DNA from: Cyanidioschyzon merolae
Taxonomy: Eukaryota
Direction: 5' to 3' (one strand)
Length of the DNA stretch: 64,000 nucleotides
NCBI GenBank assembly: GCA_000091205.1
Contig: AP006502.2
Part shown: positions 1-64,000 of the stretch, one piece after another
How positions within the stretch are numbered: the first letter of the stretch is position 1
How the letters are laid out: every line of letters begins with the position of its first letter
Program-made: the position numbers and the translations under genes
Notes under the pieces: model-generated
The model's database searches: none
The model's input: the letters and a program-made list of their open reading frames with translations, nothing else
What the model was told of the DNA's origin: nothing

Positions 1-259
1 TTCGATCATTCAACAAAGTGGTTCATGCTGGCCTGTGAGCCTGCTCTACGAGCGAAACCGAAGGCTCCACTGGAATCCAGTGCACAGCTAGAACACATGA
101 TGATGTCCTGGTTCTCTTCGAGTTCGATCATATATACAACGGGCCCCATCACCTCGAGTACCCGTGTACGCTCAGTCGATTTCATCCGATGGACGTGTCA
201 TCTGCGGAGGGAAAACAAAGCAACATAACTCCGTTTCATACCGACCGCTGAGTTCCAGG

Positions 260-560
260 ACCGCTATTGTTGTGATTTCGATGGTAAATGGCCGTGCGTG
301 AACCAGGACTTTTTCTGCGCTTGTATTCCAACGTTTTCAGGACTATACGAACAAACAGTGAAGAAACAGAGACGGTCATGGTGGCTACTAGCGTCGCTCT
401 CTGCTTGCTGTGCGATGATCAATCGGTCGTTTACGATCATTGGCAGCAAACAGTCTTTGAGAATGCACATATCTGGCACGGAGCGCTTGTTGTTGTTTCT
501 TTCAGTATTCCTCAACTATCTGGGTACATTGGTATGACCAACCTGAAGGAGTAATGCAGT
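260..560 (-). mobile_element. Family-2 element 5' fragment (copy E)
   Basis: 'DRLCFFTVCSYSPENVGIQAQKKSWF' vs 'HRCLCFSTACSYGPETSGIQSQKVQF' (44266-44721) and '...GYIGMTNLKE*' vs '...GSCSMTNMGE*'. Confidence 0.45.
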
Positions 561-1528
561 CCTCCATGTGCACTTCCGTAAAGCGCATTTCCTATGGGCA
601 ACTCGGCTCCGATCTACACTGTACATTGGAGTGTGATATCGATCGTCTGCTACGCAGCGTGGCAGGTGGCGGCACGAAACTGTTTTGAACGACTGTAACG
701 GGAGGTGAATGGTGGAACCTGCAGTTATGGTGCAGAATGATGAATGACCTCACGTACGCGGATAACGTTGGCGCCCAATCGAAGATGTTTCAGTTCGTGA
801 CTGCGAACCATCGATCAACGTACAGAAACGATCCGATTGCTTCATCCTATGGATGATGGAAAAAGAAGAGAAAATTACTATTGTATTGGCGAAAGTGTGC
901 CGAAAGAACAGAAACAAACCACTAACTAGGAACTCGATAACAGTAGGTTTCCCTCTGTACGATAAACCTTAGAAAAGGGGGACGCTTTCCGTACGATCGA
1001 AAGTTTCCCTTGTAGACGGAAGAGCCCACAAGCCGGACGAGTCTCCGGGGCTCGTACTTCATGCCCCTCCCCCAGTGGCGGATGTTGTGACGAGACGTTA
1101 GCGACTCGTTCACATTGCGAATGCACTCTGGAACTCTGGGCAGTTGGACGGTGTCTGTGCGTCGCCCTGGTCCGGGTGGACTCCTGGAATATCGCTTCGC
1201 GCTGCTGCAGGCAATAGGTCTATATGCACAGCTTGCGGGGTTTCAGAATAATTATGCACTCTGACCCCGCTTCAGGTGAAGCACTCCTCGACCCGATGCC
1301 CTCAGTGGTATGACGAAGCCGTTCTGACTCCGTGATGCATCTGCTCCAGCGTTTTAGGCGCTACTGCCGGTGCATTGATGCAAGAACTCGGCACACGTTA
1401 GAACGTACAAAACAACCAGCACATCCGAAAGAAAGTACAAGCAATGGAACTTGGAGGTAGGGTGTAGCATCATGATGGAAGCTTTTTCGATTGCGATTAT
1501 CCATCCCGCAATCTGGGATCCATAGTCA

Positions 1529-3805
1529 ATGGAATGTTTTGGCATCGGAACAAAATCCATTTCTGCGCCAGAACAATTTTTCACTTGCACGCGAGACCAC
1601 CCAGAGCCGGAACTTGGGGCAAAGAGCGCTATGGCGTCTTCTGAAAGCTTCTCGGGCAAGGAATATACAATTGCTTCGAATGACCACACAACTGACCCGG
1701 TTCGGCGTGTGCTCCACTTTCATAGCGAAGCGAGTAAGGGCCTCAAGAACCGGGAAGAGGGCTCGTCAACCAAGCCGTCTCCGGCAAAGACGTTGCAGTT
1801 GTCTGAGAGCTGCGAACAAGACGCCCTTGCTTGCGCCTCAGAGGTGCGTATCCGAACGGTTCGCTCGTCACCAGAGTCTGGGTCACCAGGTGTCGCCGCT
1901 TCGACGGTGCTCGCACGTGACCCCGCTGTCGTGCTGGGTGCCGGCCCAGCGGGCTGCCTCATCGCACTCGAACTCAGTCGTCTTGGTATTCCCGTAGAAG
2001 TTTTTGAATATCGCTCCGCGCATTATTTTAGACCCTATATAGAGTACGCTGGAGGTGGCGGTGATCGGGCTCCTTACCAGCGATATCGCGGACGATCGAT
2101 CAATCTGGCACTTTCGGCGCGAGGTTTGCGTGCACTGGAAACCGTCGGACTCGCACAGCGCATCCAGCAAATAGGTGTGCCTATGCGGGGGCGCATGATC
2201 CACGATACAGCAGGACGCGTACACTTTCAGGCCTACGGTGGTCGTCCCGAGGAGTACTTGCTCTCGGTATCGCGCACCACGCTGAATCAGATGCTCGTGG
2301 AGACCTGTCTGCTCGATGAGCGCGGCCTGATTACGATGCATTTTGGAAAGAAATGTACCGACATTGATCTCGACCAGTGCGTCTTGACATTCGAGGATGG
2401 ATGGATGTCACCGAGGCACCACGGTTGGCCAGAATCAAATACTGAGGACACGGTTGATTCGCCACCGAGTAGCCGCAGCCTCGAGCGAGAACGAAGAGCG
2501 CGAAAGCGCGCAGCACCCGCGCGCGGCTTCCTGGGCACCAAAGAGAGAACGCCGCGTACGCCGCAGCACGACGCTACGCACAGAGAGCCTGGTGCCGAGG
2601 CCGTCCCCGGGTCGCTGATGTCGTCAACCGGACGCTCGACGTCAGCCGGAGCGGTCTCGACGCGTCATGTCACTGCAAGTTTTATCATAGGTGCGGATGG
2701 TGCACATTCGCGGGTGCGCCAAGCCATGCAACGACTTGTGCCTTTCAATTACGAGCAGGAGTACATCCCAACGGCGTACAAGGAGCTCTCGATTCCGTCA
2801 CGCATACAGCGAGATGACACCGGGGGCTCTTCGGGCGGTTACTTGTTGGCACCGCACGCGTTGCATATCTGGCCTCGACATCGCTTTATGTTGATTGCAC
2901 TGCCAAACCGAGACGGCTCCTTCACTGCTACGTTATTTATGAACAGAGATGCGGATCCAGGAGCGCCAGACGTGCCTTCGTTTGCAACCGTTCGAACGCC
3001 TTCGCAAATCCAGCAATTTTTCGAGTCCTATTTTCCGGATATTTACGCGCTTGTGCCATCGCTGGTCGCAGATTACCAGAGTAACCCGGTTGCTCCGCTC
3101 TTTACGATTCGCTGTGCACCATTTCATTACCGCGGCAGGGCGGTTCTCGTCGGAGATGCAGCACACGTGATGGTGCCGTTCTATGGTCAAGGTTGCAATG
3201 CCGCCATGGAGGATTGCCGGATTCTGGCAAATTTCTTCCGTGAAGAGATACGCCTCGCTGCGCTTCGAGCACCAAACAGACGCGTGCGGGGATGCGTGCG
3301 GCTCCCTGCCTCGGACTTGACGGTTGACTTCGAGGATGGCATTGCAGAGGACGACTTGACAGATGCGAAAGGCCTGCAGCGTGCTCTAGCCGATGATGGA
3401 TATCTGGGCGGTGTCGTAGATTCGGAATCCGAGGGCGCGGCACTTTTGGACCTGGAGCGGGTGTTCTCTGCCTATAGCGCTGAACGGAAACCGAATGCTG
3501 ACGCGATCACCAACTTGGCGCTCGAAAATTACTGGGAAATGGCCAGTAAGACCTCGTCGCGTCTTTTCCGCTGGAAACGTGAGATCCAAAACCAACTTCA
3601 CGCGCTCATGCCTTGTTATTTCATGAGCCTTTATCACATGATCTCATTCAGCAACATTCCCTATGCAGAAAGCGTTCGCAGAGCTCAGAAGCAGGATCGT
3701 GTCATGAACGCGCTCTTCCGCTCATTAGGCTTGGGCTGTGTCAGCTTTGCTGGATTCATGCTGTGGCGCGCTTGTCACTTGCTACGCAAAGCACAGAGAA
3801 ATTGA
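1529..3805 (+). CDS. Kynurenine 3-monooxygenase (FAD-dependent); the ORF carries a ~125 aa N-terminal extension and a low-complexity internal insertion, so the true start is probably an internal Met
   Basis: FAD/Rossmann motif 'VVLGAGPAGCLIALELSRLGIPVEVFEYR'; KMO signature 'RAVLVGDAAHVMVPFYGQGCNAAMEDCRILANFF'; single uninterrupted 758 aa ORF. Confidence 0.8.
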   Translation: MECFGIGTKSISAPEQFFTCTRDHPEPELGAKSAMASSESFSGKEYTIASNDHTTDPVRRVLHFHSEASKGLKNREEGSSTKPSPAKTLQLSESCEQDALACASEVRIRTVRSSPESGSPGVAASTVLARDPAVVLGAGPAGCLIALELSRLGIPVEVFEYRSAHYFRPYIEYAGGGGDRAPYQRYRGRSINLALSARGLRALETVGLAQRIQQIGVPMRGRMIHDTAGRVHFQAYGGRPEEYLLSVSRTTLNQMLVETCLLDERGLITMHFGKKCTDIDLDQCVLTFEDGWMSPRHHGWPESNTEDTVDSPPSSRSLERERRARKRAAPARGFLGTKERTPRTPQHDATHREPGAEAVPGSLMSSTGRSTSAGAVSTRHVTASFIIGADGAHSRVRQAMQRLVPFNYEQEYIPTAYKELSIPSRIQRDDTGGSSGGYLLAPHALHIWPRHRFMLIALPNRDGSFTATLFMNRDADPGAPDVPSFATVRTPSQIQQFFESYFPDIYALVPSLVADYQSNPVAPLFTIRCAPFHYRGRAVLVGDAAHVMVPFYGQGCNAAMEDCRILANFFREEIRLAALRAPNRRVRGCVRLPASDLTVDFEDGIAEDDLTDAKGLQRALADDGYLGGVVDSESEGAALLDLERVFSAYSAERKPNADAITNLALENYWEMASKTSSRLFRWKREIQNQLHALMPCYFMSLYHMISFSNIPYAESVRRAQKQDRVMNALFRSLGLGCVSFAGFMLWRACHLLRKAQRN

Positions 3806-4793
3806 GGATTCACGGAAAGCATCCGCGATGAATCGATCTGCTCCGAGCTGCACGACAGGCGTGCGTTGCGTGCGCACTGAGAACGCCACCAAGTGGGACG
3901 GCATGCGTCGTGTGCGGTGCGGTGCGGTGGAGTGACTGCCGGGAGCATCTAACGCTGACGCTTGCCCGCGTTACGCGGAGTTGTCTGGTCACGGCACGGC
4001 GGACGCAATCGACGCTGCACGCAAAAGGTCGCTGGATGCCTTCAGTCCCTATTTGTCTTTTATGGAATACTGCTAGGAAGCTTGTGGAGCATCCAACCGT
4101 CGGTGAAGGAGCGGTGCTCACATGCCTGGTAGCGGGCAACGCTTGCAATTTCCGGCACCATCTAATCAGAGACTCCGATGGTATCCAGTAAAGGAATCGA
4201 TGCGGAAGGCGCCGGGTTCTCGTTATCGCCTCCGCTGTGCCTGCTTGGCAAAGATCCCGCACGGGTGCAGAGCCGGCCTCCAGTCAACGCGTGATCATGC
4301 CCTGATGTAACATACGCTGAAACTTTACGAGCCAGAAGCTTCGTGAAAGACCTGCAATATAAAATAGGGCATTTCCCAGGAACGCAGACGCTGGATATGT
4401 CACGTCTTTGAAACATGGACGCCGGGCCTACATATGCGAGGGATTGATCGCGTTCTCGAGCGTCCTGCGCGCCTTGCGCACGTGCACAGAGACACCAAAA
4501 ACCATAGCACTGATCGGTTTACCGTTCACAAGCAGGAGCAGCGGCACCCGGAGCACCAGCACCAGTACCAGCGATGTCGCTGGCCGTCGTTCGCATCACC
4601 TGCGGTGCTGCGCGCGGAATCACAAGCGCCCATGTGCGAGCACCGTGAATACCGCGTCTTCCAGACGTCGTGTTTCCTAGCGCAGATCAATACGCCCGTG
4701 CATGTACATAGGAGTCGGTGCGTCATCCACGCAATGCACAATCTCCCAGTCTGCAGTGAACGTACTTGCGACGCTCAAACCAGGCATGGCGCT

Positions 4794-5759
4794 TTATGAC
4801 AATCTCCGCGCGCTCGTATGCCTCCTCGTGCTGGTCACGGAACCTCTTGCGGTCGATGCCAGCATACCAGCTTTCGCAGCGGACGTCGTTTGATCCCCGG
4901 CATCTGCTGAAAAATGGGTGCTTTTCACGAACTGTTGCGCTTCACTCGTGGGTTCGGAAGATAGCGCAGCTTCTTTCTCGCGAGATCTGCTCTGTTTTGG
5001 AGTCCGATACGACTTGCGGAAAAAGTCCCAAAACAAATAGCAGAACGAAATACCAACCAACTGTCCGAAAATAAAGGCCCGCATGGATCCTGAGCACCCC
5101 TTAGGATGCCTAAAGTAAAAGTAGACGAAAGGATAGGTTGCGGTTAAATCAATGACGAACTGAACGATCTGCGCCATCGTTAGATGCTGCTTCCACCAGA
5201 CCCTATACCCGAGCGCCGACACCGCGTAGTAGTAGTACATGAAAACATGCACAAACGAGTTTGCCACTACTAGAATGAAATGAATCACCATCGAAGTCCG
5301 AAGGTACATCCAGAAAAGCGGCAGCACTACGCAATGGTGATAGACGTGCAGGAAGCTCAGAGGCCGTTTCCGCAAAACCATGATGATGGTATCGAGTAAC
5401 TCATAATACTTGCTGACGTAGAACACATACATCCAGAAAAGCAAGCGACCGCGCATCACGGTACCGCGGTGGTCGCAGGCTATTGCACGCAACCCGTCTG
5501 GCTCTCGTACGGCATGCAGCATGATTTCAATGAGCGTCCCGAAACCCATGGCCAACGAAAGAAGCGTGAGAAAAACGTTGTGCAGGACGACCGCGCTTCG
5601 CAGAGAGAACGGGCGGCGTGTCCGCATGACTCGCTCGAGCCCTGTGATCACCAGCAGGTAAATGGCGATACCGGCCAAAGGGTACACGGGGCGCGAAAGC
5701 GGCGCACCACGGAACCCGAAGTTTTCCGAGTATTCCAAGAGCGGTTGTAGGCGAGTCAT
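4794..5759 (-). CDS. ELO-family very-long-chain fatty acid elongase
   Basis: Histidine box 'LSFLHVYHHCVV' (HxxHH) and 'FVHVFMYYYY' motifs typical of the ELO/ELOVL family; multiple predicted TM segments. Confidence 0.85.
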   Translation of the reverse strand: MTRLQPLLEYSENFGFRGAPLSRPVYPLAGIAIYLLVITGLERVMRTRRPFSLRSAVVLHNVFLTLLSLAMGFGTLIEIMLHAVREPDGLRAIACDHRGTVMRGRLLFWMYVFYVSKYYELLDTIIMVLRKRPLSFLHVYHHCVVLPLFWMYLRTSMVIHFILVVANSFVHVFMYYYYAVSALGYRVWWKQHLTMAQIVQFVIDLTATYPFVYFYFRHPKGCSGSMRAFIFGQLVGISFCYLFWDFFRKSYRTPKQSRSREKEAALSSEPTSEAQQFVKSTHFSADAGDQTTSAAKAGMLASTARGSVTSTRRHTSARRLS

Positions 5760-6674
5760 ACGTTCGAGCGTTTGTCGAATTCAGAAAAGCGCCGGCTGAA
5801 AAAATTGCGCAATACGCAGCGCCAGAGCAGAGACAATGCGAACAGTGCAGCGCTCCCCGCCGTGCGAGGCACGATGCAAACGCACGAACCGTGCGACTTC
5901 GAAGACGACGCAGCGAGACCGCAGTGGCCGAGAACTGCGCTCTGTACCAAGTTTCGCGTGTTCAAGAGTTACTTCGCTGTGAGCTACTTGGCAAACAACT
6001 CCGCAGGTAAACTTGGAGCAGTTCCCAGTCAGCGTATCGTTCCTGAGTTGCAACCCTCTTCTCAAGAAAAAAAAGATACCGCGCAAACTAGGACTATTTG
6101 GCTGGTAAGTTCCAGTGGAAGGAAGCTGCCTGTACGAAGAGAAGTTTTGTTTAGTGACGAAGCACAGGGTCCACACAATGCAGTCCCTGACTTGACGCCG
6201 TATTGTGCGCTGCGCTGCACCGAAGCAGTGCAACCGCCAACCCGAGCGTGCACCGAGCCCACAATGGACGCCTGTCTTGCGAGTGCGGTCTCAACACCGC
6301 AAAAGCGACTCGTTCGCGCTGCACCAGCACCTGCTTCTGGAACGGTCTACGGCGCGGTTCCGTGAGCGAACGCGTTGCACAAGCAGTCGAGAGCGCCGTC
6401 GTCACTTGCGCCGCACGAAGCGCCAGCACACGGATGCGTATATTTTTGCACGCATGCGTGCGTGCGCCGACGGCGGCGACGCGAATGCGCTGCCACAGCG
6501 CCCCAGGCACGACATCAGAGATTTGCGTTGCGCTCGTTGCGGAAGACGGTGCCAACGCTGCTGCCTTTGCCGCTACCTGCAACGCACCTGTACATGTATC
6601 GAAGACCGGAACGAGCCTTGCTGCAGAATCTGGAAATTGGGACGTAGTTCAGGTTCGAACGGTGTCTTTCTACG

Positions 6675-7463
6675 ATGACAAGTCAAGAGTCGGGCGTACG
6701 TCGCCTGGAGTGGACGCTTACCACCGCGGAATCCCTCCGGAAACTCACCGAAGAGAGCGCAACTGCTCCGGTCGTTATTGACTACATCTTATCGAAGCAA
6801 GAGGTGCTGACCACGAGGGATGTCATTGACGCGCTGTTTCTGGTCTATGATCTTCTTGTCTGGTCAGCGACAAGCTTCGCAATGCCCATATCCACAGTTG
6901 TGCGCATGCTATCGTTGCCCTTGCTTGTCGCACTGCAACGGTCCGCCATTGCAGCCTCTCTGCAGAGTGGTCCGAGCCCATGGCCCCAGTGGGAGCACGT
7001 CGCTGTCGGGGGCACCTTTGACCGGTTGCACGCAGGCCATCGACTGCTGCTGTCTGCTGCCCGATACCTGTGCCGCTCGCATCTCTACATCGGGGTCTCC
7101 GGCGAGGCACTCGTCGCCGACAAGGCGCAGAAACACAACCTGCAGGCATTCCCCGAGCGGTGTGCTGCTGTCCAAGGCTTTATGCTGCTTCTGGGGAGCG
7201 TGGTTTCTCACTTGAGCACGGTGAACATCCATCTCGTCGAGTTGGAGGACGCTGCTGGACCTGCTGCGACGGACCCGTCGCTTCAAGCGCTGGTGGTGTC
7301 CGAGGAAACCGCCGCTGCGGCAACTGCAATTAACCGACAACGGCAGGAAAGGGGCCTGTGCGAAGTGGTTTTAGTTCAGGTTCCCATTCTTTGGCAAACG
7401 CGCCCCGATGGAAAACGGGAGAAAGTGAGTTCGACCTGGCTTCGGCAGATGCTCAATGGCTGA
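6675..7463 (+). CDS. Cytidylyltransferase-like nucleotidyltransferase, most similar to eukaryotic phosphopantetheine adenylyltransferase (PPAT/CoaD-like)
   Basis: 'VAVGGTFDRLHAGHRLLLSAA' matches the (H/T)xGH nucleotidyltransferase motif in a PPAT-like context. Confidence 0.5.
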   Translation: MTSQESGVRRLEWTLTTAESLRKLTEESATAPVVIDYILSKQEVLTTRDVIDALFLVYDLLVWSATSFAMPISTVVRMLSLPLLVALQRSAIAASLQSGPSPWPQWEHVAVGGTFDRLHAGHRLLLSAARYLCRSHLYIGVSGEALVADKAQKHNLQAFPERCAAVQGFMLLLGSVVSHLSTVNIHLVELEDAAGPAATDPSLQALVVSEETAAAATAINRQRQERGLCEVVLVQVPILWQTRPDGKREKVSSTWLRQMLNG

Positions 7464-7660
7464 ATCAGACACAGCGCGTGGGCGGAAACGCTGCGCGTGC
7501 CGCACGTTTTGCGACAAAGTCGCCTTTGGACTCGCTTCGGTCCACTGACGCAACCAAAGCACCATGTCGGTTGCGCAGCTGACCCGAAACATGATCGTAG
7601 ACCGAGTTGAATAACTCGGTTGGTCACGGTCGGATCGGAGCGCGCAACAGCGGCTTCCGA

Positions 7661-10270
7661 TTAAGACGGAGGACTTCCCGTAGACACCTCTTCCTCGCCT
7701 TTCCTGAGCTCGATCTCTCTCTCGAGAACTTTCTCAGCGCGTTGGAAAAGAAGCTGCCAGAAACGAACCGACTGGCGTTCGAGAAGCTTGCCCATGATCA
7801 TTCGCGAGTCTTGAAACAGTTCTCGTACGACTAGTCGCAGCAGATTCGGATTCCTCCGTAGCGTATTCAAATCAAAGCGCTGCGATGTCGTCTCGAGCTC
7901 ACGGGGTAGTGGCGGCAGCAGCTGCTCGAGCAGCAGCTCCTGGATCGCCCTGAGTCGCGCTGAATTGGGTTCCCCGCTGCTCGGAACGATGCCAAACGTT
8001 GCACGCGAGAGCGTCTGCAGAAACGCCAACTGTAAGTCATCCACGATATCAACGAATTCATTCAAGAGGCCTTCGCGCAGAAAGAATCCCTCATTTGAGA
8101 GCAGGTATTCTAGGGCGAGGTTCCAGGCAGCGTCGGCGGACATGGGCTCGAACGGATCCACCGCAAAACCAGCAACGCCCCTGAAGCGCAACATATCCGA
8201 GCTTGACGCAGCGCTGCTTGCATCGGGGAATACGGAACCGTTTTCGCCGCTTGATGCCCCATCTCCTCCAAGAGCCAGACTGCTCTGACGGATCATCGTG
8301 AAGAGTCGATTCCAGCGAATCCGGCGAGTGGTGGTATCGAGCAGCACCTGCTGGACTGCTTCCCGCAGCGCCGGCGTCGGAGCGAAGAGTAACCGCCGCG
8401 CAACATATGGGTACGCAGCATCAACAATCCTGAAACCAGGGTCGTACTTGAGCGCAAGCCCCTCGAGCGCCGTCAATGAACGCATCACCAGCGCCAGGCT
8501 CGCCGGTATCCGAATGGGATACGCGAACGCGACCCGGCCCAGGTTCGAAGTCAACGTTGCAAAGTTCAGGTCCGTGAGGGTCGCGCGACGTCCACCTCGT
8601 TCTGCATCCGCATTGCTCGCTCGCTTGGATGCCTCGAAGGCTTCCTCCAGCGCTCGGCTGACGGGCAGCGGGTCCACATCGGGTGGAAGGAAATCCAACG
8701 CCACCAAATCACGACTCAGCTCGGCGTACTCCTTGTTAATGAGATGCGTGATCGCCATGATCAAGTGATATCGTCGGTCAGCATCAAGTTCCGCCATACA
8801 ACCAAAGTCCAGGTACACGAGTCTGCCTTCTGGTAGGGAACAGAGAAAATTTCCTGGGTGTGGATCTGCATGAAAAAACCCGTCATCCAATAGCTGTTGA
8901 AGTGAGCTCGCCACTCCGATTCGAATGAGACGCAGAGCATCCTGTTTTTCCCATTGTGACGGTTTGAGGCCGTTAATCCATTCCAGCGCCAACACATACG
9001 GCGTTGTGTAGCGCCAAAGGATGTGGGGCACGAGGATCTTGTCTCGAAGCGTCGCGTCGTTTGCTGCCAAGGACGGCGCTCGTGCGTACAACGATCGGAA
9101 GCGTTCCGCGTTCATAGCTTCGTGGACGTAATCCATCTCCTCGAAAAGTCGCTCCCCGAACTCATCCACGATTGCTGGCAAATCGGAGCGCAGTCGGAAA
9201 AACTTTCTCGCCTTATCTGCAAGCCAGCGTAGGATCAACAGATCCAGCGGCACGTCTAAATGAAGGCGTGGTCGCTGCACTTTGACAGCAACCTCCATCC
9301 CGGAATCTGAAAGCTGCGCCCGATAGACCTGCCCGAGCGACGCTGATGCAACCGGCTCAGGCATGCGACTCGCATCGAATGCACCGTTGCCAAATAACTG
9401 GTGCATGGCCTCAGCGCCAAGTTCGGCCCTGAGCAAGGCCCACGCCTCTTCTTTGGGAAACGGACCTACGTCGTCCTGCAATTTCTGGAGCTCAACCATA
9501 AAAGTCGGACCAACAATATCCGGCCGACTGCTGAGCGTCTGCCCCAGTTTGATTGCAGTGGCGCCAAAGTCGACGGCGAGCGCTCGTAGCTCGGCGGCAG
9601 AGCTTGCATCCATGCGGATGCCTTTCTCGTTCGCCAGCGCCTGGCGAAGCTCCGGGTCCCGTAGCCGCCAGCGATACCGTACAAACCAGAGCAACAGCGG
9701 GAACGCGACAGCCGCGGCCCGAGCGATGACCAAGTCGAATCGCCAACGATAGAAGCGAGCAAACGCCTGCAGATCGTAGTGAAGGAACTCGGCGCGACCT
9801 CGACGAGTGATCCAAGAGCGCAGGCGTCGCCAGTCCTGGCGTACCAGCGCCCATCCGCGAAGCCCCGCCTCGACCTCCTCGGTGTACCGATATCGGCGCT
9901 GGATTTGCTGAACATCCATGGGTATCGCATTCGAGGTTCCGGGTGCCGAATGCGCAGAAACGATGACGCTCTCCGTCTCCGACAGACTCGCTTTGGTGAC
10001 GCGCCAAAACTGGTCAAGGTGAGCGTGCTTGCGGCGCTGTCGCCATAGGCCTCGCCGTCCCGTACAATCCCAACGGCCACAAAAGTAAACTTCTCGAGCG
10101 AAAGGCTGCGCACGCCAAAATACCGGTTGAGAGAGCATGAACGCCGTTAGAGGCACCTGGGGATGCACGGGCTGCGCTTGCAAAGTAGCGCGTGCTCCAG
10201 CTCTCACCCGGTTCACGGGTTCTGGGTTGCAACACCCCTTGTCACGACCTGAGAACTGCATACCATGCAA
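7661..10270 (-). CDS. ABC1/ADCK (UbiB-family) atypical protein kinase; the first ~60 residues of the ORF are probably upstream of the true start
   Basis: 'ASLGQVYRAQLSDSGMEVAVKVQRPRL', 'HADPHPGNFL', 'YLDFGCMAEL' are ABC1/aarF-domain kinase motifs. Confidence 0.85.
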   Translation of the reverse strand: MHGMQFSGRDKGCCNPEPVNRVRAGARATLQAQPVHPQVPLTAFMLSQPVFWRAQPFAREVYFCGRWDCTGRRGLWRQRRKHAHLDQFWRVTKASLSETESVIVSAHSAPGTSNAIPMDVQQIQRRYRYTEEVEAGLRGWALVRQDWRRLRSWITRRGRAEFLHYDLQAFARFYRWRFDLVIARAAAVAFPLLLWFVRYRWRLRDPELRQALANEKGIRMDASSAAELRALAVDFGATAIKLGQTLSSRPDIVGPTFMVELQKLQDDVGPFPKEEAWALLRAELGAEAMHQLFGNGAFDASRMPEPVASASLGQVYRAQLSDSGMEVAVKVQRPRLHLDVPLDLLILRWLADKARKFFRLRSDLPAIVDEFGERLFEEMDYVHEAMNAERFRSLYARAPSLAANDATLRDKILVPHILWRYTTPYVLALEWINGLKPSQWEKQDALRLIRIGVASSLQQLLDDGFFHADPHPGNFLCSLPEGRLVYLDFGCMAELDADRRYHLIMAITHLINKEYAELSRDLVALDFLPPDVDPLPVSRALEEAFEASKRASNADAERGGRRATLTDLNFATLTSNLGRVAFAYPIRIPASLALVMRSLTALEGLALKYDPGFRIVDAAYPYVARRLLFAPTPALREAVQQVLLDTTTRRIRWNRLFTMIRQSSLALGGDGASSGENGSVFPDASSAASSSDMLRFRGVAGFAVDPFEPMSADAAWNLALEYLLSNEGFFLREGLLNEFVDIVDDLQLAFLQTLSRATFGIVPSSGEPNSARLRAIQELLLEQLLPPLPRELETTSQRFDLNTLRRNPNLLRLVVRELFQDSRMIMGKLLERQSVRFWQLLFQRAEKVLEREIELRKGEEEVSTGSPPS

Positions 10271-10549
10271 TGCCCAGGTATCTTGCCTCGACTGTCAAAC
10301 AAACGCGTGACTGCCCACGTGGTGATTCGTCAAAAGCCGCACGCAGTTATCCAGTCGGGACGTTCACAGCCAAGAACGTTTTCGTAACGGTGATGAAGCA
10401 GGCGCGAATCCGTGACGCCACCGCGCACAAGTCGTCGCAGCAGCTGTGCATCGATCGGTGAACGCTGCGCTGCGGCCGCTGCTGTCGAGTAGGCGCTGCT
10501 GGGGGGCTGCAGTGATGTCCGATGAACATGGAAAAATGAATTTTGCGTT

Positions 10550-11326
10550 CTGTCCCTGTCATGCGAATGTTATTTCCGAGGTATTCTAGGTGTACAGCAT
10601 CGACATTGTCTGTGTACCAAGTGGAGCACACGGATTCGTGTGTAGGTCCAGGATTCGCGGTGGTCTTTTTCTCGGAATACGCCTTCGACGCTTTGCCGTC
10701 GGCGTTCGCGACGTCATCGGAATCGAGATGATTCGCGACGCTCTCCGAGAACACTTCAAGAAAGTAACCCGGATCATTATGCAGGGCATGCGTACGGGCC
10801 CCGGCGATTCTCCGTTGCGTACATGGAGCATGCCCAAACCGCGCATGCTCCAAGATACCGATCTCTGTTTCAGGACAGCTTGTGGGCGCAGCAGTGCTTG
10901 CCGCAGGACTGACGCGGAATAAATCGGGGTATCGTCCCGTGACGCCTTTTTCGCAAGCACATACCAAGCGTTCACTGAAAATCACTTGTGAACTGTTCGT
11001 AGACTCCGTTCGAAGCACACATCCTCGATTCCGTGTGGGCATCCACGACGCGCCATTTGACACCAGCGTGATGCCTCGTGCCTTGAACAGTACTCACCCT
11101 GACAACGGGCGAAATCGGGACTGGAAAGCCACCATCACCATCCTTTGACTGCCGAGCACGAAGCCGGCGAGAAAAGAAAAACCGGCGTGCTACGAGCTGG
11201 AGATAGTCGGGCGGAAACGGCATCGGTGTCGGAAGAGCGCGCAACGGCTTGTGTTGATGCGCATTGGCAGAGACTCGAACGCAAGCGCATACGCCTATGT
11301 TGCTACGCCTGTTCCATTTTATACTG
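10550..11326 (+). repeat. Dispersed repeat, copy F: 3'-truncated 5' portion of the family-2 TnpB-like element; direct repeat partner of 21379-22159
   Basis: ~780 bp ~98% identical to 21379-22159; homologous at nt and translated level to 60285-61026 ('AHTKRSLKITCELFVDSVRS' vs 'THAETSLNFSCEIIDSVRAT'); both copies end at the same 'ttttatactgac'. Confidence 0.8.
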
Positions 11327-13664
11327 ACGTGAATGTAACGACAATCGGGAATGCTTTGTATCGAATGGATGATCTTCTCATGAAATAGGACAGATGAAGA
11401 TTCAGTTCGCGTCTCGCGATGGACGTCCTGCGAGCGGAGACGCTCGAAGCCCAGGGCGCTCTGCTGAGTCACCGCGTTTGCCTGGCAGCAGCCTGTGCAC
11501 TTGGCAGCGCGTCGCAATGCTAGCACGCAGCGTCCTCGAGCAGTCGTCTACAGCGACATGGCAGCGCCTTTTGCGTCTATATAGTCGCTGCGACGGCGAA
11601 TGGCACGCAACAGCAAGCATCTTCGACAGCCTTGGGACTCGAAGTGTCACTGGATTCTTTAAGCTCGCATGCGCTAGCGGACCACGGGACTGGAGCTGAC
11701 GCAACATCGCGCTCTCTGTGGATGAGACAAGGCCCAAGCTCCGATGACCGTCGGCGTTCGCGTGCCTCCCTGACTTGGGTGTGGTGCTTCTATCCAGTAT
11801 CATAGACCATGTACACCGAGAATACAGGTGAGTCCATCGAGTCTCGCCTCCATTGGGGAATGCAGCACCAGGATCCAGGGAATGTAGAAGCCTCCATAGA
11901 CAGCAGGGGTGCTTTCCCTGGTTAAAGACAGCGCTCGTCCATCCGGAAAACAGATGCGGTTGGACGCATCGAACCTTTACCAGGAAAGCAACCGCATGTA
12001 ACCCAGCCAGAGCGACGGCAACACAAGCGGAGATCTCCAAGCATACCGCACTATGTTCCATCCTCCGTAGGGTGGCACGCGAAGAAGAAACCTCTCGTGC
12101 ATGTGCGTTTCAAGGCTTTCTAATGGACGACGAGGCATCACCATTGGCATCATTGGATCAAGAAGAATCGTCCTCGCTTGATGGAAGGCTTTTGCAGGCG
12201 CCGCAGCCACGCGTTTTTCTGCGCACTTCCTGCCCGGCGCTCTTTCCGTATCTAGCCGCAGAACAAGAAGCGCGAACTGTGTGGAGACCGTTTCATGCAG
12301 TGTCTGCGGAACTGACGTCTTTTATACGCCTGCAGGACTTGTGCAGGCACGTTTTCTGGTATCATCTTCGACGAACGCCAGCGTCTGCACTAGAAGTCGT
12401 CTCTGGTTGTACCAGGGGCTGCTACCCCGTTTCGTGGTGTTTCCGCTCGGAATAGGTCTTTGTGCGGGATTCGAGCGCAGCACCGATTGCAGGCCTATCG
12501 CGCTACTGGTGTCATGTTTTGCGATTGTTTATCCCGAGAGCCCAGCCCATGTTTGCAAGCGGTCCAGAACATGGACTATGTTCGCTGCTATACCCCCGGT
12601 TCAAAGCTACATTCGTGACGGAATGCGGTCCCAGCGTGTCGACGAGGAGCTCCCCAGCACGACGCCCGAAGATCGCTGTGAATCGTGCCGTACAGGAGCT
12701 TCTGCGGATACACTCAGAATCGGATGCACCGCGATACCTGTTCGGGAGCTGCTTTCACATGGAAACGGATGTGCGGAGGAGGCGCAGAACGCTGTCCAGT
12801 GTCAACCTGATAGACATCGCTCCGCACTGAAATCGTCCGCAATAACTGACCGTCCCCCGAACGAGGTTACACCAGTTGAGGATGACGAGGAGGATTCGAA
12901 CGAGGCTGACGCTGTGGTCATCGGAGCGACACTCAAGCATTGCGCCAACATGCGCAGAGACGAACAAAGTTGGGCTGTTTGCTTCTCCAAAAAACCTGCG
13001 AAAGCAGCAGAGGAGCGACCAGTCGCCGATAAGAACAGGTTCAAGTATGCTCCTTTCGCGGGGACGCTGATTCCTCCATTATAGGCCCTGGGAAACGAAT
13101 TCCGATGACGATCGTTTGATGCTGCAGAGGCCACGACTCTGCAAGTCTCGCTTCAGGATACGCGTGCGCGCTTTCCAGAAACTTGCCACATTTGCATCGC
13201 TATTCCTCGTTGCTTCGGCTGGAATCGGGTTGCACATTCACGCGCACGCTGTCTATTCCAAGCGTGACCCACGAACGTGGGGTTTTCCCAATCCAGCACC
13301 AGAGGCTGCTAGTGCTACAATAGCCTCTGTCCTCGGAAATGCGCCAAGTTCTATGCTTCGATCGTACTTGTGCCATTGCCTTTTGGCTATAACGCTGCAT
13401 GAAAAGACCTCCGTCGCTTGGTACGGCGTCAGCGCACCAAACGCGCTGCCGCCTCATCTCGGGCGTTTTCTTCAACGCCCTACAACTGCGATACTACACG
13501 GAGTCTCGCATGCCGTGCGGCACTGCTGACTGGCATGGTACTCCCTGTACGAATTTGCGCCACGTTCACTGTATCGTCCGTGCTCCATGGCTCGCTTTTA
13601 ATCGCACCCGAAGCGAGTCACTTTGGATTAGCTCGTTGAGATAGGCAGATTCGCTTCGCAGAGA

Positions 13665-14591
13665 TCATGCTAATGGTTCAATCCCGCCATTGCGTTGCCA
13701 AGTATCCACAATCTCAACGGTTAGTAAAACTAGCCGCGTTGACTGGTTCAGAATCGCAGACTCTAAAGGAGACCTCTGGCTGGTTGAAGTCCCGATCGAG
13801 GTACCGGGCGCCTGGGGCATCGACTTGAGCTGCAGCTGCTGCTCCAGACGTATTCGAGCGAGATCATAGCCGGCTCGTGCTGCATCTACAATGGACTGCA
13901 CGAAGCGATCAAACTGGTCAGGAACTCGGAACTCCTCCGTGATCGCTCGATTCCGACTGGACTGTTCAGACGGGGCCTCCGGCGGCATGCGATCGCGAGG
14001 AAAGTTCACATAGCGAAGCACCTTGAAGACCAGCGTTAGCCATATCGTGCGCAGCTCTACTTCATCAGCTTCTAGTGGACGAGGGAGTTCGCCACTAGCG
14101 CTTCGGTTTCCAGAACGAAGTGACTCGGCACCGACGCGGCGGAGCTCGATTTCTAGCGCATCCAGCGAGTAACCAAGGCGGTAGGCCCGAACAGTGGAGG
14201 CAATAAACGACCGTAGTGCAGCAACATACGGCACGCCACTTTGCGGTAAGCATGCGTTGAGAAACGCCTCGTGGATGGCTCCCGCCACCCCGTTGACGTC
14301 ATCGTTCTCAGCGGCGGAGGATAACACCAGCCGATAGACTACGCCGCGAGGTGACGCAGATTGGTGCAGTGCTTTCCGGTGGCCTCTCCAGTGTAGCTCG
14401 GCGCTACCGAAGCTTGGCACGAAAGCCCCTGGTGCCAACGGGCAACCCATACCTCCAGATAAAGGCATCAGCTGAGTGCGTAGCGTGCGTTGCGGCAAAG
14501 CGGCAACCCGTCGGCCTCCAGCGTGCAAGTGCGTTCCTGCCGCTGCAAATGAAGCCGTTCGTCGTAGCGTGCTCATTGCAAAGCAGAGCAT
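13665..14591 (-). CDS. Hypothetical protein (308 aa ORF); no recognisable domain and may be spurious in this GC-rich DNA
   Basis: Long ORF only. Confidence 0.2.
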   Translation of the reverse strand: MLCFAMSTLRRTASFAAAGTHLHAGGRRVAALPQRTLRTQLMPLSGGMGCPLAPGAFVPSFGSAELHWRGHRKALHQSASPRGVVYRLVLSSAAENDDVNGVAGAIHEAFLNACLPQSGVPYVAALRSFIASTVRAYRLGYSLDALEIELRRVGAESLRSGNRSASGELPRPLEADEVELRTIWLTLVFKVLRYVNFPRDRMPPEAPSEQSSRNRAITEEFRVPDQFDRFVQSIVDAARAGYDLARIRLEQQLQLKSMPQAPGTSIGTSTSQRSPLESAILNQSTRLVLLTVEIVDTWQRNGGIEPLA

Positions 14592-15841
14592 TGGCGGTAC
14601 ACCCTTTCACGTTTCCGTTATCGCTCTTAGCAGGGACAGCAACTCCACGCAGAAGCTGCGAAGCAAGCAAGTACCCGCTGTAGCTCAAGGCGGACGCCAG
14701 CGCTCGACGCGTGCCTCGGGATCTTCGCACGCGCGCCTGCGCTGCCGTTGGGCAGCCGCAGGTCGCTTATGATCGATGGTTTTTTTCGATGACAAAACGT
14801 TTCCATGGACTGCGGAAAACAGATTGCGGGTAGGTAATGGCAATCGAAGAAGCGTCCATCATGGTGCTACGCCCTATCTAAAAGTTCTATTACTTATAAT
14901 TCCCTTCGGATGAAATGGTCGTTTCGTGCGTTCTCTCTTTCGCCGAGTGCCTACCGCGAGCACCCGCCGTCGCGCGTATACCGCTGGTGCGCATGCCCCA
15001 CCGAGACAGAACCGCCTTTCTATGCTACTGAGGGCGTCCGCTCGAAGGATGATTCACCTGACACAGAATCAGGGCTCATTATCATTCTGGGAGCCTGCAA
15101 GCTGCGAGGCAGATATGCCGCTTGGGGCAGAGCGAAGCGATACACTAGGAGTCTACCGCGATCAGGACGACGCCCAGACACAGCATCCCGCTCCTAGTCT
15201 CCGAATATACTGCGCGTTGACGAGTTGCTCAGGTCTCGCTAAAGCACCAGCTACTGCAGAGTCGCATGAAGCACGAGTCGGGGAGACTCGTCCGGCTCGC
15301 GGGACCACCTGCCAATAAGATAAACTTTCGATAATATGGAAACCATTTCCCCTTTTAACGGTTATCGTTGAGGGCTGCGCAATTTTCATCATGTTGCTCG
15401 TTAGTGGTTCGTCTATGTTCTTTTGTCTGCAGCGCAGTCCATACGCGCACACCCGTATCTTGTAGGCATCAGACAAGACGCGTATCAGGCGGTTGAAAGG
15501 AAACGCGATCCTGACCATGAGCTTGTAGCTCTATGGTAAAAGACGTATTAGGGTTGAAGACGTAGCAAAGTATAGTGTTTTATCCCAATTGTGCTCCAAC
15601 ACTCAAGATAGTGTATTCATGTGATTTTTCACGGTTTATAGCAGAAGCGTTCGAAGTACGTTCTTTTTCTAAAAATAAAAATAAAGTTGTGGAAATAGAA
15701 GTGGAAGATCCTGGAGAGCTGGTATCCCCGGTTGCCGGAAACAGACGAATAACATTGCGGAGCAAAGAGGAATCGGGGAAGACGAAGAAGCAAAAAGGGG
15801 AGGCCCGACGCCGAAAGCTGCAAGAAAGACGATAATGCGAC

Positions 15842-17551
15842 GTGATGGTGGTGAAAGCCTGTCTTCTTAAACATATCAAGGATCCTTACAGGGAAAAGTT
15901 GCGAGACGCTATCAGAAACCGTATCGACTCGTACTCCAAGAGCATCGTCAAGGCGTCGTCAGGTCTGATGCATTTGGCGAGGGGGATGTATCGCGACGTG
16001 AAGCACATGGAAACAGTCGAGATTCCGGACGAGTTTTTCGATAAGACCTTTAGTCGTCAGCTGATGTTTGGCACAGGGGAAGCTCCGAGGGAAAATGAGC
16101 GAATGCATGCCCTCCACGAGAAACATCCCTTTTACAGGTTCGAGGGTAATCGAAACAAGGGGGACTGGGGTATTTACGACAATGGGGCGATGAAGTACCT
16201 CACGAATCTGAAAAACCATTTGACAGTGAACCTCGAACGTTTCATGATACGCGCCGTGTTTGCGCTCCACCCGGGCATCTCTCGCAATGGAAAATGGGCG
16301 ATTATCAGTGGCATCATGAAAGATCGCAAGCATGAAGACGAGATCGAATTTGTCGGAGAAAAGGCGTCAAACGAGAGCACGAGTGAGGATTCCGTCATCC
16401 GCGCGGTTATACAAGAGCATCGTGCAGTCTCGGGGCTGACGAACCCAGCAGAAAATGTATTAGATTTGAAAAAAGATAAGGAAAGATACTATCGCCTCGT
16501 CCTGCGCTATTTCGTGTTTTTGGACCGTGAACTCGAATGCAAGGCAGAGATGAAGCTGAATGGGACAAAAAATGAAGATTCGGGGAGACGGAAGGCTGCG
16601 CTTCTGGGTAAGCGCTTCAACGTCGTTCCGTTATGCAACATCAAGTCACATTTTGACACCATCGACTCCAGAATCGCTCACGGCAGCATAAAGGAGATCA
16701 GTCCGGAGTTCGATGTAAGGAGGACAGAGTTCACTGGTGGAAACCGGGAGACGTACTGGAAGAACATCTTCAATTTCAAACGGCTCAAAGTCAGCAAACA
16801 AAAGGTATTCACTGGGATGATCGAAAACAATGGGGTAGCCATGTGTGTCCACTATCGGCGGTCGAAGGTGGATCGCCCAATCGTGCCTTTCGCTTCGCCC
16901 TCTGCGAAGCATGAAGAAAGCAAAGAGGCGGATCCTGTGATGCAGGAGGTGCAGGATAACGACTCTGTCGTTGGCGCGGACCCGGGGAACACGAACATCG
17001 TAACCATCGCAGTACCCAAGCACGGGGTATATGGTAACGACGGCAATTTACGTCAGAAAGACATGCGTCTTTTGAGAATCTCGAGAGCGAGATGCTACCG
17101 AGAATCCGGTATAATGAATGTGAGGAAGAAAATTTCTGCATGGGATGCAGGAATGAAGGATCACCTGGAAGCCACGAGCGCGGTGACGAGCCGAGAAGCA
17201 GACTTTAAAGCTTTTCGGAAATTCGTGGAAGTTCGTGTTGCGCATTGGGATGCCCTGTGGGAGGAGTATACCGAGCCCAGATGGGCTCGTTTGCGTATGA
17301 ATCTATACTGTGGAAAGCAGCGGGCGTTCGCGAATTTTTTCAATGAGTTGAGCGCCTTGAAGGAGGATGAAAATCAGAGGCTAGTAGTAGCATACGGAGC
17401 AGGGCGATGGACGACCCAAAAAGGGTGTACACCAGCTCCAACGACGAGGGTGTACAAGGAGTGCGCACGGCGTTTCGTTACGAACCCGGTAGATGAGTTT
17501 CGAACATCGTATACACACCATGAACTGTGGTGTACACTTCAGAGGGTCTAG
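15842..17551 (+). CDS. Fanzor/TnpB-like RuvC nuclease, main ORF (569 aa). The same frame extends upstream to 15575 (K/R-rich NLS-like N-terminus, interrupted by one TAA at 15833-15835) and downstream through an in-frame TAG into a second exon
   Basis: RuvC-I '[16 protein letters not shown]'; Fanzor-type RuvC-II region '[51 protein letters not shown]'; downstream exon gives 'VEFVNRDLNAAINV' (RuvC-III). Upstream 'KTKKQKGEARRRKLQERR' is NLS-like. Confidence 0.75.
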
Positions 17552-17653
17552 ATGGAAAAGTGTCCGGGGAGCCCCGAGGATATAGCAAAGTACGGACCGC
17601 TGACAGACGAGCAAATGGAAAGGATAACGAAAGTGCGCAGGCTACTTGCATTA

Positions 17654-17682
17654 GTGAGTAAACTCCTAACGGCACGAAACAG
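17654..17682 (+). other. Putative 29-nt spliceosomal intron (GTGAGT...CTAAC...CAG) inside the Fanzor-like gene; its removal joins '...KVRRLLAL' to 'VEFVNRDLNAAINVRRCAVLENRPPD*' (exon 2 = 17683-17761)
   Basis: Canonical GT-AG ends, CTAAC branch-point-like motif, 29 nt length restores frame exactly into the canonical TnpB RuvC-III motif; identical sequence in copy 2 (reverse strand ~35400-35430). Confidence 0.5.
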
Positions 17683-18020
17683 GTGGAGTTTGTGAACCGA
17701 GACTTGAACGCCGCTATCAATGTAAGGAGATGTGCGGTACTGGAGAATAGACCTCCAGACTAAACAAGAGGGAACTTTGATGGACAATTCTGAAAGTTTT
17801 ACTATATGAGAAAAAGTTGGAAGCAGTTGTGGGTGGCCGGTCGAACAAGTCTGGCAGGCGTCTGCACATCAGTTGGAGACGTTTCGTTTAGGGTGTGTCG
17901 TTCGCCACTACTGTACACTGCCGGCAGCATCGTTCGACTTTAGATAGGCGTTTGGTGTTGGCTGCGTCTTAGACCTATAACGAGGCAGACCGATACGAAG
18001 CTCGGTGAAAGGAGCCGTTT

Positions 18021-19781
18021 ATGGGTCCCGCCGCTGCTCAGCCGCCACAGCTGGCGGCGCACGGACTCGACGAGAGCGGCTCGTTCCGGGACTCGGGCAC
18101 CGGCGTCTTTGAAGACAGCTACACTGCACAAGGCGGTTTCGCAGAGCTTAAAGCTCAGCCGCTGTCGGAAGCGTCGATGCCTCGACGTAAACATCAGACT
18201 GAAAGAGGAAAACTTGGCCGAGTAGACGGATTGTTCGAGGAGGCGCCCCCCGGTGACTCGGTTGTTATAGATACCGTCACTGCAGAAAACGGTTCCAGCT
18301 CGGCACGTAGGAGGTTTGAGTGGCGGTTGGCACTCCGTAAGCTCGGTCCGGCTTTTCTAATCTCAATCGGGTACATGGATCCGGGAAACTGGGCTACGGA
18401 TATCGAGGGCGGCTCACGTTTCGGCTATCGGCTGCTGTGGGTGCTGGTTGTCTCCAACGTCATGGCGTGGCTGCTACAAACGCTTGCTTCACGCCTGGGT
18501 ATCGTGACAGGTCGCCATTTGGCACAGCTGTGTCGCGAGGCGTATCCGCGCATCATCGCGATGACGCTGTTCGCGCTCGCCGAAACAGCGATCATCGCTA
18601 CGGACCTGGCGGAAGTCATTGGAACGGCCGTTGGCTTGAATTTGGTCTTGGGTATCCCGCTCCTGCTCGGTATCCTGGTGACAACGCTCGACACGCTCCT
18701 GCTTCTGATGGCACAGCGTGCTGGTGGGCTACGTCGGATCGAACAAATTGTCCTATCTTTGTTATTCGTCATCACGATATGCTTCGCATTGGAGCTGGTA
18801 TTGAGCAAACCCAGTTTCATCCAAATGATTGGAGGGCTGGTACCGCGTATCGACGGGCAAAGCCTTCTGGTTGCTCTAGGTATGTTGGGCGCGACGGTGA
18901 TGCCGCACAATTTCTACCTCCACTCCGCCATTGTGATTCGTGATGCGACTGTGAGGCGCCCTGCCGACTCGTGCGTGTCCACGTCGGCGACACGCACGGC
19001 AGACGGGACAGCGCATAACGGACACGACTTGGCAGGCTGCACTGATGATTCGGATCGCGGGCGCGAACTCGAGTGCGTCTATTCAGCGATCGACTGTGCG
19101 GTTGCGCTGAATGCGGCGTTCTTTATTAATGCGGCGATTCTTATCACAGCGGCATCCTCTTTTTGGGCGAATCACGTGCAAGTGGCGACCTTGCAGGAAG
19201 CACATGCCCTTTTAGAGCGCGTGCTACCCATTCGTCTCTGGGGTCGCGTGGAAGTTGCGCCGCTCGTCTTTGGGATCGCTTTGATCGCAGCAGGCCAGTC
19301 AAGTACCATCACCGGAACACTCGCCGGCCAGTATGTCATGGAGGGCTTTCTAGGACTTTCTCTGCAGATGTGGCAACAGCGATTACTGACGCGGCTATGC
19401 GCGGTCGTGCCGAGCGTGCTGGTTATCATCCTACTTGGGCCCGAGAGCACCTACAGGCTCTTAATTCTTTCCCAGGTAGTTCTATCGCTTCAGCTGCCAT
19501 TCGCGATTGTGCCCATGATTCGATTCACTGGGAGCAAGGCACTCATGGGTGAGCGGTTTGCCTCGGGAATGTGGACTCGTATCTGTGCCTGGTGCGCTGC
19601 TGCGTTCATCATCGTACTGAACCTGTGGATGGCTGGCTCGATGCTCTTCGATGCCTTCCGGGTGCAGTCTGGTCGAACTGCTGGCGCAGTCGTTGGCGGT
19701 GTTCTCGCCGTTCCGCTCACCATCTATCTTCTCGGTGTACTGGTCTGGCTGTGTATGTACAGAGGGTTTAGAAATGAATGA
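18021..19781 (+). CDS. NRAMP-family divalent metal (Mn/Fe) transporter
   Basis: 'GYMDPGNWATDIEGGSRFGYRLLWVLVVSNVMAWLLQTLASRLGIVTGRHLAQLCREAYP' (DPGN motif) and 'MPHNFYLHSA' consensus; one internal low-complexity insertion. Confidence 0.9.
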   Translation: MGPAAAQPPQLAAHGLDESGSFRDSGTGVFEDSYTAQGGFAELKAQPLSEASMPRRKHQTERGKLGRVDGLFEEAPPGDSVVIDTVTAENGSSSARRRFEWRLALRKLGPAFLISIGYMDPGNWATDIEGGSRFGYRLLWVLVVSNVMAWLLQTLASRLGIVTGRHLAQLCREAYPRIIAMTLFALAETAIIATDLAEVIGTAVGLNLVLGIPLLLGILVTTLDTLLLLMAQRAGGLRRIEQIVLSLLFVITICFALELVLSKPSFIQMIGGLVPRIDGQSLLVALGMLGATVMPHNFYLHSAIVIRDATVRRPADSCVSTSATRTADGTAHNGHDLAGCTDDSDRGRELECVYSAIDCAVALNAAFFINAAILITAASSFWANHVQVATLQEAHALLERVLPIRLWGRVEVAPLVFGIALIAAGQSSTITGTLAGQYVMEGFLGLSLQMWQQRLLTRLCAVVPSVLVIILLGPESTYRLLILSQVVLSLQLPFAIVPMIRFTGSKALMGERFASGMWTRICAWCAAAFIIVLNLWMAGSMLFDAFRVQSGRTAGAVVGGVLAVPLTIYLLGVLVWLCMYRGFRNE

Positions 19782-20145
19782 TCAGCGTAAAATTTGGCGG
19801 TCGTCTCACCGGCAGCGCTATGCGGTGCACGCCGCCGCGATTGATGCCGTCGAGGCTGCCGTCCGCGGCGACGAAGTACCAGCCTGGATCAGACGAACCT
19901 GCGACCTCGTCAGCGCTGCGTTCGCGATGGAACAGGATCCGATCCGTATGGATCAGCACACACTCTAAACGAAGACGAAACCTATACCGTGGGGCGTCTT
20001 TCCGAATTTGGCGTCCTTCTTCGCGGCAATGCCCACGGTCCACCGACGGCAGGGGCAGCGACAGTCCAACGCCAAACACGTAACGACGCTTTTGTGACCC
20101 GAAAAGCACAAAAACGAAGCTGAGCATCTGGCGCCGCAGTGTCCA

Positions 20146-20922
20146 CTAGGCGGACGGCAATGTCGGGCGATTCGCGAGCAGCCACTCGACAACACAATGC
20201 ACGCCATACCCGGTGAGCGCGTCAACGTGCTGGAGCGCGACAGGTCCCACGGCGCCCTTCTTTGTCACGCCTTCGATGAGTCGCGTGAGCGCTTCTTCCC
20301 AATGAGGAGCGGCATCCTCAAATTGGCCTCCATGGAGCCTGTTGATCACCAGGATAAGCGGCCGCTTTGGCGACGGCTGCGAATGCTTGGACCCAGCGTC
20401 GGCGATACCGTGACGACTGCATCCCGCTTCGGCGACGGACGCAGCGGCAGAGGGGGCAAGGTGCTCGCAGGTCTCCTGCAGTGCCGCGATGCACTCTTCT
20501 ATCCGAGTTGCATCAGATCCGTCGATGACCCATACCACGGCATCAGCCTGTTGCAGATACCTACCCCAAAGAAAACGGAAAGAGGCGTCCCCGCCGAGGT
20601 CCAAGAGCACCCAAGTAACCTCCGGACCGTTGGCCGCACTCGTGACCGAGAAGCGGTCGAGTCCCACGGTCGGAATATAGCGCTCTCGTTGGCCATCAAC
20701 TGAACCATTGGAGTCTGGGTGCACGGGTTCGGCAACCCAGCGCTGCGCAACGGCGGCGACGGGGTGCGCGTTCGAGCTCGGTACCTCACCCGCTAGCCTC
20801 TTGCGAATCGCGCGTACTAGCGTCGACTTTCCCGAACCCTTCAGTCCTAAGAAGACAACTCGATAGGGTGGATGCCTCTCTACCCAAAATGTGTTAGCAA
20901 GACTCGAAAGCAGTCCAAACAT
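20146..20922 (-). CDS. Arf-like (ARL) small GTPase with internal insertions
   Basis: N-terminal amphipathic 'MFGLLSSLANTFW', P-loop 'VVFLGLKGSGKSTL', switch II 'VLLDLGGDASFRFLWGRY', 'AVVWVIDGSD'. Confidence 0.6.
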   Translation of the reverse strand: MFGLLSSLANTFWVERHPPYRVVFLGLKGSGKSTLVRAIRKRLAGEVPSSNAHPVAAVAQRWVAEPVHPDSNGSVDGQRERYIPTVGLDRFSVTSAANGPEVTWVLLDLGGDASFRFLWGRYLQQADAVVWVIDGSDATRIEECIAALQETCEHLAPSAAASVAEAGCSRHGIADAGSKHSQPSPKRPLILVINRLHGGQFEDAAPHWEEALTRLIEGVTKKGAVGPVALQHVDALTGYGVHCVVEWLLANRPTLPSA

Positions 20923-21378
20923 GCGGCGTTCGTTGCACGTCCCTTCGGCGCGAGTCTGGTGCTCCCTGGCCGCTCACGAACGTCCTCTGTGACCAGCAAA
21001 CGGGGTCGCGCTGCCTCAACCAGAGCGTCTTGCCCGTAGAAGGCATGGACTTTGCTCAAACTCGTACAAGTGCCTAGCGGTGGTACTCAGCACGTGCGAC
21101 CAGGCAAGCAGCGGCAGCAGCAGCAGAAGCGAAAACATCGATCATTCGGTCTGTCGAGTCGCGCACCCGCAAACGCCACCTACCTCCGCGGCACCCGAGC
21201 TCGGCAGAAGTTCTCTTGCTGCATCGACGGCACGGCGCTGTCGAAGCGTTCAAGGTAAGTATGCTGTTGGAGATGAAAGTCAGGTCTATGAGGTCAGTGT
21301 TTAGCACTGTGCCTCATTTCGTGCCCGGAGACCTGACGTCAGCATTCGTGATAGACTGAACTAGCGCACTGGACTACC

Positions 21379-22159
21379 CGCTTTGTCCCTGTCATGCGAA
21401 TGTTATTTCCGAGGTATTCTAGGTGTACAGCATCGAAATTGTCTGTGTACCAAGTGGAGCACACGGATTCATGTGTAGGTCCAGGATTCGCGGTGGTCTT
21501 TTTCTCGGAATACGCCTTCGACGCTTTGCCGTCGGCGTTCGCGACGTCATCGGAATCGAGATGATTCGCGACGCTCTCCGAGAACACTTCAAGAAAGTAA
21601 CCCGTATCATTATGCAGGGCATGCGTACGGGCCCCGGCGATTCTCCGTTGCGTACATGGAGCATGCCCAAACCGCGCATGCTCCAAGATACCGATCTCTG
21701 TTTCAGGACAGCTTGTGGGCGCAGCAGTGCTTGCCGCAGGACTGACGCGGAATAAATCGGGGTATCGTCCCGTGACGCCTTTTTCGCAAGCACATACCAA
21801 GCGTTCACTGAAAATCACTTGTGAACTGTTCGTAGACTCCGTTCGAAGCACACATCCTCGATTCCGTGTGGGCATCCACGACGCGCCATTTGACACCAGC
21901 GTGATGCCTCGTGCCTTGAACAGTACTCACCCTGACAACGGGCGAAATCGGGACTGGAAAGCCACCATCACCATCTTTTGACTGCCGAGCACGAAGCCGG
22001 CGAGAAAAGAAAAACCGGCGTGCTACGAGCTGGAGATAGTCGGGCGGAAACGGCATCGGTGTCGGAAGAGCGCGCAACGGCTTGTGTTGATGCGCATTGG
22101 CAGAGACTCGAACGCTAGCGCATACGCCTATGTTGCTACGCCTGTTCCATTTTATACTG
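21379..22159 (+). repeat. Dispersed repeat, copy G: second ~780 bp 3'-truncated family-2 fragment, direct repeat of 10550-11326
   Basis: ~98% identity over the full length to 10550-11326; ends at the same 'ttttatactgac'. Confidence 0.8.
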
Positions 22160-22751
22160 ACATTTGCTGAGCACGTTCCCCGCTGAATACCGGCGGGTCG
22201 GCGGCGTGCATGCACTGCTCTACGGAATGTTCGGCTGATGTTGTCAGCGCAGCAGACGTCTTAAACAAACATTCGACGCGGTCGTGGTCCGCTTGGCTCG
22301 AACGCTCGACTAAAGGAAGAGGCTCGAACAGGCGTCCAGCCACTCTGTCTGGCAGGTGCCATCTATTTACCAAGTACCAGCGGAGAATCTTGATTTTATG
22401 CCCACGTACTCTGCTGCAAGAACACCTATTGCCTCGTGTACTAGTCGTTCCGAGCGAATGCCCACGCGTACGGCGTATAGGCAACGCTTTCTCCCGCCCC
22501 GGCGCCAGCCAGCTGTACGAGAAAAGCACGTCACGCACCAAGCAGGTCACCACCTGTCTGCCGGGGATGCTCCCGACGGGCAAGAACCACTTGTGTCGAT
22601 CGTAATGGTAAACCAGCAGTGCCAGCATAACAGACGTCAGGCCGCGAACCCTCCACGCACACACACACAGTCGCTGTTTGACTGATACTGTCCTGTCGAG
22701 AAAGCGTCCTCGTCTGCCCAGCTACGCAGCTCCGGAGCGCCGTCCAACGAC

Positions 22752-23294
22752 TCACTCAAACTCGAGCTCCTCCTCCTCCTCGCTGCCGCTACCCGACACG
22801 GCTTCCATGGCGGCTTTGCGAGTTTCCGACTGGATGTACAAGATAATCAGGAACGCAACAGGGATCAGAGTGCCCAGGAACACCGCCAAGTACGCACCGA
22901 ACTGCACGGTCATACCGCTCTCCTCTGCGGCGTATCCCATCGAAGGAAGTGCCCACATAGCCGCCGCGAGCGACACCGCTGACGCAACTGGCGAACCTGA
23001 CTGCGCCTCCGGGGCACGTGTCGCACCAGCAACGCGCTGCTGCTGCTGCTGCTGCTTCAGCAAAACGGCGGCGCGCGTGCAGCCAACAGCTCGGTGAACG
23101 CGCATCGTCGAGCGGCTCGGTAGGGGTGCTCGCACCCTTTGCTTCAGCACAAGCCGCGACTTTGATGAATATCCAACCAAGTTTGTCACAAACAACGTGT
23201 TCATCGCTGCAACTTCTGTAGTGAGGCTTGACGAAGCGCGGCTTGCGATAGAGACAACCGCAGCACGCTCAGACAGCGATGGCGATCGCGGCAC
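22752..23294 (-). CDS. Hypothetical small single-TM protein with polyQ tract and acidic C-terminus (possibly organelle-targeted); low confidence
   Basis: 'MWALPSMGYAAEESGMTVQFGAYLAVFLGTLIPVAFLIILYIQSE' hydrophobic helix followed by 'GSGSEEEEELEFE'; lies in a GC-rich low-complexity region. Confidence 0.25.
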   Translation of the reverse strand: MPRSPSLSERAAVVSIASRASSSLTTEVAAMNTLFVTNLVGYSSKSRLVLKQRVRAPLPSRSTMRVHRAVGCTRAAVLLKQQQQQQRVAGATRAPEAQSGSPVASAVSLAAAMWALPSMGYAAEESGMTVQFGAYLAVFLGTLIPVAFLIILYIQSETRKAAMEAVSGSGSEEEEELEFE

Positions 23295-23828
23295 AGCGGG
23301 CCGAGCATCGCAGGCAGCGCAGCAGGCACCGGGGCCGCGAGATCACCACGGAGGAGGCGCGGAGGCGCGGAGGCACTGCCGCTGTACCTGCCGCTCGCGT
23401 CTCCGCGGCCCAGCAGCGGATCGCGAGGCGCGGCTGCCTGCTGCGCAGCCTGCGCTGCCAGGATGCTACACCACATCGCTGCGTCCACGCGTACCTGTCC
23501 GGGTGCGCGTATCATCATGCTTAGGACCAATGAATGGACCTCATTTTCTCCACAGATGCTCCAGCGTCCCATACAATCCAGATGCGTCTTCTCCCCCCGG
23601 AGGGGGGGGGACGGTTGCAGACCCCTGATGCATCCATGAACACACCCGATATCGAGCCTACTGCGGCTCGTGTCGATGAGGATGGCGCAGAGGTCGGCCT
23701 CAGAGGCGGCAGCTTACGTCCGGGAGTGGCCTCCAGAGCTCCTGGCCTGCAGCGGCATCCGCTCGGTGCGCTCCTCGCCAGCCTGTCGGCTATGTACCGA
23801 TCGGCGGCGCGCCCGGGGCGCCTCGAGC

Positions 23829-23880
23829 GCGATCCGCCGCTGCTGCTGCCTGCTGCTGCCTGCTGCTGCCTGCTGCTGCC
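23829..23880. repeat. 10-bp unit tandem repeat (gctgctgcct)x4 within a GC-rich low-complexity region
   Basis: 'gctgctgcctgctgctgcctgctgctgcctgctgctgcct'. Confidence 0.85.
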
Positions 23881-24503
23881 TGTTCCTGCAGCGGCGGCGG
23901 TGCGCGCCGCTGTGCTCGCGGCGGCATCTCGCCGAGCGTCGCCCCGAGCACAACCGATGCGCGCGTGCGCAGCAGTGCCACGAAGCGGACGACGCAGGCA
24001 TCATACGAGAGGATCGACTTTGTGGCATTACTGTTTGTTGCTCAGAGCGTGCTTCTTGCGTATCTGTACGTTTCGAAAGCCTGCATTACACACCGACACT
24101 TTTGAAGCATGTTTGTGAACGGCTCACTTTCAGTAAAGGTCAAGAAGGGAGCAGCTTCAGCATCAGTGGCACGTGCCGCAGCGCACACGCGTCGAACAGC
24201 TGGTGTCGCTACAGCAAAGCGTACAGGTGCTACGCGTTCGCCTGTGCAAATGGTTCTTGCTCCACACGTCGCGCAGCCGCTGGAGACAGTGGTAGCTTTT
24301 GCGAACACACAAAGTACCAGCTTGCTCACAGCAGCAAATGAAAGCGACTTTGGCGGTTATTTCATTCCGGCGATATCGCTCATCATACTCGGTGCGATTA
24401 TCCTGGCGCTCTCGCCACCACTGCGTGACTAGGGCGTCGGAACGTAGCCGAGCGGGCCTGGTCATCGCGTTTACCGGGTGATGCGTATGGGATAGTTTCA
24501 GTT

Positions 24504-25829
24504 TTACACGTTAAAGCGAAACAGTATAACGTCGCCCTCTTGCACCACATAATCCTTTCCTTCAGCACGGACGAGTCCCTGCTCCCGCGCACTCGTCAAG
24601 CTACCTGCCTTCACTAGATCCACGAAGGATACAGTTTCCGCGCGGATAAAGCCCCGTTCAAAGTCCGAGTGAATCACACCGGCCGCCTGGGGCGCCTTGG
24701 TGCCCCGCGGAATCGTCCATGCGCGCGTCTCCTGCGGTCCGCAGGTAAAGAACGTGCATAGCCCGAGCGTCTCGTATGCGGCACGAACCAAAGCCCGTAA
24801 GCCTATATTTTGGAGATCGTTGATGCCTAGCGATTCCAAGTACTGCTCTCGCTCGAGCGGTGGAAGCTCTACAAGCTCGCTCTCCAGTTGCGCCGACACC
24901 GCCACAACAGGGGCCTGTTCGAGTGCGGCGTATTCGAAGACCTCACGCACGAGCGCAAGCGGGCTTTCGTTATCCGGCCAGACATTTGCCTGCATTTTCG
25001 CCTTCGCCAGCGTTTCTGTGGCAGCAGCAAGCACGCTGTCGGCAACATTCGCAGCATAGATGACCGGTTTGGCGGTCAGCAGACCCAGGCGACGTAGGGC
25101 CTGTCGCTCATCCACGGTGCAGTCGGATAAAGAACGCCTGATCGGCATCCCAGCATCTAGCGCCTTCGTGACGCGCTCGAGTGCACTGCGTTCGGTGTCC
25201 TCGGCCAACTGACTCGAGGTCATCGTGCCCGCGCCTGCTGAACGGCGCGAGCTACCCGGCTTTCGCAGGCGCTCAAGCCTCTTCTCCACCATAGCCAAGT
25301 CGGCTAGCATAAGCTCTGTATCAATGGTTTCAATATCTTGCTTGGGATGGACATGACCAGCGACATGCACCACGCGTTCGTCCATAAAACATCGAACGAC
25401 ATGCACAATCGCATCACATTCACGGATATGCGAGAGGAATCTGTTGCCGAGGCCTTCGCCCCGCGATGCGCCCTTCACCAGACCTGCAATATCTACAAAC
25501 TCCAAGTAAGTGGGGACGATGCGGCTGGAGCCGCCGATCTCCGATAGCACCTCGAGACGGGAGTCGGGCACCGTAACTACCCCAATATTCGGCTCGATCG
25601 TGCAGAAGGGAAAGTTGGCTGCCTCTGCTTTCGTCTGCTCGCACAGTGCATTGAAAAGCGTCGATTTGCCTACGTTCGGCAAGCCAACTATTCCGGTTTG
25701 GAGCTTGCAACGCAAGGAACGGCTGGACGCCAGTGACGCAGGTCTAGAGCGGTATCGTGCCTGGGTTTGTCTCACGGCTACTGGTCGTGCCCAGGCCGCT
25801 GTGGTGACTATCCCAGCGAAGCCGAGCAT
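24504..25829 (-). CDS. Obg-like ATPase 1 / YchF GTPase with ~40 aa N-terminal presequence-like extension
   Basis: '[20 protein letters not shown]' (YchF G1), C-terminal TGS domain '...[18 protein letters not shown]'. Confidence 0.9.
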
Positions 25830-28800
25830 GGTGCTTTGCGGACGTCACCGTTCGCAAGGGTTTCAAAAGTCGGCGTCGCTGGCCAGCACCCAGGAACACC
25901 GCAGTCAAACGCGCCACCGGATGCTCCAGTTGATATTCAGAGAGCGCGCCCTGAGTACTCTGTGGTCGTAAGCGTCGATTCTGCAGCGCAGCACGCCACC
26001 CCAACGTGTACAACGTGTGTGAAGCGACTTCACGTTGCAGTACAACGGAGCGCCTGCAAGAGCACAGGTTCAAGTAGGCAACGCAGTGCAGCTGCCGACT
26101 TGCCGCAACGCAATGCAGCGCGACGTGCCGAGTCTGACGGCGTTACAGCCAGCGTGTTGCTGCTCAAGCGGTCCTCGATGCACTGCCTGCTGGAATACCT
26201 TTCCATGCAGGTCCTTCTTGTTTTTCGTTTGGTTTTCTCGCAGGTACTCACTGAAAGGAATTTATTGGGTTGCTTGGGGAAAAGTTGCGTAAAGACTTGA
26301 TCCTGTAAATACTAGCTTGCGAAGACGCAGACTCATTTGCACAAGTCAGCAATTCTGCGGGCAGCACGTGGATGACGCACCCTGTTCGTCGACGTTATCC
26401 TGAACGCCGCGCACTCAAAACATAACCTGTGGAACTCTATGTACACGGCCATCTCCTCGTCCATACATGCTACTCGAGACGTTTTCTACCGAATAATACT
26501 AGAGAAACCACAGGTACTGAAGTGTCCACAACATTGAAACGAACGATGACGAAGGGACACCGATGGAGAACGGAAACAGGTGCGCTTCTGCTGGAGATCG
26601 TCGTGCGTTGAGCAACAAACGATCGATGTCGCACTGAAACGCGATCGCTCAGTCCAACACGAACGAGTTTTCGACTCAGTCTACGAGACCTCGTTGGGAG
26701 AAACGCCAGACCGATACATGCGGTACTCCAAACGGGCTAATCATCTGACCGAATCGGAGAGACAAGCGAGCGTCTCGAAAATGTCATTCCGAGCGGCGAT
26801 TCAATCGACAGGTCACCTGTGAAGCGACAAGCGATCTTTTCTGTTCAGCAATGCGTCCATCATCGAGGCGGCCCGGTGGCTTCTCCGCCGCGCATTCCTC
26901 TGTCTCGCTCGTACACATCGTCGCTTTCCATCATTCACAGGCGGTGAACGAGTACGCAGCTCCGATTCGCGTTGAACCGGTCGTCGTGTTAACCTATTCT
27001 CTCAGGTTCACTTGACTCGAATGCATCGTGTCTACTGTAGCAACGCCATTTTGACGCTCGCGAATCATTGGATGAGTCACTCGCATCCGTGGCACCGTTC
27101 TTCGACAAGTGGTTCGATACCTTCACCAGTCTTGGACTGGTATATTGCCGGCCTGCTCGTGGGCCGGAAGGAGCGAAAAGATGCACTCCGGTCCATGGCC
27201 GTGCACGCAACGGAACAGGTGACGAAAAACTGCATGTGAGGAAGTTGAGATACATGCACGAAAAAGGCGAGTTTCGGTGCTACTGCCCAACCTGCGCATC
27301 TGAATCCCGAGTGAAAACGGATATTGGATAGATTCAGCACATCCATGCAAACCGGCTGCGCAAAGGAACAGATGAAGAAGGTGGCGGTAACTACGAGCAA
27401 GTATGATAAAGCCTTTGCACAATTTTGTGTGCAGCATTCGCTTAGCTCGTTCAAGGGTTCTCGTTTAAAGTGAGAATATGGAAATAAGTTGGCGTGGATG
27501 ATGGAGACCGAGGGGATATCCATCCGCACGCACTCTGTTCGACCGAAGCCAATGTCGAGGAACGAGACCCCTCGTCCATCGTTCAAGCTTGAGGAAGAGA
27601 ATGACGCTTTCGTGAGCGTGCTTCTCGGATTTCAGGAAATAATCGCCGCCACCCCACCTCTGTATGAAGACAACGGAGCCAGAAACCAGAATGGAAACCA
27701 CATGAAGCTGCTCAAACATTGACGGGACTCGTTATGATCGGGGATCGGTCACGATGACCCCCAAGAGGCATGCCCGCAGTAGAGTGAGCGTGCCAAGACG
27801 CATGCCGACGCCCTCAGTACAGCACCGGGCAGCGGCAGATGCCTTGCGCCCTGCATTCAGAGAGAGCACACACACGAGCGCTCAAACGAAGCATGCGGAC
27901 GACGTATGCTGGGCGATCATGAGACCGCTCGGGATTCGTCAACGATGTCGATTTTACGGATGCAGGAAGCAGGTATTCGCCAAATTTTCGAATGTGTCGG
28001 AGACGGCAATGACGAACAAGTTGGATCGTTTCGTGGCAGCCTATGGCGCTGGACGCAGTGTGACGCCCAGAGCAGCACTCCTGTATCTTCGACGAGCGCG
28101 TACACCGAGTGCTGGAATCGATGGTATACGATTCCTGTCGATGCGCTCCCTAACGACATACACGCATCACAGCGACGGATGCACACACGGAAACAGACGG
28201 ATAAGAAGAGACGGAAATCGACATGGACACACGAAACGCTGGGCGGTAAACTCTGACCGAACATCAAATGGCGAAGCACTCGAAAACGAGGCGCTCGCGA
28301 TGGTGTAACACGACCAGCAACCCGACGTGCAAGCATGTTCTGCGTACCCCGAGACCTGAGCGCCCCGCTCAACGCCTGCAAAAGTATCGTACGTACGGAG
28401 CGCTCAGCAGGTTTGTTTCAAGCGATACTTCGAAGGCATCGCACAGTGCATCGTGCGGGCATTGTGCTAGAACGCCGATGACTTGCGATGGAACGAGTCA
28501 GTGGCCAGAAGCGAGAGCATCGGATTCTTGCCTTGAGCAAAGCACGCGCATGGTACGGTTCAGGTATCCGTGAGAAAGGCCAAAACGCGCGGCATATACG
28601 TCTACATGGATCGGGAACGATTTTCCCGGTCAATAGTTGAACCATGATATTGTTCCGGTATACGACACCAGCGAGTCTATGAAGCTTAGAATCTATGGAT
28701 GTACGACGGAGCAAGCATGCATATCCGAAGACGCGCCCAGGTTACCATCGAGAGCAACTCGGCCGAGTGCCAAGTCAACCGAATACGTCTGCTGCAACAC

Positions 28801-29153
28801 GAACCTCCGAGAGACGCCCTTCACGTCAAGATTCGAAGCTGCTGCTGCTGCTACTGCTGCTGCTGCTGGTAAAGTATGTTCAGCGCGAATCACCAACGCC
28901 TCCGCTTGCCAACGCTCGCGTCGAGCAGGCAGTCATCCGGCCCTGGAGCAGCGGCTGCTATCGACAACGCCAGCAGTTCTGAAGCAGCTCCATAGTGAAT
29001 TCAGCTTTACGGGTCCTGGGCTACATCCGTAATCAAGTCACCGAGGGGGCGAGTTTCAGGTGCAAACGATCACGAAACGCGTCGCTGCCGGCACCAGCGT
29101 CGCGCATGGAACGAAAGCGCTCCACGTAAACCTTGCCCCAGCTTGCAGCGCTA

Positions 29154-32141
29154 TCAGACTCGAGCGGCGCTGTTGCTCGTCACTTCCAAGCGCACAAACG
29201 GATGCTTCAAGAGGTCCGCAGCACTCGGACGCTTGGATGGTTCCCATACCCAACACGCTTTGAGAAAGGAGGCGCACTCAGCGGATAGGTTCGGGGGTAT
29301 TGGTGGCATGCGATCTTGGACCATTCGAAAAAGTGCTGCCATGGCATTGAGCGTGTGATACGGTCTGCGACCGGTGGCGAGCTCCAGCACCGTGCACCCG
29401 AGACTCCAGATATCCACGCTGTGATCATAGGGTCGTCCTTCAATCATTTCCGGTGCAATGTACCAGGGCGTTCCGACCATGGTGTGTCCGCTGCCGGCAG
29501 TCTGCAGATCAACACATGAACTCACGCCGAAGTCGGTAATTTTCACCATTCCGTTCTGGTTCACCATGATATTTCCCGGTTTCAGGTCGCGATGCGTGAC
29601 CCCGTGGGAATGCAGGTATCGCAGACCGTGCAGCACCTGACGCGTGATTTCGCGTACCAGCGGCTCGTGGAACTCGTTGAACTGGGCCAAGTGTTCTGCG
29701 AGCGACCACCCGTCCACATATTCAATCACGAGGTTCAGATCGCCCTTCTCGCCGATAAATGACCCCTTGTACTCGACAATGTTCTCGTGCCGTAAACGTT
29801 GCCACAGACGCTGCTCCTTGAAGGCCCTCGGATCCACGGTGTAGAGCGTCTGGCCGCTATCCACCGCGTGGAACGATTTGATGGCCACGATTTCGTTGGT
29901 TCGAACGTTGCGTGCCATGTAGACGACACCGTAACCACCGCGACCGAGAACCTGGCCCAGCTCAAAGGTATCTACGGTGTAGAAATGATCTTTCTGGGCA
30001 TTCGCTAGCGGTCGCATGGTCACCGTTCGACCGGTCGACTGGAATGCACCAACGGACGGCCGCAGTGGTCTACATTTGAGTGATAGCGGTGCTAGCGCAG
30101 AGACCTGTCCTTCCACAGCTACCGAGGCAAGGTTGTTGCTCTTTGAGCGTTGCCCCTCGGGTGCGCTCCGGACAAGCGCAGATCGCAGGTCGATGAGTGC
30201 TGCCTCAGAGCGTCCACTCTGAACGCTTCGTATCGAGCACTGACGCAGGTGCGTCAGGAGTGTTTGTCGAATATCGCTGCCCGCACGGGCAAGAACGATG
30301 AGTGCACGGCGAGTCTCGGAGCTGAGCTCCCCGGCGGGTTTCGCAAGCTCCAGTATCGACAGCAGGGGCAGGTCAACGCTCAGAGAGGCAGCAACGCGAG
30401 CGGTCGCAGCCTCGAGACACAGGTTCGCCAGCGCCCTGCAAGCGTCTGCCAGGGGGTTTGTGGACGCAGACTCGAAATAGTGCGTAGCCTGTCGCTGCTC
30501 GCACTGCTCGATGAAACGACAGAGCGTTTGCGTGACGAGGGGCCAGTTACGGGCAGCTGCACGACCGCGTGCGGTTGCACCCAAGTTGCCAAACGCTCGA
30601 CACGCTTCGGCAATGGTGTCGCTAGCACGGAAGACGTGCGAATGGTCTGCAGAGGGGGCACGGTCGAACTCGTGCCAAAGCTGACCGCTCGCAAGTTCGG
30701 ACGCGATGAGCCTGGCAAGTGCGGGAAACACCCCGATATCTATCAAGTAGTCGTGGACAGCACCGCTCTGAAGCGATAACTCGGCAATAATGCTGGCAAC
30801 ATGGAAGTTGAACTCGGCTCGCTCTGCTGGCTTGCGGAAGGCATCAATGTGTCGAAGAATCGCCTTGATGCACTTGGCCTTCACCAGTGCGAGTGCGCAC
30901 GGTGGCTCCTGGGCGATGTTTCCGAAGGCTCCGGTCGCTTCAACCATCGCGCCCTGCATGATTTCATGTTCGACCAGGACCTGGGGGGCGGATAACACCT
31001 GCACGAGCGCGGGGATAACGCCCAAACGGACCATTCCTTCGGCAGTGCGCGGACTCCCAGCCGTGAGATTCCGGAGCGCGCGTGTCGCTGAGGCCAATGT
31101 GGAGAGTAGCACCCCGAGCGCAGCGCTCGCTCCGCACTCTACCAAAGACGTTGTGGTGCGGGTTGCAGTGGCAAGCTCTGGAATCACGGAACGCACAAAT
31201 CCAATGAGTGCAGATGGTGCGTCGGCACGCACCAGCTTTTCTTCAAGCTCTTCCAGTACCGACAGCTCCGCCAGCGCAAAGGCTGCATGCGACTTGCCTA
31301 GATCAGAAGTCTTCGCGTCACGCAGCGCCGACACCAGGAACGGGATCGCCTCGCGCTCGACGAGCTTTCGACGTGCCTCATCGCTCCGAGCAGCGATTCG
31401 TGCCACTCGCAGCAGCTGGACCTCGGCTTGCGGAGCTGCCCAGTTCTCCACAGGCGTGTTCGAGCTGCAGCCGTTTCCAATACTGCTGGATGATGCTGAG
31501 TCCGTTCTCCGGTGCCCAGCGTCGGCGTCGGCTCGCGCACTGGCCTCCTCCGCCGCAGCCCGCACACTCGTCGGAACCTGACGCGGCACCAGCGAGCGAC
31601 GGCGAGCAGAGCCCGACGCCCCTACCGCCCCCTTGACGCTGGCAACTGGTATAGACTGCTCGCTGGGACGTTGAGACGCCTGCTGCTGAAGGAGGCGCTG
31701 CCCGGCTTTGGCCGGTTGAGAAGTCTCACCGGGTTTTCGCCCACCAACGTCGGCGCGCGCCACCTGTCGTGCACGCACCGGAGCCGCATCCCCACTTTTC
31801 GATCCTTGCAACCCGTGAACGGGAACAGCTGCAGGCGCGCGTGCTGCTGCAGTTTCGATCGAGCGCCCCGAGCGCTTCCCCGCAGCTCCCTTGCTCTGCT
31901 CTTTATGCACTTCCTTCGGGTGCTTTTTCTTGCCGATAGTAAAGAATCCCATGAGGATCTCCGTTTTGCAGGTAGCTTGCAAAACAGCGACCAGCCTGTT
32001 GAACAAAGCGCTCGTGCTCCAAAGCCACCCAGGTCTCGTGCTGCAGTCCGAAAGAGCCGCAGCAGAGCATCTGGCTGGAACCTGCACCCGTCCAGCGCTG
32101 CTTGACGCGACACCGCCTCCTCCTCCCATGAAACTGCACAT
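29154..32141 (-). CDS. Serine/threonine protein kinase with N-terminal armadillo-like repeats (kinase domain C-terminal)
   Basis: 'LGQVLGRGGYGVVYMARNVRTNEIVAIKSF', 'HRDLKPGNIMV', 'ITDFGVS', 'GTPWYIAPE'; N-terminal half has ARM-like 'ALVQVLSAPQV...' repeats. Confidence 0.8.
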   Translation of the reverse strand: MCSFMGGGGGVASSSAGRVQVPARCSAAALSDCSTRPGWLWSTSALFNRLVAVLQATCKTEILMGFFTIGKKKHPKEVHKEQSKGAAGKRSGRSIETAAARAPAAVPVHGLQGSKSGDAAPVRARQVARADVGGRKPGETSQPAKAGQRLLQQQASQRPSEQSIPVASVKGAVGASGSARRRSLVPRQVPTSVRAAAEEASARADADAGHRRTDSASSSSIGNGCSSNTPVENWAAPQAEVQLLRVARIAARSDEARRKLVEREAIPFLVSALRDAKTSDLGKSHAAFALAELSVLEELEEKLVRADAPSALIGFVRSVIPELATATRTTTSLVECGASAALGVLLSTLASATRALRNLTAGSPRTAEGMVRLGVIPALVQVLSAPQVLVEHEIMQGAMVEATGAFGNIAQEPPCALALVKAKCIKAILRHIDAFRKPAERAEFNFHVASIIAELSLQSGAVHDYLIDIGVFPALARLIASELASGQLWHEFDRAPSADHSHVFRASDTIAEACRAFGNLGATARGRAAARNWPLVTQTLCRFIEQCEQRQATHYFESASTNPLADACRALANLCLEAATARVAASLSVDLPLLSILELAKPAGELSSETRRALIVLARAGSDIRQTLLTHLRQCSIRSVQSGRSEAALIDLRSALVRSAPEGQRSKSNNLASVAVEGQVSALAPLSLKCRPLRPSVGAFQSTGRTVTMRPLANAQKDHFYTVDTFELGQVLGRGGYGVVYMARNVRTNEIVAIKSFHAVDSGQTLYTVDPRAFKEQRLWQRLRHENIVEYKGSFIGEKGDLNLVIEYVDGWSLAEHLAQFNEFHEPLVREITRQVLHGLRYLHSHGVTHRDLKPGNIMVNQNGMVKITDFGVSSCVDLQTAGSGHTMVGTPWYIAPEMIEGRPYDHSVDIWSLGCTVLELATGRRPYHTLNAMAALFRMVQDRMPPIPPNLSAECASFLKACWVWEPSKRPSAADLLKHPFVRLEVTSNSAARV

Positions 32142-32968
32142 CGATTACGCGCCGCGCCGCTGCGCTACGCGATCTGTAACGCTTTCGCTTTGGAGGTACG
32201 TCGGGGCCCGACCATCAGTACAGGGAACGTAACCTGGAGGTAGGGCGTTTGATGAATACTTTACAGTGCACTGAAAAAGAGAAAAAAGTAAGAAAAGAAA
32301 AATGAACATATTCAGAGAACGCTCGCCTAAGTAAACGTTTTGTCAACGAAAAAAAGGTGCGCTGGGACGTTGGCGGAGCGCGCGGCACGTGCCTCTGTCA
32401 TTCGCCTGGTGGAATCGAGAAGCGGTACACTGGAGCGCTTCACGATTCCACAAGGCTATAAATGGGGAATATGTCAAGGCATACCCAGGTTGTTTTAATG
32501 GTAATGCTGATGTTATTGGCGATGTTGGTGCCTTCAACATCTTCGAAGGCGTCTAGAGCAGGTGCAGTGGAAGCTCGGAGCGGTGCACGATGGATAGCAG
32601 TGCTATCTTCGACGCATAGTCGGGTCTGGAGTTCACGAGCTTGTCGAGGTGTCTGACGCCAAGCGCTATGCAATTTTCCGTTTGCGGACAAGAAGCGCGG
32701 ATCCGAAGGGACCCAGTGATACGGATCCACCGTAGATCTGTGGAAGAAAGCACGTGCGAGCGCTGCATCCGGAATAGTCGGGCGCGTCTTGACTTTATGG
32801 ACCTTGCTGGGAATGACGGGGATCATCGCACATCGTACGCGCCAAGTGCTTGGCCAAACGAGACCGCACAGGTCGCTCTACACACCGATGCACCTGTACT
32901 GCCATGCCGTTGCTTGTAGGGAGCGCTTGCTTTCGCCTCGCGCCTAGTGCGTGAAGTTGCACGACAAC

Positions 32969-34921
32969 TCATCGCATCGCTCGATCGGCAGTTTTGCGGA
33001 AGCGTCCGCGCTGCTGGACTTGCCGCAGCCGATAACGCTGCATGCTTGTATTGCCTCGGTGGAGTTTGCGCAGCCGTTTGGGCAGCGTCTCAATAGGCCG
33101 GAATGGCTGAATGTACTTGATCGAAGCGTAGGCGTTCAGTTCGCGTTCGTCCATGTCAAGCATCTCCTCTGGTGAGACACCGAATGAGCGCGGTTCCACT
33201 CGTCGGTACCGGAAACGAGTATTTGCCAGCAAGTCCTCGCGGTTAAACTGGTCGACGTCACTGTCGTTATCGAACGGGGTAGCAATCTCGCTTGGGTGAC
33301 CGTTCATTCGATGCGAACCCGTGACCCGATCGCTACGCGCTGCAGAGCTGTCAGCGGGTCCAGAAGCGCTCTTTCCGATGCCGAAGTCGGCGTCCGGTTG
33401 CCAGCCCTCATCTGGAGCGCTCTGGTATGCCTCTCGTTCGAAGAGGTCGCGCATTGCAGTATCAAACTTGGTGGCGTCGAAATCATGGTCGCTCTCCGCA
33501 AGCGCTAGAACCCGCTCCACAAGCTCCATTTCGGAGGAGGCTCGTCCGCCGGATGACGCTGCCTTTGCCGACTGCTCCAGACCAGCAGCGCGAGCAATGC
33601 GTTGTAAGCGCTCTGTGCGTTCCGCTAAATGCACATTTCGCAAGCGACGAAGCGTCTCCAGCTGTTTGCGCTTCATGAGGTCTTCACGCGCCGCCTTGGC
33701 CTCACGCTGTCGTCTCCGCGCTTCTTGCTTTGCCGATGGCTTGCGCAGTGAGCCCTCAATTCGACGCGGGTGCGAGGGAATGAGATCCCCATGCGGCTCC
33801 TCGAAACGGAAATTGTGTGCTTGCTCGAACTGATCCTGCCTTTCGAGGAACTGCTCGTCCTCTTCTAGAGTGTCAGACGTTTGTGGATTGCGGAGATTTT
33901 CGACAGATGCAACGCGCTGCAGCAGATCATGAGCAGGCCCGAGCCATCGATTGTTCACGACATAGTCGTACAGAAAGGCATCCTTCTCGGCTACGGTCTC
34001 TTTCTCTAAGTACGCATGCTGTCGTTCTTCATCCGACTGAGGTGTAGCATCCACACGCCGAGCGTCAGTGGTGGTTCCCGGTGCCAGTGCAGACACACCA
34101 GAGACATGGGTCTGTAGGATTTCCTCCAACCGACGGTCGGTTTGTTTCACTATGAAAAAGTCTTCACTGCTCTCTTCATTCAATTCTTCGCTGACAGAGC
34201 GCTCATGATAATTCGCTACACCATCCGGCTTCATGGTTTCTCTTGCAGCCCGCTCCAAGAATTCCAGTCGAAGAGCCTCCTGCTGCTCATCGTAGACCGG
34301 TATGCGAGGACGGCGTTCCACAGTCTCCATGTCCGGGGTTACAGTTCGGTCTCTCTGGCCAACTTGCGAGGAATTCGACGACAGCTGCGACGATGACATG
34401 GACGAGGAGGAATCCGCCTCTGCCTCCCGCAGAAGCCCCTCACGCCAGTACTGATCTAGACACACGGCCTTCTCCTTTTCCGCTTTTAGCGCCAGAAGGT
34501 CGTATCCAGCGACCGGCTCTGCCTCGTCATTCGTTGTGGTTCCTGGACTAGATTCAGATCGACCACTAATACTGCCCGAGTCATCATAGAAACGATAATT
34601 TGGATCGTAGATGCGGGCATCGCGCCTTCTGATTAGCTCGAGCGTCTGCGCCCACTGCGCGTCCAGTCGTTTGGTGAGCAGCAGGCCCAGGTCATCCTCC
34701 TCGGTGCTTTCATCGGCATCACTGGATGAGGAATGCAAGGAGCTGGCACCCGATGGAGAAGGTGCCTGGTTGCGTGCTCGTGCTGGCCGCTGGTCAACGT
34801 CTCTTCGTTCGTTCAGCTGTCGTTCGACTTCTCGAAGGTTGCTAAGCTCCTCTCGCCGTTTACGCTTGTCGTACTCTCGCGCAAACTTTTGATTTATCTG
34901 CAGCTCCATAATAGAGTGCAC
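32969..34921 (-). CDS. KRI1-like ribosome biogenesis protein
   Basis: 'DAFLYDYVVNNRWLGP' (Kri1 'FLxDYILNRxW' motif) and C-terminal 'FRYRRVEPRSFGVSPEEMLDMDERELNAYASIKYIQPFR' (Kri1_C). Confidence 0.7.
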   Translation of the reverse strand: MHSIMELQINQKFAREYDKRKRREELSNLREVERQLNERRDVDQRPARARNQAPSPSGASSLHSSSSDADESTEEDDLGLLLTKRLDAQWAQTLELIRRRDARIYDPNYRFYDDSGSISGRSESSPGTTTNDEAEPVAGYDLLALKAEKEKAVCLDQYWREGLLREAEADSSSSMSSSQLSSNSSQVGQRDRTVTPDMETVERRPRIPVYDEQQEALRLEFLERAARETMKPDGVANYHERSVSEELNEESSEDFFIVKQTDRRLEEILQTHVSGVSALAPGTTTDARRVDATPQSDEERQHAYLEKETVAEKDAFLYDYVVNNRWLGPAHDLLQRVASVENLRNPQTSDTLEEDEQFLERQDQFEQAHNFRFEEPHGDLIPSHPRRIEGSLRKPSAKQEARRRQREAKAAREDLMKRKQLETLRRLRNVHLAERTERLQRIARAAGLEQSAKAASSGGRASSEMELVERVLALAESDHDFDATKFDTAMRDLFEREAYQSAPDEGWQPDADFGIGKSASGPADSSAARSDRVTGSHRMNGHPSEIATPFDNDSDVDQFNREDLLANTRFRYRRVEPRSFGVSPEEMLDMDERELNAYASIKYIQPFRPIETLPKRLRKLHRGNTSMQRYRLRQVQQRGRFRKTADRAMR

Positions 34922-35140
34922 TCTATTGCGTTCACTCGGGTCGTCAACTCGGGAAACGGCGGCGGGAACGCGTCCTTGTGGCCTTCAAATAGAGATGGTG
35001 TTGCGGCTCGTCCCTGTTACCTGATTTCGCGAGTGCAACTTGTTGTTCCCTGTTCGGGCGGGTTTCGCCTTCGAAAGATAACAGGTCCAGTTGACGCGGC
35101 TCAGTTGAAATTAGTGGTATAAGTACTCGAAGCACGGCAC

Positions 35141-37679
35141 AGAGTCGAACGCTGCTGCCGGCAGTGTACAGTAGTGGCGAGAAGCCCGCCCTAGACACAA
35201 AGTCACCGAGTGACGTGCAGGCGCCTGCCAGACTTTTTCGACCGGCCACCCACAACTGCTTCCAACTTTTTCTCATATAGTAAAACTTTCAGAATTGTCC
35301 ATCAAAGTTCCCTCTTGTTTAGTCTGGAGGTCTATTCTCCAGTACCGCACATCTCCTTACATTGATAGCGGCGTTCAAGTCTCGGTTCACAAACTCCACC
35401 TGTTTCGTGCCGTTAGGAGTTTACTCACTAATGCGAGTAGCCCACGCACTTTCGCTAGCCTTTCCATGTGCTCGTCTGTCAGCGGTCCGTACTTTGCTAT
35501 ATCCTCGGGGCTCCCCGGACACTTTTCCATCTAGACCCTCTGAAGTGTACACCGCAGTTCATGGTGTGTATACGATGTTCGAAACTCATCTACCGGGTTC
35601 GTAACGAAACGCCGTGCGCACTCCTTGTACACCCTCGTCGTTGGAGCTGGTGTACACCCTTTTTGGGTCTTCCATCGCCCTGCTCGGTATGCTACTACTA
35701 GCCTCTGATTTTCATCCTCCTTCAAGGCGCTCAACTCATTGAAAAAATTCGCGAACGCCCGCTGCTTTCCACAGTATAGATTCATACGCAAACGAGCCCA
35801 TCTGGGCATTGTATACTCCTCCCACAGCGCATCCCAATGCGCAACACGAACTTCCATGAATTTCCGAAAAGCTTTAAAGTCTGCTTCTCGGCTCGTCACC
35901 TCGCTCGTGGCTTCCAGGTGATCCTTCATTCCTGCATCCCATGCAGAAATTTTCTTCCATGCATTCATTATACCGGATTCTCGGTAGTATCTCGCTCTCG
36001 AGATTCTCAAAAGACGCATGTCTTTTTTGACGTACGTTGCCGTCAGTCCCATCTTCGGCACGCTTCGGTGCTGCAATGGTGATGATATTCGTATTCCCCG
36101 GGTCCGCGCCAACGACAAAGTTGTTATCATGCACTTTTTGGGTCGCAGGACCCGCCTTCTTCTTTTCTTCATCCTTCGTCCCGCCAACCATAAAGGCGTT
36201 ATCCTGCACCTCCTGCATCACAGGATCCGCCTTCTTCTCATCTTCATCCTCCGTCACGCCAACGACAAGGTCGTTATCCTCCGCCTCCTGCGTCGCAGGA
36301 CCAGCCTCCTCCTTTTCTTCATCCTCCGTCACGGGCGCAGCCGAGGGCGGAACTGGACGATCTTTCTTCAACCGCCGGTAGTGTACACACAAGGCTACCC
36401 CATCGGTTTCGATCATCCCAGTGAATACCTTTTGCTAGCTCACTTTGAGTCGTTTGAAATCGAAGATATTCTTCCAGTACGTCTCCCTATTCTCACCGGT
36501 GAACTCTCTTCTCCTTACATCGAACTCTGAACTGATCTCCTTCATGATGCCATGAAGGACGCCGGAGTCGATAGTCCCAACATGTGACTTGATGTTTCAT
36601 AATGGATCGACGTTGAAGCGCTTCCCCATTAGGACAGCCTTCCGTCTCTCCGACTCCTCATTTTTTCCTCACGCAGCTTCACCTCTGCCTTGCATTCGAG
36701 TTCACGGTCCAAAAACACGAAATAGCGCAGGATGAGGCGATAGAATCTTTCCTTATCTTTTTCAACTCGGATATCTTGTCTGTTGGATTGACCAGCCCCA
36801 AGATCGCACGGTGCTCTTGTATAGCCGCACGGGTCACAGAAGCTTCATTCCTGCTCCTGCGTGACGTCTTCTTGTAGACGAATCTGAGTTCCTGTTTATG
36901 ATGGCGATCTTTTGGGACGCCATCGATAATGGCCCATATCGCCCTGCGAGACAGGCCAGCCTAGAGTGCAAAGACGGAGCGTATCATGAAACGATCGAGC
37001 TTCATGGTCATATGGTTCTTCAAGTTCGTGATGTACTTCATCGCCCCGTAGGTTTAAATATTCGAGTCACCCCTGTGTCGAGCACCGTCAAAGCAGGATT
37101 TGGCGTAATTTTAGTGGAGTGCATGTGCTCGCTCATCTCTCCTCAACGTATACCCTGTGCTAGCCATCGGGTCACGATTAAAAGTCTTGTCGGAATGTTC
37201 GTATGGAACCTCGACTTCTATGATGCCCGTCGTGTCGCGATACATCTTCCTGGCCATATGCATCATTCCTCAAACAGCCTTTTGCAATACTCATTTAGTA
37301 ACACGCGACTCGGTTTTTGATGGCCTCTTGCAACTTTTCCTTGTATGCATCCTTGATATGGCGTGGAAGATAGGCTTTCGTTACCATTTTGTCGTACTGT
37401 CGTCTTTCTTGCAGCATTCGACGTGGGGCCTCCCCCTTTCGGTCCTTCTTCTTCTTTTCCTGGTCTTCTGGACTCGGCACTGATTTCTGTTTTTTTTTCT
37501 GGCAGCCGGCGACCCTGGCCCTACAGGATCGTCGACCTGCTTTTTCATAACTTTCCTTTTTTTAGTTGTTTTGAAAAAGAACGCTCTTTGAACCCTTCTG
37601 TTGTATACTGCGAAAAAGCGCTTTACTAGACTTGTTTGAGGTGTGAAACGCAATCGAACTGAAAGACTGTACTTTGCTA
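35141..37679 (-). mobile_element. Fanzor1-like element copy 2, inverted relative to copy 1 (~2.54 kb); degraded: frameshifts plus an internal ~90 bp tandem triplication upstream of RuvC-I
   Basis: Reverse-complement similarity (~94-97%) to 15563-17941, including 3' tail, 29-nt intron and TAG; ORFs 35531-36187 and 35874-36416 (-) carry the Fanzor sequence in different frames; repeated '[18 protein letters not shown] / [20 protein letters not shown] / [21 protein letters not shown]' units. Confidence 0.75.
35531..37480 (-). pseudogene. Fanzor/TnpB-like nuclease pseudogene (copy 2)
   Basis: N-terminal 'KKKKDRKGEAPRRMLQERRQYDKMVTKAYLPRHIKDAYKEKLQEAIKNR' (CAA where copy 1 has TAA), RuvC-I '[16 protein letters not shown]', C-terminal '...[20 protein letters not shown]'; reading frame broken at least twice. 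Confidence 0.7.
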
Positions 37680-38359
37680 TGACTCCAACGGAAATCCAAC
37701 TTCTACAGCTGAACAACACACTACTGATCAAGATCACGGTTCCCTTCAACGGCGGCATGTGCGTCGTGTCTCATGCCTGCCTGATATCCCAGGTGCGCTC
37801 ACTGACCGCGATGCATGCACCGCGCGAGACGCTAGACCCATCGATGAAGGACACGTGTCCGACACCCCGCATTGGCACATGCGTGCTCTCACCGGCGCTC
37901 TGCGGCACACGCGGCAGCGGGTAGTTTCAGAAAAAAGAGAAAGCGGACACTCCTCCGCGGATGATCTGAGCTTACAGACTTTCAGTTCTATTTCGTTTCG
38001 CCCCCGCTGCAGTGTATGTTAAGACGTCGAAATAACTGTGCAACTTACCGTATATATCGTTGGCAAATTGTCTGCAGGATATATTCATTACTGAACAGCT
38101 CATGGAGGACTGCGTTCATCCTTGAGGTCAGTCGCACAATAATACGCAGATGGTTGATGAACACTGCAAGTAACAAATATATGCGCACCGCACCAAAAAC
38201 TGGTATTCTCAGCGCATGCTTGCCGTCAATGGTAGAAAACGATCCGCTGATAACCTTACGGAAACTTAGTGCAACGAAAGTGGTCACAACGGGCGTCTCT
38301 GTTTCCCAACACCTTGTCCATACTGTCCTGAAAACACCGGGATACAGGCGCAAAAGAAG

Positions 38360-39480
38360 ACTCTATTCATTCACGGCCATCCTCTGCCAAAATCGCAATG
38401 ACAGCATTCCGAGGACTGAGCGATCGGTATGAGGCACAGGGTCGTCGGGTTTGCTATTCCATTCGTTGAGACTTTCTTCGGACGAAACGGTCCGAGTATA
38501 TATGGGTATTCGCGGAGCGGGGCCCCCATCGTAAATAGGATCGAAATCGAAGAGAACGAGGACATCTTCATCAGTCTTAGCTGTAGTGGATTCATTTGAC
38601 GGCCTCAGTTTCGCTCCTGCGGAAGGCACATACAACAGAACCCTCTTCGCCGGATCATTGAAGACTTTTCTCAGACGTCTGGTGAGGTCCTTCGATTCCA
38701 CAACGTTGCATTTCACCATTACCCTTGCATTCGAGTTTTACCGAATCTTTCGGGATAGAGCTGCTTTCTATTCCCCCGTGCGCTCCTTGATTCAACCCCA
38801 TCGAGGCCGCGTTTTGTATCGTGAAACGTCATGGTCGCTCCACTGGGCAGATCTCCGACGAGTTCGCCGTACCGTGACACACCGGGGGCGCATTTCGTCT
38901 TTCTTCCACACGTCCTTCTCTGTCCAAGAAAATTCTCACCGTAGTGCATCATGAAGTGTGTTCGTTTTGAAGAAATACAATATCCAAGAGATGAGCTGGG
39001 GTGTACACTCCAGAACGTCGAGATGGAGAGAGGCCAGGGAAGCGCTTCGGCGATAGAAGAGCACGAAGAGCTGGCAGAGCAGCAAACGGCACAGAGAGAA
39101 CGTGTTCGAGGAATCTTTGCATTCATGCGTTCAACGAGAGGTAATAAACGCATGGAGTCCGTGAACCAAGACTTCAACGCCGTCATCCATATCAAACGAT
39201 GCGTGGTGCGGATGACGAGATGCGCGGACCTGACACGATCCATCTTTATGGGCCAGCCTCTCAGGCTCAACGTGTACAAAGAGAAATTGAAATCGATAGC
39301 AGGGGTCCGGTCGTTAAAGACTGGGAGGCATCTGCGCGTCGTTATTCATTTACCCTCCATAATTGTGAAACATTTTGTCTTTCACCGACTCTACAGAAGA
39401 CGGCAATGGACTTGGGCTTGTGTCCCCGAAACGATCGATTGCAGTGAAGCATGTGGCTCCGCTTTGCACCAAGGCGACAT
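38360..39480 (+). mobile_element. Family-2 TnpB-like element fragment (copy C), degenerate
   Basis: + strand encodes '...GNKRMESVNQDFNAVIHI' (degenerate RuvC-III, ~39161-39193); 5' part homologous to 44270-44810 (rc) and to the 780 bp repeat; no intact ORF. Confidence 0.45.
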
Positions 39481-40196
39481 AGACTGATAGAAATATCTGG
39501 ATGAGTTCCCAATCTTTGGTTTTTTCGGGTTCTTATTGCATCATGGACGACATCGCGCACCGCAAATCCTCGATTCACTGGAAAAGTGAGCGCTTGCGTG
39601 TGCAGCTGACAACGCACTCGCATACGGGATTGTACAGAAGAAGCGCGCCATAGCACGGTGCGACACCGGCGAAGTAGATTGCATCTATCCCTCTGGACCC
39701 TTCAACGGCATACACCAAGCTATAAAGCAAGCGTTTTCGTGCTTCAGGGCGACACCGGTATTACGCAATGTGGTAGACGCATAGGCATATCTCACGAGAG
39801 TCAGGTGTCACGGTTGCGAGGCGCTCAGCGAGGCTGTGTACCTAGAACTTGAAACAGTCCTGCGAAGCGTAGGTCGCAACTCTCGCATCTGCATGGAATG
39901 CACCAACGACTGACAGAAGCGGCGAAATCGGGACCTGAACGCTTCTATCCATTTCCTTTCGACAACGAACAACGGAACTGGAGGCAAGGAATACCCCAAT
40001 ACATTTAAAAACGTAGATGAAACAGTGGAAAAAGAGACCAGTTGAAGAAAAAGCTCCCAATGACTGGTATTGATGATCGTAGGAAAACCCGTAAACACTG
40101 GAGTGTATGCCGCAGTCAGCAAAACGGACCCTTTCCAGGGTCGTCTGACATGACAGCATCTGGAGAATCCACGAATACGCAGCTGCAGCAGAGGCA

Positions 40197-40222
40197 ACGG
40201 CGGCGGCGGCGGCGGCGGCGGC
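40197..40222. repeat. (GGC)n microsatellite
   Basis: 'cggcggcggcggcggcggcggcg'. Confidence 0.9.
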
Positions 40223-40528
40223 GCATCCACAATGCCCCGAGAAGCACCCCCGTCGCGATCCGTACGTTCACTGCACAGTGCTCCGCCTTACGACGCGTCA
40301 CTGGAAGCTCACGCGCAACTGCTGCTTTCGCTGGAACTAACGTGTACAGTGCGGCCTGGAGCGTGGCGGCGCTGAACGACCAGCAAACGATTTTTCAGGG
40401 AAACACCAACGCTTTGGCGAGTGCCAGGGTCAGGGGCGTCCAGCGTCGGATTTCTCGTGTGTGCCCTCTAACGGAAATTTGTTTGCGAGGACGAGACCGA
40501 GCACGGGCTCGGGTTCACGCCCTACCCA

Positions 40529-41794
40529 ATGGAGTACCAGCACGCCCCAGCGTCTATCCGTGTACGTCCACCGCGACCGGAAAAACGTCTCCTGCCTTTT
40601 GTGAGCGCTGCTGGCGCCTTGACGCAACGTGTCTCGGGTAGTGCGTGGCCGTGTCGACCGGCTACCCGACGGCCGCCTCCGAAGCGACGAAACACCCGCT
40701 GCTGGGTTCTGTGCAACGCGCAACAGCGGCGAATAATTGTACCCGGAAAGTTTGATGCTCTTCACATTGGGCATCGAGAGCTTGTTTTACGGGCAGCGAG
40801 CTACGGAAAACCGGTCATTCTCACGTTCTCAGGCATGGCGGAAGTGCTAGGCCGCAGGGCGCAGTTGCCGATTGTGGCACGAACCCACATGGAGCACATA
40901 ATTCGAAACTGGTTCGCATTCCCCGGCCGAGACGCAGATCGTCCTTTGCTGAACAGTCCTCTGAAACCCATAGTACAGGACGCAGACGCGTTCGAGGTTG
41001 TGGTCGTGCCGTTCGCCGAGATTCGCCACCTCTCGCCCGAGGACTTTATTGTACAGTTCTTGTACAGGGAGCTGGGCGCTGGCGGCATTGTATGCGGCTG
41101 GGATTGGCGCTTTGGTTATCGGGCGGCTGGCGATGTCGCGCTGTTGAAGAGCCTTTCGGCAGCGCTTGGACGAGAGAGCCCCAGCGGCTGGGTCTTTGAA
41201 ACAGTACCACCAGTGCTCTCTCACGGTGACAGGGTTTCGTCGTCTACAGTACGCCGCCTCCTCGCCGCGGGCCGTATTCACCAAACCACGCGCATGCTCG
41301 ATCGATTCCACGCTTGTACAGCACGATGCACAGTGCTTCGCAACAGCACCGAGTTTCTGGAACTGTGTGTGGATTCGTGGGAAAACCAGCCACCAGCACC
41401 GTCTCGTCTTTACGAGTGTCGTGTTGAACTCCGCGTACGTTGTAACGAATCCACCATCGCAAAAGACGTGTCTTGGAAACGTCTCAATGCCTATGTGTGG
41501 ATCGAGTCAAGCGAGCGATCCGAGAGCGCAAGCGTACACGGCATCGCGGGTGCACCACTGCCGCTGCCGCTGCCACTGCCACGCCTCATCCAACTCTGGA
41601 CCTGTGATCGAATGGATGTACCGGTGAATGAATTCGGGGTATCGGTAACCAGCGACCGAGGTCGCGAACTCGGGGTGCTGGAACGAGCTCTCTGCAATGC
41701 ATCCGCGGTGGATGTGACACTCGAATTTCGTTCCGTTGTCACTGCATCAACGCCGGTGCTCGTGAACCGTTCGCCTCTGACGCGTTACACGTAG
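40529..41794 (+). CDS. Bacterial/plastid-type FAD synthetase (RibF-like FMN adenylyltransferase domain)
   Basis: 'RIIVPGKFDALHIGHRELVLRAASYGKPVILTF' matches the RibF N-terminal 'GxFDGxHxGH' nucleotidyltransferase motif; the C-terminal part is divergent. Confidence 0.55.
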   Translation: MEYQHAPASIRVRPPRPEKRLLPFVSAAGALTQRVSGSAWPCRPATRRPPPKRRNTRCWVLCNAQQRRIIVPGKFDALHIGHRELVLRAASYGKPVILTFSGMAEVLGRRAQLPIVARTHMEHIIRNWFAFPGRDADRPLLNSPLKPIVQDADAFEVVVVPFAEIRHLSPEDFIVQFLYRELGAGGIVCGWDWRFGYRAAGDVALLKSLSAALGRESPSGWVFETVPPVLSHGDRVSSSTVRRLLAAGRIHQTTRMLDRFHACTARCTVLRNSTEFLELCVDSWENQPPAPSRLYECRVELRVRCNESTIAKDVSWKRLNAYVWIESSERSESASVHGIAGAPLPLPLPLPRLIQLWTCDRMDVPVNEFGVSVTSDRGRELGVLERALCNASAVDVTLEFRSVVTASTPVLVNRSPLTRYT

Positions 41795-41827
41795 CGTCCG
41801 ATGGTCCATTGGCGGTTCGTGGCGACT

Positions 41828-43486
41828 CTAGGGTCCCGTTTGACCGGTGGCCTGCAAACCAGCCCATCTGAAGAACTGGACAAAATGGATTCCTCCGTAA
41901 AAATTGTTCAGGAATCGCAGTGAAACAATCAACGAGCGATTCAAGACAGCGTGATTCGCGAAAAGCATATGTGAGAGTCGTTCGAGGCCCTCTACCAGCT
42001 GGAATCGCGGATTACTGGATAGCGCCATGAAAGCGCCCCAGCCGATCGAGTTCGGGAGCACTGGCGGCATCGGCCGAACGGGCGTGTAGTGGGCATCCAT
42101 GGCCTTGCGCAGGTGCAACAGGCCATAGGTGATGGCGGTGCCGACGACGCCACTCGCAAAACCGATCAAAAAGTACTGCGCAGATGTATGCAGAACGGTG
42201 AGCACTCGTGACGGCAGCGTGTACACTCGCAGTGGTGGCAAGGACTTTTCGAACGCGTTCGCTGGCAGTGACGTTGCCCAATTGAGATAGCGCTGCCATA
42301 CGCTCCCGATTAGTCCTCGCTGAACGGCACCCGTTTCCAGCTGCGACATCTGCGGGAACGGCGTGTAGGGCGCAAGCAACACCACAAATGAGGCCTCCAC
42401 AACGGTGCCGACGACCAGATCAGAGAGCACATATTCGAGCTCGTCGACGAGTTCTCTTCCTCGTACGAGAAACTCACCGACGAGTTGTGTTCCGTTCCCG
42501 ATGTATTCCTGGGCCAGGAGCTTGAAAATGAACTCGGGATCTGCGAGCACGCGATCTCGAAAGAACCGCCATTGCAAGAGCCACGCCACCAAGCCGCGGT
42601 CCTGGGCAAGGTAACGGGCGAGCGTTCGTCGCTCTATCCAGCCATGTTGGATCGCTTGAACGACTTCCGGCGGCAAGCTCTGAAGCGAACGTTTGTACGC
42701 GCGAAGCACACCGGCGATCTCTGGATCCGGAGACCAGTAGTCGCCGTGTTCGTCCGGGCCTTCGTAACGGCCACCCGAGCCACCATTGCCTTTCCCGAAC
42801 GACCCGTTACCGCCGTTGTTGCCGCTGTCGACGCCACTGGTCGGGCTGGGGCCGCTCAACCCGTGGTCTACGTTCTCCGACAGCGACGCCGTCTCGCTGC
42901 CAACAACAGTACCTGGCTGTGGCTGGGATCTGTGTCGATCACGATCCTCCAGCCCGAGGCAGCTTGAAACAGACCGCGTCCGCGCGAGTCCCGGAAGCAG
43001 GTGGCGATCGCTGTTACGTCGCGACGCTGAGGATCGGCTTCGCCACACGCGTATGTTTCCCAAAAGTTTCACCGGGGGATCACCATGAGAACGCACACGA
43101 CGTCGGGAAACGAGCGCCGGCAGCGCTGCTTCTGTTCTGGAGTACGCTCGGCGTGGGACGCGGCCCCCGTGGAGCGCCCTCACCAGTTGACGCTCAGGAC
43201 AGTAACGTCCGCGCCTAGATGCACCCGCAACTGCTCCAGCTGGCGTCAGAAATGCACAAAACATATGTTTAGTGCAAAAAGGGTTGCCTAACCACTCGGA
43301 CACGCCAGTGAAGTCAGTGTACTGGCGACGAGATTCGAACTCGCGAGCGCATACCGCGCAGTGGATATCGCAGACCCGGATGAGCCGCTTAAGTCCACCT
43401 CCTTGCGTGGAGCAGAAAAATGGTCGCTTATTCAGATATAAAGACAGCGGCGCTATGACTAGCTTGCGACTGATTTTTCCTTTCAA
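41828..43486 (-). CDS. Membrane protein resembling RETICULATA-related (DUF3411) envelope proteins; the true start is likely internal
   Basis: 'RVLADPEFIFKLLAQEYIGNGTQLVGEF' resembles the RER-family 'ADPxFLFKV' motif; C-terminal hydrophobic segment 'YFLIGFASGVVGTAITYGLL'; glycine-rich linker. Confidence 0.35.
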   Translation of the reverse strand: MKGKISRKLVIAPLSLYLNKRPFFCSTQGGGLKRLIRVCDIHCAVCAREFESRRQYTDFTGVSEWLGNPFCTKHMFCAFLTPAGAVAGASRRGRYCPERQLVRALHGGRVPRRAYSRTEAALPALVSRRRVRSHGDPPVKLLGNIRVWRSRSSASRRNSDRHLLPGLARTRSVSSCLGLEDRDRHRSQPQPGTVVGSETASLSENVDHGLSGPSPTSGVDSGNNGGNGSFGKGNGGSGGRYEGPDEHGDYWSPDPEIAGVLRAYKRSLQSLPPEVVQAIQHGWIERRTLARYLAQDRGLVAWLLQWRFFRDRVLADPEFIFKLLAQEYIGNGTQLVGEFLVRGRELVDELEYVLSDLVVGTVVEASFVVLLAPYTPFPQMSQLETGAVQRGLIGSVWQRYLNWATSLPANAFEKSLPPLRVYTLPSRVLTVLHTSAQYFLIGFASGVVGTAITYGLLHLRKAMDAHYTPVRPMPPVLPNSIGWGAFMALSSNPRFQLVEGLERLSHMLFANHAVLNRSLIVSLRFLNNFYGGIHFVQFFRWAGLQATGQTGP

Positions 43487-44810
43487 GTCCGTTTTGGTGC
43501 ATATCGTTTCGTTCAGGTGCGTACCGGGACCGGCCGCCTGCTATCGGTGTCGGTTCGTTGATCTGCGCTTATTTCGCGCATTAGAGGCCTGTCCCACGAA
43601 GGCTGGATCGTGTCAGCGACTTGGGTCTCGTCTCCAGCACACCGCATATCGTGTGATATGGATGGCGGCGTTAAAGTCTCGGTTCACGAGATCCTTGCGC
43701 GCATTGATTCTGGTGGAACGCGCCAATGCTAGCATTGGTCGAACTCGTGCCCACAGTGCCACTTCAGTCTCGTCATCGCTCCGTCAGAGGCAGACACCCT
43801 TTCTGGTCAACTTCTCCTTTTTCTTCGTCTTCTTCTTCATCACTTGCTCTGCGTCGCTCAACAGTCGGCGAGAAGAGGATTTTTTCGATTTTCTTCGGCG
43901 GTTGGTGGTGACGGCTCTCCAGGATCCTCGACCTGCGTACCAATATCATTCAGTTGGAATTTTCGTTTCTTCAAATGAATGCACTTGTTTATGCCCCTAG
44001 GCGAGGTCCTTCCCGTATCGAAAAGCACTTGCTGAAGGAAGACGAAATGTGCCCCATCATGTGACAATGTGGAGGACGCTTCAGCGATTCGCCGAATAGA
44101 GCGATCCTTACTTTTCACGATAGAAAGCACTCCTTCGATTGTGCTGAATCACCGAAATGTACGGAGGAATGGGAAGCAGCTCTGGCCCTATAGAATCGGG
44201 AAACGCTAGAACGCAAGTGGAATGGTGAAATACCACAATATCCAACAGAAAGACGTCTTCAGACCTCAGAGGAAAGTCTTCAACGAATTGACAAAGAGGT
44301 TGGTGATGTTGTACGCGCCTTCTCTACGTGCGCAACTGAGGCTGCCAAGTGAATCCACTGCACCCAGAACAGACGATGATGTCCGAATTCTCTCCGAGTC
44401 CGATCGTACATACAACGCGTTCCTTCTCCGCGAAGATTCATAGACCCTCTGATCGTCTCGTCCGAGGCAATTCTCATCCATCTTAGAAACAAACAGACGT
44501 CCCTGCGTTCCATACCTATCGCAACGTTGCAGGAACGCTTTAGGTGCAATATCGGTGCAAGATGGCCGTGCTTGAAACTGGACTTTTTGCGACTGTATCC
44601 CAGAGGTTTCAGGACCATACGAACAAGCAGTTGAGAAACAGAGGCACCTGTGGTGGCTTCTATCGTCGCTTTTTGCTTTCCATAAGTTTATGGACAGGTC
44701 GACTTCTACCATCGACCGCAAGCACGCTTCGAGTGCAAATACTTCACTCTTTCAGTGTTCCTGAACCATCTGGGTCCTGTAGTATGACTAACATGGGTGA
44801 GTAATGGAGT
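43270..44810 (-). mobile_element. Family-2 TnpB-like element fragment (copy D), inverted relative to copy C
   Basis: Reverse strand at ~43680 encodes a RuvC-III-like motif (the + strand reads 'AALKSRFTRSLRAL', the mirror of '..NAAINV..' regions); the 44222-44810 part is homologous to 38363-38954 and to 260-560. Confidence 0.45.
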
Positions 44811-46421
44811 CCTCCTTGCACTGCTCACTAAACAATACGTATCCTACAGGCAATTCGTATACAATCTATACCGTAAAGTTCCATCTTCATTTCGATCTCT
44901 TGCTATTTACCGCAGCAGGGGAGTGAAACAAATTTGAGTTGAAACCCATAATCGGTGCCGCATTCGGGGCAGCCTTGACGGCGACGCGGCATCCTAGTAG
45001 AGTAGGATCTATCGACGGCAAGCGAGCGAGCAAGCGAACTACTCCGTGCTATGCATGCCGTGAGGTGTCCAAGTACCGCCAGCCGGCGGTCAACACCTGC
45101 GGTACAAATAACACTGCCGCTTGACGGATGCTTCTCTGGTTGCTGATGCCCGAAGCGCATTCGGGTGTCCCTGGTCCATGGAAACGAGCTGTCGAGGGGA
45201 AACATGGTCGGTGAGCGTGCATACTGGTAACACTGACGGGCAATGTGTCGCGCGTCATACGCTCATCTGCATCAACGTCAGGTCTCGAGGAGGAAAGGCC
45301 AGGTCCGCGCGTATGCACTGTTCAGGGATTTCCGTTCCATCATTCCGATAACGATGCGCGCATGTCCAGCAGTTTCGAAAGGATGCGCATCACGCCAAGA
45401 ATGCCGCAGGCCAAAAATTTCGGTACGCATTGCTGCCGCCACTAGAGAGCCAGTTCACCGGGACGTATGTGCTAATGCACTTGTGCGGCAGGCACACGCG
45501 TTTCCGCACTTGACAGGATCTGACGCTGACGACTGCAGACGCTTCTCCTGCCCGCGGTATCACTTGAGCGCTACTTCGTCCTCGGCTCAGTTGCGAGGAG
45601 GCGAACGCATGCGCCTCTCCAGATGAGTAGCCTTTTCGTCGCTAGAAAAGAATCCCATGTACCACTGGAGTATTGTGGGGCGTGACGCTCTGAGATGTTA
45701 TCCTTGGCAATTTACAAAGTACCCACTCGAGCAAGAAATGTACGTCAAAAAACATGCGAGGCGCAGTGAACGAGGCGTGCCATTTTTCATCGTACATTAG
45801 CTACATGCGACTCGTGTGGGCGCGATGTGCAGGAAACACCTTACGGACGCTTATCATGAAATTCTCGTGACTCTCACTAGTCTCGACGAACAATCCAAAT
45901 CGTGATCCAATCGAAGCAGCAGCAGTTAGGTTTTCACTCCAAGTCGCGGGATCCGGTGATTGCTCTTCACAAGACGGCCACGCTAAGGTAGCGCACATTT
46001 TGGTTTATGGAGGATCCATGCATTGACCTAGGAGCTCTTGCATCCGCAATCGTTTTCAGCGTCCAAGGAAGCGATCCTGAATCCACTCCAGCCTCCACGA
46101 CGTACTACGATCCCCTGCCAACGCTCTTCGTCGGGAATGATCGTGCAATGCTACCAGCAGCCAGCCGGGTGCCGAACCAAACCTAGGTGCCTCCTTCGAT
46201 ACCCGATATGCCGCTCACGCACGAACGCAGGCTTACAGAGCAGCGCTCAGGCGTCTTGGGGGTACCAACTCGACGCTGTTGCCGCGCATATGACGACGTA
46301 CTGAATGCCCAACGCATCGAATGCGAAGAGGCTCCCATGCAGCCATGCATGCCGCACTGATCGGGCTATCGTCACGCGTTCAGCACCGACTCTTTTTATC
46401 GAATGGATCCAATCTCACATG

Positions 46422-47633
46422 TCATGGATACAAGTTGTGCTCGACATGATTTGCGGCCTCGCAGCAAAGTGCACGTTGGATGCGCACTAGCGCCGCCCTG
46501 GACCAATCGAAGCTCGCCAGGAACAGCGTTGAAGAGGGCATCTTGTACAAAATGCGGAGCCATGTGCCAGCCCATAGCGTCATCGGACCCTCCTCGCGAG
46601 CGATCTGGTAAATGGCCTGCCAGACGCCAGCATACTCGCCGTAGGGCCGGGCCATGAGGCGTGTACGTGCGATGTCCATCGGCATCGTGCAGATCGCCGC
46701 AACGGTGCCGGCTACGCTTCCGGTCCAGACAGGTTTGCGTCCATTACCCAAAGCATCCGCGGTCGCTATATGATGCCCATCACCGGTCTTGGAGTCCGCG
46801 TGCATGCGTCGCTGCACGAAAAACTCATTGAGCGACTCGTAGACAACAAAGAGAGACACTGCGAACGGTACGTCTCGGGCAACTTGAGCCCAAAACCCGC
46901 GATAGAGACCTCCGCGATGCAGAGGCTGTCTCGCCAACGCTCGCAATGCCGATATCGCGTTTTGATGCTGTCCAGTTTGGACTTGCTGTTTGATGACCTC
47001 TGGCGGAACGCGAACCAATGAGGCGACTGTATCCGCCAACGCAGCGGCAATCGCAATACGAACGATCGTCCTCGGTGTTGATCGCCGCACAACATCGGGA
47101 GTCGGCTCTGCAACGTGCATCATGGATTTCAGCGCTTCGTAGGTGGCCATGTAGACGGCCTGGGCGGGTGCGTTTCCGATGACCGCCACCGGGAGGCCGC
47201 GCCAGAAACCCAGTACCCCATGTCGATTGACTATGCTGCGTGCAACGAATACGAGACGACGGTGCCATGGTAACCCCCGAAGCTGTGCCATCGTGGCGCT
47301 CTGCATGTTTGTTTTGATGGTGTCCAGCGGAATGAGTACCGTTCGTGTCACGAAAGCCGCCATGACCCCCGCGGCAAAGTTCACCCACGCTGGAGCGCTC
47401 TCCGCAACTCGTGCACGCTGCACGTCGTGCACATCGTGAGCATTACGGTGCCTTACACTGCACAAGTCTACGGCTGTTCTCATCGAGCTTCGATACCTTT
47501 TCTCAATGGAGACTTGGTGTTCTCGCACCAACAGACCAGGGTGCGCGGCTGCGCGCTCGTAGCCTCGGCAAGCACGCGTCGATAACGCGGGGCTCGATGC
47601 GAACGGCAACCACTCCATTTTCCAAATGCCCAA
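46422..47633 (-). CDS. Mitochondrial carrier family (SLC25) protein
   Basis: Three tandem carrier repeats, e.g. 'AAGVMAAFVTRTVLIPLDTIKTNMQ', 'GLYRGFWAQVARDVPFAVSLFVVYE', 'WAGTWLRILYKMPSSTLFLASFDW'. Confidence 0.85.
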   Translation of the reverse strand: MGIWKMEWLPFASSPALSTRACRGYERAAAHPGLLVREHQVSIEKRYRSSMRTAVDLCSVRHRNAHDVHDVQRARVAESAPAWVNFAAGVMAAFVTRTVLIPLDTIKTNMQSATMAQLRGLPWHRRLVFVARSIVNRHGVLGFWRGLPVAVIGNAPAQAVYMATYEALKSMMHVAEPTPDVVRRSTPRTIVRIAIAAALADTVASLVRVPPEVIKQQVQTGQHQNAISALRALARQPLHRGGLYRGFWAQVARDVPFAVSLFVVYESLNEFFVQRRMHADSKTGDGHHIATADALGNGRKPVWTGSVAGTVAAICTMPMDIARTRLMARPYGEYAGVWQAIYQIAREEGPMTLWAGTWLRILYKMPSSTLFLASFDWSRAALVRIQRALCCEAANHVEHNLYP

Positions 47634-47870
47634 CGTATAAACACCCTTTTCCCTAAATGTTATGAGAATGGACGTCTAGTGCATTATCTTTGCACACTTC
47701 ATCCCTGCCGCTCTCTCACGGCACGCTGCCTACGCAACGACGATGAACGTATTCATCGATGCCACGCGCTGCGCCCGGCGCTGCGCATCCAGGAGCGCCG
47801 GCGGCGGCCAGCCGACGCGGCGCGAGACCCGCCGCAGCGTCGCGCGGCATCGCAGCGGGAGAAACTGCTT

Positions 47871-47873
<3 letters not shown>

Positions 47874-47905
<32 letters not shown>

Positions 47906-47913
47906 ACAGCAGT
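47874..47913. repeat. (CAG/CAA)n microsatellite
   Basis: 'cagcagcagcagcagcagcaacagcagcaacagcag'. Confidence 0.9.
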
Positions 47914-48149
47914 AGCGGTGGTAAACGTTGCACGGCGCGATGCGCCCCTGGTTACCCACATCGCTGCGTATGTCATGCTTCATTTCGTGTCTCATAGCGG
48001 ATGCTACGGCCGTGTTCGATTCGAATGCGACGATGAACGATTCGCGCTGATCCTGTCGTTCGCTCATTTTCCGAACTATTTTAGATGTTCAGCCTCGACA
48101 TGCAAGGTGCAGCAGTCAGAGCGTACGGCTAGGCGCCTTGTATAAGGAT

Positions 48150-49080
48150 ACTCGGTCGTCGTTCGGGGTAGCTCCTTTGGATCAATGCCGGTTGGATTCG
48201 GTACGTCACTGGTATCCATGTGATTCGCAAAGACATTGAACGAGGGTTCGCCAAACTAGCCGATATGATTATCCGATAAATATGCCCAAGCCTCCATGAT
48301 TCTCCTTTTGTCATATGCAGCGTGCTGAATCCACGCATGCTTCAAGTCTTCGACCGTTGTGTTTCGAAGAAATTCGCAGGGCGCAGCAGCTGGCGCCGCT
48401 GGATTGACGACGTAAAATACAACTGCAGGTCGTCTGCTAGCGACTTTTCCATAAGCTCACACCCGAAAGTTCACGGAACCGTTCCCGTCAAATCATCGAT
48501 ACTGATCCACGGACGAGGCCTCCTCTGTTTGTGGCCGTAAATAACATGTCAGTCTACAACAAGCTGATACCTCGAACGAAATATGCTCCCAGAGGCTCCC
48601 GTCTCTCCTGTTACGATGGCAATGGATTTTGAGCTCGGACTTGCGTCATTGGAGCAATCGCGTTGAGCGGAAAGTGCGTCACCGCTTTGCACAAAAGGAG
48701 CCTATACGCATCGAAATTGCCGGACTTGTTCTCGAGACAGGATTTTCCTTCCAGTACTTGCTTCATCATGGACAACATGGCTTCTTCGGATCCTCTGTAG
48801 AATGGAACACGTTGGGCATAATTCTACAGCAGACAGCGTGCTCGCCGAGGGCATCACCCAGAAGAATCATGTTATGGTCGGATATTGTAAAGTGCGTGGA
48901 AACGGAGGAGAGCATTTCGGAGAGCCTCCTGTGTCAGTCAGGGGCATCTGCCGAGCGATAAAGCAAGCGTTCACGCGCCACCCGTCGACGCTGGAATTAG
49001 AAGATGTGATGGACATATGGAAACGCTTGACCACAGTCACCTGTGACCACTGCAAAGCGTGTACCGAGGCGGAATATTAA
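48150..49080 (+). mobile_element. Family-2 TnpB-like element fragment (copy B); retains the canonical zinc-finger cysteines but is truncated before RuvC-III
   Basis: '...ELEDVMDIWKRLTTVTCDHCKACTEAEY*' is homologous to copy A 'VVDMYEHLTTTKYH...CLCIKCGDN'; 5' part (48180-48400) is homologous to the 780 bp repeat; '...ETEESISESLLCQSGASAER*' vs '...ETKESIQESLPYPSIACTER*'. Confidence 0.5.
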
Positions 49081-49429
49081 GAAGATAGACATGTCGAGCG
49101 AGGCTTCGGTCGCAACTTCCGCCTTTGCACGAAATTCATCGACAACGTCCGAAAGTAGTGAAATCAGAGCGTTCACACCGCCGCCAGCTCCCTGCAAATG
49201 CTGACGACGGATCTAAAGAAACAGTAGAAACAGGCGCATTCGTAGCCAGAGATCACAAGGACCTAAAGGAAGCAGTCGAAGAAAAAGCTTACAACGGCTG
49301 ATGTTGATAACAATGTTAAGAGAACCAGTGTTTCATGTGTATGCCCAAGTCAGGTAAGTTGAGCCTTTCCATTTGCTATCGACATTTCGCGTTGCCACTG
49401 GATGCATACGCATACGCGGCGCTGTGCAG

Positions 49430-50095
49430 GTGCCCAACACCGCAGGAGAACTCGAAACGCCGCCCGCATCCAATCGATTTGGGGAAAGCGCCGGCCAATA
49501 TAAAAGACTGCATAATTCAAGAAAAAGCATCCAATCGATTCGGGGAGCAACGACGGCCAATGTAAAAGACTGCATAATTCAAGAAAAAGCATCCAATCGA
49601 TTCGGGGAGCAACGCCGGGCAATATAAAAGACTGCATAATTCAAGAAAAAGCATCCAATCGATTCGGGGAGCAACGACGGCCAATGTAAAAGACTGCATA
49701 ATTCAAGAAAAAGCATCCAATCGATTCGGGGAGCAACGCCGGCCAATATAAAAGACTGCATAATAAAAGACTGCATAATAAAAGACTGCATAATTCAAGA
49801 AAAAGCATCCAATCGATTCGGGGTGCAACGCCGGGCAATGTAAAAGACTGCATAATTCAAGAAAAAGCATCCAATCGATTCGGGGTGCAACGCCGGGCAA
49901 TGTAAAAGACTGCATAATTCAAGAAAAAGCATCCAATCGATTCGGGGTGCAACGACGGCCAATGTAAAAGACTGCATAATAAAAGACTGCATAATTCAAG
50001 AAAAAGCATCCAATCGATTCGGGGTGCAACGCCGGGCAATGTAAAAGACTGCATAATTCAAGAAAAAGCATCCAATCGATTCGGGGTGCAACGCG
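49430..50095. repeat. Minisatellite: ~10-11 tandem copies of a ~62 bp unit ('gcataattcaagaaaaagcatccaatcgattcggggagcaacgacggccaatgtaaaagact') with 16 bp sub-repeat expansions ('ataaaagactgcataa')
   Basis: Directly visible periodicity; the ORF track shows phase-shifting repeated pseudo-ORFs (62 is not a multiple of 3). Confidence 0.9.
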
Positions 50096-50195
50096 CACGG
50101 GCACCTCATACACAGATCCGCCGCCAGCGATTGATGCCGAGGCGCGTCTTCCGATCCTAGTCAACAGGCTTCCAGGGCTACGCGCTCTGCTACGA

Positions 50196-51395
50196 GTGCT
50201 TTCTCCCTGGGCGGAGCAGAGGTCTTTGTGTGAGCCATTCACGGGAGTAATGGCCCCTGTCCCCCGACCTGGACCGCTGTCGCCGAGTTCTCGGGGGAAG
50301 ACGAACGCTGCGGGTGAGGAGTGCTCACTGAGTGGCAGCTGCGGACCCGAAGCCTGCACACGTCGGCGAGACGATCGCGTTGCAAAACCGGGACTCTCCG
50401 TTTCTTGTCGCTGGTCTGTTTCCACTAGTCCTGGATCAGCGAGCAAAGTCATAGAGGTGGTCGGAGACCGCGCTCAGGCCACCGTGTTGACGAAAGAGTC
50501 TCGAAGCGTACTCGGAGGCAGCCCGAGTAGTGGACGGCTCTTGCCGTGCCTCGGCTCCGGCAACGGGGTGCCAGGCCAGAGCACGGCGCTGCCGAAAGGC
50601 GCTCCTGCTCGTGGCGCTGGGCGCGAACACCTGGAGCAATCTTTCCTTGACTTTGGGCAGCGGAACGGTGCGGGACCGGTGACTTGCCCCGAGTGCGGAT
50701 GTACATATGTGGTAGGTGTTGCCGCAGACGAACGCGCGCATACCAGCGAACATCAACTGTTCCTTTATGGGGTTCCAGTGACGCACCCTCGCTTCCTCGA
50801 CGCTGCGGTCGATTTGGGCAAAGCCCCTGAGCAGCAGTGGCCCGCGTTTGAGCGCATCCCGGGATGGATTGTGCACGTCAGTACGAGCAGAGGCAGAGCA
50901 AGCGCTGCGCAACACCAAAACAGATCAGGAAATATCCTGCACGTCCAACAGCCATGGTTTAAGACGCTCTGGAGATTGGCCTGTAAGGATTGGAGTGCTC
51001 ATGCGGAAGCATCGGAGCCTACGATACCTTTTGGTACGGAGCTTTCAGAAGCGGTTCCACCAATCTGGATCTTTGTCTATATTGGCAGACAGCGCCGCAA
51101 TGCCATCGGACTTGTCGTCGCGCGTGCCCTGACGCTACGGGAGCCATTAGACCATGTGCGGCAGGAGGCACCCTGGTGTGGACTCGAGCGTGTCTGGGTC
51201 CACACTGCATATCGTCGATGCGGGGTGGCAACCGCTCTCGCGGACACAGCACGAGCACATGTCTGGGCTGCAACAGTGGTTCCGCGCCATCGCTGCGCGT
51301 TCACGGAACTGACTACCGCCGGTGATGCATTTGCAGCTGGGTACGTCGGTGGTCGGGATCGAATTCGGTTGTACAAACCTACAAAGCACATATAG
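50196..51395 (+). CDS. Eco1/ESCO-like cohesin N-acetyltransferase (zinc finger plus GNAT)
   Basis: 'CPECGCTYVVGVAADERAHTSEH' resembles the Eco1 C2H2 zinc finger; C-terminal 'IGLVVARALTLRE...RVWVHTAYRRCGVATALADTA' is a GNAT acetyl-CoA binding region. Confidence 0.55.
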   Translation: MLSPWAEQRSLCEPFTGVMAPVPRPGPLSPSSRGKTNAAGEECSLSGSCGPEACTRRRDDRVAKPGLSVSCRWSVSTSPGSASKVIEVVGDRAQATVLTKESRSVLGGSPSSGRLLPCLGSGNGVPGQSTALPKGAPARGAGREHLEQSFLDFGQRNGAGPVTCPECGCTYVVGVAADERAHTSEHQLFLYGVPVTHPRFLDAAVDLGKAPEQQWPAFERIPGWIVHVSTSRGRASAAQHQNRSGNILHVQQPWFKTLWRLACKDWSAHAEASEPTIPFGTELSEAVPPIWIFVYIGRQRRNAIGLVVARALTLREPLDHVRQEAPWCGLERVWVHTAYRRCGVATALADTARAHVWAATVVPRHRCAFTELTTAGDAFAAGYVGGRDRIRLYKPTKHI

Positions 51396-52188
51396 TTTCC
51401 AAGGGCGATATGTGTTGCTACCTTTATCGAGGACGGCTTCTTCTCCGTTTGATGATTTTGTAGAGCGTGCGCGGGGGTCAATGGATGGTGCTATTTTCAG
51501 ATGCTGCGCTCCTGCAGTTCAGGTCGAGTTTCAGTATCGAGGGACAAGGGGTGCAGTGGAGGCGTCCCGGCATCAAGCGAGCCCTGGTTAGCGCGTGGGA
51601 GTCAATGTCCCAGGACGGCGTTCCGTGACGTGTCGCGCGGGTATCCACGGTGATCCTCAGAGATACTCGGCGAAAAAGGTAAAGTGGCGAAATAAAGCCT
51701 CGTTCCTATCGCCGTCATAGAGAGTGATTCAGAGCATGCTCTGGGTGTTTTCTGTGTGCAATGGACCCAGGGTAACCTTCATGAATGGGGAAAAGCGGCG
51801 CGCGGACCTGGGCCGCACATGCCGATGCAACGCTCGTCTTCGACGCCTCTTGAGTCGCTGCGTAAGGCACTCTAGTGATCTGACTGAGTGCATGACAGAT
51901 GCATAAAAAATCTTCAAACAATTCAGTGAAAGATATGATGCGGCGTGAAACGCGAGCCTCACAGGTATCGAGCCGTACTTAGCTGCCGTTCATGATCCCA
52001 GCATCACGAGCAACATCCAGAGACACGCGGGAATCCCCCATTGGGCCTTGCACGCTTCCGAAGTAGGACGATGCAGGGTATCCCATTGTACAGCCATCAA
52101 ATCTTACAGCACTAGACGAGCGGGGTAATCACGCTCCGAGTACTCATCCTTGTCCGCCTTCACGAGAACAATGCCGCTCGATAGCAGT

Positions 52189-54036
52189 TCAACTAGTCAC
52201 TGCATCCTGGCCCTGATCCGCATCATCGGATATATCGAGGCCATCAAGCAACTCATCGAGACTCACACTGGGATAGTCGTCAGACTGGTCTGCATCCGTG
52301 TCTGCTTCAAGCACCGCATACGCATTCATTCCACGCTGTCCGTCGAAACGATTCGCATTCTGAACATTTCGTCGACTCTGACCTTGTGCTCGTTCAGATG
52401 CAGTCCACTTCCGATCCCCAGGATAGCGAATCCCAAGTCGTCCGAGACCATCCTCCACAAACTTGGTGGGATCTTTGTACAGATTCACCGTCGCTCGAAG
52501 CTCCGGATCCTGTTCCAGCTCCTGCATAAACTCCTCACGATCGCGCTCCAGAGCGACATCGCGCTGGTCCCGTTGTCGCCCAGTGACGCGAGCGCCTTCT
52601 CGCAAGGCATGCCGATGCTCACCAACATCGCCATCATCTTTGGGAAGCTCGCGCAAAGTCCATATCCGCTGCTTGGTGCGATCCCTCTGGGGATAACCTC
52701 GCTTCACGAGAACGATTTCCGGCAGTGTCGCTTTCAACGAATCGCTTTGCAGGGATTCGAACAAGTCGCTCTCATTCAAATTGGCCGAAACTAGATCGTA
52801 ACCGAGCACAAGGTCACCCGCCTTGAGAATGTTTCCAAGGTGTGTGCGAACCAAAAACTGTTGATCATTCACACCCAGGTCTGCAGCACGAGCAACCGTT
52901 GCGTCTGCAAGGCGAAATCGCTGGTCCAGGTGCCCGCAGCTAGTCGCCGCTGGATCCCGCTCCACAGGTTCCACATCGAGCACCACAAACGCTGTGAGGC
53001 GACGCGCATTCATCAATGCTGTTAAGCCGAGGCGCCAGTAGGTGGCCCCGTCGATATGGTGCTCAAACCCAGTGAGCGGATCAAGCAGACGAATCTGGTT
53101 CGTGATCCGATGCACGAGCAGGAGGCTGGAGAGTCCACCCAGTTGCGTCGCAACTCGTGGTGGCAGATACACCAGATCCTCGCGGCAAATTGGTGGTATT
53201 TCCGCTGAAAACGTATACTTGTATCGATACACGTTGTTGCTGGGGTCATGCGACACCAGATGATTGCTCTGACGTTGACGAACACAGGCAACGTTATGCA
53301 GAAAGCTCAGGAATTTGAGCGCGTGTGAACGATGAACAAAGTAAAAGTCGAGTCCATCCTTCTGCTGTCGAATGCCTAAAACATCCTCGTGAGCGTTGTG
53401 CTTCAGAATCAACTGCTCAAGATAGAAGAGCGTTCGCTTGTGGTCTACGCGCTGTCGGAGCTGGACGACGGCTTCCCAAGCCTCGATTTTCGCAGCTTCC
53501 CGTTTACAGTCCGCGCACTGCTGGAGTTCCACTACGAACTCAACGATAAACGATTGTTCGAGAATGGTGCGGTTCAGGACTTCGTCCTGTACGGTTAAGC
53601 GAAGTCGGATGCGCCGCGAGTGCGGCTCCGTCCATACAAAAGCCGCATCGACAAGGTGCAGCTTCACAAGCCGCTTCAGTCGCTTTAGACAGATCGTCAT
53701 CAACTCCTTTGATTCAAGATCCGCACGGACCCAAGTTTTCGGTGGAACAAGGTAGCGACCACAGAACTTGCAGTACACCAGCGCACACTGCTTCGGGAAG
53801 CCCTGCGTAAGGTCTACCTGACTCCGCAAACAGTGTACGCACATGTTGCTCGGGTTGGCGGTAATTGGCGCCCCGCAGAGACAACATAGAATCGTGACTG
53901 TCGATTGGTCCTGAACTGAAGTCGTACCCATGGTACGCGACAAGTTCCAACGACCACGAAAGTCGTCGAACAAAGTCAGAGCAAGCGCCTGGAACGACTT
54001 GGCTGCTCCACGTCGCCACAGGCGCCTGCAGGGCAA
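52189..54036 (-). CDS. NMD3: NMD3 60S ribosomal subunit export adaptor
   Basis: N-terminal cysteine clusters 'ILCCLCGAPITANPSNMCVHCLRSQVDLTQGFPKQCALVYCKFCGRYLVPPKTWV' are typical of NMD3. Confidence 0.9.
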   Translation of the reverse strand: MPCRRLWRRGAAKSFQALALTLFDDFRGRWNLSRTMGTTSVQDQSTVTILCCLCGAPITANPSNMCVHCLRSQVDLTQGFPKQCALVYCKFCGRYLVPPKTWVRADLESKELMTICLKRLKRLVKLHLVDAAFVWTEPHSRRIRLRLTVQDEVLNRTILEQSFIVEFVVELQQCADCKREAAKIEAWEAVVQLRQRVDHKRTLFYLEQLILKHNAHEDVLGIRQQKDGLDFYFVHRSHALKFLSFLHNVACVRQRQSNHLVSHDPSNNVYRYKYTFSAEIPPICREDLVYLPPRVATQLGGLSSLLLVHRITNQIRLLDPLTGFEHHIDGATYWRLGLTALMNARRLTAFVVLDVEPVERDPAATSCGHLDQRFRLADATVARAADLGVNDQQFLVRTHLGNILKAGDLVLGYDLVSANLNESDLFESLQSDSLKATLPEIVLVKRGYPQRDRTKQRIWTLRELPKDDGDVGEHRHALREGARVTGRQRDQRDVALERDREEFMQELEQDPELRATVNLYKDPTKFVEDGLGRLGIRYPGDRKWTASERAQGQSRRNVQNANRFDGQRGMNAYAVLEADTDADQSDDYPSVSLDELLDGLDISDDADQGQDAVTS

Positions 54037-54362
54037 CGCGTTGCGCTGCTGTTAACGCGCTCCTGTTCGGCCAGCCGGTGTCTTCTCCAGCGAACGCGTC
54101 CGAAAGAGGTTTCACAGGGGGGAGCGATTGGTTCTCGTGACCTCTAGTCTCCTATTGAGCAAACAACATAACAGCGCTGGCCGGAAGCTGTTTGGGTCAC
54201 AAGGGATCTGGCCTCTTGATAAGACAAGCTACGCGCGGGAACCTTTTGGGAAGCGTTTGGTTATCAAGGGAACGGACCTCTACGTAAATAAGCTGCGCAC
54301 GGGAACCTTTTGAGAAGTGTTTATTCTGCAAGGGAACTGGGTACGAGCTCAGCAGTGGGTAC

Positions 54363-56351
54363 GTGGCGGCCTGCTGCATTCTAAAAGCGTCTGAAGGTGG
54401 CATGTCGGCGGTACACGACAAACAGCTGCCGGATGTCGGAGCGCCAGACAGGGAGCGTTGCTCGGAACCGGCCACTTTGAGCGTTTCGCAGCCGGAGGTA
54501 GTCTCCGAGAAGCAGTCTGCCGGTGAAAAGCGTGAACACGTTGTAGACGTGGCTATGAGCGCTGTGAACGAGGCGCGGAAGCTGGCTAGAATTGAGTTTC
54601 GGCGCTCTTTGCAGAGAACACTGGAAGAGCTCGCTGAGGAGGTGCCTATCTTTGGGCGCCTGCTGGCCTTTGAGCGAGCGCTAGACATGCGCGTCGCCAG
54701 GGCTCTTCAGCGGCGTGACGAGCGAGCAGCGGCAGCGCTGCTTCTTGAAGCCGCTGACCGAGGCGACCAGCTGGAGCAGGCAAGGCTGCCGGGGAACGCT
54801 CCGGCTGCTTCGAACAGTGGCTTGGCGTTCCCGTCTGTAGCGCAGTATCCTCGGAGAAGGTGTACCTTTCGTCTTTTTGTCTACAATACTTTTGAGGGCC
54901 AGGAGCCAGCGACGGGCGATGGAGCAGAAGAACGCACCCCCAGCTGGGTGCTTCGTATCCACGGCCACGTTCTCAACGGACCGCAGGTCGCAGAGCTCGC
55001 GTTCACTTCAGTCTTTGAGCGAGTTGTGATTGCAGTAGACCCAGATAACCATTTTCAGCAGGCTGAAACGATCGAATGGAGGCAGTCGCTGGTACCTGGC
55101 TCGCAGGTCCTCGCTGGCTCTAGATTAGAGAGCGCTTTCCCCAACGCGGATGCGCCGAGCGCTGGACCTGAGGCGGCACAAGCTGCCTGCAACCAAGGCC
55201 AACCGCGTCCTGGGCAGCGCACTGAAGCTCAACACCCAGCGGCAGCAGCAGCAGCAGCAGCAGCAACCGCAGCGGACGACTCCATAGCAGATGGGATCGA
55301 ACTGCGCCGCTGCGGACAGCAGCCGGTTCCAGTAACGATTCTGCTGTACCTGCGACGTTATCCACCAGTCTATCAGTTGTCGCCGGAGCTTGTGGCGCTT
55401 TTAGGGGTTGAGCAAGACACGCTCGCCGGAGTACTAACGACGTTCTGGCATTATATCCGGCGCCAGGGTTTGATGCACCCGGAGCGGCCGGGGTTTGTTT
55501 TGCTGAATGAAGAACTGAGGCGCATTTTCGGATGGAGCAAACACGAGCCCACCTCTGCGCATGAGTCACACCAGGAGAACGAGCGCTCCCCGAATCTACC
55601 TAGACCCGAACGAACTGAGGAGCCTATCGACGACGCGTTCGAGGGCTCGGTGCCGATGATGCCGCTTCACGTCATTGGAGAGCGTTTGCGCGAGCATTTG
55701 GGGCCTGCGCCTCCCCTTGAGCTGCACTACACGATTCAGTTTGATTCACCAGTCGAGCATGATTGCTACGATATCGAAATCGAATGGCCAGATGCCTTGC
55801 CGATGGACGTCTGCACCGAGCGAACTGGAGCGGAGATCGCATCTTCCGGGCATGTTTCGGAAAAGAATGCAACAGCGAAACCTCTTTCAGCACCGGGTTC
55901 TGCGGGTCTCGTCGGCAGCGAGCGACCATCCGAAGATACCGACAAATCGGGGGACCAACGCGCTCCGCTGCACTTTGGAAGATGTTCGCTATATGCAGGA
56001 AGCATTGAAATCCAGAAACTGCAGCAGCAATTCGAAGAGACGCTCGAACGCATCCATGCTGCGTATTTACGACGTGATTTTTATAGGAGTTTCGCCAAGG
56101 CCCCCGCAGCGTTCCTGCGTGACCTCATTGTCAGCCAGGCACGGGACGCTCGCCTCGTTCGAGGCCAGTCGGGCCGAACCATCGAAGAAGAGCGTCGTTC
56201 AGGGCTGTACTACCAGCAGTGGCTCCACGAGGCGATTCCACGGTACCTGTGGCGAACGTTGCGCTCGCGGGAGCACCAGCATCGCCAAGTCCAATACGCG
56301 GCAAGCGAGGCGACCAAAGCAGCATCTCCATCGGCATCTCCAACAACCTAA
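54363..56351 (+). CDS. SWI/SNF complex BAF60/SMARCD-like subunit (SWIB/MDM2 domain)
   Basis: SWIB domain 'VTILLYLRRYPPVYQLSPELVALLGVEQDTLAGVLTTFWHYIRRQGLMHPERPGFVLLNEELRRIFG'. Confidence 0.75.
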   Translation: MAACCILKASEGGMSAVHDKQLPDVGAPDRERCSEPATLSVSQPEVVSEKQSAGEKREHVVDVAMSAVNEARKLARIEFRRSLQRTLEELAEEVPIFGRLLAFERALDMRVARALQRRDERAAAALLLEAADRGDQLEQARLPGNAPAASNSGLAFPSVAQYPRRRCTFRLFVYNTFEGQEPATGDGAEERTPSWVLRIHGHVLNGPQVAELAFTSVFERVVIAVDPDNHFQQAETIEWRQSLVPGSQVLAGSRLESAFPNADAPSAGPEAAQAACNQGQPRPGQRTEAQHPAAAAAAAAATAADDSIADGIELRRCGQQPVPVTILLYLRRYPPVYQLSPELVALLGVEQDTLAGVLTTFWHYIRRQGLMHPERPGFVLLNEELRRIFGWSKHEPTSAHESHQENERSPNLPRPERTEEPIDDAFEGSVPMMPLHVIGERLREHLGPAPPLELHYTIQFDSPVEHDCYDIEIEWPDALPMDVCTERTGAEIASSGHVSEKNATAKPLSAPGSAGLVGSERPSEDTDKSGDQRAPLHFGRCSLYAGSIEIQKLQQQFEETLERIHAAYLRRDFYRSFAKAPAAFLRDLIVSQARDARLVRGQSGRTIEEERRSGLYYQQWLHEAIPRYLWRTLRSREHQHRQVQYAASEATKAASPSASPTT

Positions 56352-56355
56352 ACCT

Positions 56356-56958
56356 TTAAAGGTAAGAAGCGAGCCAACGAAAGCCCTCTGCATACCCCAT
56401 GCGACGAACAACACTACACATGAAGATCTCCAGAGGCCGCACGTCCTTGGCGCCTCGGGCGTTCATTCCGCGCGGGGCGCCCGCTTTGCCGGTCGTCAGG
56501 TGGTGCAGACCCAACGCCGTCCGCAGCTCTTCTTCACTTGCTGCATACGGTATATCGATTTTGTTCCCGAGAATCAGAAACGGCACATCGCTGAGCTGTT
56601 CGTCGGCGAGGAGGCGATCGAGTTCAGCCTTGCTCTCGGGGAAACGCTCTCGGTCGTTCGCGTCGACTATGTAAACGATCGCATCAACGTTTGTATAGTA
56701 GTTTCGCCAGATCTGGCGTGCTACTTCATGACCACCAAGGTCAAATGCGCGAAACCGCACGTTTCCCAATATGACCTCCTCTGAAGTGGCGTGTTGTGTC
56801 GGAACGTGTTGCGCTAGCCGGTCGTCTTTCAAGACGTGCATCAGCGTCGTCTTCCCGGCGTTGTCTAAGCCAAGGAAAAGTATCTTAGCATTCTTGTAGT
56901 AGAGCCCGAGGTAACTCAGCAAGTTCCACAGCCAATCGAACATGTTTACACGCACCAC
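56356..56958 (-). CDS. SAR1: SAR1 COPII GTPase
   Basis: '[83 protein letters not shown]'. Confidence 0.9.
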
Positions 56959-57360
56959 CAGCGACGAGGTCTTTCGAACCTCCGCGTCTCCAAGCGGGTC
57001 ACACGAATTCGTACACGCGCTGGCACTGTGAAGGCAGACAGACTGCAGTCTGCAGTGCGCGATGCGCTGACGCGCGACGCAGGACGAGCGTGCCGGCGCG
57101 CAGTATGGAGCGGTACCTGAAACTGCCTCTTTATGGACATTGCGAACGTCATTCGAGACAGCGCTCTGTGTTTCGATGCTTTCTGTTGTCCATGTCGATC
57201 GTTGACCATGAGAGCATGTGGTTTGTTCGGTATCCCATTAAGCTCTACATAGGTGCATGCATGCGAACACGGAGGCGTGGCAAGCAATCTTTTCGCGAAG
57301 CATCTCATGAGGTGCACACACTGAAACACACGGAGCAGTGATCGAGCATATTCGATCAAC

Positions 57361-57420
57361 GGATCGATGATGCACACAAACACCCACACACACACACACT
57401 CACTCACGCAAACACACACT
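57361..57420. repeat. CA-rich microsatellite
   Basis: 'cacacaaacacccacacacacacacactcactcacgcaaacacacact'. Confidence 0.85.
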
Positions 57421-59239
57421 GATCCAGGATCCATGATTGCGCGTCGGTTATCCGTGCGTCTGTGAGCGAGGCTTTTTCATGAAGCGCTACGCATCGAGTT
57501 TCTCACAGCCACACTCATACAATCCGCCGAAGATAATGTTTCGTTTCGATGATTCTCCAGGTGCAGCGTCTGTCGTGCGTACAGCGGTGCTCAAGTGCGT
57601 GCGCTGAAGTACGCGGCTGCGCAGCGCAACGAACGCTGCGTTCGGGGGTGGCGCGTTGCGTCGCATCCCTGGTGCGCTGCGGCAGCATCATTGCTGGCGG
57701 CACGGGCATTCAGTTGTGGCGCTCTCAGATGATCTGAATGGAAATACAGTTTCTTTTGATGCTGAGCGGCCTCGGGCGTTTCTATGGTACGGATGCTATA
57801 TAGATTGCGCTGTGCCCTAGACTGAGGGCTTCATCCAGAGATTTCGGCGTCTCGCTAGACGATCGGGGTGCGCGTGCGGTGCGAAGCTGCAGCTTCTGTG
57901 CGTTTTACGCTTTGGCATTGCTCGTCTCAGGTGCGAAGGTGATGTTGCAGCGTCGGCATATCGGGAGGCTCGGAAATCCTCGCATAGGGCTATGTCTCTC
58001 CCAATTCGCTGGGAACAGCGCCTGCATGCTCAACGGAAAGTCCGTGCGCTGCGCTCAGCACGGAACAGAGCGTCGCCGTACTTCCTGACACGCGAGAATT
58101 TTGTGGCCTGGACTCGAAATCCGGGTCGCGTGCAACGGCTCATGACCAGCAGGTGCTCGACGCTGTATCCAGTATGCACAGTACCTGCACTAGGAGGTCA
58201 TGGATAAATATGGTACGCTTGTTTTGCCAACTATTTAGAGAAGAACATGCGATACAACACTGATGGGTTCGAGCGACGGCCGCACGCGGCGAACCCTAGC
58301 TCGGGTCCAGTGACGCCCCAGAGTCGTTCTCGAAAAGGCCAGCATGGAAGAATGCTATGCTGTGCGCCCGAAGGAAGCAGCGCGTTTGCCAGATGAGTCT
58401 GCGTATGCTGCGCAACGAGGCTTCGCGGCGGAGACCACGTCGCGGTATCTGTCCGCTCCATAAATAAGAGGTTTCCGCAATAAATCAGAGTGTAGAGTTC
58501 AAGTCGAGCGGAGGATAGACTTCAGCGAACGTCGCGTCATGATGCGGAGCGCAAACCGATACTCCCGCATGCATATGCCGCATGGGTATCAGCTCGCTAC
58601 CAGAGCAGCCATATAGCGATGCTTTTGAGGGCGGCGCCTAACCGTCCATCCCCGCTAGGTAAAACGCGGCAGCGGCATATCGAACGCCACAGCAAGCGCC
58701 TACGCTAGGTTCGGCGCCTAGGTTCTCGCTTGATCAAACCGCTATGACTAACCGAAACGCTGATAAGGAGCGTGTCCAGCGCGACATCATCAGCGGCGGA
58801 CCGATAGTCGCTTGCCGGGCAGTCGTCGATGCCATCCATCGATGCGGTACGAAACATAGAAGCGAGCAGACATCTTTCATGACGAACCACCTCGACCCAT
58901 ATAGTCCATATTAGTCTGATTTGGTACTAATTTACACAGTGACGTGCGGAGATCCGCGGACGACAGCACCGCGGCGCGTGACACAGCCGGCCGCCGTGCC
59001 GCGTCGTCGTCTCCGCCTGCGCTACTTTTTGCAGAGCCTCATCGCCGTCGACGGTGGTTGCAGTTTCGCTTAGCATAGAGCGTTTTCGGGGCGCGTTGTT
59101 CAGCTACACAGACATACGCTGCTACTTGGGCACTGCTGCACCAGCTGGAGGATCTGGCTGCATAGTGGGCAGCGTTTTGAAGAGGACTGGATCCCAACAG
59201 GAACTCGCGCGTAAGCTTTGCGTCGTTCTACGCTAAACC

Positions 59240-59497
59240 ATGACGTTGCTGGAGAGCGACTTGTTGCACCCACCGAAGGAGTCGGAGGCGCGGAAGCACA
59301 AACTCAAGCGACTCGTGCAGTCGCCGAACTCCTATTTTATGGACGTGAAGTGTCAGGGGTGTCTTGCGATCACAACCATCTTTTCACACGCCCAAACTGT
59401 GGTTGTGTGCGGGAGCTGCGCGACCGTGCTGTGTCAACCGACCGGCGGAAAAGTACGACTCTCCCAGGGTTGCTCGTTCCGCAGAAAAGTAGATTAG
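59240..59497 (+). CDS. RPS27: 40S ribosomal protein eS27
   Basis: '[61 protein letters not shown]' (C4 zinc ribbon of eS27); ends with TAG. Confidence 0.9.
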
Positions 59498-59571
59498 AGG
59501 TTTGTTGAACCAATTGCTCCAATGGGCACGTTGATGTAAAGGTTGAAGCAGCTTCTCTCTTTTATGACGAG

Positions 59572-60135
59572 CTAATCAATCACGTGCAGAGGAATGGATC
59601 GGCTTTCTTGGCCTTCCCAGGGCTTCCACTGCGCCATACACTCTATGAGGTCCAGCTCGTCATACGCCGTGGCGAGCAGTTCCTCCACCAGGCCCGCGCC
59701 GATCTTGTCTTCCAGCGCTTTCCGATCGTCCAAGTGTGCTTCAGTGACCTCCAAGCGGTACCGAGTCAAAAGCTCGATGTTTCTGCGGTAGGCAGACTCG
59801 GGGGCCAACGTTTGGACGCGCTCCAAGATCGTGCGGTACGCAGCACGGAGTTTCGCTGTCGCGTCAGGGTCCGGCCGAAGTCCTGCGGGGTAACCCACTG
59901 GGTGCGGCTGACTCCAGTCTATTTCGCCGCTGCTCAAGTACACCCTTGCTCTGTCCCGGGTTTGCCCGTTCCCCGTATCGTTGCACAGCGTTCGGCGAAA
60001 GAGGAGAGCGCTAGCGACGGCTCCCGTCTCGCTCGCCAGCACCGGGATGCGGGCAGAAGCCAGCTCTGACCAGTAAAGCGGGGCAAATGATCTCTTGAGC
60101 GTTTTCCACGGCGGAAACGCCCGAAAAATCCGCAT
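59572..60135 (-). CDS. NADH:ubiquinone oxidoreductase subunit NDUFA5/B13-like. The ORF extends to 60348, but the conserved domain is C-terminal; the start is assigned to an internal Met with presequence-like N-terminus
   Basis: 'ESAYRRNIELLTRYRLEVTE...LEDKIGAGLVEELLATAYDELDLIECMAQWKPWE' parallels NDUFA5 'AAYRKYTEQITNEKL...[34 protein letters not shown]'. Confidence 0.55.
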   Translation of the reverse strand: MRIFRAFPPWKTLKRSFAPLYWSELASARIPVLASETGAVASALLFRRTLCNDTGNGQTRDRARVYLSSGEIDWSQPHPVGYPAGLRPDPDATAKLRAAYRTILERVQTLAPESAYRRNIELLTRYRLEVTEAHLDDRKALEDKIGAGLVEELLATAYDELDLIECMAQWKPWEGQESRSIPLHVID

Positions 60136-60284
60136 CCGAAAGCTCCTGGCCAACGAACACGGGTACCGTAACAGCGAGAACCGCGCAGGCGTTGCGTGCC
60201 GAAAGGGCCAGATCAAAACGAGAGCGCTGAAAACTGCGCACTCCATATCTTTCGATCGATTTTCCGGAGCTTTCATGAGATATA

Positions 60285-61400
60285 CAGCCTCGACATTCCA
60301 AGTGCGACAATGAGTGATTACGGATTCATGCACAATTTTAGGATGCATGGTCTTTTTTTTCTGAGGTGACTCGTTCGATGCTTTGCCGTCCGAGTTTTTA
60401 CCATCACCGGAATCGAGGTGATTCGCAGCGCCAGCGATCGGTGATTCGTTAAATAACCGATACCATCACCGGGCTCATACGTACACGCCCTCATGCTCCT
60501 CGTTTCCTTGCGTGCAGTGTGCTCAAATCAAGCATTTTTCTAGATTTCGATCTTTCAGTTTTAAGGCAGCTCGTGGGTTCAGCAACTGATGTCGCCTCAT
60601 GAACGTTGAACAAACCTGACGTCATCCCTTGACGAGTTCCGCACGGACTCATGCCGAAACTTCGCTGAACTTTTCATGTGAAATAATCGATTCCGTTCGA
60701 GCGACAAGTCCTCCTCTCTTGTGGAAATCTATGAAACGGCATTCAGCGCAAGCATGGAACCCTTCACGGGATATGCTCCCAGGGGTGACCGTCTCTTCTA
60801 TTTGCGAGGCAATGGTTTCGAACTCTGACTTTAATCATCACGGAGATCGCTCGCAAAGGAGAACGCGTCATCGGTTCGCTGGAAAGAAGCGCTCACGGAT
60901 CGGAATATCTCGACTTGATCTTCAGCATGGATTTTGCTTCCGGTACTTGCTCCATCATCGACAATATCGCGTTCCACAAATCGTCTATCGAATAGAACAG
61001 TGTGCGCTTGCGTGTGCAGTGGACAGCGCACTCTCTGAGAAGATCATTCCGAAAAGCCCGCGATCACAGGATGCAGAATCGGGCGCGGAAACGAAGGAGA
61101 GCATACAGGAAAGCCTCCCGTACCCGTCAATAGCATGTACTGAGCGATGAACGACGCGTTCTCGAAGAATAGCGCAGCGCTCCAACGAGGAACTGTGGTG
61201 GACATGTACGAACACCTGACCACTACAAAGTATCACCGCGGCGAGGGACGCATTTGGGCTGTATCCAGAGAAGACCAACCTGGCGAGCGAAGTTTACACC
61301 ACAATGCCTGCCTGTGCATAAAATGCGGTGACAACAGCCGAATGCAGCGAAATCTGGACTTGAACGCAGCCATTAACGTCGTTTGACCGCTGACAATGAA
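60285..61400 (+). mobile_element. Family-2 TnpB-like element (copy A), the most complete copy (~1.1 kb): 5' region, body, and C-terminal zinc finger plus RuvC-III; one frameshift
   Basis: 61147-61386 encodes '...HHNACLCIKCGDNSRMQRNLDLNAAINVV*' (CxxC plus 'RDxNAAxNI'); upstream 'TVVDMYEHLTTTKYH' aligns with family-1 '[12 protein letters not shown]'; 60285-61026 is homologous to the 780 bp repeats. Confidence 0.55.
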
Positions 61401-61830
61401 GCTGCAGTGACAGGAATGACCGGTGCCCTTAAAGTCGTAGATAAGAGAGAGGAGAGGGAAGCAGTCGGAGAATAATCCCGAAAAAGGCTCGTGTTGATAT
61501 TCGTGGAAAGAGAACCCAACTTTATCATGCCCGCCCGAGTTGCGTTCGTATACCCATCCCATTTTACTCGTAGATGGGTACAGAAGCATCCGATTTGGAG
61601 AACAAGACCTTGTGTGCCGCAACATATTCATTCCACGTCAGTGGACACACACACAGAGGCATTTCTGCGCATTTTTCGATTCGAAGATGCGCGTCCTCGC
61701 AAACATTTGCAACAGTCTATTGTAAAGCGTACATAGCCTCAGCTCGCTGGCTAGCTCCACAGTAAAAGTGTCGGCGCATGGACGCTACTCTGAATGAAGC
61801 CACGTATACAGTTGGCTGGTTCGAGTTCCG

Positions 61831-61866
61831 CAGCAGCAGCAGCAGCAGCTGCTGCTGCTGCTGCAG
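61831..61866. repeat. Perfect palindromic microsatellite (CAG)6(CTG)6
   Basis: 'cagcagcagcagcagcagctgctgctgctgctgctg' is its own reverse complement. Confidence 0.9.
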
Positions 61867-62481
61867 GATGCCGCATGGCACGGCTATAATCTGGGCTTGT
61901 ATCGATGCCAGATGCGAACGATTCTGGACACGCCTGGAGGCGACTCGCACGCGTACCTGCAACTCGCACGCCTAAACTGGCACCGGATATCGTTCGTCCG
62001 CTTTGCCTTTGCAACGTAACGTATCGTCGAGCGTCGTCTTGAAACACATGGATGCTTCATTCAAAACCGGACCAGTCCGTCATAGAGGTGACTCAACGGA
62101 ACGCCCGCAATTCCCGCCAAGAAGCAAGCCTCTGCTGTCTTGAGAGGCGCGTTTGAAGTACGAAGTAGGCAACTATCAGCCGACCGCAGATATGCGGCAC
62201 GTGCATGCCACGCAAGTCGCAGAGCACAGACGACAGCGTTCAGCTCCATCGAATGGCGTCAAGTCGACTGCCACGGAACCTAGGAGCCATCGAAAGCGTC
62301 AGATGATCTGGTGTGATTCCGGTTCCGGGAGCGTCGCCATATCACCAACCACCGACTGCGACATGTATGTATGGACGCTGCGGTGATACGCGCGCTCGCC
62401 AGAGAGCATCCCGCGTTACAGGGACACGGTGTGTACGGTGTTCGTGGGGCCGCGGTCGTCGAGGCCGCCTTTCGCCAACCC

Positions 62482-63111
62482 TCATTCGTAACAGAGACTG
62501 ATCTGCTCGAAAAACAGCGGGGAGCCTAGTGGAGATTCGCAGGGTATTTTTTTCGTTGAAACTGTCATGTGCGGTAAGAGGTACCGAGCAGCCCTGTTTA
62601 ACCGAAATTCTACGATGCAAGCTTCACGATCTTCATGGTGCTCGGGGTGCTGCTCTGGCGGTCGTTCCAGAACGACCAATACAAGCGGTACCTCGTTACG
62701 ACCGGCTACCGCGATGGCTGCCTCCGTAAAGCGTGGCTGCACACAGAGAAGGCCCAAAACACCTGCGAGACCCGTCTTGTTCACCGAGTGTCCTTCAAGC
62801 TCGCGTTTCCAGTTGCGCACGGCACCCTCGAACTCACGCACCACGGACGGTCCTACTGCGCGTTTCAACTGTTTACACTGCACGGCGAGCGCAAGCCGCC
62901 GCAGTGCGACGTTCGCCGTTCCCGACTGCTGAAGTTGCACGCACCACGTCCCAAGAGCGTCGATGCCGCCGTCATAGGACCCACCAGTAAGCGACAAGCT
63001 CAACGTCGGTCCCAGAAGGTTCTTCAGACGCCTTACTACAAGCAGCTCAAACGCGCGCCCAGTCATGATTTGTATGCTGAGCTGCGCGTACAGGTGCCAC
63101 CCCGCACGCAC
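62482..63111 (-). CDS. Rrg7/Mrr-like restriction-endonuclease-fold protein (a mitochondrial 'required for respiratory growth 7' family in fungi)
   Basis: 'MTGRAFELLVVRRLKNLLGPTLSLSLTGGSYDGGIDALGTW...ALAVQCKQLKRAVGPSVVREFEGAV' matches the Mrr_cat core (ELxV...GG.DGGIDl...vQCK). Confidence 0.4.
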   Translation of the reverse strand: MRAGWHLYAQLSIQIMTGRAFELLVVRRLKNLLGPTLSLSLTGGSYDGGIDALGTWCVQLQQSGTANVALRRLALAVQCKQLKRAVGPSVVREFEGAVRNWKRELEGHSVNKTGLAGVLGLLCVQPRFTEAAIAVAGRNEVPLVLVVLERPPEQHPEHHEDREACIVEFRLNRAARYLLPHMTVSTKKIPCESPLGSPLFFEQISLCYE

Positions 63112-63525
63112 AACTGGGCGTTCAGCGACTAACGACGCGTTGCGTTCGTGATACGGAGGCCTACAGACGACACGATGAGCACGTGATCAGTTCCGGAGCA
63201 GCGCGCACCGCTCGTTTGTGCGCTTGTACGCTCCACAGGTCCAGCATCACGCGTCTCGTCCACAGTGAGATTCAATCACGTCGGACGCCATGGGCAGAAG
63301 CTGGATACAGAAGTCGCTGTTGCTGCTGCTTCTGGGACAGCACCGCGTTCGGCCCTGTTGCTGCCTGCTTCTTACACCAGAGTCGCTGTAGGTACGTCCT
63401 TAAAGTCCAGCAAAATCCCTTTTATACACTTTCTTCTAAAATGACGCATGTGGCAAACGCTGCGCATTTTTTTTGAAAGCCTGCCTCCTCCACGCGCTGC
63501 GCTATCATCTGCACCGCAAGCCGCC

Positions 63526-63750
63526 ATGGAACCCCCGGCGGAAGCAGACCCCCGGAAACTGTCCGAGAAACAGCAAGAGTTCGAGTCTCTTCAGCAAGTT
63601 CGCAACTACTCGGCCCAACTGGTGGAGAATTTATCTACTTTACACGATAAGTTAGAACGCGACATGCTGCTACTTGAACAAGCCGTTCGTATGTTCACGA
63701 CACCAAGCGTGTCCAAAGATGCACCAACGAGGCAAACCAAGGGCAGATAA
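63526..63750 (+). CDS. Small coiled-coil protein, hypothetical
   Basis: 'MEPPAEADPRKLSEKQQEFESLQQVRNYSAQLVENLSTLHDKLERDMLLLEQAVRMF' heptad-like; no family assigned. Confidence 0.2.
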   Translation: MEPPAEADPRKLSEKQQEFESLQQVRNYSAQLVENLSTLHDKLERDMLLLEQAVRMFTTPSVSKDAPTRQTKGR

Positions 63751-64000
63751 AGCACCTTGGTGATTTCTTTGATAGTCGTGATGACGTCTCGACCGAAAGT
63801 TCAGCTTGGATTCCGTTTCGTACTGCTCAGTGCTGTGAGAGAGCAGCGCGGAACACCGGCACGACGTGTCAGAGCTACCGCCTACCTGCTTTTCAGGAAC
63901 GCTTCACCCTCGATTCCAAGCATTGAAGACGCAGAACGCTTGGAACCGCAGCGACATATGCACCGTGTATCCGGCGGTAAAGGCCGGCGGCTGTTAAAAG

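Follow-up and report, generated by a model that had tools for sequence, protein, structure and literature searches.

Two nearly identical stretches of DNA lie in direct orientation in a 64,000-nucleotide window of contig AP006502.2 of Cyanidioschyzon merolae, each in a gene-upstream gap, and they raise the question of what kind of repeat they are and how they came to be so alike. C. merolae is a model alga with an extremely simple genome, in which homologous recombination is efficient. Old Fanzor-bearing elements, which have no known way of moving, form its main repeat class and make up about 5% of the genome (PMC1955436, PMC3627910). A 99.4%-identical pair means that the copying, or homogenising, of at least one small derivative is much more recent than most of its family, and it gives a clean view of the true element ends and insertion sites that diverged copies cannot give.

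The repeat pair

Gapped self-BLAST of the window aligned the two copies over 778 nt with no gaps and 99.36% identity (773/778), which bears out the two near-identical direct repeats of ~780 bp described by a sequence-only reading of the window, together with the start (TGTCCCTGTCATGCGAATG) and end (CCATTTTATACTGAC) that it had given for both. The five mismatches fall at repeat positions 54, 88, 222, 593 and 733. The Fanzor copy, the NRAMP gene and the Arf-like gene that the same reading had placed between the repeats were all found there, the Fanzor copy being CMe-1A (Table 1).

Table 1. Positions in the window of the repeats, their modules and flanks, neighbouring genes and related elements.
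Feature	Coordinates	Strand	Basis and remarks
Repeat copy 1, 778 bp non-autonomous element	10551..11328	+	Self-BLAST; 290 bp upstream of the ABC1-kinase start codon
Repeat copy 2, 778 bp	21384..22161	+	Self-BLAST; ~460 bp upstream of the Arf-like gene start
5' module (module X) of copy 1	10551..11076	+	nhmmer homology to A 60240-60760 and B 48048-48577
3' module of copy 1	11077..11328	+	Aligns to A 61313-61576 and B 49125-49385
Degenerate motif directly 5' of copy 1, …GATGAAC…AATGAATTTTGCGTTC	10521..10550	+	Anchored comparison, five copies
Degenerate motif 5' of copy 2, …GACTGAAC…CACTGGACTACCCGCTT	21354..21383	+	Anchored comparison, five copies
ABC1/UbiB kinase, host gene flanking copy 1	7661..10261	-	Pfam PF03109; 99%-identical 866-aa homologue
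CMe-1A, full-length Fanzor1 element of a family different from the repeats	14787..17950	+	84% identical to the published consensus across its full 3169 bp
NRAMP, host gene inside the block	18021..19781	+	Pfam PF01566, E 4e-115; syntenic in related species
Arf-like GTPase, host gene inside the block	20146..20922	-	Pfam PF00025; syntenic in related species
Copy A (~1.34 kb): module X, Fanzor C-terminal pseudogene, 3' tail	60240..61576	+	Fanzor profile E 8e-26, positions 543-680 of 690
Copy B of the parent family	48048..49385	+	Fanzor profile E 2e-24
Copy C, 5'-truncated: Fanzor C-terminus and 3' tail only	39386..40143	+	Fanzor profile E 7e-20

Anatomy of the 778 bp unit and its parent family

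The repeats had been equated with ~60250-61026 of copy A and taken for 3'-truncated copies, an assignment that the nhmmer alignments do not uphold. Repeat positions 1-526 align to copy A at 62.6% identity and to copy B at 61.1%. Positions 527-778 gave no alignment to the contiguous A 60761-61026, the best being 14 nt, and match instead the sequence further downstream in A (62.4%) and B (61.8%). Since identity is ~62% on either side of the gap and the contiguous model fails, the 778 bp unit is an internal-deletion derivative, in which both family ends are kept and ~550 bp of the middle is gone. Its derivation by deletion from a second Fanzor-related family, as the earlier reading had it, agrees with the alignments to A and B, and the claim that both repeats lack the nuclease C-terminus is right for most of the C-terminal coding sequence but not for the last ~15 codons and the 3' tail, which are kept. 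In copy 1 these codons, the end of the decayed Fanzor ORF, lie at ~11107-11148, inside the 3' module, ending in ...NGRNRDWKATITIL and a stop, and the 3' tail of ~180 bp ends in TTCCATTTTATACTGAC. The 5' start of the unit is also the start of homology in A, B and the element on contig L031, and the 3' terminal motif TTCCATTT..CTGAC is common to the unit, A, B, C and L031.

The whole unit matches the Fanzor profile weakly and at positions 640-685 only (E 0.0017). Module X has no counterpart in Pfam (all frames and its consensus) or among the RNA families of Rfam, and none of its frames matched a profile built on full-length Fanzor homologues. With ~550 bp of interior lost, the unit codes for nothing functional, and its copying machinery would have to come in trans; we know of no mobilising enzyme for any C. 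merolae Fanzor element.

The parent repeat family, of ~1.36 kb, joins the non-coding 5' module to the final ~150 codons of a Fanzor1-type nuclease gene, which are followed by a 3' tail of ~190 bp. Copy B matches A at 63.8% identity, and the two are collinear across the junction between module X and the Fanzor sequence, and the older family members are mutually only ~62-64% identical. A profile of eight full-length homologues matched A, B and C at positions ~510-683 of 690, and their coding homology is to the RuvC-II/zinc-ribbon/RuvC-III C-terminus of Fanzor/TnpB nucleases. The majority DNA consensus of the three copies yields a single 175-codon ORF ending in NAAINFL and a stop, and the unbiased consensus matched PF07282 below the cut-off (E 0.001, 19.7 bits). 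A profile made from the window fragments found 209 proteins at E<=1e-3, including proteins of 680-800 aa matched at their C-termini; of the full-length homologues that were scanned, P0283, P0326 and P0367 passed the PF07282 gathering cut-off and the fourth, P0305, fell below it. The family ('family 2') is old and abundant, and derived from Fanzor1/TnpB. The L031 element (~1040 bp) has a different internal deletion, of 314 bp, and the same two ends, which is the pattern expected if the termini are needed in cis.

The DNA between the repeats

The repeats enclose three host genes, namely a conserved 308-aa gene, NRAMP and the Arf-like gene, as well as CMe-1A. In a related species ABC1, the conserved gene, NRAMP, the Arf-like gene and a PsbM-like gene follow one another in this order, with neither repeat nor CMe-1A present. 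The block is therefore ancestral and was not inserted, and the inter-repeat DNA is ordinary, ancestrally syntenic host sequence with an unrelated CMe-1A insertion, not cargo. The CMe-1A consensus (3169 bp, from the supplement of PMC3627910), whose first 635 bp are TE-N2_CMe, located further copies in the window at 37819-35143 and 1547-903 by nhmmer and blastn, and neither repeat was matched by it (nhmmer E<=1, blastn).

Ends and flanks

No target-site duplication was found at either copy, in agreement with the sequence-only reading, the bordering bases being GCGTTC and GTGAAT for copy 1 and CCGCTT and ATTTGC for copy 2. Terminal inverted repeats are likewise absent (the first 60 nt, compared with the reverse-complemented last 60 nt, score 6.5; null 6.5±1.2, p 0.47), so that the description of the repeats as MITE-like is not supported. 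Outside the identity tract the two copies have flanks without overall similarity (p 0.77 upstream, 0.60 downstream).

Directly 5' of the tract, a degenerate motif of ~20-30 nt precedes every copy that has a 5' end. In the anchored comparison of five copies its sum-of-pairs score was 100/200 against a null of 67±5 (p<2e-4), its fully conserved columns gave p 0.0008, and the signal fell to background by -40; between copies 1 and 2 only 9 of 20 flank positions are identical (45%). The dinucleotide AT follows 5/6 copies on the 3' side.

Several known classes were considered and rejected. An LTR retrotransposon, already dismissed by the earlier reading, would not have host genes and CMe-1A inside or a unit ending in ..CTGAC, and the pair lacks RT, integrase and gag, TG..CA ends, a target-site duplication and a tRNA primer site or other tRNA-related feature; Nozaki et al. 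reported no LTR elements in C. merolae (PMC1955436). No terminal or subterminal hairpins stand out in the element, the 3' module folds no better than its shuffles (z 0.24), and the four-copy alignment folds at -2.6 kcal/mol with 2 covarying pairs, which, the copies being decayed, is a weak negative for a guide RNA and equally for an IS200/IS605-like peel-and-paste element with an omega/guide RNA, rejected on the lack of conserved 3' RNA structure and of subterminal hairpins. Helitrons have 5'-TC and 3'-CTRR preceded by a hairpin and insert between A and T. The unit starts TGTCCC and ends CTGAC, and the base preceding the 5' end is C, T, C, C or G.

Occurrence in other strains

In metagenome/Logan contigs of ~99.3%-identical strains, both loci are occupied at the same sites. 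About 20 JGI/Logan contigs read through copy 2 from the NRAMP/Arf side into the downstream flank, and junctions of copy 1 are present in the independent contigs L027 (5' side), L030 (3' side) and L007. A 30-mer scan of JGI metagenomes, in which the copy 1 junction was seen in 1 of 3 assemblies, recovered 3 contigs and no third locus among them. Protein searches with the 88-aa deletion-junction ORF found a cluster of five variants, and the four that were looked up led to 18 contigs, all from the copy 2 locus. With only two loci recovered by these searches, which are of limited sensitivity, the suggestion of a subfamily that is still being mobilised is not supported.

As 778 bp direct repeats around the NRAMP, Arf-like GTPase and conserved genes, the pair is a deletion substrate. 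That such repeats can mediate deletion had been proposed before, and one public contig, L007, shows exactly the expected join, its outer flanks meeting via a single repeat, but this contig reflects either a real deletion allele or a chimeric assembly.

Origin of the pair

We propose that one non-autonomous mobile element of 778 bp inserted at both sites, a reading to which we give a probability of roughly 60%. A second-generation internal-deletion derivative would have arisen from the ~1.36 kb family with both ends kept, and would have been copied by machinery supplied in trans. We infer that one copy gave rise to the other by transposition, delimited by the element ends, to a linked site 10.8 kb away, and that this took place after the split from the related cyanidialean species and before the ~99.3%-identical natural strains diverged; later gene conversion between the near-identical copies may keep them alike. 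The bounds of the identity tract, which are the start of homology in A and B and the shared 3' motif, count in favour of such an element-delimited insertion. Against it stand the two loci found, which give no sign of a propagating subfamily in metagenome searches of limited sensitivity, and the fact that no transposase or mechanism can be named.

Two old, independent insertions of the family, later homogenised by ectopic gene conversion, would also account for the identity of 99.4%, as concerted evolution and not recent copying, and we regard this as unlikely, though deserving of serious attention. Within the genome the copies differ by 5, fewer than the 8-14 differences between copy 2 and its orthologous alleles in other strains. 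The haplotypes are mosaic and site 89 co-varies between the loci, its T/A state being common to both, although metagenome consensus contigs may blend reads of both loci and so mimic shared polymorphism. The low within-genome divergence and the co-variation at site 89 suggest gene conversion, which would make the apparent youth of the pair unreliable. The copies are also merely 10.8 kb apart in direct orientation, and just 5' of the tract the 20-30 nt that carry the motif have diverged in the way old copies have. However, family members that are ~62-64% identical are far too diverged to initiate homologous recombination, and the tract reaches the family 3' end and the start of module X without partly diverged margins, the outermost mismatches lying 54 and 45 nt inward of the ends, where similarity stops abruptly.

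If the 5'-flank bases are part of the element, a simple copy event leaves the pair unexplained. They may instead be the attachment site, pre-existing or selected as target, of a site-specifically integrated 778 bp cassette, placed by a recombinase or guided-nuclease-dependent process common to other C. merolae Fanzor-associated repeats. We consider this doubtful, and somewhat less probable than homogenisation. The significance of the motif and the AT after the 3' end would fit it, as would the position of the window copies with a 5' end, all four of which face a host gene start 240-460 bp away. The flank of copy 1, AAATGAATTTTG, resembles that of a solo TE-N2 copy, AAATGGATTTTG, with p 0.0014 uncorrected over 10 comparisons, a similarity that is marginal once corrected. 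The comparison, though, is of five copies only and the motif is degenerate, no recombinase was identified, and the 3' module has no conserved RNA structure to support a guide RNA. Equally tentative is the wider idea that Cyanidioschyzon Fanzor-associated repeats integrate upstream of genes at a fixed distance from a ~20-30 nt motif (xTGRAx ... CG, then AT), with the pair as a trace of comparatively recent activity; if true, a genome believed to contain dead copies alone would have seen such activity.

A local segmental or tandem duplication, or a larger mobile unit bounded by the repeats (composite transposon, LTR element), is very improbable: the two copies are close together in direct orientation and the L007 join is readable as an empty or excised state, but the enclosed genes keep their order in the relative without repeats, no flanking host sequence is duplicated and the flanks are unrelated save for the short motif, both endpoints are family termini (very unlikely under random duplication), the hallmarks of a retrotransposon are missing as described above, and ~20 contigs have the normal Arf-copy 2-flank arrangement, all of which disfavours the recent segmental event that the sequence-only reading had offered as its second option.

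Two insertions of one element remain our preferred account. As a non-autonomous repeat the 778 bp unit is ordinary, and the pair looks far younger than the other repeats of the alga; knowledge of Fanzor function is unchanged by it.

Comparison with known systems

CMe-1A and TE-N2_CMe have no terminal inverted repeats, their target-site duplications are not determinable and their classification is unknown (Bao & Jurka 2013, PMC3627910). The 778 bp unit shares with both the host lineage and the prevalence of old, diverged copies, and with TE-N2_CMe the form of a short non-autonomous unit whose 5' module is common to a longer Fanzor-bearing element. Unlike TE-N2_CMe, which comprises only the 5' 635 bp, it keeps both ends. 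It has no detectable similarity to the CMe-1A consensus at nhmmer E<=1, the family 2 nuclease remnant belongs to a different Fanzor1 lineage with a retained CxxC...CxxC zinc ribbon, and CMe-1A copies have ~80% identity to their consensus, against 99.4% within the pair.

TnpB-only elements of the IS200/IS605 type and PATE-like derivatives resemble the family in their related nuclease (PF07282), the absence of terminal inverted repeats and target-site duplications, conserved sequence on the left flank only, and small derivatives with two ends. The prokaryotic elements differ in host and in the size of the parent protein, which here is of Fanzor1 size (680-800 aa) in a eukaryote. No subterminal hairpins or conserved RNA fold were detected here, the flank motif does not directly abut the end as a TAM or target tetranucleotide would, and no Y1 transposase is known.

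In contrast to Ds/dSpm-type derivatives and MITEs, the unit lacks terminal inverted repeats and a target-site duplication, and two loci were seen for this variant. It is like them in that the ends are retained, the interior is lost and the functions needed come in trans, and also in that several independent deletion variants carry the same ends, here of 778 bp, ~1040 bp (L031) and ~1340 bp (A and B).

Anatomy of the 778 bp repeat pair

Based on a gapped self-comparison, the only strong direct repeat reported in the window is the pair rep1 and rep2, which match over 778 nt with 99.36% identity and no gaps, differ at five positions of the repeat (54, 88, 222, 593 and 733) and together span 11.6 kb (10551-22161); an ungapped comparison detected just the first 300 nt. 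Both copies were read, and similarity drops abruptly outside the repeat ends, in agreement with the ends quoted in an earlier sequence-only reading. That reading had mapped the repeat onto contiguous copy A, a member of the parent family (family 2), as a 3'-truncated copy, a mapping that fails because repeat positions 527-778 (the 3' module) yield only trivial alignments to contiguous copies A or B (14 nt on A). In nhmmer searches of the window, positions 1-526 match 60240-60760 in A and 48048-48577 in B, and positions 527-778 match 61313-61576 and 49125-49385, respectively, and in the 3' third the identity with the terminal part of each copy is 62.4% (A) and 61.8% (B), no different in level from the 5' part. 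Since the 3' third aligns to the ends of A and B and not to a contiguous stretch, the 778 bp repeat is an internal-deletion derivative that misses ~550 bp and retains both ends of a ~1.34 kb family. A and B themselves are collinear along their whole length, with 63.8% identity over 1322 nt.

The 5' boundary of the repeat is where its homology with A and B, and theirs with each other, begins, and its 3' boundary is the terminal motif TTCCATTT..CTGAC, common to A, B, the third copy C and the repeat. A metagenome contig from a near-identical strain, L031 (JGI24721J26819_10028363, ~400-1442), carries a family-2 copy with the same termini and a different internal deletion of 314 bp, adjoining a V-SNARE gene at a locus outside the window. 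A set of deletion variants that differ inside but agree at their termini is the hallmark of a mobile family that requires its ends in cis. Each of the four window copies with a 5' end points towards a minus-strand host gene, whose start is 240-460 bp away.

Features of the repeat pair, its parent family and their surroundings (window coordinates unless stated)
Feature	Position	Strand	Remark
rep1	10551-11328		778 bp repeat
rep2	21384-22161		778 bp repeat
Copy A	60240-61576		family 2
Copy B	48048-49385		family 2
Copy C	39386-40143	+	third family-2 copy, 5'-truncated (nhmmer)
Motif-bearing 5' flanks	10521-10550, 21354-21383, 60210-60239, 48018-48047; L031 ~385-430		all family copies with a 5' end
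ABC1 kinase	7661-10261	-	Pfam
NRAMP transporter	18021-19781	+	Pfam
Arf-like GTPase	20146-20922	-	Pfam
PsbM-like gene	22752-23294	-	Pfam
CMe-1A copy	14787-17950	+	full length, 84% identity to consensus
CMe-1A copy	37819-35143	-	begins exactly at consensus position 639
Solo TE-N2 copy	1547-903	-	consensus positions 1-637 only
Third repeat family	37980-39430	+
Third repeat family	44946-43514	-
Third repeat family	701-2	-
Fanzor-like coding region	27450-28427	+	distant
Minisatellite	49439-50133		approx. 62 bp unit, at least 8 copies, directly 3' of copy B
Palindrome	23305-23458		154 nt

Fanzor homology of family 2

The individual decayed ORFs of family 2 gave no Pfam match. A hand-made consensus matched PF07282 at 8.5e-8, but was set aside as possibly biased and replaced by a majority DNA consensus and then by database homologues. 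In the majority-rule consensus, made from the DNA of A, B and C, a single 175-codon frame is restored that has one stop and ends in ...RNxDxNAAINFL*. Its sole Pfam match is to the TnpB/Cas12f zinc-ribbon domain (PF07282), with an E value of 0.001 that falls short of the curated cut-off. A profile built from stop-free window fragments was searched against 1.84 billion representative proteins and found 209 at E<=1e-3; most of these are short ORFs of other decayed copies, and several are 680-800 aa long and matched at their C-termini. Three of the four homologues of this length that were scanned pass the PF07282 cut-off, the exception being P0305. A local profile of 690 positions, built from eight full-length homologues, matched A, B and C with E values of 8e-26, 2e-24 and 7e-20, respectively, at profile positions ~510-683, and gave no match in any frame of module X, the 5' module of the family. 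These matches to the C-terminal part, with none in module X, show that family 2 consists of a non-coding 5' module, the final ~150 codons of a nuclease of Fanzor1 type and a 3' tail. On the 778 bp repeat the same profile matches only positions 640-685 (E 0.0017), and the unit retains only about 15 nuclease codons, which bears out the earlier claim that both repeats lack the nuclease C-terminus. Neither the A/B/C profile nor the full-length homologue P0283 retrieved a Fanzor or TnpB structure in PDB sequence searches.

Module X was rejected as coding sequence, as consensus translations of both strands had no Pfam match and A-versus-B substitutions showed no codon-position bias (0.41/0.39/0.38); it also had no Rfam match. 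The 3' module showed no conserved RNA fold signal and no Rfam match, and a role as guide-RNA scaffold is thus not supported.

Two insertions into intergenic gaps

On the best-supported reading, the 778 bp unit belongs to an old Fanzor1-derived repeat family, of which it is a non-autonomous member with an internal deletion, and rep1 and rep2 are two insertions delimited by the element. One copy would have been made from the other, in trans, at a linked site, and later gene conversion between rep1 and rep2 is possible.

A conversion tract in older copies could have left homology past the repeat, and a flank comparison of rep2 with B gave p ~0.01-0.03, uncorrected. Local alignment of the 110-nt flanks of rep1 and rep2 showed no significant similarity (p 0.77 upstream and 0.60 downstream), and a later anchored flank analysis found only a short motif beyond the repeat. 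The segmental event offered by the sequence-only reading, in which the DNA between the repeats (the block) would be a duplicated segment, or composite-element cargo, is made very unlikely by synteny: contigs from a related species (NRAMP 68% identical) carry, in this order, genes for a CTP-transferase, ABC1, a conserved 313-aa protein, NRAMP, the Arf-like GTPase and the PsbM-like protein, collinear with the window and without either the repeats or CMe-1A, a Fanzor element. This makes the intervening genes ancestral host sequence, with rep1 and rep2 as insertions into two intergenic gaps. Nor can the earlier label 'MITE-like' be kept, as the 778 bp unit has no terminal inverted repeats (p 0.47) and neither copy has a target-site duplication. 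An LTR pair, already dismissed in that reading, is contradicted by the same lack of target-site duplication and by the finding of no tRNA, RT or integrase. The pair is best described neither as strict-sense MITEs nor as LTRs, nor does it stem from a segmental duplication.

Strain comparison and a single-repeat contig

The strain comparison drew on metagenome and Logan contigs with 99.2-99.6% identity to the window. They have rep2 at the same place, and ~20 of them run from the NRAMP/Arf side across rep2 and on into the flank beyond; at rep1, L027 reads from the ABC1 side 103 bp into the repeat, and L030 from the block side 30 bp into it. Since both sites are occupied, the two insertions predate the divergence of those strains. 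A 30-mer from the repeat 5' end retrieved only three contigs from JGI metagenomes, all at the rep1/rep2 loci, and an 88-aa ORF across the deletion junction belongs to a single database cluster, of which every looked-up member lies at the rep2 locus. No third locus of the unit was found, in a search weak enough to recover the known rep1 junction in just one of three assemblies.

Five sites separate rep1 from rep2, fewer than the 8-14 that separate rep2 from its orthologous alleles. Between strains the repeat is 1.0-1.8% polymorphic compared with 0.5-0.8% for the flanks (window 10551-11328 against L005-L027). Among the strain contigs the repeat haplotypes are mosaic, with co-variation between the loci at one site or more: the two window copies have T at site 89, where L027 (rep1) and many rep2 alleles have A. 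This site and the within-genome closeness hint that the copies, once duplicated, underwent gene conversion, although read mixing in consensus contigs could also produce shared polymorphism; on both readings the 0.64% divergence is unreliable as a clock.

The earlier proposal that the direct repeats can mediate deletion finds a candidate in L007 (JGI24721J44947_10004985, 1-5567, part of an 18.3 kb JGI contig), which consists of 23428-22162, one repeat and 10550-7034. The 10.8 kb block is missing from it, and the ABC1 flank of rep1 is connected through this one repeat with the flank downstream of rep2, just what recombination between the direct repeats would produce. We consider a real deletion allele possible, at odds well short of even. 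L007 may instead be an assembly chimera: L006, another assembly of the same sample, has the normal Arf-rep2 junction, loss of the block would cost a haploid organism three conserved genes, and mis-joins across repeats of such a length are common with older assemblers. It offers a testable candidate for a structural polymorphism. Separately, several strain contigs (L012-L014, L021) lose their match to the window ~1 kb downstream of rep2 (~23130-23460), where the window has its 154-nt palindrome; one of them runs on into a gene for calreticulin and another into one of GntR type. These are either structural differences or chimeric contigs.

A motif in the 5' flanks

A degenerate motif lies in the 20-30 nt directly 5' of rep1, rep2, A, B and the L031 copy, with TGRA at -14..-11 and CG at -5/-4, and often a second xTGAAx ~15 nt further upstream. 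In an anchored comparison of these five copies the sum-of-pairs was 100/200 against 67±5 for a null that allows shifts (maximum 98 in 5000 trials, p<2e-4), with four fully conserved columns (p 0.0008) and conservation reaching background by -40. AT lies directly 3' of five of six copies. Within the motif stretch rep1 and rep2 are identical at 9 of 20 positions, and from the next base on at 99.4%. Either the integration machinery prefers such a target, or the element really starts ~30 nt further upstream and something other than simple copying produced the pair. The rep1 flank resembles that of the solo TE-N2 copy (AAATGAATTTTG and AAATGGATTTTG; p 0.0014, uncorrected for ten comparisons), a resemblance that may serve only as a lead.

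Comparison with CMe-1A and other Fanzor-related sequences

CMe-1A is a C. merolae Fanzor1 element of 3169 bp without terminal inverted repeats, with ~150 copies at roughly 80% identity to the consensus, and TE-N2_CMe is its first 635 bp (Bao & Jurka, PMC3627910). Comparison of the consensus, taken from the supplement of that paper, with the window gave three matches, and what had been called Fanzor copy 1 is a CMe-1A copy. These matches assign the window to C. merolae or a very close relative, and its NRAMP homologues place it in the Cyanidiophyceae. As one match begins at position 639 and the solo copy covers 1-637, the two modules of the CMe-1A consensus occur separately.

A third repeat family has a 5' ORF (38016-38432) with a weak Tc3-type transposase HTH match (E 0.002) and a 3' end that codes for a Fanzor C-terminus resembling that of CMe-1, with 51% identity over CMe-1 residues 608-728. 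The distant Fanzor-like region, 24-30% identical to CMe-1 residues 361-616, lies outside family 2, CMe-1A/TE-N2 and this third family.

The relation of the 778 bp unit to family 2 is like that published for TE-N2_CMe and CMe-1A. Unlike these, the 778 bp repeat, for which no similarity to the CMe-1A consensus was found, belongs to a different, apparently undescribed family.

Follow-up and report, generated by a model that had tools for sequence, protein, structure and literature searches.

A decayed Fanzor1 element, very probably CMe-1A, on chromosome 20 of Cyanidioschyzon merolae

Identity and limits of the element

Positions 14780 to ~17957 of the window, i.e., the whole 64,000-nucleotide stretch of DNA that was analysed, very probably hold one decayed copy (copy 1 below) of CMe-1A, a known element of Cyanidioschyzon merolae, with a Fanzor1 as its sole gene. 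The locus lies on chromosome 20 of C. merolae 10D, in an unannotated gap between CMT178C (BAM83172) and a Mn transporter (BAM83173), and seven ORFs of the window are identical to proteins of C. merolae 10D. One Fanzor1 family was described for this species by Bao and Jurka in 2013 (Mob DNA 4:12, PMC3627910), who reported CMe-1A to be present in ~150 copies, each ~80% identical to a consensus of ~3 kb, with terminal inverted repeats (TIRs) absent, target-site duplications (TSDs) undetermined, and the 5′ 635 bp corresponding to TE-N2_CMe. The window element agrees with this description in its host, its length (~3.18 kb vs. ~3 kb for the published consensus), its 5′ ~640 bp, which are also found as a separate short element (TE-N2_CMe), its lack of TIRs and of a recognisable TSD, and its membership of a diverged multi-copy family with a single Fanzor1 ORF, the window copy being 85% identical to a proxy consensus. 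Nothing substantive sets the two apart, and the proposed identity is drawn from the published description (length, 5′ module, absence of TIRs and host). The first-pass annotation of this DNA had suggested that an RNA-guided nuclease locus in this genome may be undescribed. The locus is instead a fossil of a transposon family that was catalogued in 2013 and is already known, and its own importance is small, as it is a relic in a genome with ~150 reported copies.

The true start of the element was found at 14780, ~800 bp further upstream than the 15563 first assigned, and homology to related metagenome loci begins sharply at 14779-14792. The first part is a TE-N2_CMe-like 5′ module (14780-15423, plus strand), which is 70.5% identical over 658 nt to 1554-903, a solo copy of this module on the minus strand (903-1554). 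A leader (15424-15688, plus strand) then runs from the 5′ module to the consensus start codon. The subfamilies can all be aligned from ~15424-15464 onwards, and at least four alternative upstream modules converge in the leader region in the 5′ junction alignment. Many blastn HSPs to related loci begin at 15464-15492, and the homology of a second copy in the window (copy 2) to copy 1 begins at 15456. At the other end, the truly non-coding 3′ part, with the remnant of a subterminal hairpin (~17930-17953), occupies 17891-17957 (plus strand). In 53 distinct related tails among 59 extracted, homology extends to ~17955-17960 and conservation falls at ~17958-17962; the end formerly placed at 17941 falls short of these limits, and copy 2 simply breaks off within the hairpin loop, at the equivalent of 17939.

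No terminal inverted repeats join the two element ends, and no common flank motif (TAM) or TSD was seen in the sequences next to 12 5′ ends. A Helitron-like end (CTRR) was unsupported, the element terminus reading ...GGCGTTTG.

Fanzor1 assignment and catalytic residues

The sequence belongs to the Fanzor1 family, as judged from profile matches and from the predicted fold of the closest near-intact relative, P0001. When Pfam, NCBIfam and PDB sequences were searched with a single sequence, be it the ORF or the repaired conceptual protein, nothing matched, and only family profiles gave hits. An 8-sequence profile matched PpFz1 (E 5e-9), and a 49-sequence profile matched PpFz1 (E 1.4e-18), SpuFz1 (2.3e-13) and GtFz1 (4.8e-5), bearing out the Fanzor1-like call made at first reading. 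For many relatives, a weak match to PF26935 (DUF8286) is precomputed, which Pfam scans in this study did not recover.

Structure prediction with AlphaFold (AF2) was carried out on P0001, whose best BLASTP segment with the window copy has 67% identity. A shallow alignment of 10 sequences gave an unusable model (pLDDT 39), and the prediction was redone with 49 sequences, giving a pLDDT of 80.5 and a pTM of 0.77. At E ≤ 0.001, this model has seven PDB matches, every one of them a Fanzor1 chain (E 1e-16 to 1e-14), with a target-normalised TM-score of 0.72 to SpuFz and with Cas12 and Fanzor2 far behind. These seven chains being its seven best PDB matches, the model points to the Fanzor1 fold with its REC/WED/RuvC arrangement.

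The RuvC-I, II and III assignments of the first-pass annotation were likewise upheld, with DPG, a Gly at the canonical RuvC-II site plus a shifted Glu in DEFRTS, and NRDxNAA all conserved in the alignment of relatives (A5). At RuvC-I, the Asp-Pro-Gly (16979-16987, plus strand; Asp codon 16979-16981) lies within GADPG (16973-16987) and corresponds in the alignments to DPG in PpFz1 and DP in SpuFz1, with conservation of 48/49 for D, 45/49 for P and 47/49 for G in A5. A DPG at RuvC-I is a Fanzor signature (Yoon et al. 2023); a further signature in the literature is the replacement of the canonical RuvC-II glutamate and the use of an alternative one, shifted C-terminally beside the zinc-finger region. 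In the present family, the canonical position is an invariant Gly (AYGAGRW; AYG(A/S)(G/A) in the clade), and the putative catalytic glutamate (17495-17497, plus strand) is found in VDEFRTS, ~33 residues downstream of the canonical site, where it is present in all 46 ungapped rows of A5; the aligned motifs are IDEFRTS in PpFz1 and LDEYKTS in SpuFz1. The RuvC-III aspartate (17701-17703, plus strand) belongs to NRDLNAAINV (17695-17724, frame 2), whose aligned counterparts are NRDQAAVLN in PpFz1 and NRDM in SpuFz1, with both D and N at 46/46 in A5. In copy 1, this motif is encoded but lies past a premature stop at 17549 and out of frame; in the relatives it is in frame.

The CxxC...CxxC zinc finger between RuvC-II and RuvC-III is absent, its positions being HH/(W)C in the clade and HH/AL in the Cyanidioschyzon lineage, in which Cys is wholly lost (LLALVS). 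The zinc finger noted as degenerate at first reading is thus degenerate across the clade in A5. A zinc finger is common among Fanzor1 proteins, yet it stands outside the defining signatures (Yoon et al. 2023). The K/R-rich composition of the N-terminus was also confirmed, the stretch reading RKKQKTVPSPEEKEEKKKQKGEALRRRRQERR in the consensus and being interrupted by a stop in copy 1.

Comparison with characterised RNA-guided nucleases

With the solved Fanzor1 proteins SpuFz1 (8gkh), PpFz1 (9cf0) and GtFz1 (9cer), the family shares profile homology, the overall fold predicted for the near-intact relative, the DPG of RuvC-I, the RuvC-II arrangement (Gly at the canonical site, Glu shifted into D-E-[FY]-x-T-S), the N-R-D of RuvC-III, an N-terminus rich in K and R, and an RPP motif close to the C-terminus. 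However, sequence identity in structural alignments is just 12-15%, and the C. merolae clade has HH...(W)C instead of CxxC...CxxC and bears a variable array of 25-aa acidic repeats. The bacterial TnpB of IS200/IS605 elements (e.g., ISDra2) has the same RuvC nuclease core and, by analogy, may share with the family the logic of a guide RNA made from the gene 3′ end and the element right end; the elements also resemble each other in lacking TIRs and in a subterminal hairpin set back from the 3′ terminus by a few nt. In contrast to typical TnpB, in which the RuvC-II glutamate is canonical, that of the C. merolae family is shifted, and its protein is much larger (~730 aa) and is carried by a eukaryotic nuclear element without TnpA or any other transposase. 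Fanzor2 (e.g., ApmFz2, 9b0l) belongs to the same superfamily and has the same rearranged catalytic site, but its proteins are smaller and are associated with IS607-type elements, and P0001 matches it much less well (E 3e-2 over 280 columns vs. 1e-16 over ~760 for Fanzor1).

By analogy with characterised Fanzor1 proteins, the family protein would enter the nucleus via its K/R-rich N-terminus and would associate with an omegaRNA, the template for which would span the 3′ end of the protein's ORF and the element's right end, the guide being read out of the flanking DNA. Matching DNA would then be cut by a triad of Asp (DPG), the shifted Glu (DEFRTS) and Asp (NRD), and such cutting would presumably help the element persist. 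Copy 1, read from its sequence, is incapable of encoding a working nuclease, and RNA-guided cleavage is impossible as encoded, because its start is lost, three premature stops and two frameshifts are present, RuvC-III is out of frame and the hairpin is mutated.

Lesions in the coding region

A majority consensus of 41 full-length copies was used, whose restored ORF of ~734 aa reads MKKQVDDPGG...WRRFV* (asterisks denote stops). Copy 1 is 78% identical to the consensus in protein (residues 4-665) and 85% in DNA. The lesions were called against a consensus built mainly from hot-spring metagenome relatives rather than from C. merolae copies, so that single lesions (e.g., that of the start codon) rest on a proxy. 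In this comparison, the coding region of copy 1 (15689-17890, plus strand) is a pseudogene, whose start codon is lost and which carries three premature stops and two frameshifts.

The consensus ATG is aligned to a GTG at 15689-15691, whereas the frame start at 15575 that had been proposed is merely the first GTG after a stop. A premature TAA (15833-15835, plus strand) falls in the K/R-rich N-terminal region, where copy 1 reads QERR*CDVM, copy 2 QERRQYDKM and the consensus QERRLYDEM. A premature TAG (17549-17551, plus strand), which is common to copy 2, occupies the place of a consensus GAG (Glu), giving LQRV*MEKC instead of the LQRVEMEKC of the relatives. The supposed 29-nt intron (17654-17682, plus strand; GTGAGT...CAG) is coding sequence with a 1-nt deletion near 17660, a frameshift common to copy 2 as well, and the intact or near-intact relatives all read 17654-17682 ungapped as coding sequence ALVSTTNDGKKRMEFVNRD. 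RuvC-III lies in another frame because of this deletion. Canonical-looking splice signals (GTGAGT, CTAAC, CAG) can appear by chance around a frameshift, which calls for caution. Further downstream, the TAA at 17761-17763 (plus strand; RPPD*TRGNF vs. RPPEWTRENFVGQPLKVELYEKKLEAVVGG... in the consensus) is followed by a second 1-nt deletion at ~17787, both being common to copy 2. The frame end first placed at 17761 is thus premature, and the consensus ORF continues to a TAG at 17888-17890.

Accordingly, neither the continuous frame 15575-17761 of the first-pass annotation, which is broken by the stops at 15833-15835 and 17549-17551 and by the frame change near 17660, nor its complete architecture after intron removal holds in the face of these lesions. 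A long frame with the quoted peptides is indeed present at that place, namely an ORF of 569 aa (15842-17551), which holds the RuvC-I motif, GAGRW and VDEFRTS; NRDLNAAINV is in a different frame. The dN/dS of copy 1 vs. the consensus is ~0.4 over 15842-16897, the 5′ two-thirds of the ORF, suggesting that the inactivation may be relatively recent, and is ~1.1 over 16980-17546.

The second copy and the near-identical 3′ block

The second copy, which had also been noted at first reading, was found on the minus strand at 35143-37786, i.e., inverted relative to copy 1 and 17 kb away from it. It is more decayed, with many stops and frameshifts, and has a different 5′ module and three 75-nt linker repeats. 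Between-copy identity rises from ~0.7-0.8 to 0.97-1.00 in the 3′ block, in which 17057-17845 (plus strand), a probable ectopic gene-conversion tract, is 97-100% identical to 36025-35237 of copy 2 and carries the shared inactivating lesions. Over the 883-nt repeat at 17057-17939, 89 differences are shared and derived vs. 16 and 16 private ones, while the 5′ part of the copies has 32 shared differences vs. 118 and 150 private ones. Because the 97-100% block includes the same lesions in both copies, its near-identity probably arose once the copies were inactive, by ectopic gene conversion or by patchwork recombination, and not through selection on an RNA. The claim that the 3′ tail is conserved in copy 2 therefore holds with regard to identity but not as special conservation, the tail being just part of the 883-nt block with its shared lesions. 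Between-copy conservation in one genome should be read with caution, as it can stem from gene conversion among dead copies.

The 3′ tail and the subterminal hairpin

The ~180 bp at 17762-17941, which had been taken for a non-coding tail, are mostly decayed coding sequence, the consensus ORF reaching 17890. Folding of the copy 1 tail was no better than that of its shuffles (z +0.45), and the consensus tail has an MFE of −66 kcal/mol with a z-score of −1.38 vs. shuffles. RNAalifold on the tails returned essentially no consensus structure (−0.63 kcal/mol), pairing and covariation in a structure derived from the consensus equalled those of shuffled controls (80.1% vs. 80.2%; shuffle and slide controls), and an Rfam scan of the whole window gave no match. 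The omegaRNA-like structured tail that had been proposed thus found no signal in MFE z-scores, RNAalifold or structure counting.

Of 46 related copies, 33 have a subterminal hairpin (z < −2), which comes in two stem variants. In the family it comprises ~10 bp and lies 3-4 nt from the element terminus; in copy 1 it is mutated and destroyed (−2.9 kcal/mol, z +0.9), and in copy 2 it is cut off. As a lead, this structure-preserving right-end hairpin could be of use in defining the omegaRNA of TIR-less Fanzor1 carriers or in working out how they transpose.

Alternative explanations

It is exceedingly improbable that the locus is a live and undescribed RNA-guided nuclease locus in the form of an intact Fanzor1 gene with an intron and a non-coding tail dedicated to an omegaRNA. 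The GTGAGT...CTAAC...CAG of 17654-17682 resembles splice signals, its removal restores the frame into NRDLNAAINV, and the three catalytic residues are all still encoded. However, the relatives code straight across this segment, where copy 1 has its 1-nt deletion, and the in-frame stops at 15833 and 17549 persist whatever the splicing. Copy 1 also has no start codon left, and its C-terminus is cut short by the stop at 17761 and by the frameshift at 17787. Moreover, the exact 569-aa ORF is absent among ~15 billion proteins that hold seven other window ORFs exactly, and the family was described in 2013. That absence, together with the lack of annotation, also argues against expression of this ORF (15842-17551) as a domesticated, nuclease-dead Fanzor-derived protein with REC, WED and RuvC-I/II but without RuvC-III, e.g., one that binds RNA or DNA. 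For a copy with 15% divergence from the consensus, the ORF is of unusual length, and its dN/dS of ~0.4 over 15842-16897 would be in line with such a role; yet the ratio rises to ~1.1 over 16980-17546, and a low value can also reflect subfamily divergence from the active period of the lineage. A single long surviving ORF is unexceptional because 1-5 stops per copy are typical of the family, and the product would be without the NLS-like N-terminus, which sits upstream of the stop at 15833. Domestication is therefore considered highly improbable.

In a further reading, copy 1 no longer codes for a working protein, yet its 3′ end (~17600-17957) still yields an omegaRNA that could be used in trans by an intact Fanzor1 from another locus. 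The guide RNA of characterised Fanzor and TnpB systems is made of the ORF 3′ end and the right end (literature; SpuFz-omegaRNA complex 8gkh), the consensus tail can fold (−66 kcal/mol), and the subterminal hairpin is retained in its two stem variants by 33/46 relatives. Against this stand the z-scores of the copy 1 tail (+0.45) and of the consensus (just −1.38), the RNAalifold energy of −0.63 kcal/mol, the covariation at the level of shuffled controls (80.1% vs. 80.2%), the lack of an Rfam match, and a terminal hairpin that has been mutated in copy 1 and lost to truncation in copy 2. An intact partner protein is not known for the C. merolae genome; the view here covers 64 kb, and an intact master copy may lie elsewhere. 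Such use in trans is very unlikely, and the preferred reading is that of a decayed CMe-1A copy.

State of the family

The family is mostly dead, with stops or frameshifts in 79 of 82 related loci, and no C. merolae proteins in NCBI are among the family matches. A hot-spring Cyanidioschyzon relative, P0001 (loci L001 and L004), has an open Fanzor1 frame of 752 codons with all catalytic residues. That the family is not wholly dead, as this frame might suggest, and has an unusual right end (a ~10-bp hairpin with two stem sequences) is regarded as unlikely. An active P0001 would represent a Fanzor1 that lacks a canonical zinc finger and comes from a thermo-acidophilic alga, and in that case the hairpin would be either a guide-proximal omegaRNA stem or the recognition hairpin for single-strand (HUH-type) transposition, the latter of which would explain the absence of TIRs and TSDs.

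A further lead is the combination, in this clade, of a missing canonical zinc finger with a variable acidic repeat array before RuvC-I. The 25-aa acidic repeats lie just upstream of RuvC-I and number one unit in copy 1, three in copy 2 and four in P0001, in whose model the array (residues 380-470) is predicted to be disordered.

Family assignment and catalytic signatures

When queried with single sequences, Pfam, NCBIfam and the PDB sequences gave no match. An 8-sequence profile matched the Fanzor1 protein of Parasitella parasitica at E 5e-9, with the DPG and NRD regions aligned, and a 49-sequence profile, to which more diverse full-length relatives had been added, matched PpFz1 (1.4e-18), SpuFz1 (2.3e-13) and GtFz1 (4.8e-5). 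A large protein collection yielded 71 relatives, mostly fragments and all assembled from metagenomes or raw reads (jgi, ena, lgn sources). Among 1.84 billion cluster representatives, a profile detected 3348 relatives at E <= 0.001, showing that the clade is large. The closest near-intact relative, P0001 from hot-spring Cyanidioschyzon, gave an unusable AlphaFold model with a shallow alignment and a model with pLDDT 80.5 and pTM 0.77 with a deep one. All seven PDB matches of this predicted fold at E <= 0.001 were Fanzor1 chains (E 1e-16 to 1e-14), with Cas12 and Fanzor2 more than 10 orders of magnitude behind.

Alignment column counts showed that the RuvC-I D-P-G is nearly invariant, that the Gly at the canonical RuvC-II site, the Glu of DEFRTS and the RuvC-III NRDxNAA are invariant, and that the CxxC...CxxC zinc finger is degenerate, confirming the published Fanzor signatures. 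The first-pass annotation had named the element Fanzor1 and assigned these motifs from sequence alone; the name is upheld by the family profiles and the predicted fold of P0001, and the motif assignments by the column counts.

Coding state of copy 1

A majority-rule proxy consensus of 41 full-length copies, mainly hot-spring metagenome relatives, encodes an ORF of ~734 aa running from MKKQVDDPGG to WRRFV and a stop. Relative to this consensus, copy 1 (the element under study, + strand) carries GTG instead of the start ATG at 15689-15691, premature stops TAA at 15833, TAG at 17549 (Glu in relatives) and TAA at 17761, and two 1-nt deletions, near 17660 and near 17787. The peptides quoted in the first-pass annotation do lie in the region, but its single frame from 15575 to 17761 is interrupted by the TAA at 15833 and the TAG at 17549. 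An uninterrupted frame across the Fanzor1 match was found in only 3 of 82 related loci. Two of these, L001 and L004, are the same element (that of P0001), in which an indel in an A-run puts the consensus ATG out of frame; the remaining one, L002, is P0062, which is more distantly related.

Element limits and prior description

Copy 1 is flanked by CMT178C (BAM83172, 13665-14591) and a manganese transporter (BAM83173, 18021-19781), both exact matches to C. merolae 10D proteins, and therefore lies between genes, in an interval of this red alga's nuclear chromosome that carries no annotation; seven ORFs of the window are identical to 10D proteins. Homology with related loci starts sharply at 14779-14792 and stops at ~17955-17960, giving an element of ~3.18 kb rather than the 2.4 kb first proposed. 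No terminal inverted repeats joining the element ends were found, and the flanks of related loci show neither a shared motif nor a duplication.

The 5' module of copy 1 (14780-15423, the first ~640 bp) recurs at 70.5% identity as a solo copy at 903-1554 (-). This TE-N2_CMe-like solo module ends just inside the start of a 758-aa FAD-binding-domain ORF (1529-3805). At least four alternative 5' modules, converging at ~15424-15464, occur among related loci, and copy 2 bears a different one from copy 1. These mutually unrelated modules recur by subfamily ahead of a common Fanzor core, at positions matching window ~15340-15464; this makes the family modular at its 5' end, with CMe-1A as only its TE-N2-bearing variant. 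Directly upstream of the RuvC-I DPG, a 75-nt tandem repeat encoding an acidic 25-aa unit varies in copy number, with one unit in copy 1 (~16905-16979), three in copy 2 (36107-36333) and four in P0001, whose AlphaFold model shows the array (residues 380-470) as disordered.

One Fanzor1 family was reported in C. merolae by Bao & Jurka 2013 (PMC3627910), who also described CMe-1A, with ~150 copies each ~80% identical to a ~3-kb consensus, without TIRs and with TSDs undetermined, and whose 5' 635 bp is TE-N2_CMe (~70 copies). Rhodophytes are also among the Fanzor hosts of Jiang et al. 2023. All of the CMe-1A features just listed, compared by published description, agree with copy 1, which is 85% identical to the proxy consensus. 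The locus is therefore already described, contrary to the earlier suggestion that it may not have been. Altogether, copy 1 is a real feature, correctly named Fanzor1, and with high probability a pseudogene copy of this known transposon.

Second copy and the 3' end

Copy 2 is inverted (35143-37786, -) and riddled with stops and frameshifts. Its identity to copy 1 is ~0.7-0.8 over the 5' 1.6 kb, 0.97-1.00 over 17057-17845 (36025-35237), and 0.78-0.86 over 17846-17939. Within the 883-nt repeat 17057-17939, 89 differences from the consensus are common to both copies versus 16 + 16 private ones, compared with 32 shared versus 118 and 150 private in the 5' part. Among the lesions within the common block are the TAG at 17549, the TAA at 17761 and the two 1-nt deletions. 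The copies bearing this 97-100% identical block stand 17 kb apart, inverted and otherwise 70-80% identical. Such a distribution is what ectopic gene conversion, or patchwork recombination, would leave in copies that were already dead, and does not fit selection on a non-coding RNA. The 3' tail had been described as conserved in copy 2; it is indeed similar, but this similarity does not support a specifically conserved omegaRNA, since the near-identical block bears common lesions, probably from gene conversion. Nor is 17762-17941 all non-coding: the consensus ORF stops only at 17888-17890, leaving a true non-coding 3' end of ~67 nt (17891-17957).

Dinucleotide-shuffled sequences fold at least as well as the copy 1 tail itself (17760-17962; z +0.45); its opposite strand gave z -0.31 and the family consensus tail z -1.38. 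RNAalifold on 46 tails gave -0.63 kcal/mol, the consensus-derived structure had 80.1% of cells paired versus 80.2 +/- 0.3 for shuffled controls, covariation was not in excess, and Rfam had no match in the window. For copy 1 the RNA tests are negative; at the family level they are absence of evidence, because signals of this kind would be lost as dead copies decay neutrally.

Of 46 related copies, 33 have a subterminal hairpin (z < -2; A3 columns 145-187 in the alignment of related tails, window 17930-17953) of ~10 bp that lies 3-4 nt before the terminus, with stems in two versions, CGTCGTTCGA/TCGAACGGCG and AACGTTTTTC/GAAAGACGTT. It may be the guide-proximal stem of an omegaRNA or, at the DNA level, a hairpin used in single-strand (HUH-like) transposition. 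The element that bears it is without TIRs or TSDs. Copy 2 is cut off within the hairpin loop.

Possible function

By analogy with characterised Fanzor1 proteins, an intact member would enter the nucleus through its K/R-rich N-terminus, bind an omegaRNA derived from the 3' end of its ORF and the element's right end, and cleave where the guide directs, using the Asp/Glu/Asp triad. For copy 1 itself, no function is most likely. An intact gene with a 29-nt intron at 17654-17682 (GTGAGT...CTAAC...CAG), as the first-pass annotation had it, is not favoured: removing the 29 nt restores the frame because this length by chance offsets a 1-nt deletion, and the intron was rejected since all intact or near-intact relatives read through it as ALVSTTNDGKKRMEFVNRD, so that the segment is coding sequence with a 1-nt deletion. 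A domesticated truncated protein, for which copy 1 offers a 569-aa ORF at 15842-17551 (+), is likewise not favoured. The RuvC-III motif NRDLNAAINV sits in another frame. Continued use of the copy 1 tail in trans, with the family hairpin as a candidate omegaRNA stem, is not favoured either; in copy 1 the hairpin has been disrupted by mutation (-2.9 kcal/mol, z +0.9). A non-functional copy 1 remains the preferred reading.

Other repeats in the window

At least five Fanzor-derived pieces occur in the 64 kb: the two main copies, a far more diverged Fanzor1-like relic at 27450-28400 (+) and two C-terminal fragments. The relic has 23-30% identity to consensus residues 361-616 (tblastn, E 2e-5 to 2e-4), and its ORF 27754-28308 holds RFYGCRKQVFAKFSN...FVAAYGAGRS, matching the ...VVAYGAGRW region. 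The fragments, 38981-39340 (+) and 43589-43771 (-), have 50% and 43% protein identity to consensus residues 608-728 and 640-700, respectively. Unrelated to the Fanzor element is a 300-nt direct repeat, 98% identical, at 10546-10845 and 21379-21678 (10.8 kb apart). A tandem array of ~62-nt units in 8 registered copies (49439-50133), in a stretch that is purine-rich (AT skew 0.31) and lower in GC (0.46), lies just upstream of the ORF 50196-51395. A 96-nt direct repeat of 77% identity at 39524-39619 and 60938-61033, 21 kb apart, may represent another dispersed repeat family.

Follow-up and report, generated by a model that had tools for sequence, protein, structure and literature searches.

Two dead, inverted copies of the Fanzor1-bearing CMe-1A element on Cyanidioschyzon merolae chromosome 20 share a 3' tract probably homogenised by gene conversion

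The window analysed here, a stretch of 64,000 nucleotides, is part of chromosome 20 of Cyanidioschyzon merolae 10D and harbors two copies of CMe-1A, a known family of non-autonomous transposons that carry a Fanzor1 gene (encoding a eukaryotic TnpB-like, RuvC-type RNA-guided nuclease). This family has already been named and published, and finding it here is ordinary: a 2013 study of the same genome (Bao and Jurka, Mob DNA 4:12, PMC3627910) described the family, its Fanzor1 content, its copy number (~150) and its age, and reported a family divergence of about 80%, a CMe-1 Fanzor1 protein of 734 aa, a 5' module of 635 bp common to TE-N2_CMe and, in its supplement, a consensus of 3169 bp. Copy 1 (14787-17950, plus strand) is a full-length element including the 5' TE-N2_CMe module and matched the consensus in blastn at 84.3% over positions 1-3169. 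Copy 2 (about 35148-37810, minus strand; blastn 37798-35148) is a short form without that module, spanning consensus positions about 650-3153, with blastn matches of 84.7% and 86.8% within 660-3153. The short form outnumbers the long form among the sampled contigs, and a contig from another sample (L079) matches copy 2 plus its outer flank at 98.6%. The family as described lacks terminal inverted repeats and recognisable target-site duplications; a repeat search of the window with a minimum length of 60 reported no terminal repeats inside either element.

The two elements lie in opposite orientations, with 15553-17939 (plus) pairing with 37689-35143 (minus), as an earlier note on this DNA had proposed; the same note had placed named host genes between them, and these were recovered with Pfam. 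The host interval between the two 3' ends (17951-35142, 17.2 kb; no strand assigned) was defined by Pfam and by exact matches to C. merolae 10D proteins. It begins with NRAMP (18021-19781, BAM83173) and ends with KRI1 (32969-34909, BAM83179), and Pfam matches identified an Arf-like GTPase, OLA1 (OLA1/YchF) and an ARM-kinase between them. Five host proteins near or within the interval had exact C. merolae 10D matches in the range BAM83172-83179. The C. merolae genome is otherwise extremely compact and repeat-poor.

Neither copy retains an intact reading frame, each being interrupted by multiple stops and frameshifts. In copy 1, the start ATG has become GTG, and three stops (one at 15833) and two frameshifts are present; its longest open reading frame (15842-17551, 569 aa) is 80% identical to the CMe-1 protein over 568 aa. 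Copy 2 contains at least seven frameshifts and ~10 in-frame stops relative to the consensus frame, and a fragment of it matches the CMe-1 protein at E=3e-37 with a 50-aa insertion. Thus copy 2 is a frameshifted pseudogene, as first suspected, but the view that it is the only dead copy does not stand. Both copies are Fanzor1 members by descent, not functional members. The split RuvC signature (D...E...D, in the order I, II, III) was found in both, with a stop codon and a frameshift between the motifs. In copy 2 (minus strand), RuvC-I (ADPGNTN, catalytic Asp) was located by translation at 36086-36106, with coordinates counted from the end of the array described below; RuvC-II (DEFRTS, catalytic Glu), also read from the translation, lies at 35573-35590, mirrored from 17492-17509 of copy 1 through a gapless 883-nt alignment; and RuvC-III (NRDLNAA, catalytic Asp), out of frame with RuvC-II, lies at 35367-35387, mirrored from 17695-17715. 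The C-terminal amino acid identity of ~94% given in the earlier note was reproduced from the translations (about 94.5%, 9 differences in 164 residues).

Two ways of rescuing the reading frame were considered and rejected. A 29-nt intron (GTGAGT...CAG) at 17653-17681 would restore the frame, but intact relatives read straight through this segment (LALVSTTNDGKKRMEFVNRD), and copy 1 therefore has a 1-nt deletion there. The reading of TAG as a sense codon was likewise discarded, as relatives show GAG or GGG at that position and the annotation of the host genes uses the standard code.

The Fanzor1 assignment of copy 2, proposed at first from the letters alone, was borne out by the match to the CMe-1A consensus and by family profile matches to solved Fanzor1 structures. 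The latter link needed a profile of 40 family members, built from a representative search, which matched 9cf0 (E=2.6e-20), 8gkh (6.3e-13) and 9cer (3.4e-7). Used singly as queries against Pfam and the PDB, the copy 1 reading frame and close relatives gave no match, and neither did a shallow 12-sequence profile against the PDB. PF07282 was matched by nine of the 40 relatives, with no match in the window reading frame or in the relative P0001, for which an AlphaFold2 model built on 12 aligned sequences was too poor to use (mean pLDDT 46). Between RuvC-II and RuvC-III, where a C4 zinc ribbon (OrfB_Zn_ribbon / TNB domain) with CxxC...CxxC would be expected, the window copies read HHELWC...KC and LLALVS, and the alignment of the 40 members contains zero invariant or nearly invariant cysteines in the zinc-ribbon region.

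Directly upstream of RuvC-I, copy 2 carries an in-frame tandem array (36107-36333, minus strand) of three 75-bp units, each encoding an acidic/lysine segment of 25 aa (TRF: period 75, 3.0 copies). The units are 79-81% alike, the reading frame is open throughout, and the array accounts for 50 aa beyond the consensus protein; copy 1 has one unit. The three-fold expansion reported previously was therefore confirmed in its unit number, but not in its period of ~90 bp or its limits of 36110-36390. Nor can it serve as evidence of decay, because the array is in frame, its units are old (~80% alike), and unit number varies from one to five across ~90 family copies (one in 40 copies, two in 20, three in 15, four in 11 and five in 4), with four units in the best intact family reading frame (722 aa). 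The array represents a polymorphism in coding length within the family, not a lesion. Slippage or unequal exchange is its probable origin, and it sits in what is probably a disordered linker before RuvC-I. Such a variable-number 25-aa array was previously undescribed and could interest those engineering Fanzor1 linkers.

The similarity between the copies spans ~2.4 kb, as the earlier note had stated, but the near-identity ascribed to all of it applies only to part, since two tiers are evident. The 5' 1.4 kb is 75.8% identical between the copies, whereas the 3' tract (17057-17939, plus strand, in copy 1; 35143-36025, minus strand, in copy 2) comprises 883 nt with 36 mismatches and no gaps, being 96% identical, with perfect identity over at most 198 bp at a stretch. 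All four inactivating lesions inside the tract are common to both copies: TAG at 17549 (35531-35533 in copy 2), a 1-nt deletion at 17661 (near 35421), TAA at 17761 (35321) and a 1-nt deletion at 17788 (near 35294). At 100 tract sites, the copies agree with each other and differ from the consensus; 17 and 15 sites are private. When compared with 81 paralogous 3' regions sampled from the same species complex, the copy 1 tract was at most 85% identical (median 81%), against 96% with copy 2, and ten other neighbouring pairs in related contigs were only 74-84% alike. In 10D, the 66 bp adjoining the array (16990-17056) are ~70% identical between the copies.

Taken together, the most likely explanation, in which we place considerable confidence, is that these are two old, independently inserted, dead CMe-1A members whose last 883 bp were homogenised by gene conversion after their death. 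The two copies would have been inserted independently, tail to tail and 17.2 kb apart, and the ~76% identity of the 5' 1.4 kb would be the divergence expected of unrelated family members. The tract would first have gained two stop codons and two frameshifts, and non-reciprocal ectopic recombination (gene conversion) between the copies would then have homogenised it. The 100 shared derived sites and the four shared lesions indicate that the homogenisation followed gene death, and the two-tier identity points to gene conversion. On one side, the tract would be limited by the 3' terminus of the element, where homology ends; on the other, it may have stopped at or close to the heterology that the array introduces (one unit in copy 1, three in copy 2). 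The array as a barrier is a loose idea, as the poorly matching 66 bp lie between it and the tract, which thus stops short of the array in 10D. The same pattern would be expected if a partial inverted duplication had placed a 0.9-kb 3' segment on a copy already present. The family does not undergo such conversion in general, since the other neighbouring pairs lack homogenisation. If correctly interpreted, the locus cleanly illustrates how two dispersed, dead transposon copies can undergo pairwise conversion, in a model alga whose genome contains very few repeats.

Exchange in populations is suggested by three contigs, L049 (orthologous to copy 1), L079 (to copy 2) and L002 (to the KRI1 junction), which contain differing fine-scale mixtures of states of the copy 1 and copy 2 types, with some switches only 6-40 bp apart; these are short-read metagenome contigs, and the collapse of 96-98% identical tracts or assembler bubble popping could have created some of the mosaics. 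Several copy 2-type states in L049 correspond to the consensus state and may be private mutations of 10D.

The tract also bears on the proposal that crossovers within it flip the 17.2-kb interval, so that gene order is polymorphic, as the earlier note had suggested. C. merolae performs efficient homologous DNA recombination, a homogenised tract implies recombination intermediates between the copies, and both its overall identity and its longest exact match would suit such exchange; in addition, the 5' context joined to the KRI1 side differs in L002. However, the upstream genes of L002 are CMH091C and CMH092C of chromosome 8, and its 5' part matches neither copy; it thus does not represent the inverted arrangement and could be an assembly chimera. 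Among contigs at 83 loci from seven hot-spring metagenomes, none has the flipped junctions, with KRI1 next to the left flank or NRAMP next to the right one, but most of these contigs break inside the repeat. The reference outer junction is retained for copy 1 in three contigs (L049, L050 and L070) and for copy 2 in L079. In a published telomere-to-telomere comparison between 10D and MS1 Ha3, a strain from Yellowstone, the only rearrangements listed are an inversion and a translocation, on chromosomes 3 and 19; none is listed for chromosome 20, but a dot plot could miss 17 kb (PMC13353863). An inversion of the interval is mechanistically possible, but an active inversion switch appears unlikely. 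The interval nevertheless constitutes a concrete test case for inversion that would be cheap with existing telomere-to-telomere assemblies. A broader conjecture, which we also hold to be improbable, is that the dead copies still recombine in natural populations, that the NRAMP-to-KRI1 interval occurs in both orientations in some of them, and that CMe-1A copies are the main structural breakpoints; in a bolder variant, breaks made near element 3' ends by a few still-active Fanzor1 nucleases would start the exchanges.

Without conversion, both copies might derive from one recently active subfamily with a young 3' half, their 5' halves having become chimeric before insertion. The modular 5' ends of the family, with long and short forms, and the known mosaic copies (e.g., in L002) are in keeping with this explanation, but it seems quite unlikely: 0 of the 81 other 3' regions sampled exceed 85% identity to the tract, and the four inactivating lesions make activity through the tract unlikely.

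Fanzor1 and TnpB elements encode their guide RNA at the 3' end, and selection might have kept the tract alike because it contains an omega RNA (guide-RNA) gene or acts as a promoter of the adjacent host genes. From the tract end to the start codon downstream, the distance is 71-82 bp for copy 1 (NRAMP) and 228-234 bp for copy 2 (KRI1), with the tract pointing towards the gene in each case, and a long hairpin is possible at the 3' end of the family consensus. This explanation is very unlikely, as selection would not yield 100 shared derived sites that include stops and frameshifts, other family copies are unconserved there (median 81%), and a conserved 3' RNA structure was unsupported by the hairpin z-scores (-1.74 for the consensus, -0.16 for copy 1) and by RNAalifold on the 3' ends of 48 copies (about 0 kcal/mol, with almost no compensatory pairs). 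Scanning the window for tRNA genes and against Rfam gave no matches.

The overall importance of the locus is low, given that the family was published in 2013 for the same genome and that both copies are pseudogenes; the probable pairwise conversion, the coding array and the 17-kb test interval are of modest value. At the family level, nothing differs from CMe-1A as described: the genome and the 734-aa Fanzor1 protein are the same, identity to the consensus is 84-87%, in line with the divergence published for the family, and copy 1 retains the 635-bp 5' module of TE-N2_CMe. The short form without the TE-N2 module, the 75-bp coding array of one to five units and the 3' homogenisation specific to the copy 1/copy 2 pair were undescribed by Bao and Jurka.

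The family profile can be aligned with the solved Fanzor1 proteins of Spizellomyces punctatus (8gkh), Parasitella parasitica (9cf0) and Guillardia theta (9cer) through the REC-like region as well as the split RuvC domain, and the motifs DPG, DEFRTS/DEYKTS and NRD are in register; the window copies, however, are dead, and their clade appears to lack the canonical CxxC...CxxC zinc-ribbon cysteines, having HH..C...C and GLLALVS or GLLWC instead. The proposed conversion is also reminiscent of ectopic conversion between dispersed inverted repeats, such as yeast Ty elements and the arms of human palindromes. Here the event would be small (0.9 kb), would involve pseudogenes and would have no evident functional consequence, but the tract is likewise sharply bounded and confined to one pair, and the shared derived mutations and the tract ending with the homology are alike.

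A self-comparison of the window pairs copy 1 of the Fanzor1-like element (15553-17939, plus strand) with copy 2 (37689-35143, minus strand), exactly where the earlier note had placed an inverted copy. Although the similarity covers the whole 2.4 kb, the near-identity ascribed to it does not extend throughout, since the 5' part (15553-16976 versus 37689-36257) reaches only 75.8% identity, with 39 gaps. Identity is 93.3% between 16905-17939 and 36178-35143, and a gapless 883-nt core (17057-17939 and 35143-36025; the tract) has 36 mismatches, being 96% identical. Overall, the earlier observation stands with corrected numbers, and its interpretation stands in part.

Five host proteins in the window match C. 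merolae 10D proteins exactly (CMT178C, BAM83172; NRAMP, BAM83173; the Arf-like GTPase, BAM83174; OLA1, BAM83177; KRI1, BAM83179), and as all five are on the 1.62-Mb record, the window is part of chromosome 20 in the finished reference assembly; neither repeat copy has an annotated protein. According to Bao & Jurka (2013), CMe-1A is the single Fanzor1 family of this genome, with ~150 copies, each ~80% identical to a 3169-bp consensus; its product is a 734-aa protein, it has no TIRs, its TSDs are not determinable, and its 5' 635 bp are common to the element TE-N2_CMe (PMC3627910). When the consensus from the supplement of that paper was aligned to the window, copy 1 (14787-17950) proved full-length (consensus 1-3169, 84.3% identity), and copy 2 (37798-35148) corresponded to consensus 660-3153 at 85-87% identity. 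Among ~60 complete copies on related hot-spring metagenome contigs, starts at consensus 600-750 are commoner than starts near 1; therefore, the lack of the TE-N2 module in copy 2 is no private truncation. The CMe-1 protein is 80% identical to the copy 1 ORF, and the longest copy 2 fragment aligns to it with a 50-aa insertion, namely two extra units of a tandem array. Both copies belong to an element family that was already known, and known from this genome.

Other remnants of the family were also observed in the window: a solo TE-N2_CMe element at 903-1547 (minus strand; 79.9% identical to consensus 1-636) and two old 3' fragments, one at 38991-39343 (plus strand; consensus 2737-3093, 73%), which lies 1.2 kb beyond the 5' end of copy 2 and has a counterpart in the orthologous contig L079, and one at 43608-43689 (minus strand; consensus 2908-2987, 82%). 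In contigs L026 (6437-12080), L055 (1-4922) and L022/L035, a long-form 5' end abuts an inverted short-form 5' end at a distance of 24-29 bp, a recurrent arrangement that may be informative on insertion preference or attachment of the TE-N2 module.

Set in the consensus reading frame, both copies prove defective: copy 2 shows seven or more frameshifts and ~10 stops, in agreement with its earlier description as a pseudogene. Copy 1 has an ATG-to-GTG change, a stop at codon 49 (15833), TAG at codon 621 (17549), a 1-nt deletion at 17661, TAA at codon 692 (17761) and a 1-nt deletion at 17788. Because intact relatives have GAG or GGG at the TAG position and read through the frameshift site uninterrupted, these two are lesions, and neither an intron nor a variant genetic code explains them. 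All four lesions within the tract are common to both copies; therefore, both are dead, and the tract was dead before it became shared. An ORF with all three RuvC motifs was found at only three of 83 related loci (~90 copies), and activity of either window copy is unlikely.

As each copy is ~85% identical to the consensus, two independent old copies are expected to be ~75% identical to each other, and this is the value seen in the 5' 1.4 kb. The tract stands out: when it is compared with 81 paralogous 3' regions of the species complex, identity has a median of 81% and never exceeds 85%. In ten further pairs of neighbouring copies, which are separated by 24 bp to 6 kb and some of which are inverted, identity is 74-84%. 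Within the tract, the copies agree with each other against the consensus at 100 sites, while 17 and 15 sites are private. The simplest reading of these sequence patterns is that non-reciprocal exchange (gene conversion) made the tract alike, an already-dead 3' tract having been copied between copies 1 and 2. Such a conversion tract would be bounded at the element terminus, where homology ends; its other edge lies just 3' of the heterology in unit number.

Metagenome contigs orthologous to the window share 98.5-99.4% identity with it, which agrees with the 0.7% divergence reported for 10D versus Yellowstone strains (PMC13353863); they carry differing fine-scale mixtures of copy 1-type and copy 2-type states. 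The copy 2 ortholog L079 is copy 1-like at 16990-17056, unlike copy 2 of 10D; the copy 1 ortholog L049 has a copy 2-like unit; and contig L002 switches back and forth between types within 40 bp. Since switches so close are hardly made by de Bruijn graph chimerism, these comparisons suggest repeated exchange between the copies in populations. Such mixtures could conceivably also arise where short-read assembly collapses two near-identical tracts, and some apparent switches are merely private 10D mutations.

The triplication noted upstream of RuvC-I consists of three units indeed, but of 75 bp at 36107-36333 (3.0 copies, 80% matches in Tandem Repeats Finder) rather than ~90 bp at 36110-36390. 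The units form one open frame of 25-aa acidic/lysine-rich repeats, each ending ...DN(D/A/N)(L/F)(V/M)VG, and the array directly precedes GADPGNTN; copy 1 has one unit. Across ~90 copies, one to five units occur in 40, 20, 15, 11 and 4 copies, respectively, and L003/P0001, whose ORF (722-752 aa) is the best intact one, has four. Given this range, the intact ORF and the mutual similarity of the copy 2 units (only 79-81%), the array is an old in-frame polymorphism in linker length and not, as had been supposed, a sign of decay. A poor AF2 model shows the array region of P0001 without secondary structure (pLDDT 21-29), a weak hint that the linker may be disordered.

The earlier note also proposed that the 17-kb interval might be inverted by recombination. 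A substrate is present (883 bp, 96% identity, longest exact run 198 bp), and no evidence of a flipped interval was found in the contigs checked, most of which end inside the repeat. The outer junction is as in the reference for copy 1 in L049, L050, L070 and L001 and for copy 2 in L079. Only L002 runs from KRI1 across the tract, beyond which are a third 5' variant, two more partial copies and then chromosome 8 orthologs (CysRS BAM79775, CMH091C and CMH092C). L002, which thus joins chromosome 8 genes to chromosome 20 genes (KRI1 to OLA1) via three Fanzor copies, is more probably a chimeric contig; an exchange between chromosomes 8 and 20 that took place at CMe-1A copies within a single Yellowstone population is less probable, and the inverted form is ruled out by the chromosome 8 genes past the tract. 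At 5452-7982 of this Yellowstone-type contig, two 5'-truncated CMe-1A copies lie head to head, meeting at most 3 bp apart (6791/6794) beside their 75-bp arrays; with arms only 82% alike, they are no recent palindrome. The rearrangements reported in a T2T comparison of 10D with MS1 Ha3 were confined to chromosomes 3 and 19 (one inversion, one reciprocal translocation), though a whole-genome dot plot could overlook a 17-kb event (PMC13353863).

A 778-bp direct repeat with sharp edges (10551-11328 and 21384-22161, 99.4% identical) has one copy to the left of Fanzor copy 1 and the other within the interval; it had no Pfam match and no further loci in the contigs sampled. The ~10.8 kb between its copies includes Fanzor copy 1, NRAMP and Arf, and as a recombination substrate the pair is better suited to deleting or duplicating this stretch than the Fanzor pair is to inverting the interval. 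The window also contains a tandem array at 49439-50133 (62-bp period, ~8-11 units, 64-96% alike), a 96-nt direct repeat (39524-39619 and 60938-61033, 77% identity), possibly a further dispersed repeat family, and a 180-aa ORF (22755-23294, minus strand) that may encode a nuclear-encoded photosystem II subunit precursor, as judged from a weak C-terminal PsbM match (E=5.6e-5, 23.3 bits versus a cutoff of 24).

Both element 3' ends face nearby host start codons (17940-18020 and 34910-35142), copy 1 ending 71-82 bp upstream of that of NRAMP and copy 2 228-234 bp upstream of that of KRI1. Of the 3429 bp that separate the divergent genes CMT178C and NRAMP, 3164 are taken up by copy 1, so the promoters of both genes must sit in or beside transposon sequence. 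Near the terminus, the family consensus can form a ~90-nt hairpin (z=-1.74); the copy 1 version (z=-0.16) is no better than shuffled sequence, and essentially no compensatory changes were found in the putative 3' RNA across 48 aligned copies.

Single sequences or a shallow profile gave no match in Pfam or PDB. An exhaustive profile search recovered 2731 family representatives at E<=1e-3, and a profile built from 40 diverse members, all full-length, matched the Fanzor1 proteins of Parasitella (9cf0, E=2.6e-20), Spizellomyces (8gkh, E=6.3e-13) and Guillardia (9cer, E=3.4e-7), with the DPG, DE(F/Y)(R/K)TS and NRD motifs in register with the solved structures; PF07282 was matched by 9 of the 40 members. 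Relatives carry the precomputed Pfam label DUF8286 (PF26935) instead of the TNB domain, and the AlphaFold model was unusable (pLDDT 46). As established for solved homologs, an intact Fanzor1 protein is an omega-RNA-guided RuvC nuclease. Whereas the 2013 definition of Fanzor1 includes a C4 zinc ribbon, this clade has no evident one: the region reads HHELWC...KC and LLALVS in the window copies, and the 40-member alignment has no conserved cysteine there. The four canonical cysteines between RuvC-II and RuvC-III appear to be lacking in this clade, CMe-type members reading HHELGC...C and GLLALVS and distant ones GLLWC.S. By descent, both copies are Fanzor1 elements, and the only additions to what is known of the family are the proposed pair-specific gene conversion of a dead 3' tract, the coding array of 1-5 units and the predominance of the short form.

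Follow-up and report, generated by a model that had tools for sequence, protein, structure and literature searches.

The repeats designated here as family 2, found in a 64-kb window (the whole stretch of 64,000 nucleotides that was analysed) of the Cyanidioschyzon merolae genome, very probably (we put it at about 0.85) represent a dead, non-autonomous, internally deleted Tc1/mariner/IS630 transposon with a Fanzor1 remnant, left by a mariner-type Fanzor1 carrier. The capture of Fanzor1 genes by Mariner/Tc1 transposons with TA target-site duplications has been described, and chimeric and non-autonomous relatives are frequent among these carriers; for C. merolae a single Fanzor family is listed, CMe-1A, with class unknown and ~150 copies (Bao & Jurka 2013, PMC3627910). 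Family 2 is a new, dead member of the class described in 2013, new relative to that C. merolae listing. The value of this result is mainly corrective: what had been called 'TnpB' at the level of motifs is the tail of a gene on a different kind of transposon, rather than a new compact RNA-guided nuclease.

The window is part of chromosome 20 of C. merolae 10D, as eight of its ORFs are exact matches to proteins within BAM83169 to BAM83188, and its genes are of eukaryotic type with few introns, NMD3, Kri1, Nramp, RETICULATA and an ABC1 kinase among them. DNA profiles (nhmmer) resolved two repeat families within it, family 2 and the family Q, both of which are true dispersed repeats by blastn self-comparison and nhmmer, and assigned five copies to family 2 proper (Table 1). 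The first-pass annotation had placed seven pieces in one family; those at 10550-11326, 21379-22159, 48150-49080 and 60285-61400 do belong together, whereas those at 260-560 (-), 38360-39480 (+) and 43270-44810 (-) are Q, which has a CMe-1A-like tail. The 3' end of copy A is followed by a TA dinucleotide at 61579-61580, copy B carries FIMDNMA (D2) as well as the TTVTCDHCKAC string already noticed in it, and copy C3' adjoins the 3' end of a Q copy (37928-39418). Copy F retains 540 nt from the 5' end and 235 nt from the 3' end of the element, with the last ~15 codons of the Fanzor part, and is 99.4% identical to copy G over 778 bp; both are MITE-like non-autonomous elements of 0.83 kb, devoid of coding capacity and with both parental termini kept. 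Many near-identical proteins occur on hot-spring metagenome contigs as well, which made it possible to gather further copies: a metagenome scan added about seven independent loci on Cyanidioschyzon-like contigs. All copies, in the window and in the metagenomes, are colinear, and the untruncated ones measure ~1.35 kb.

Table 1. Coordinates of family 2, Q and CMe-1A features in the 64-kb window
Feature	Position	Strand	Basis
Family-2 copy A, full-length deletion derivative, 1379 bp	60200..61578	+	nhmmer 60235-61600; termini from 11-copy end alignments
Copy A, degenerate 5' TIR (family consensus CACTCGTGTCAGATTCAAATAGAAC, TA before it)	60200..60226	+	end alignments
Copy A, Tc1/mariner/IS630-type transposase remnant, frameshifted	60280..60990	+	Pfam DDE_3, NCBIfam IS630, phmmer
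Copy A, deletion junction between transposase and Fanzor1 remnants	60975..60998	+	homology ends/starts
Copy A, Fanzor1 C-terminal remnant, ~130 codons, one frameshift near 61058	60992..61386	+	A4 profile, tblastn, PF07282
Copy A, 3' non-coding tail, with 3' TIR at about 61552-61578	61387..61578	+	end alignments
Family-2 copy B, full length, ~1.38 kb	48007..49391	+	nhmmer 48030-49419
Family-2 copy C3', 5'-truncated	39388..40157	+	nhmmer model 568-1384; tblastn P0102 39590-39961
Family-2 copy F, MITE-like second-order deletion	10510..11337	+	nhmmer model 1-540 + 1105-1353
Family-2 copy G, internal deletion as in F	21343..22163	+	nhmmer, self-comparison
Q repeat, distinct but related family	37928..39418	+	nhmmer; DDE_3; tblastn
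Q copy	43455-44999	-	nhmmer
Q copy	1-717	-	nhmmer
CMe-1A, published Fanzor1 family of C. merolae	14787-17939; 35143-37786		window

Pfam scans of the individual ORFs of copy A gave no match; decay of the copies is too far advanced for this, and a consensus was required. It was built from 13 heavily decayed copies, of which ~11 are independent, with some ambiguous residues set by hand and one frame change, inside a poly-A run, joining its HTH and DDE parts. Identity of the copies to this consensus is 65-77%, and the divergence between copies shows neither codon-position bias nor periodicity. With a previous consensus of four copies we had taken the sequence preceding the zinc ribbon to be Fanzor-like and had considered 'AMD(FE)LGL' and 'VLDSDLSH' as RuvC-I candidates; these readings were abandoned when the 13-copy consensus revealed DDE motifs there, in another frame. 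The 13 copies examined have their transposase-Fanzor junction in common, and none of them is intact, in agreement with the initial statement that no copy has an intact ORF, and no family-2 ORF longer than ~220 aa was found among 5.8 billion predicted proteins, those of Cyanidioschyzon-like contigs included, which argues that the family is dead and probably inactive at present. An intact master copy, which the first-pass annotation advised looking for, was likewise not found in C. merolae and Cyanidioschyzon-like contigs; a gene pair of the parental type does exist on a metagenome contig, as described below.

The termini of the element are those of a DNA transposon. Family 2 is 1.38 kb long (the initial estimate was ~1.1-1.5 kb), with terminal inverted repeats (TIRs) of ~27 bp and TA flanks, and its consensus runs from CACTCGTGTCAGATTCAAATAGAAC, preceded by TA, to GTTCCATTTTATTCTGACATGGGCG, followed by TA, 21 of 27 positions agreeing when the 5' end is compared with the reverse-complemented 3' end. 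The 3' tail is conserved among the copies up to ...TTCCATTTTATTCTGACATGGGCG, beyond which comes TA, and even F and G, the MITE-like copies, have kept it. The TA dinucleotide itself is found at 4/11 of the 5' flanks and 5/9 of the 3' flanks, most of the others being one base off TA. An inverted-repeat search of single copies detected no TIRs, which are visible in the consensus only. Family 2 has the TIRs and TA target sites of the Tc1/mariner/IS630 (ITm) superfamily.

The 5' side of the element, about 60% to two-thirds of it (consensus nt ~80-795), is occupied by the remnant of a transposase. Consensus nt ~80-400 correspond to a bipartite helix-turn-helix (MYSLDIR...FGVAPSTLCRW...SVSRQLVGAAIRAAGLTRKK), and nt ~430-800 read PPLFVxIDETAF...GYAPRGSRL...VIxAIA..G...FIMDNIAFHKSSIE, in a frame that differs from that of the Fanzor part. 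Copy A preserves the order double HTH, D1 (IYETAF at 60727-60744; IDETAF in the consensus) and D2 (IIDNIAFHKSSIE at 60954-60992; MDNIAFHK in the consensus), with the third catalytic motif and the C-terminus missing. Pfam DDE_3 scores 36.9-43.1 bits against the consensus (raw frame 1: 36.9 bits, E 4e-9), above its cut-off of 28.6 bits. The NCBIfam IS630 transposase model reaches 66 bits with the frame-joined consensus (E 3.5e-18, model 19-238 of 299), which falls short of the equivalog cut-off (100 bits) as a truncated sequence would be expected to do, and HTH_Tnp_Tc3_2 gives E 0.003. An intact transposase, P0266, matches the raw copy A ORF 60682-60825 by phmmer (E 3.5e-4). These similarities identify the remnant as a DDE_3/IS630-type transposase with a bipartite HTH at its N-terminus. 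Its catalytic triad is incomplete, as D1 and D2 are present and the YSPxxNPIE motif is deleted; this third motif, which in relatives reads VPPYSPWFNPIE or SSYSPDYNPIE, is kept in P0266, in Q and in L027, a metagenome locus discussed below. The string 'YSPRGSP' (frame 1) was considered as a candidate for it and discarded, since in the Fanzor frame these nucleotides encode QRALACAAD, a strong match to intact Fanzor1 proteins.

On the 3' side, the last ~400 nt of coding sequence are Fanzor1-like, again in a frame different from that of the transposase. The motifs of this part are a "VIVGYG" strand, "WEHLTT", a CxxC...CxxC zinc ribbon and "NRDLNAAINIL". In copy A they take the form of an 'ITGCRIGRG' strand, PVPV, VVDMYEHLTT, a degenerate CxxC...CIKC ribbon and NLDLNAAINVV before the stop codon, and the ORF 61147-61386 (+) does read ...TVVDMYEHLTTTKYH...CLCIKCGDNSRMQRNLDLNAAINVV up to its stop, with the motifs quoted from it originally. 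The zinc ribbon is HLTTVKCHRC...LCMKC in the consensus, TTTKYHRG...CIKC in copy A and TTVTCDHC...CTKF in copy B, single copies being degenerate, and the RuvC-III 'RD' motif, apart from the two versions just given for the consensus and copy A, appears as NRDLNASIHF in copy C. Judged by these motifs, the 3' part carries both the [TS][TS]xxCxxC...CxxC zinc ribbon (PF07282) and the RuvC-III RDxNAAxNI signature of TnpB/Fanzor, as the first-pass annotation had recognized. Profile searches agree with this assignment. PF07282 (Cas12f1-like TNB) already gave 26.5 bits with the 4-copy consensus and rises to 33.5 bits (E 4.8e-8; cut-off 26.3) with that of 13 copies, for which NCBIfam guided_TnpB yields E 5e-5, covering model positions 328-388 of 389 only. 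A Fanzor1 profile (A4) made from 18 full-length relatives matches raw ORFs, and hence independently of any consensus, in copy A (61144-61383, E 6.6e-9, model 589-662 of 692) and in copy B (48667-49077, E 4.9e-9).

These values bear on whether the TnpB-like C-terminus might be a chance likeness within an ordinary Tc1/mariner transposase, 'DLNAAIN' mimicking 'SPDLNPIE'. A D/E-LNPIE motif is indeed found towards the C-terminus of Tc1/IS630 transposases, and the element is otherwise a DDE transposon, but the Fanzor1 profile matches the raw ORFs of both A and B at about E 5e-9, the consensus is 42% identical over 200 aa (E 3e-48 with P0089) to the C-terminus of an intact 756-aa Fanzor1, the zinc ribbon and 'VIVGYG...PVPVK...WEHLTT' are colinear with Fanzor1, and the genuine third DDE motif of the relatives is located elsewhere and missing from family 2. 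A coincidence of this kind deserves practically no credence, and the 'DLNAAINV' similarity that suggested the relationship in the first place has homology behind it.

The sequence P0089, found by searching with the Fanzor-like part of family 2 and 42% identical to the family-2 consensus along its entire length, is in turn 93% identical to P0092, an intact protein of 756 aa, over residues 540-756 of the latter (exhaustive HMMER search), and many of its relatives are 636-798 aa long, with RuvC-I as GxDPGR (GLDPGR or ALDPGR). The profile of 18 relatives recognizes the solved Fanzor1 structures 9cf0 (E 1e-14), 8gkh (E 1e-9) and 9cer (E 3e-6), and weakly the Fanzor2/TnpB-like L79 structure (E 0.004). 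It was the only query to reach Fanzor1 structures; the consensus, the A2 profile, P0089 and P0102 found no useful match among PDB sequences. Profile scores, together with the length of the relatives, their GxDPG motif and the alternative Glu at T[ST], argue for Fanzor1, and not Fanzor2 or bacterial TnpB, as the class to which the remnant belongs.

The two remnants meet at a sharp junction. Transposase homology stops after D2 and Fanzor1 homology begins directly, at consensus nt ~780-800, where family 2 reads YRMEQRALACAAD against FRLAQRALARAAD of P0089/P0092, and in copies A and C, as in the consensus, the Fanzor part is read in frame -1 relative to the transposase. With the full-length proteins P0092 and P0102 as tblastn queries against the window and fetched loci, the alignment to family 2 runs from residue ~521 onward only (in copy A, from residues 545/576). 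Family 2 lacks RuvC-I together with the entire N-terminal ~550 aa of Fanzor1. The motif defined for TnpB/Fanzor is D-X(125,275)-[TS][TS]-X-X-C4 zinc finger-X(5,50)-RD (Bao & Jurka 2013, PMC3627910); in family 2 no RuvC-I aspartate lies in frame 125-275 residues upstream of the ribbon, that region being DDE transposase in the other frame. The RuvC-I proposed originally, 'RIGISRLDLQHG' / 'IEIAGLVLETG', falls in the transposase between D1 and D2, in the wrong frame, the true RuvC-I of the parent ('GLDPGR' in intact relatives) having been deleted.

This anatomy makes it extremely unlikely that family 2 is a self-contained, OMEGA-type miniature nuclease gene of ~370 aa, TnpB/Fanzor2-like and with its RuvC-I near the proposed segment. 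The TNB and RuvC-III motifs do exist at the C-terminus, frame 3 of the consensus stays fairly open over most of its length, and the element is close in size to bacterial tnpB-only elements. On the other hand, the upstream 800 nt match DDE transposases, in the other frame and above the Pfam curated cut-off; the intact relatives are proteins of 636-798 aa with a 'GxDPGR' RuvC-I, align from residue ~521 onward only, and group with Fanzor1 structures, L79 scoring only E 0.004; and TIRs with TA flanks characterize Tc1/mariner rather than IS200/605/607-type elements. The description of a miniature TnpB/Fanzor2-like element, about 60% of which is in fact a DDE transposase remnant and whose intact relatives are long Fanzor1 proteins, has to be given up; that of a decayed, non-autonomous derivative is correct.

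We have also considered a nested insertion, by which unrelated Tc1-like and Fanzor-like fragments would lie side by side and form no single mobile unit. Islands of transposable elements do occur in the window, e.g., at 35143-40157, but the same junction, order and ends are found at at least ten genomic loci, bounded by matching TIRs, and such a coincidence is scarcely to be believed. Since the junction is shared by these loci within the TIRs, the short form itself must have transposed.

The deleted-transposon reading predicts a full-length parent with both genes, and this architecture can be recognized outside C. merolae. A search with the transposase part of family 2 retrieved P0266, an intact 307-aa transposase with HTH_Tnp_Tc3_2 and DDE_3, which starts MYSLDLR (MYSLDIR in the family-2 consensus) and shows 32% identity over 99% of the query. 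It is encoded on two metagenome contigs, in both of which the next ORF lies 93 nt downstream. In the 3273-bp contig the transposase gene (110-1033) is followed by that of a 636-aa PF07282 protein (1126-3036); in the other one the downstream ORF is cut at 576 aa by the contig end. This gene pair has the predicted parental organization; the ENA contigs ERZ1426603 and ERZ1426850 carry the transposase with its Fanzor1. Neither C. merolae nor Cyanidioschyzon-like contigs yielded a full-length parent, and the parent is modeled on other organisms. The locus L027, on a metagenome contig of 33% GC, comprises a transposase end with VPPYSPWFNPIE, the first ~23 Fanzor codons and the last 216 codons, in the gene order of the P0266 contig, and is a second, independent deletion derivative; its DNA is 91% identical to the intact gene in L029. 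Its 216-aa ORF was evaluated as a genuine short Fanzor-like gene and rejected, as a 93%-identical sequence forms the C-terminus of a 756-aa protein and the first ~23 codons are kept upstream of the deletion.

One might still see in family 2 a selected functional unit, fusion or gene pair, made of the DNA-binding module of a truncated transposase and a short Fanzor zinc-ribbon protein. The Fanzor C-terminal end has been kept by three independent derivatives (family 2, Q and L027), and the L027 ORF of 216 aa is open in 33%-GC DNA. However, copies A and C and the consensus have the two parts in different frames, so that no fusion protein is encoded, the transposase part has no third catalytic residue, and family-2 copies give no signal of purifying selection; L027, with its first ~23 Fanzor codons and 91% DNA identity to the L029 gene, looks like a recent deletion. 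We regard selection for such a unit as very improbable.

For the internally deleted transposon that we favor, the following origin can be proposed. The ancestor would have been a composite of ~3.3-4 kb, in the order TIR, ~300-aa transposase, ~640-760-aa Fanzor1 gene, TIR. One internal deletion, presumably a single event, would have removed the C-terminal part of the transposase with its third catalytic residue, the spacer between the two genes and ~550 codons from the start of Fanzor1, which encode WED/REC and RuvC-I. The product would be a 1.38-kb element without a working protein, as the remnants are in different frames. With both TIRs kept, a transposase acting in trans could have mobilized the short form, by cut-and-paste into TA sites; it may then have multiplied in the Cyanidioschyzon lineage and undergone neutral decay.

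Family 2, Q and L027, although deleted independently, retain the last 90-215 Fanzor codons and the 3' UTR up to the TIR. We mention as an unlikely possibility, alongside the lead given below by Q on CMe-1A and mariner, that this 3' segment may encode an omega-RNA or another cis-acting module. If so, the short elements would be omega-RNA-bearing satellites, served in trans by Fanzor1 and transposase. Rfam gave no match, and the 3' 306 nt of the consensus fold with z = -1.9 relative to mononucleotide shuffles, dead copies being unable to show covariation.

Compared with described carriers such as PUl-1, PUl-2, PGv-1 and ROr-1/2 (PMC3627910), family 2 has the same TIRs and TA, with a 5' DDE transposase followed by a 3' Fanzor1; unlike them, it is a relic with ~75% of the transposase and ~27% of Fanzor1, it resides in a red alga, and its transposase is closest to IS630/DDE_3-type profiles. 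Full-length relatives resemble the Fanzor1 proteins of Parasitella parasitica (9cf0), Spizellomyces punctatus (8gkh) and Guillardia theta (9cer), with profile matches that span the RuvC-I region and the zinc ribbon with RuvC-III. In contrast to these solved nucleases, family 2 keeps the last ~130 codons only, and for this reason it cannot be a nuclease. It shares the TNB zinc ribbon and the RDxNAAxNI motif with the TnpB of bacterial IS200/IS605/IS607 and with eukaryotic and viral Fanzor2, but it has neither the rest of the TnpB model nor a serine or Y1 transposase, its ends are TIRs with TA flanks, and the intact proteins closest to it are long ones of the Fanzor1 class. Besides CMe-1A, at least two other transposon families of Tc1/IS630 type with a Fanzor1 gene were once present in C. 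merolae and its hot-spring relatives. The 'unexplored reservoir of OMEGA-type elements' announced by the first-pass annotation is an overstatement, as CMe-1A was published in 2013 (PMC3627910) and all the family-2 copies found are dead. The intact metagenome relatives (the 307-aa transposase with its 636-aa Fanzor1, and the 756-aa Fanzor1) are possible starting points for collecting the Fanzor1 diversity of extremophilic algae.

CMe-1A is represented in the window by an ORF (15842-17551) that matches the CMe-1 protein (supplement of PMC3627910) and by a 630-bp stretch (14787-15417) with 80% identity to the 5' end of the published CMe-1A consensus. Family 2 and CMe-1A share a genome, the Fanzor1 class and an old, decayed state, as well as the VV.YG..R strand, P.P, the alternative Glu before T[ST] and NRDLNAAIN; their common C-terminal ~150 aa, which align colinearly with the 4-copy consensus, are 27% identical, and the two are distinct lineages, as originally claimed. 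CMe-1A is 3.2 kb long, with long Fanzor ORFs, no transposase and no reported TIRs or TSDs, whereas family 2 has a DDE transposase remnant and TIRs and lacks the Fanzor N-terminal part. The Q repeat is built along the same general lines as family 2, but its remnant of a Tc1/IS630-like transposase includes the complete set of three DDE motifs, the third being IPPCAPxFNPIE (Pfam DDE_3 against the frame-joined Q consensus, E 3.4e-11). Its 3' ~400 bp are CMe-1A-like both in DNA (nhmmer) and in protein, with 37% identity (tblastn, E 2e-11) between the CMe-1A protein and Q at 38981-39229. No clear TIRs could be defined at the Q termini from the 3-4 copies available. By joining a Tc1/IS630-type transposase to a CMe-1-type 3' end, Q might class the 'unclassified' CMe-1A as mariner-associated. 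Elements abut one another in islands of the window, as at 35143-40157, where CMe-1A, Q and family-2 copy C3' follow each other.

The Q repeat, which is distinct from family 2 (the dead, internally deleted Tc1/mariner/IS630-type transposon with a Fanzor1 C-terminal remnant), consists of a 5′ part that is the remains of a Tc1/IS630-like transposase, in which none of the three DDE motifs is missing, and of a 3′ end, comprising the Fanzor C-terminus and the 3′ UTR, that is common to Q and the published C. merolae Fanzor1 family CMe-1A. The termini of Q are not definable from the 3-4 copies compared. As CMe-1A was listed as of "unknown classification" in 2013 (PMC3627910), this combination of a transposase remnant with a CMe-1A-type 3′ end may be relevant to the placement of that family. 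The complete CMe-1A element of the window carries a 569-aa Fanzor1 ORF, interrupted ahead of the zinc ribbon.

Coordinates of the CMe-1A copies, the solo 5′ module and the Q repeat in the window
Feature	Position	Strand	Remark
CMe-1A, complete element	14787-17939	+	5′ 630 bp 80% identical to the published consensus
CMe-1A, second copy	35143-37786	-	without 5′ module
TE-N2_CMe-like 5′ module, solo	909-1547	-	~190 bp away from a Q copy
Q repeat	37928-39418	+	
Q repeat	43455-44999	-	
Q repeat	1-717	-	

Between the Kri1 and FAD-synthase genes, copies of three repeats directly adjoin one another in a transposable-element island (35143-40157): CMe-1A (-), Q (+) and family 2 (+, 5′-truncated). A further, weak CMe-1-like Fanzor fragment is found at 27853-28185 (+) (118 aa aligned by tblastn at 29% identity, E 5e-5), enclosed by an ORF at 27754-28308.

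Apparently intact relatives are found in metagenomes. Among ENA contigs of ERZ1426603 and ERZ1426850, one of 3.3 kb encodes two apparently intact proteins, a Tc1/IS630-type transposase of 307 aa and, after it, a PF07282 protein of 636 aa; another locus, L029, encodes an apparently intact 756-aa Fanzor1 (207-2477) in DNA of 33% GC.

The two MITE-like copies of family 2, spaced 10.8 kb apart, are 99.4% identical over 778 bp (10551-11328 versus 21384-22161); their flanking DNA is unrelated and their initial ~45-55 nt, although family-2-like in each, differ from one another. This near-identity looks like the result of ectopic gene conversion or partial duplication between old insertions, rather than of recent transposition.

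Repeats of other kinds lie downstream of the two full-length family-2 copies. Starting 75 bp from copy B, a tandem array (49466-50103) contains ~10 copies of a 62-bp unit, 94-98% identical and with internal 15-bp sub-repeats; ~250 bp from copy A, a perfectly palindromic trinucleotide tract (61832-61866) is made up of (CAG)n with (CTG)n directly after it.
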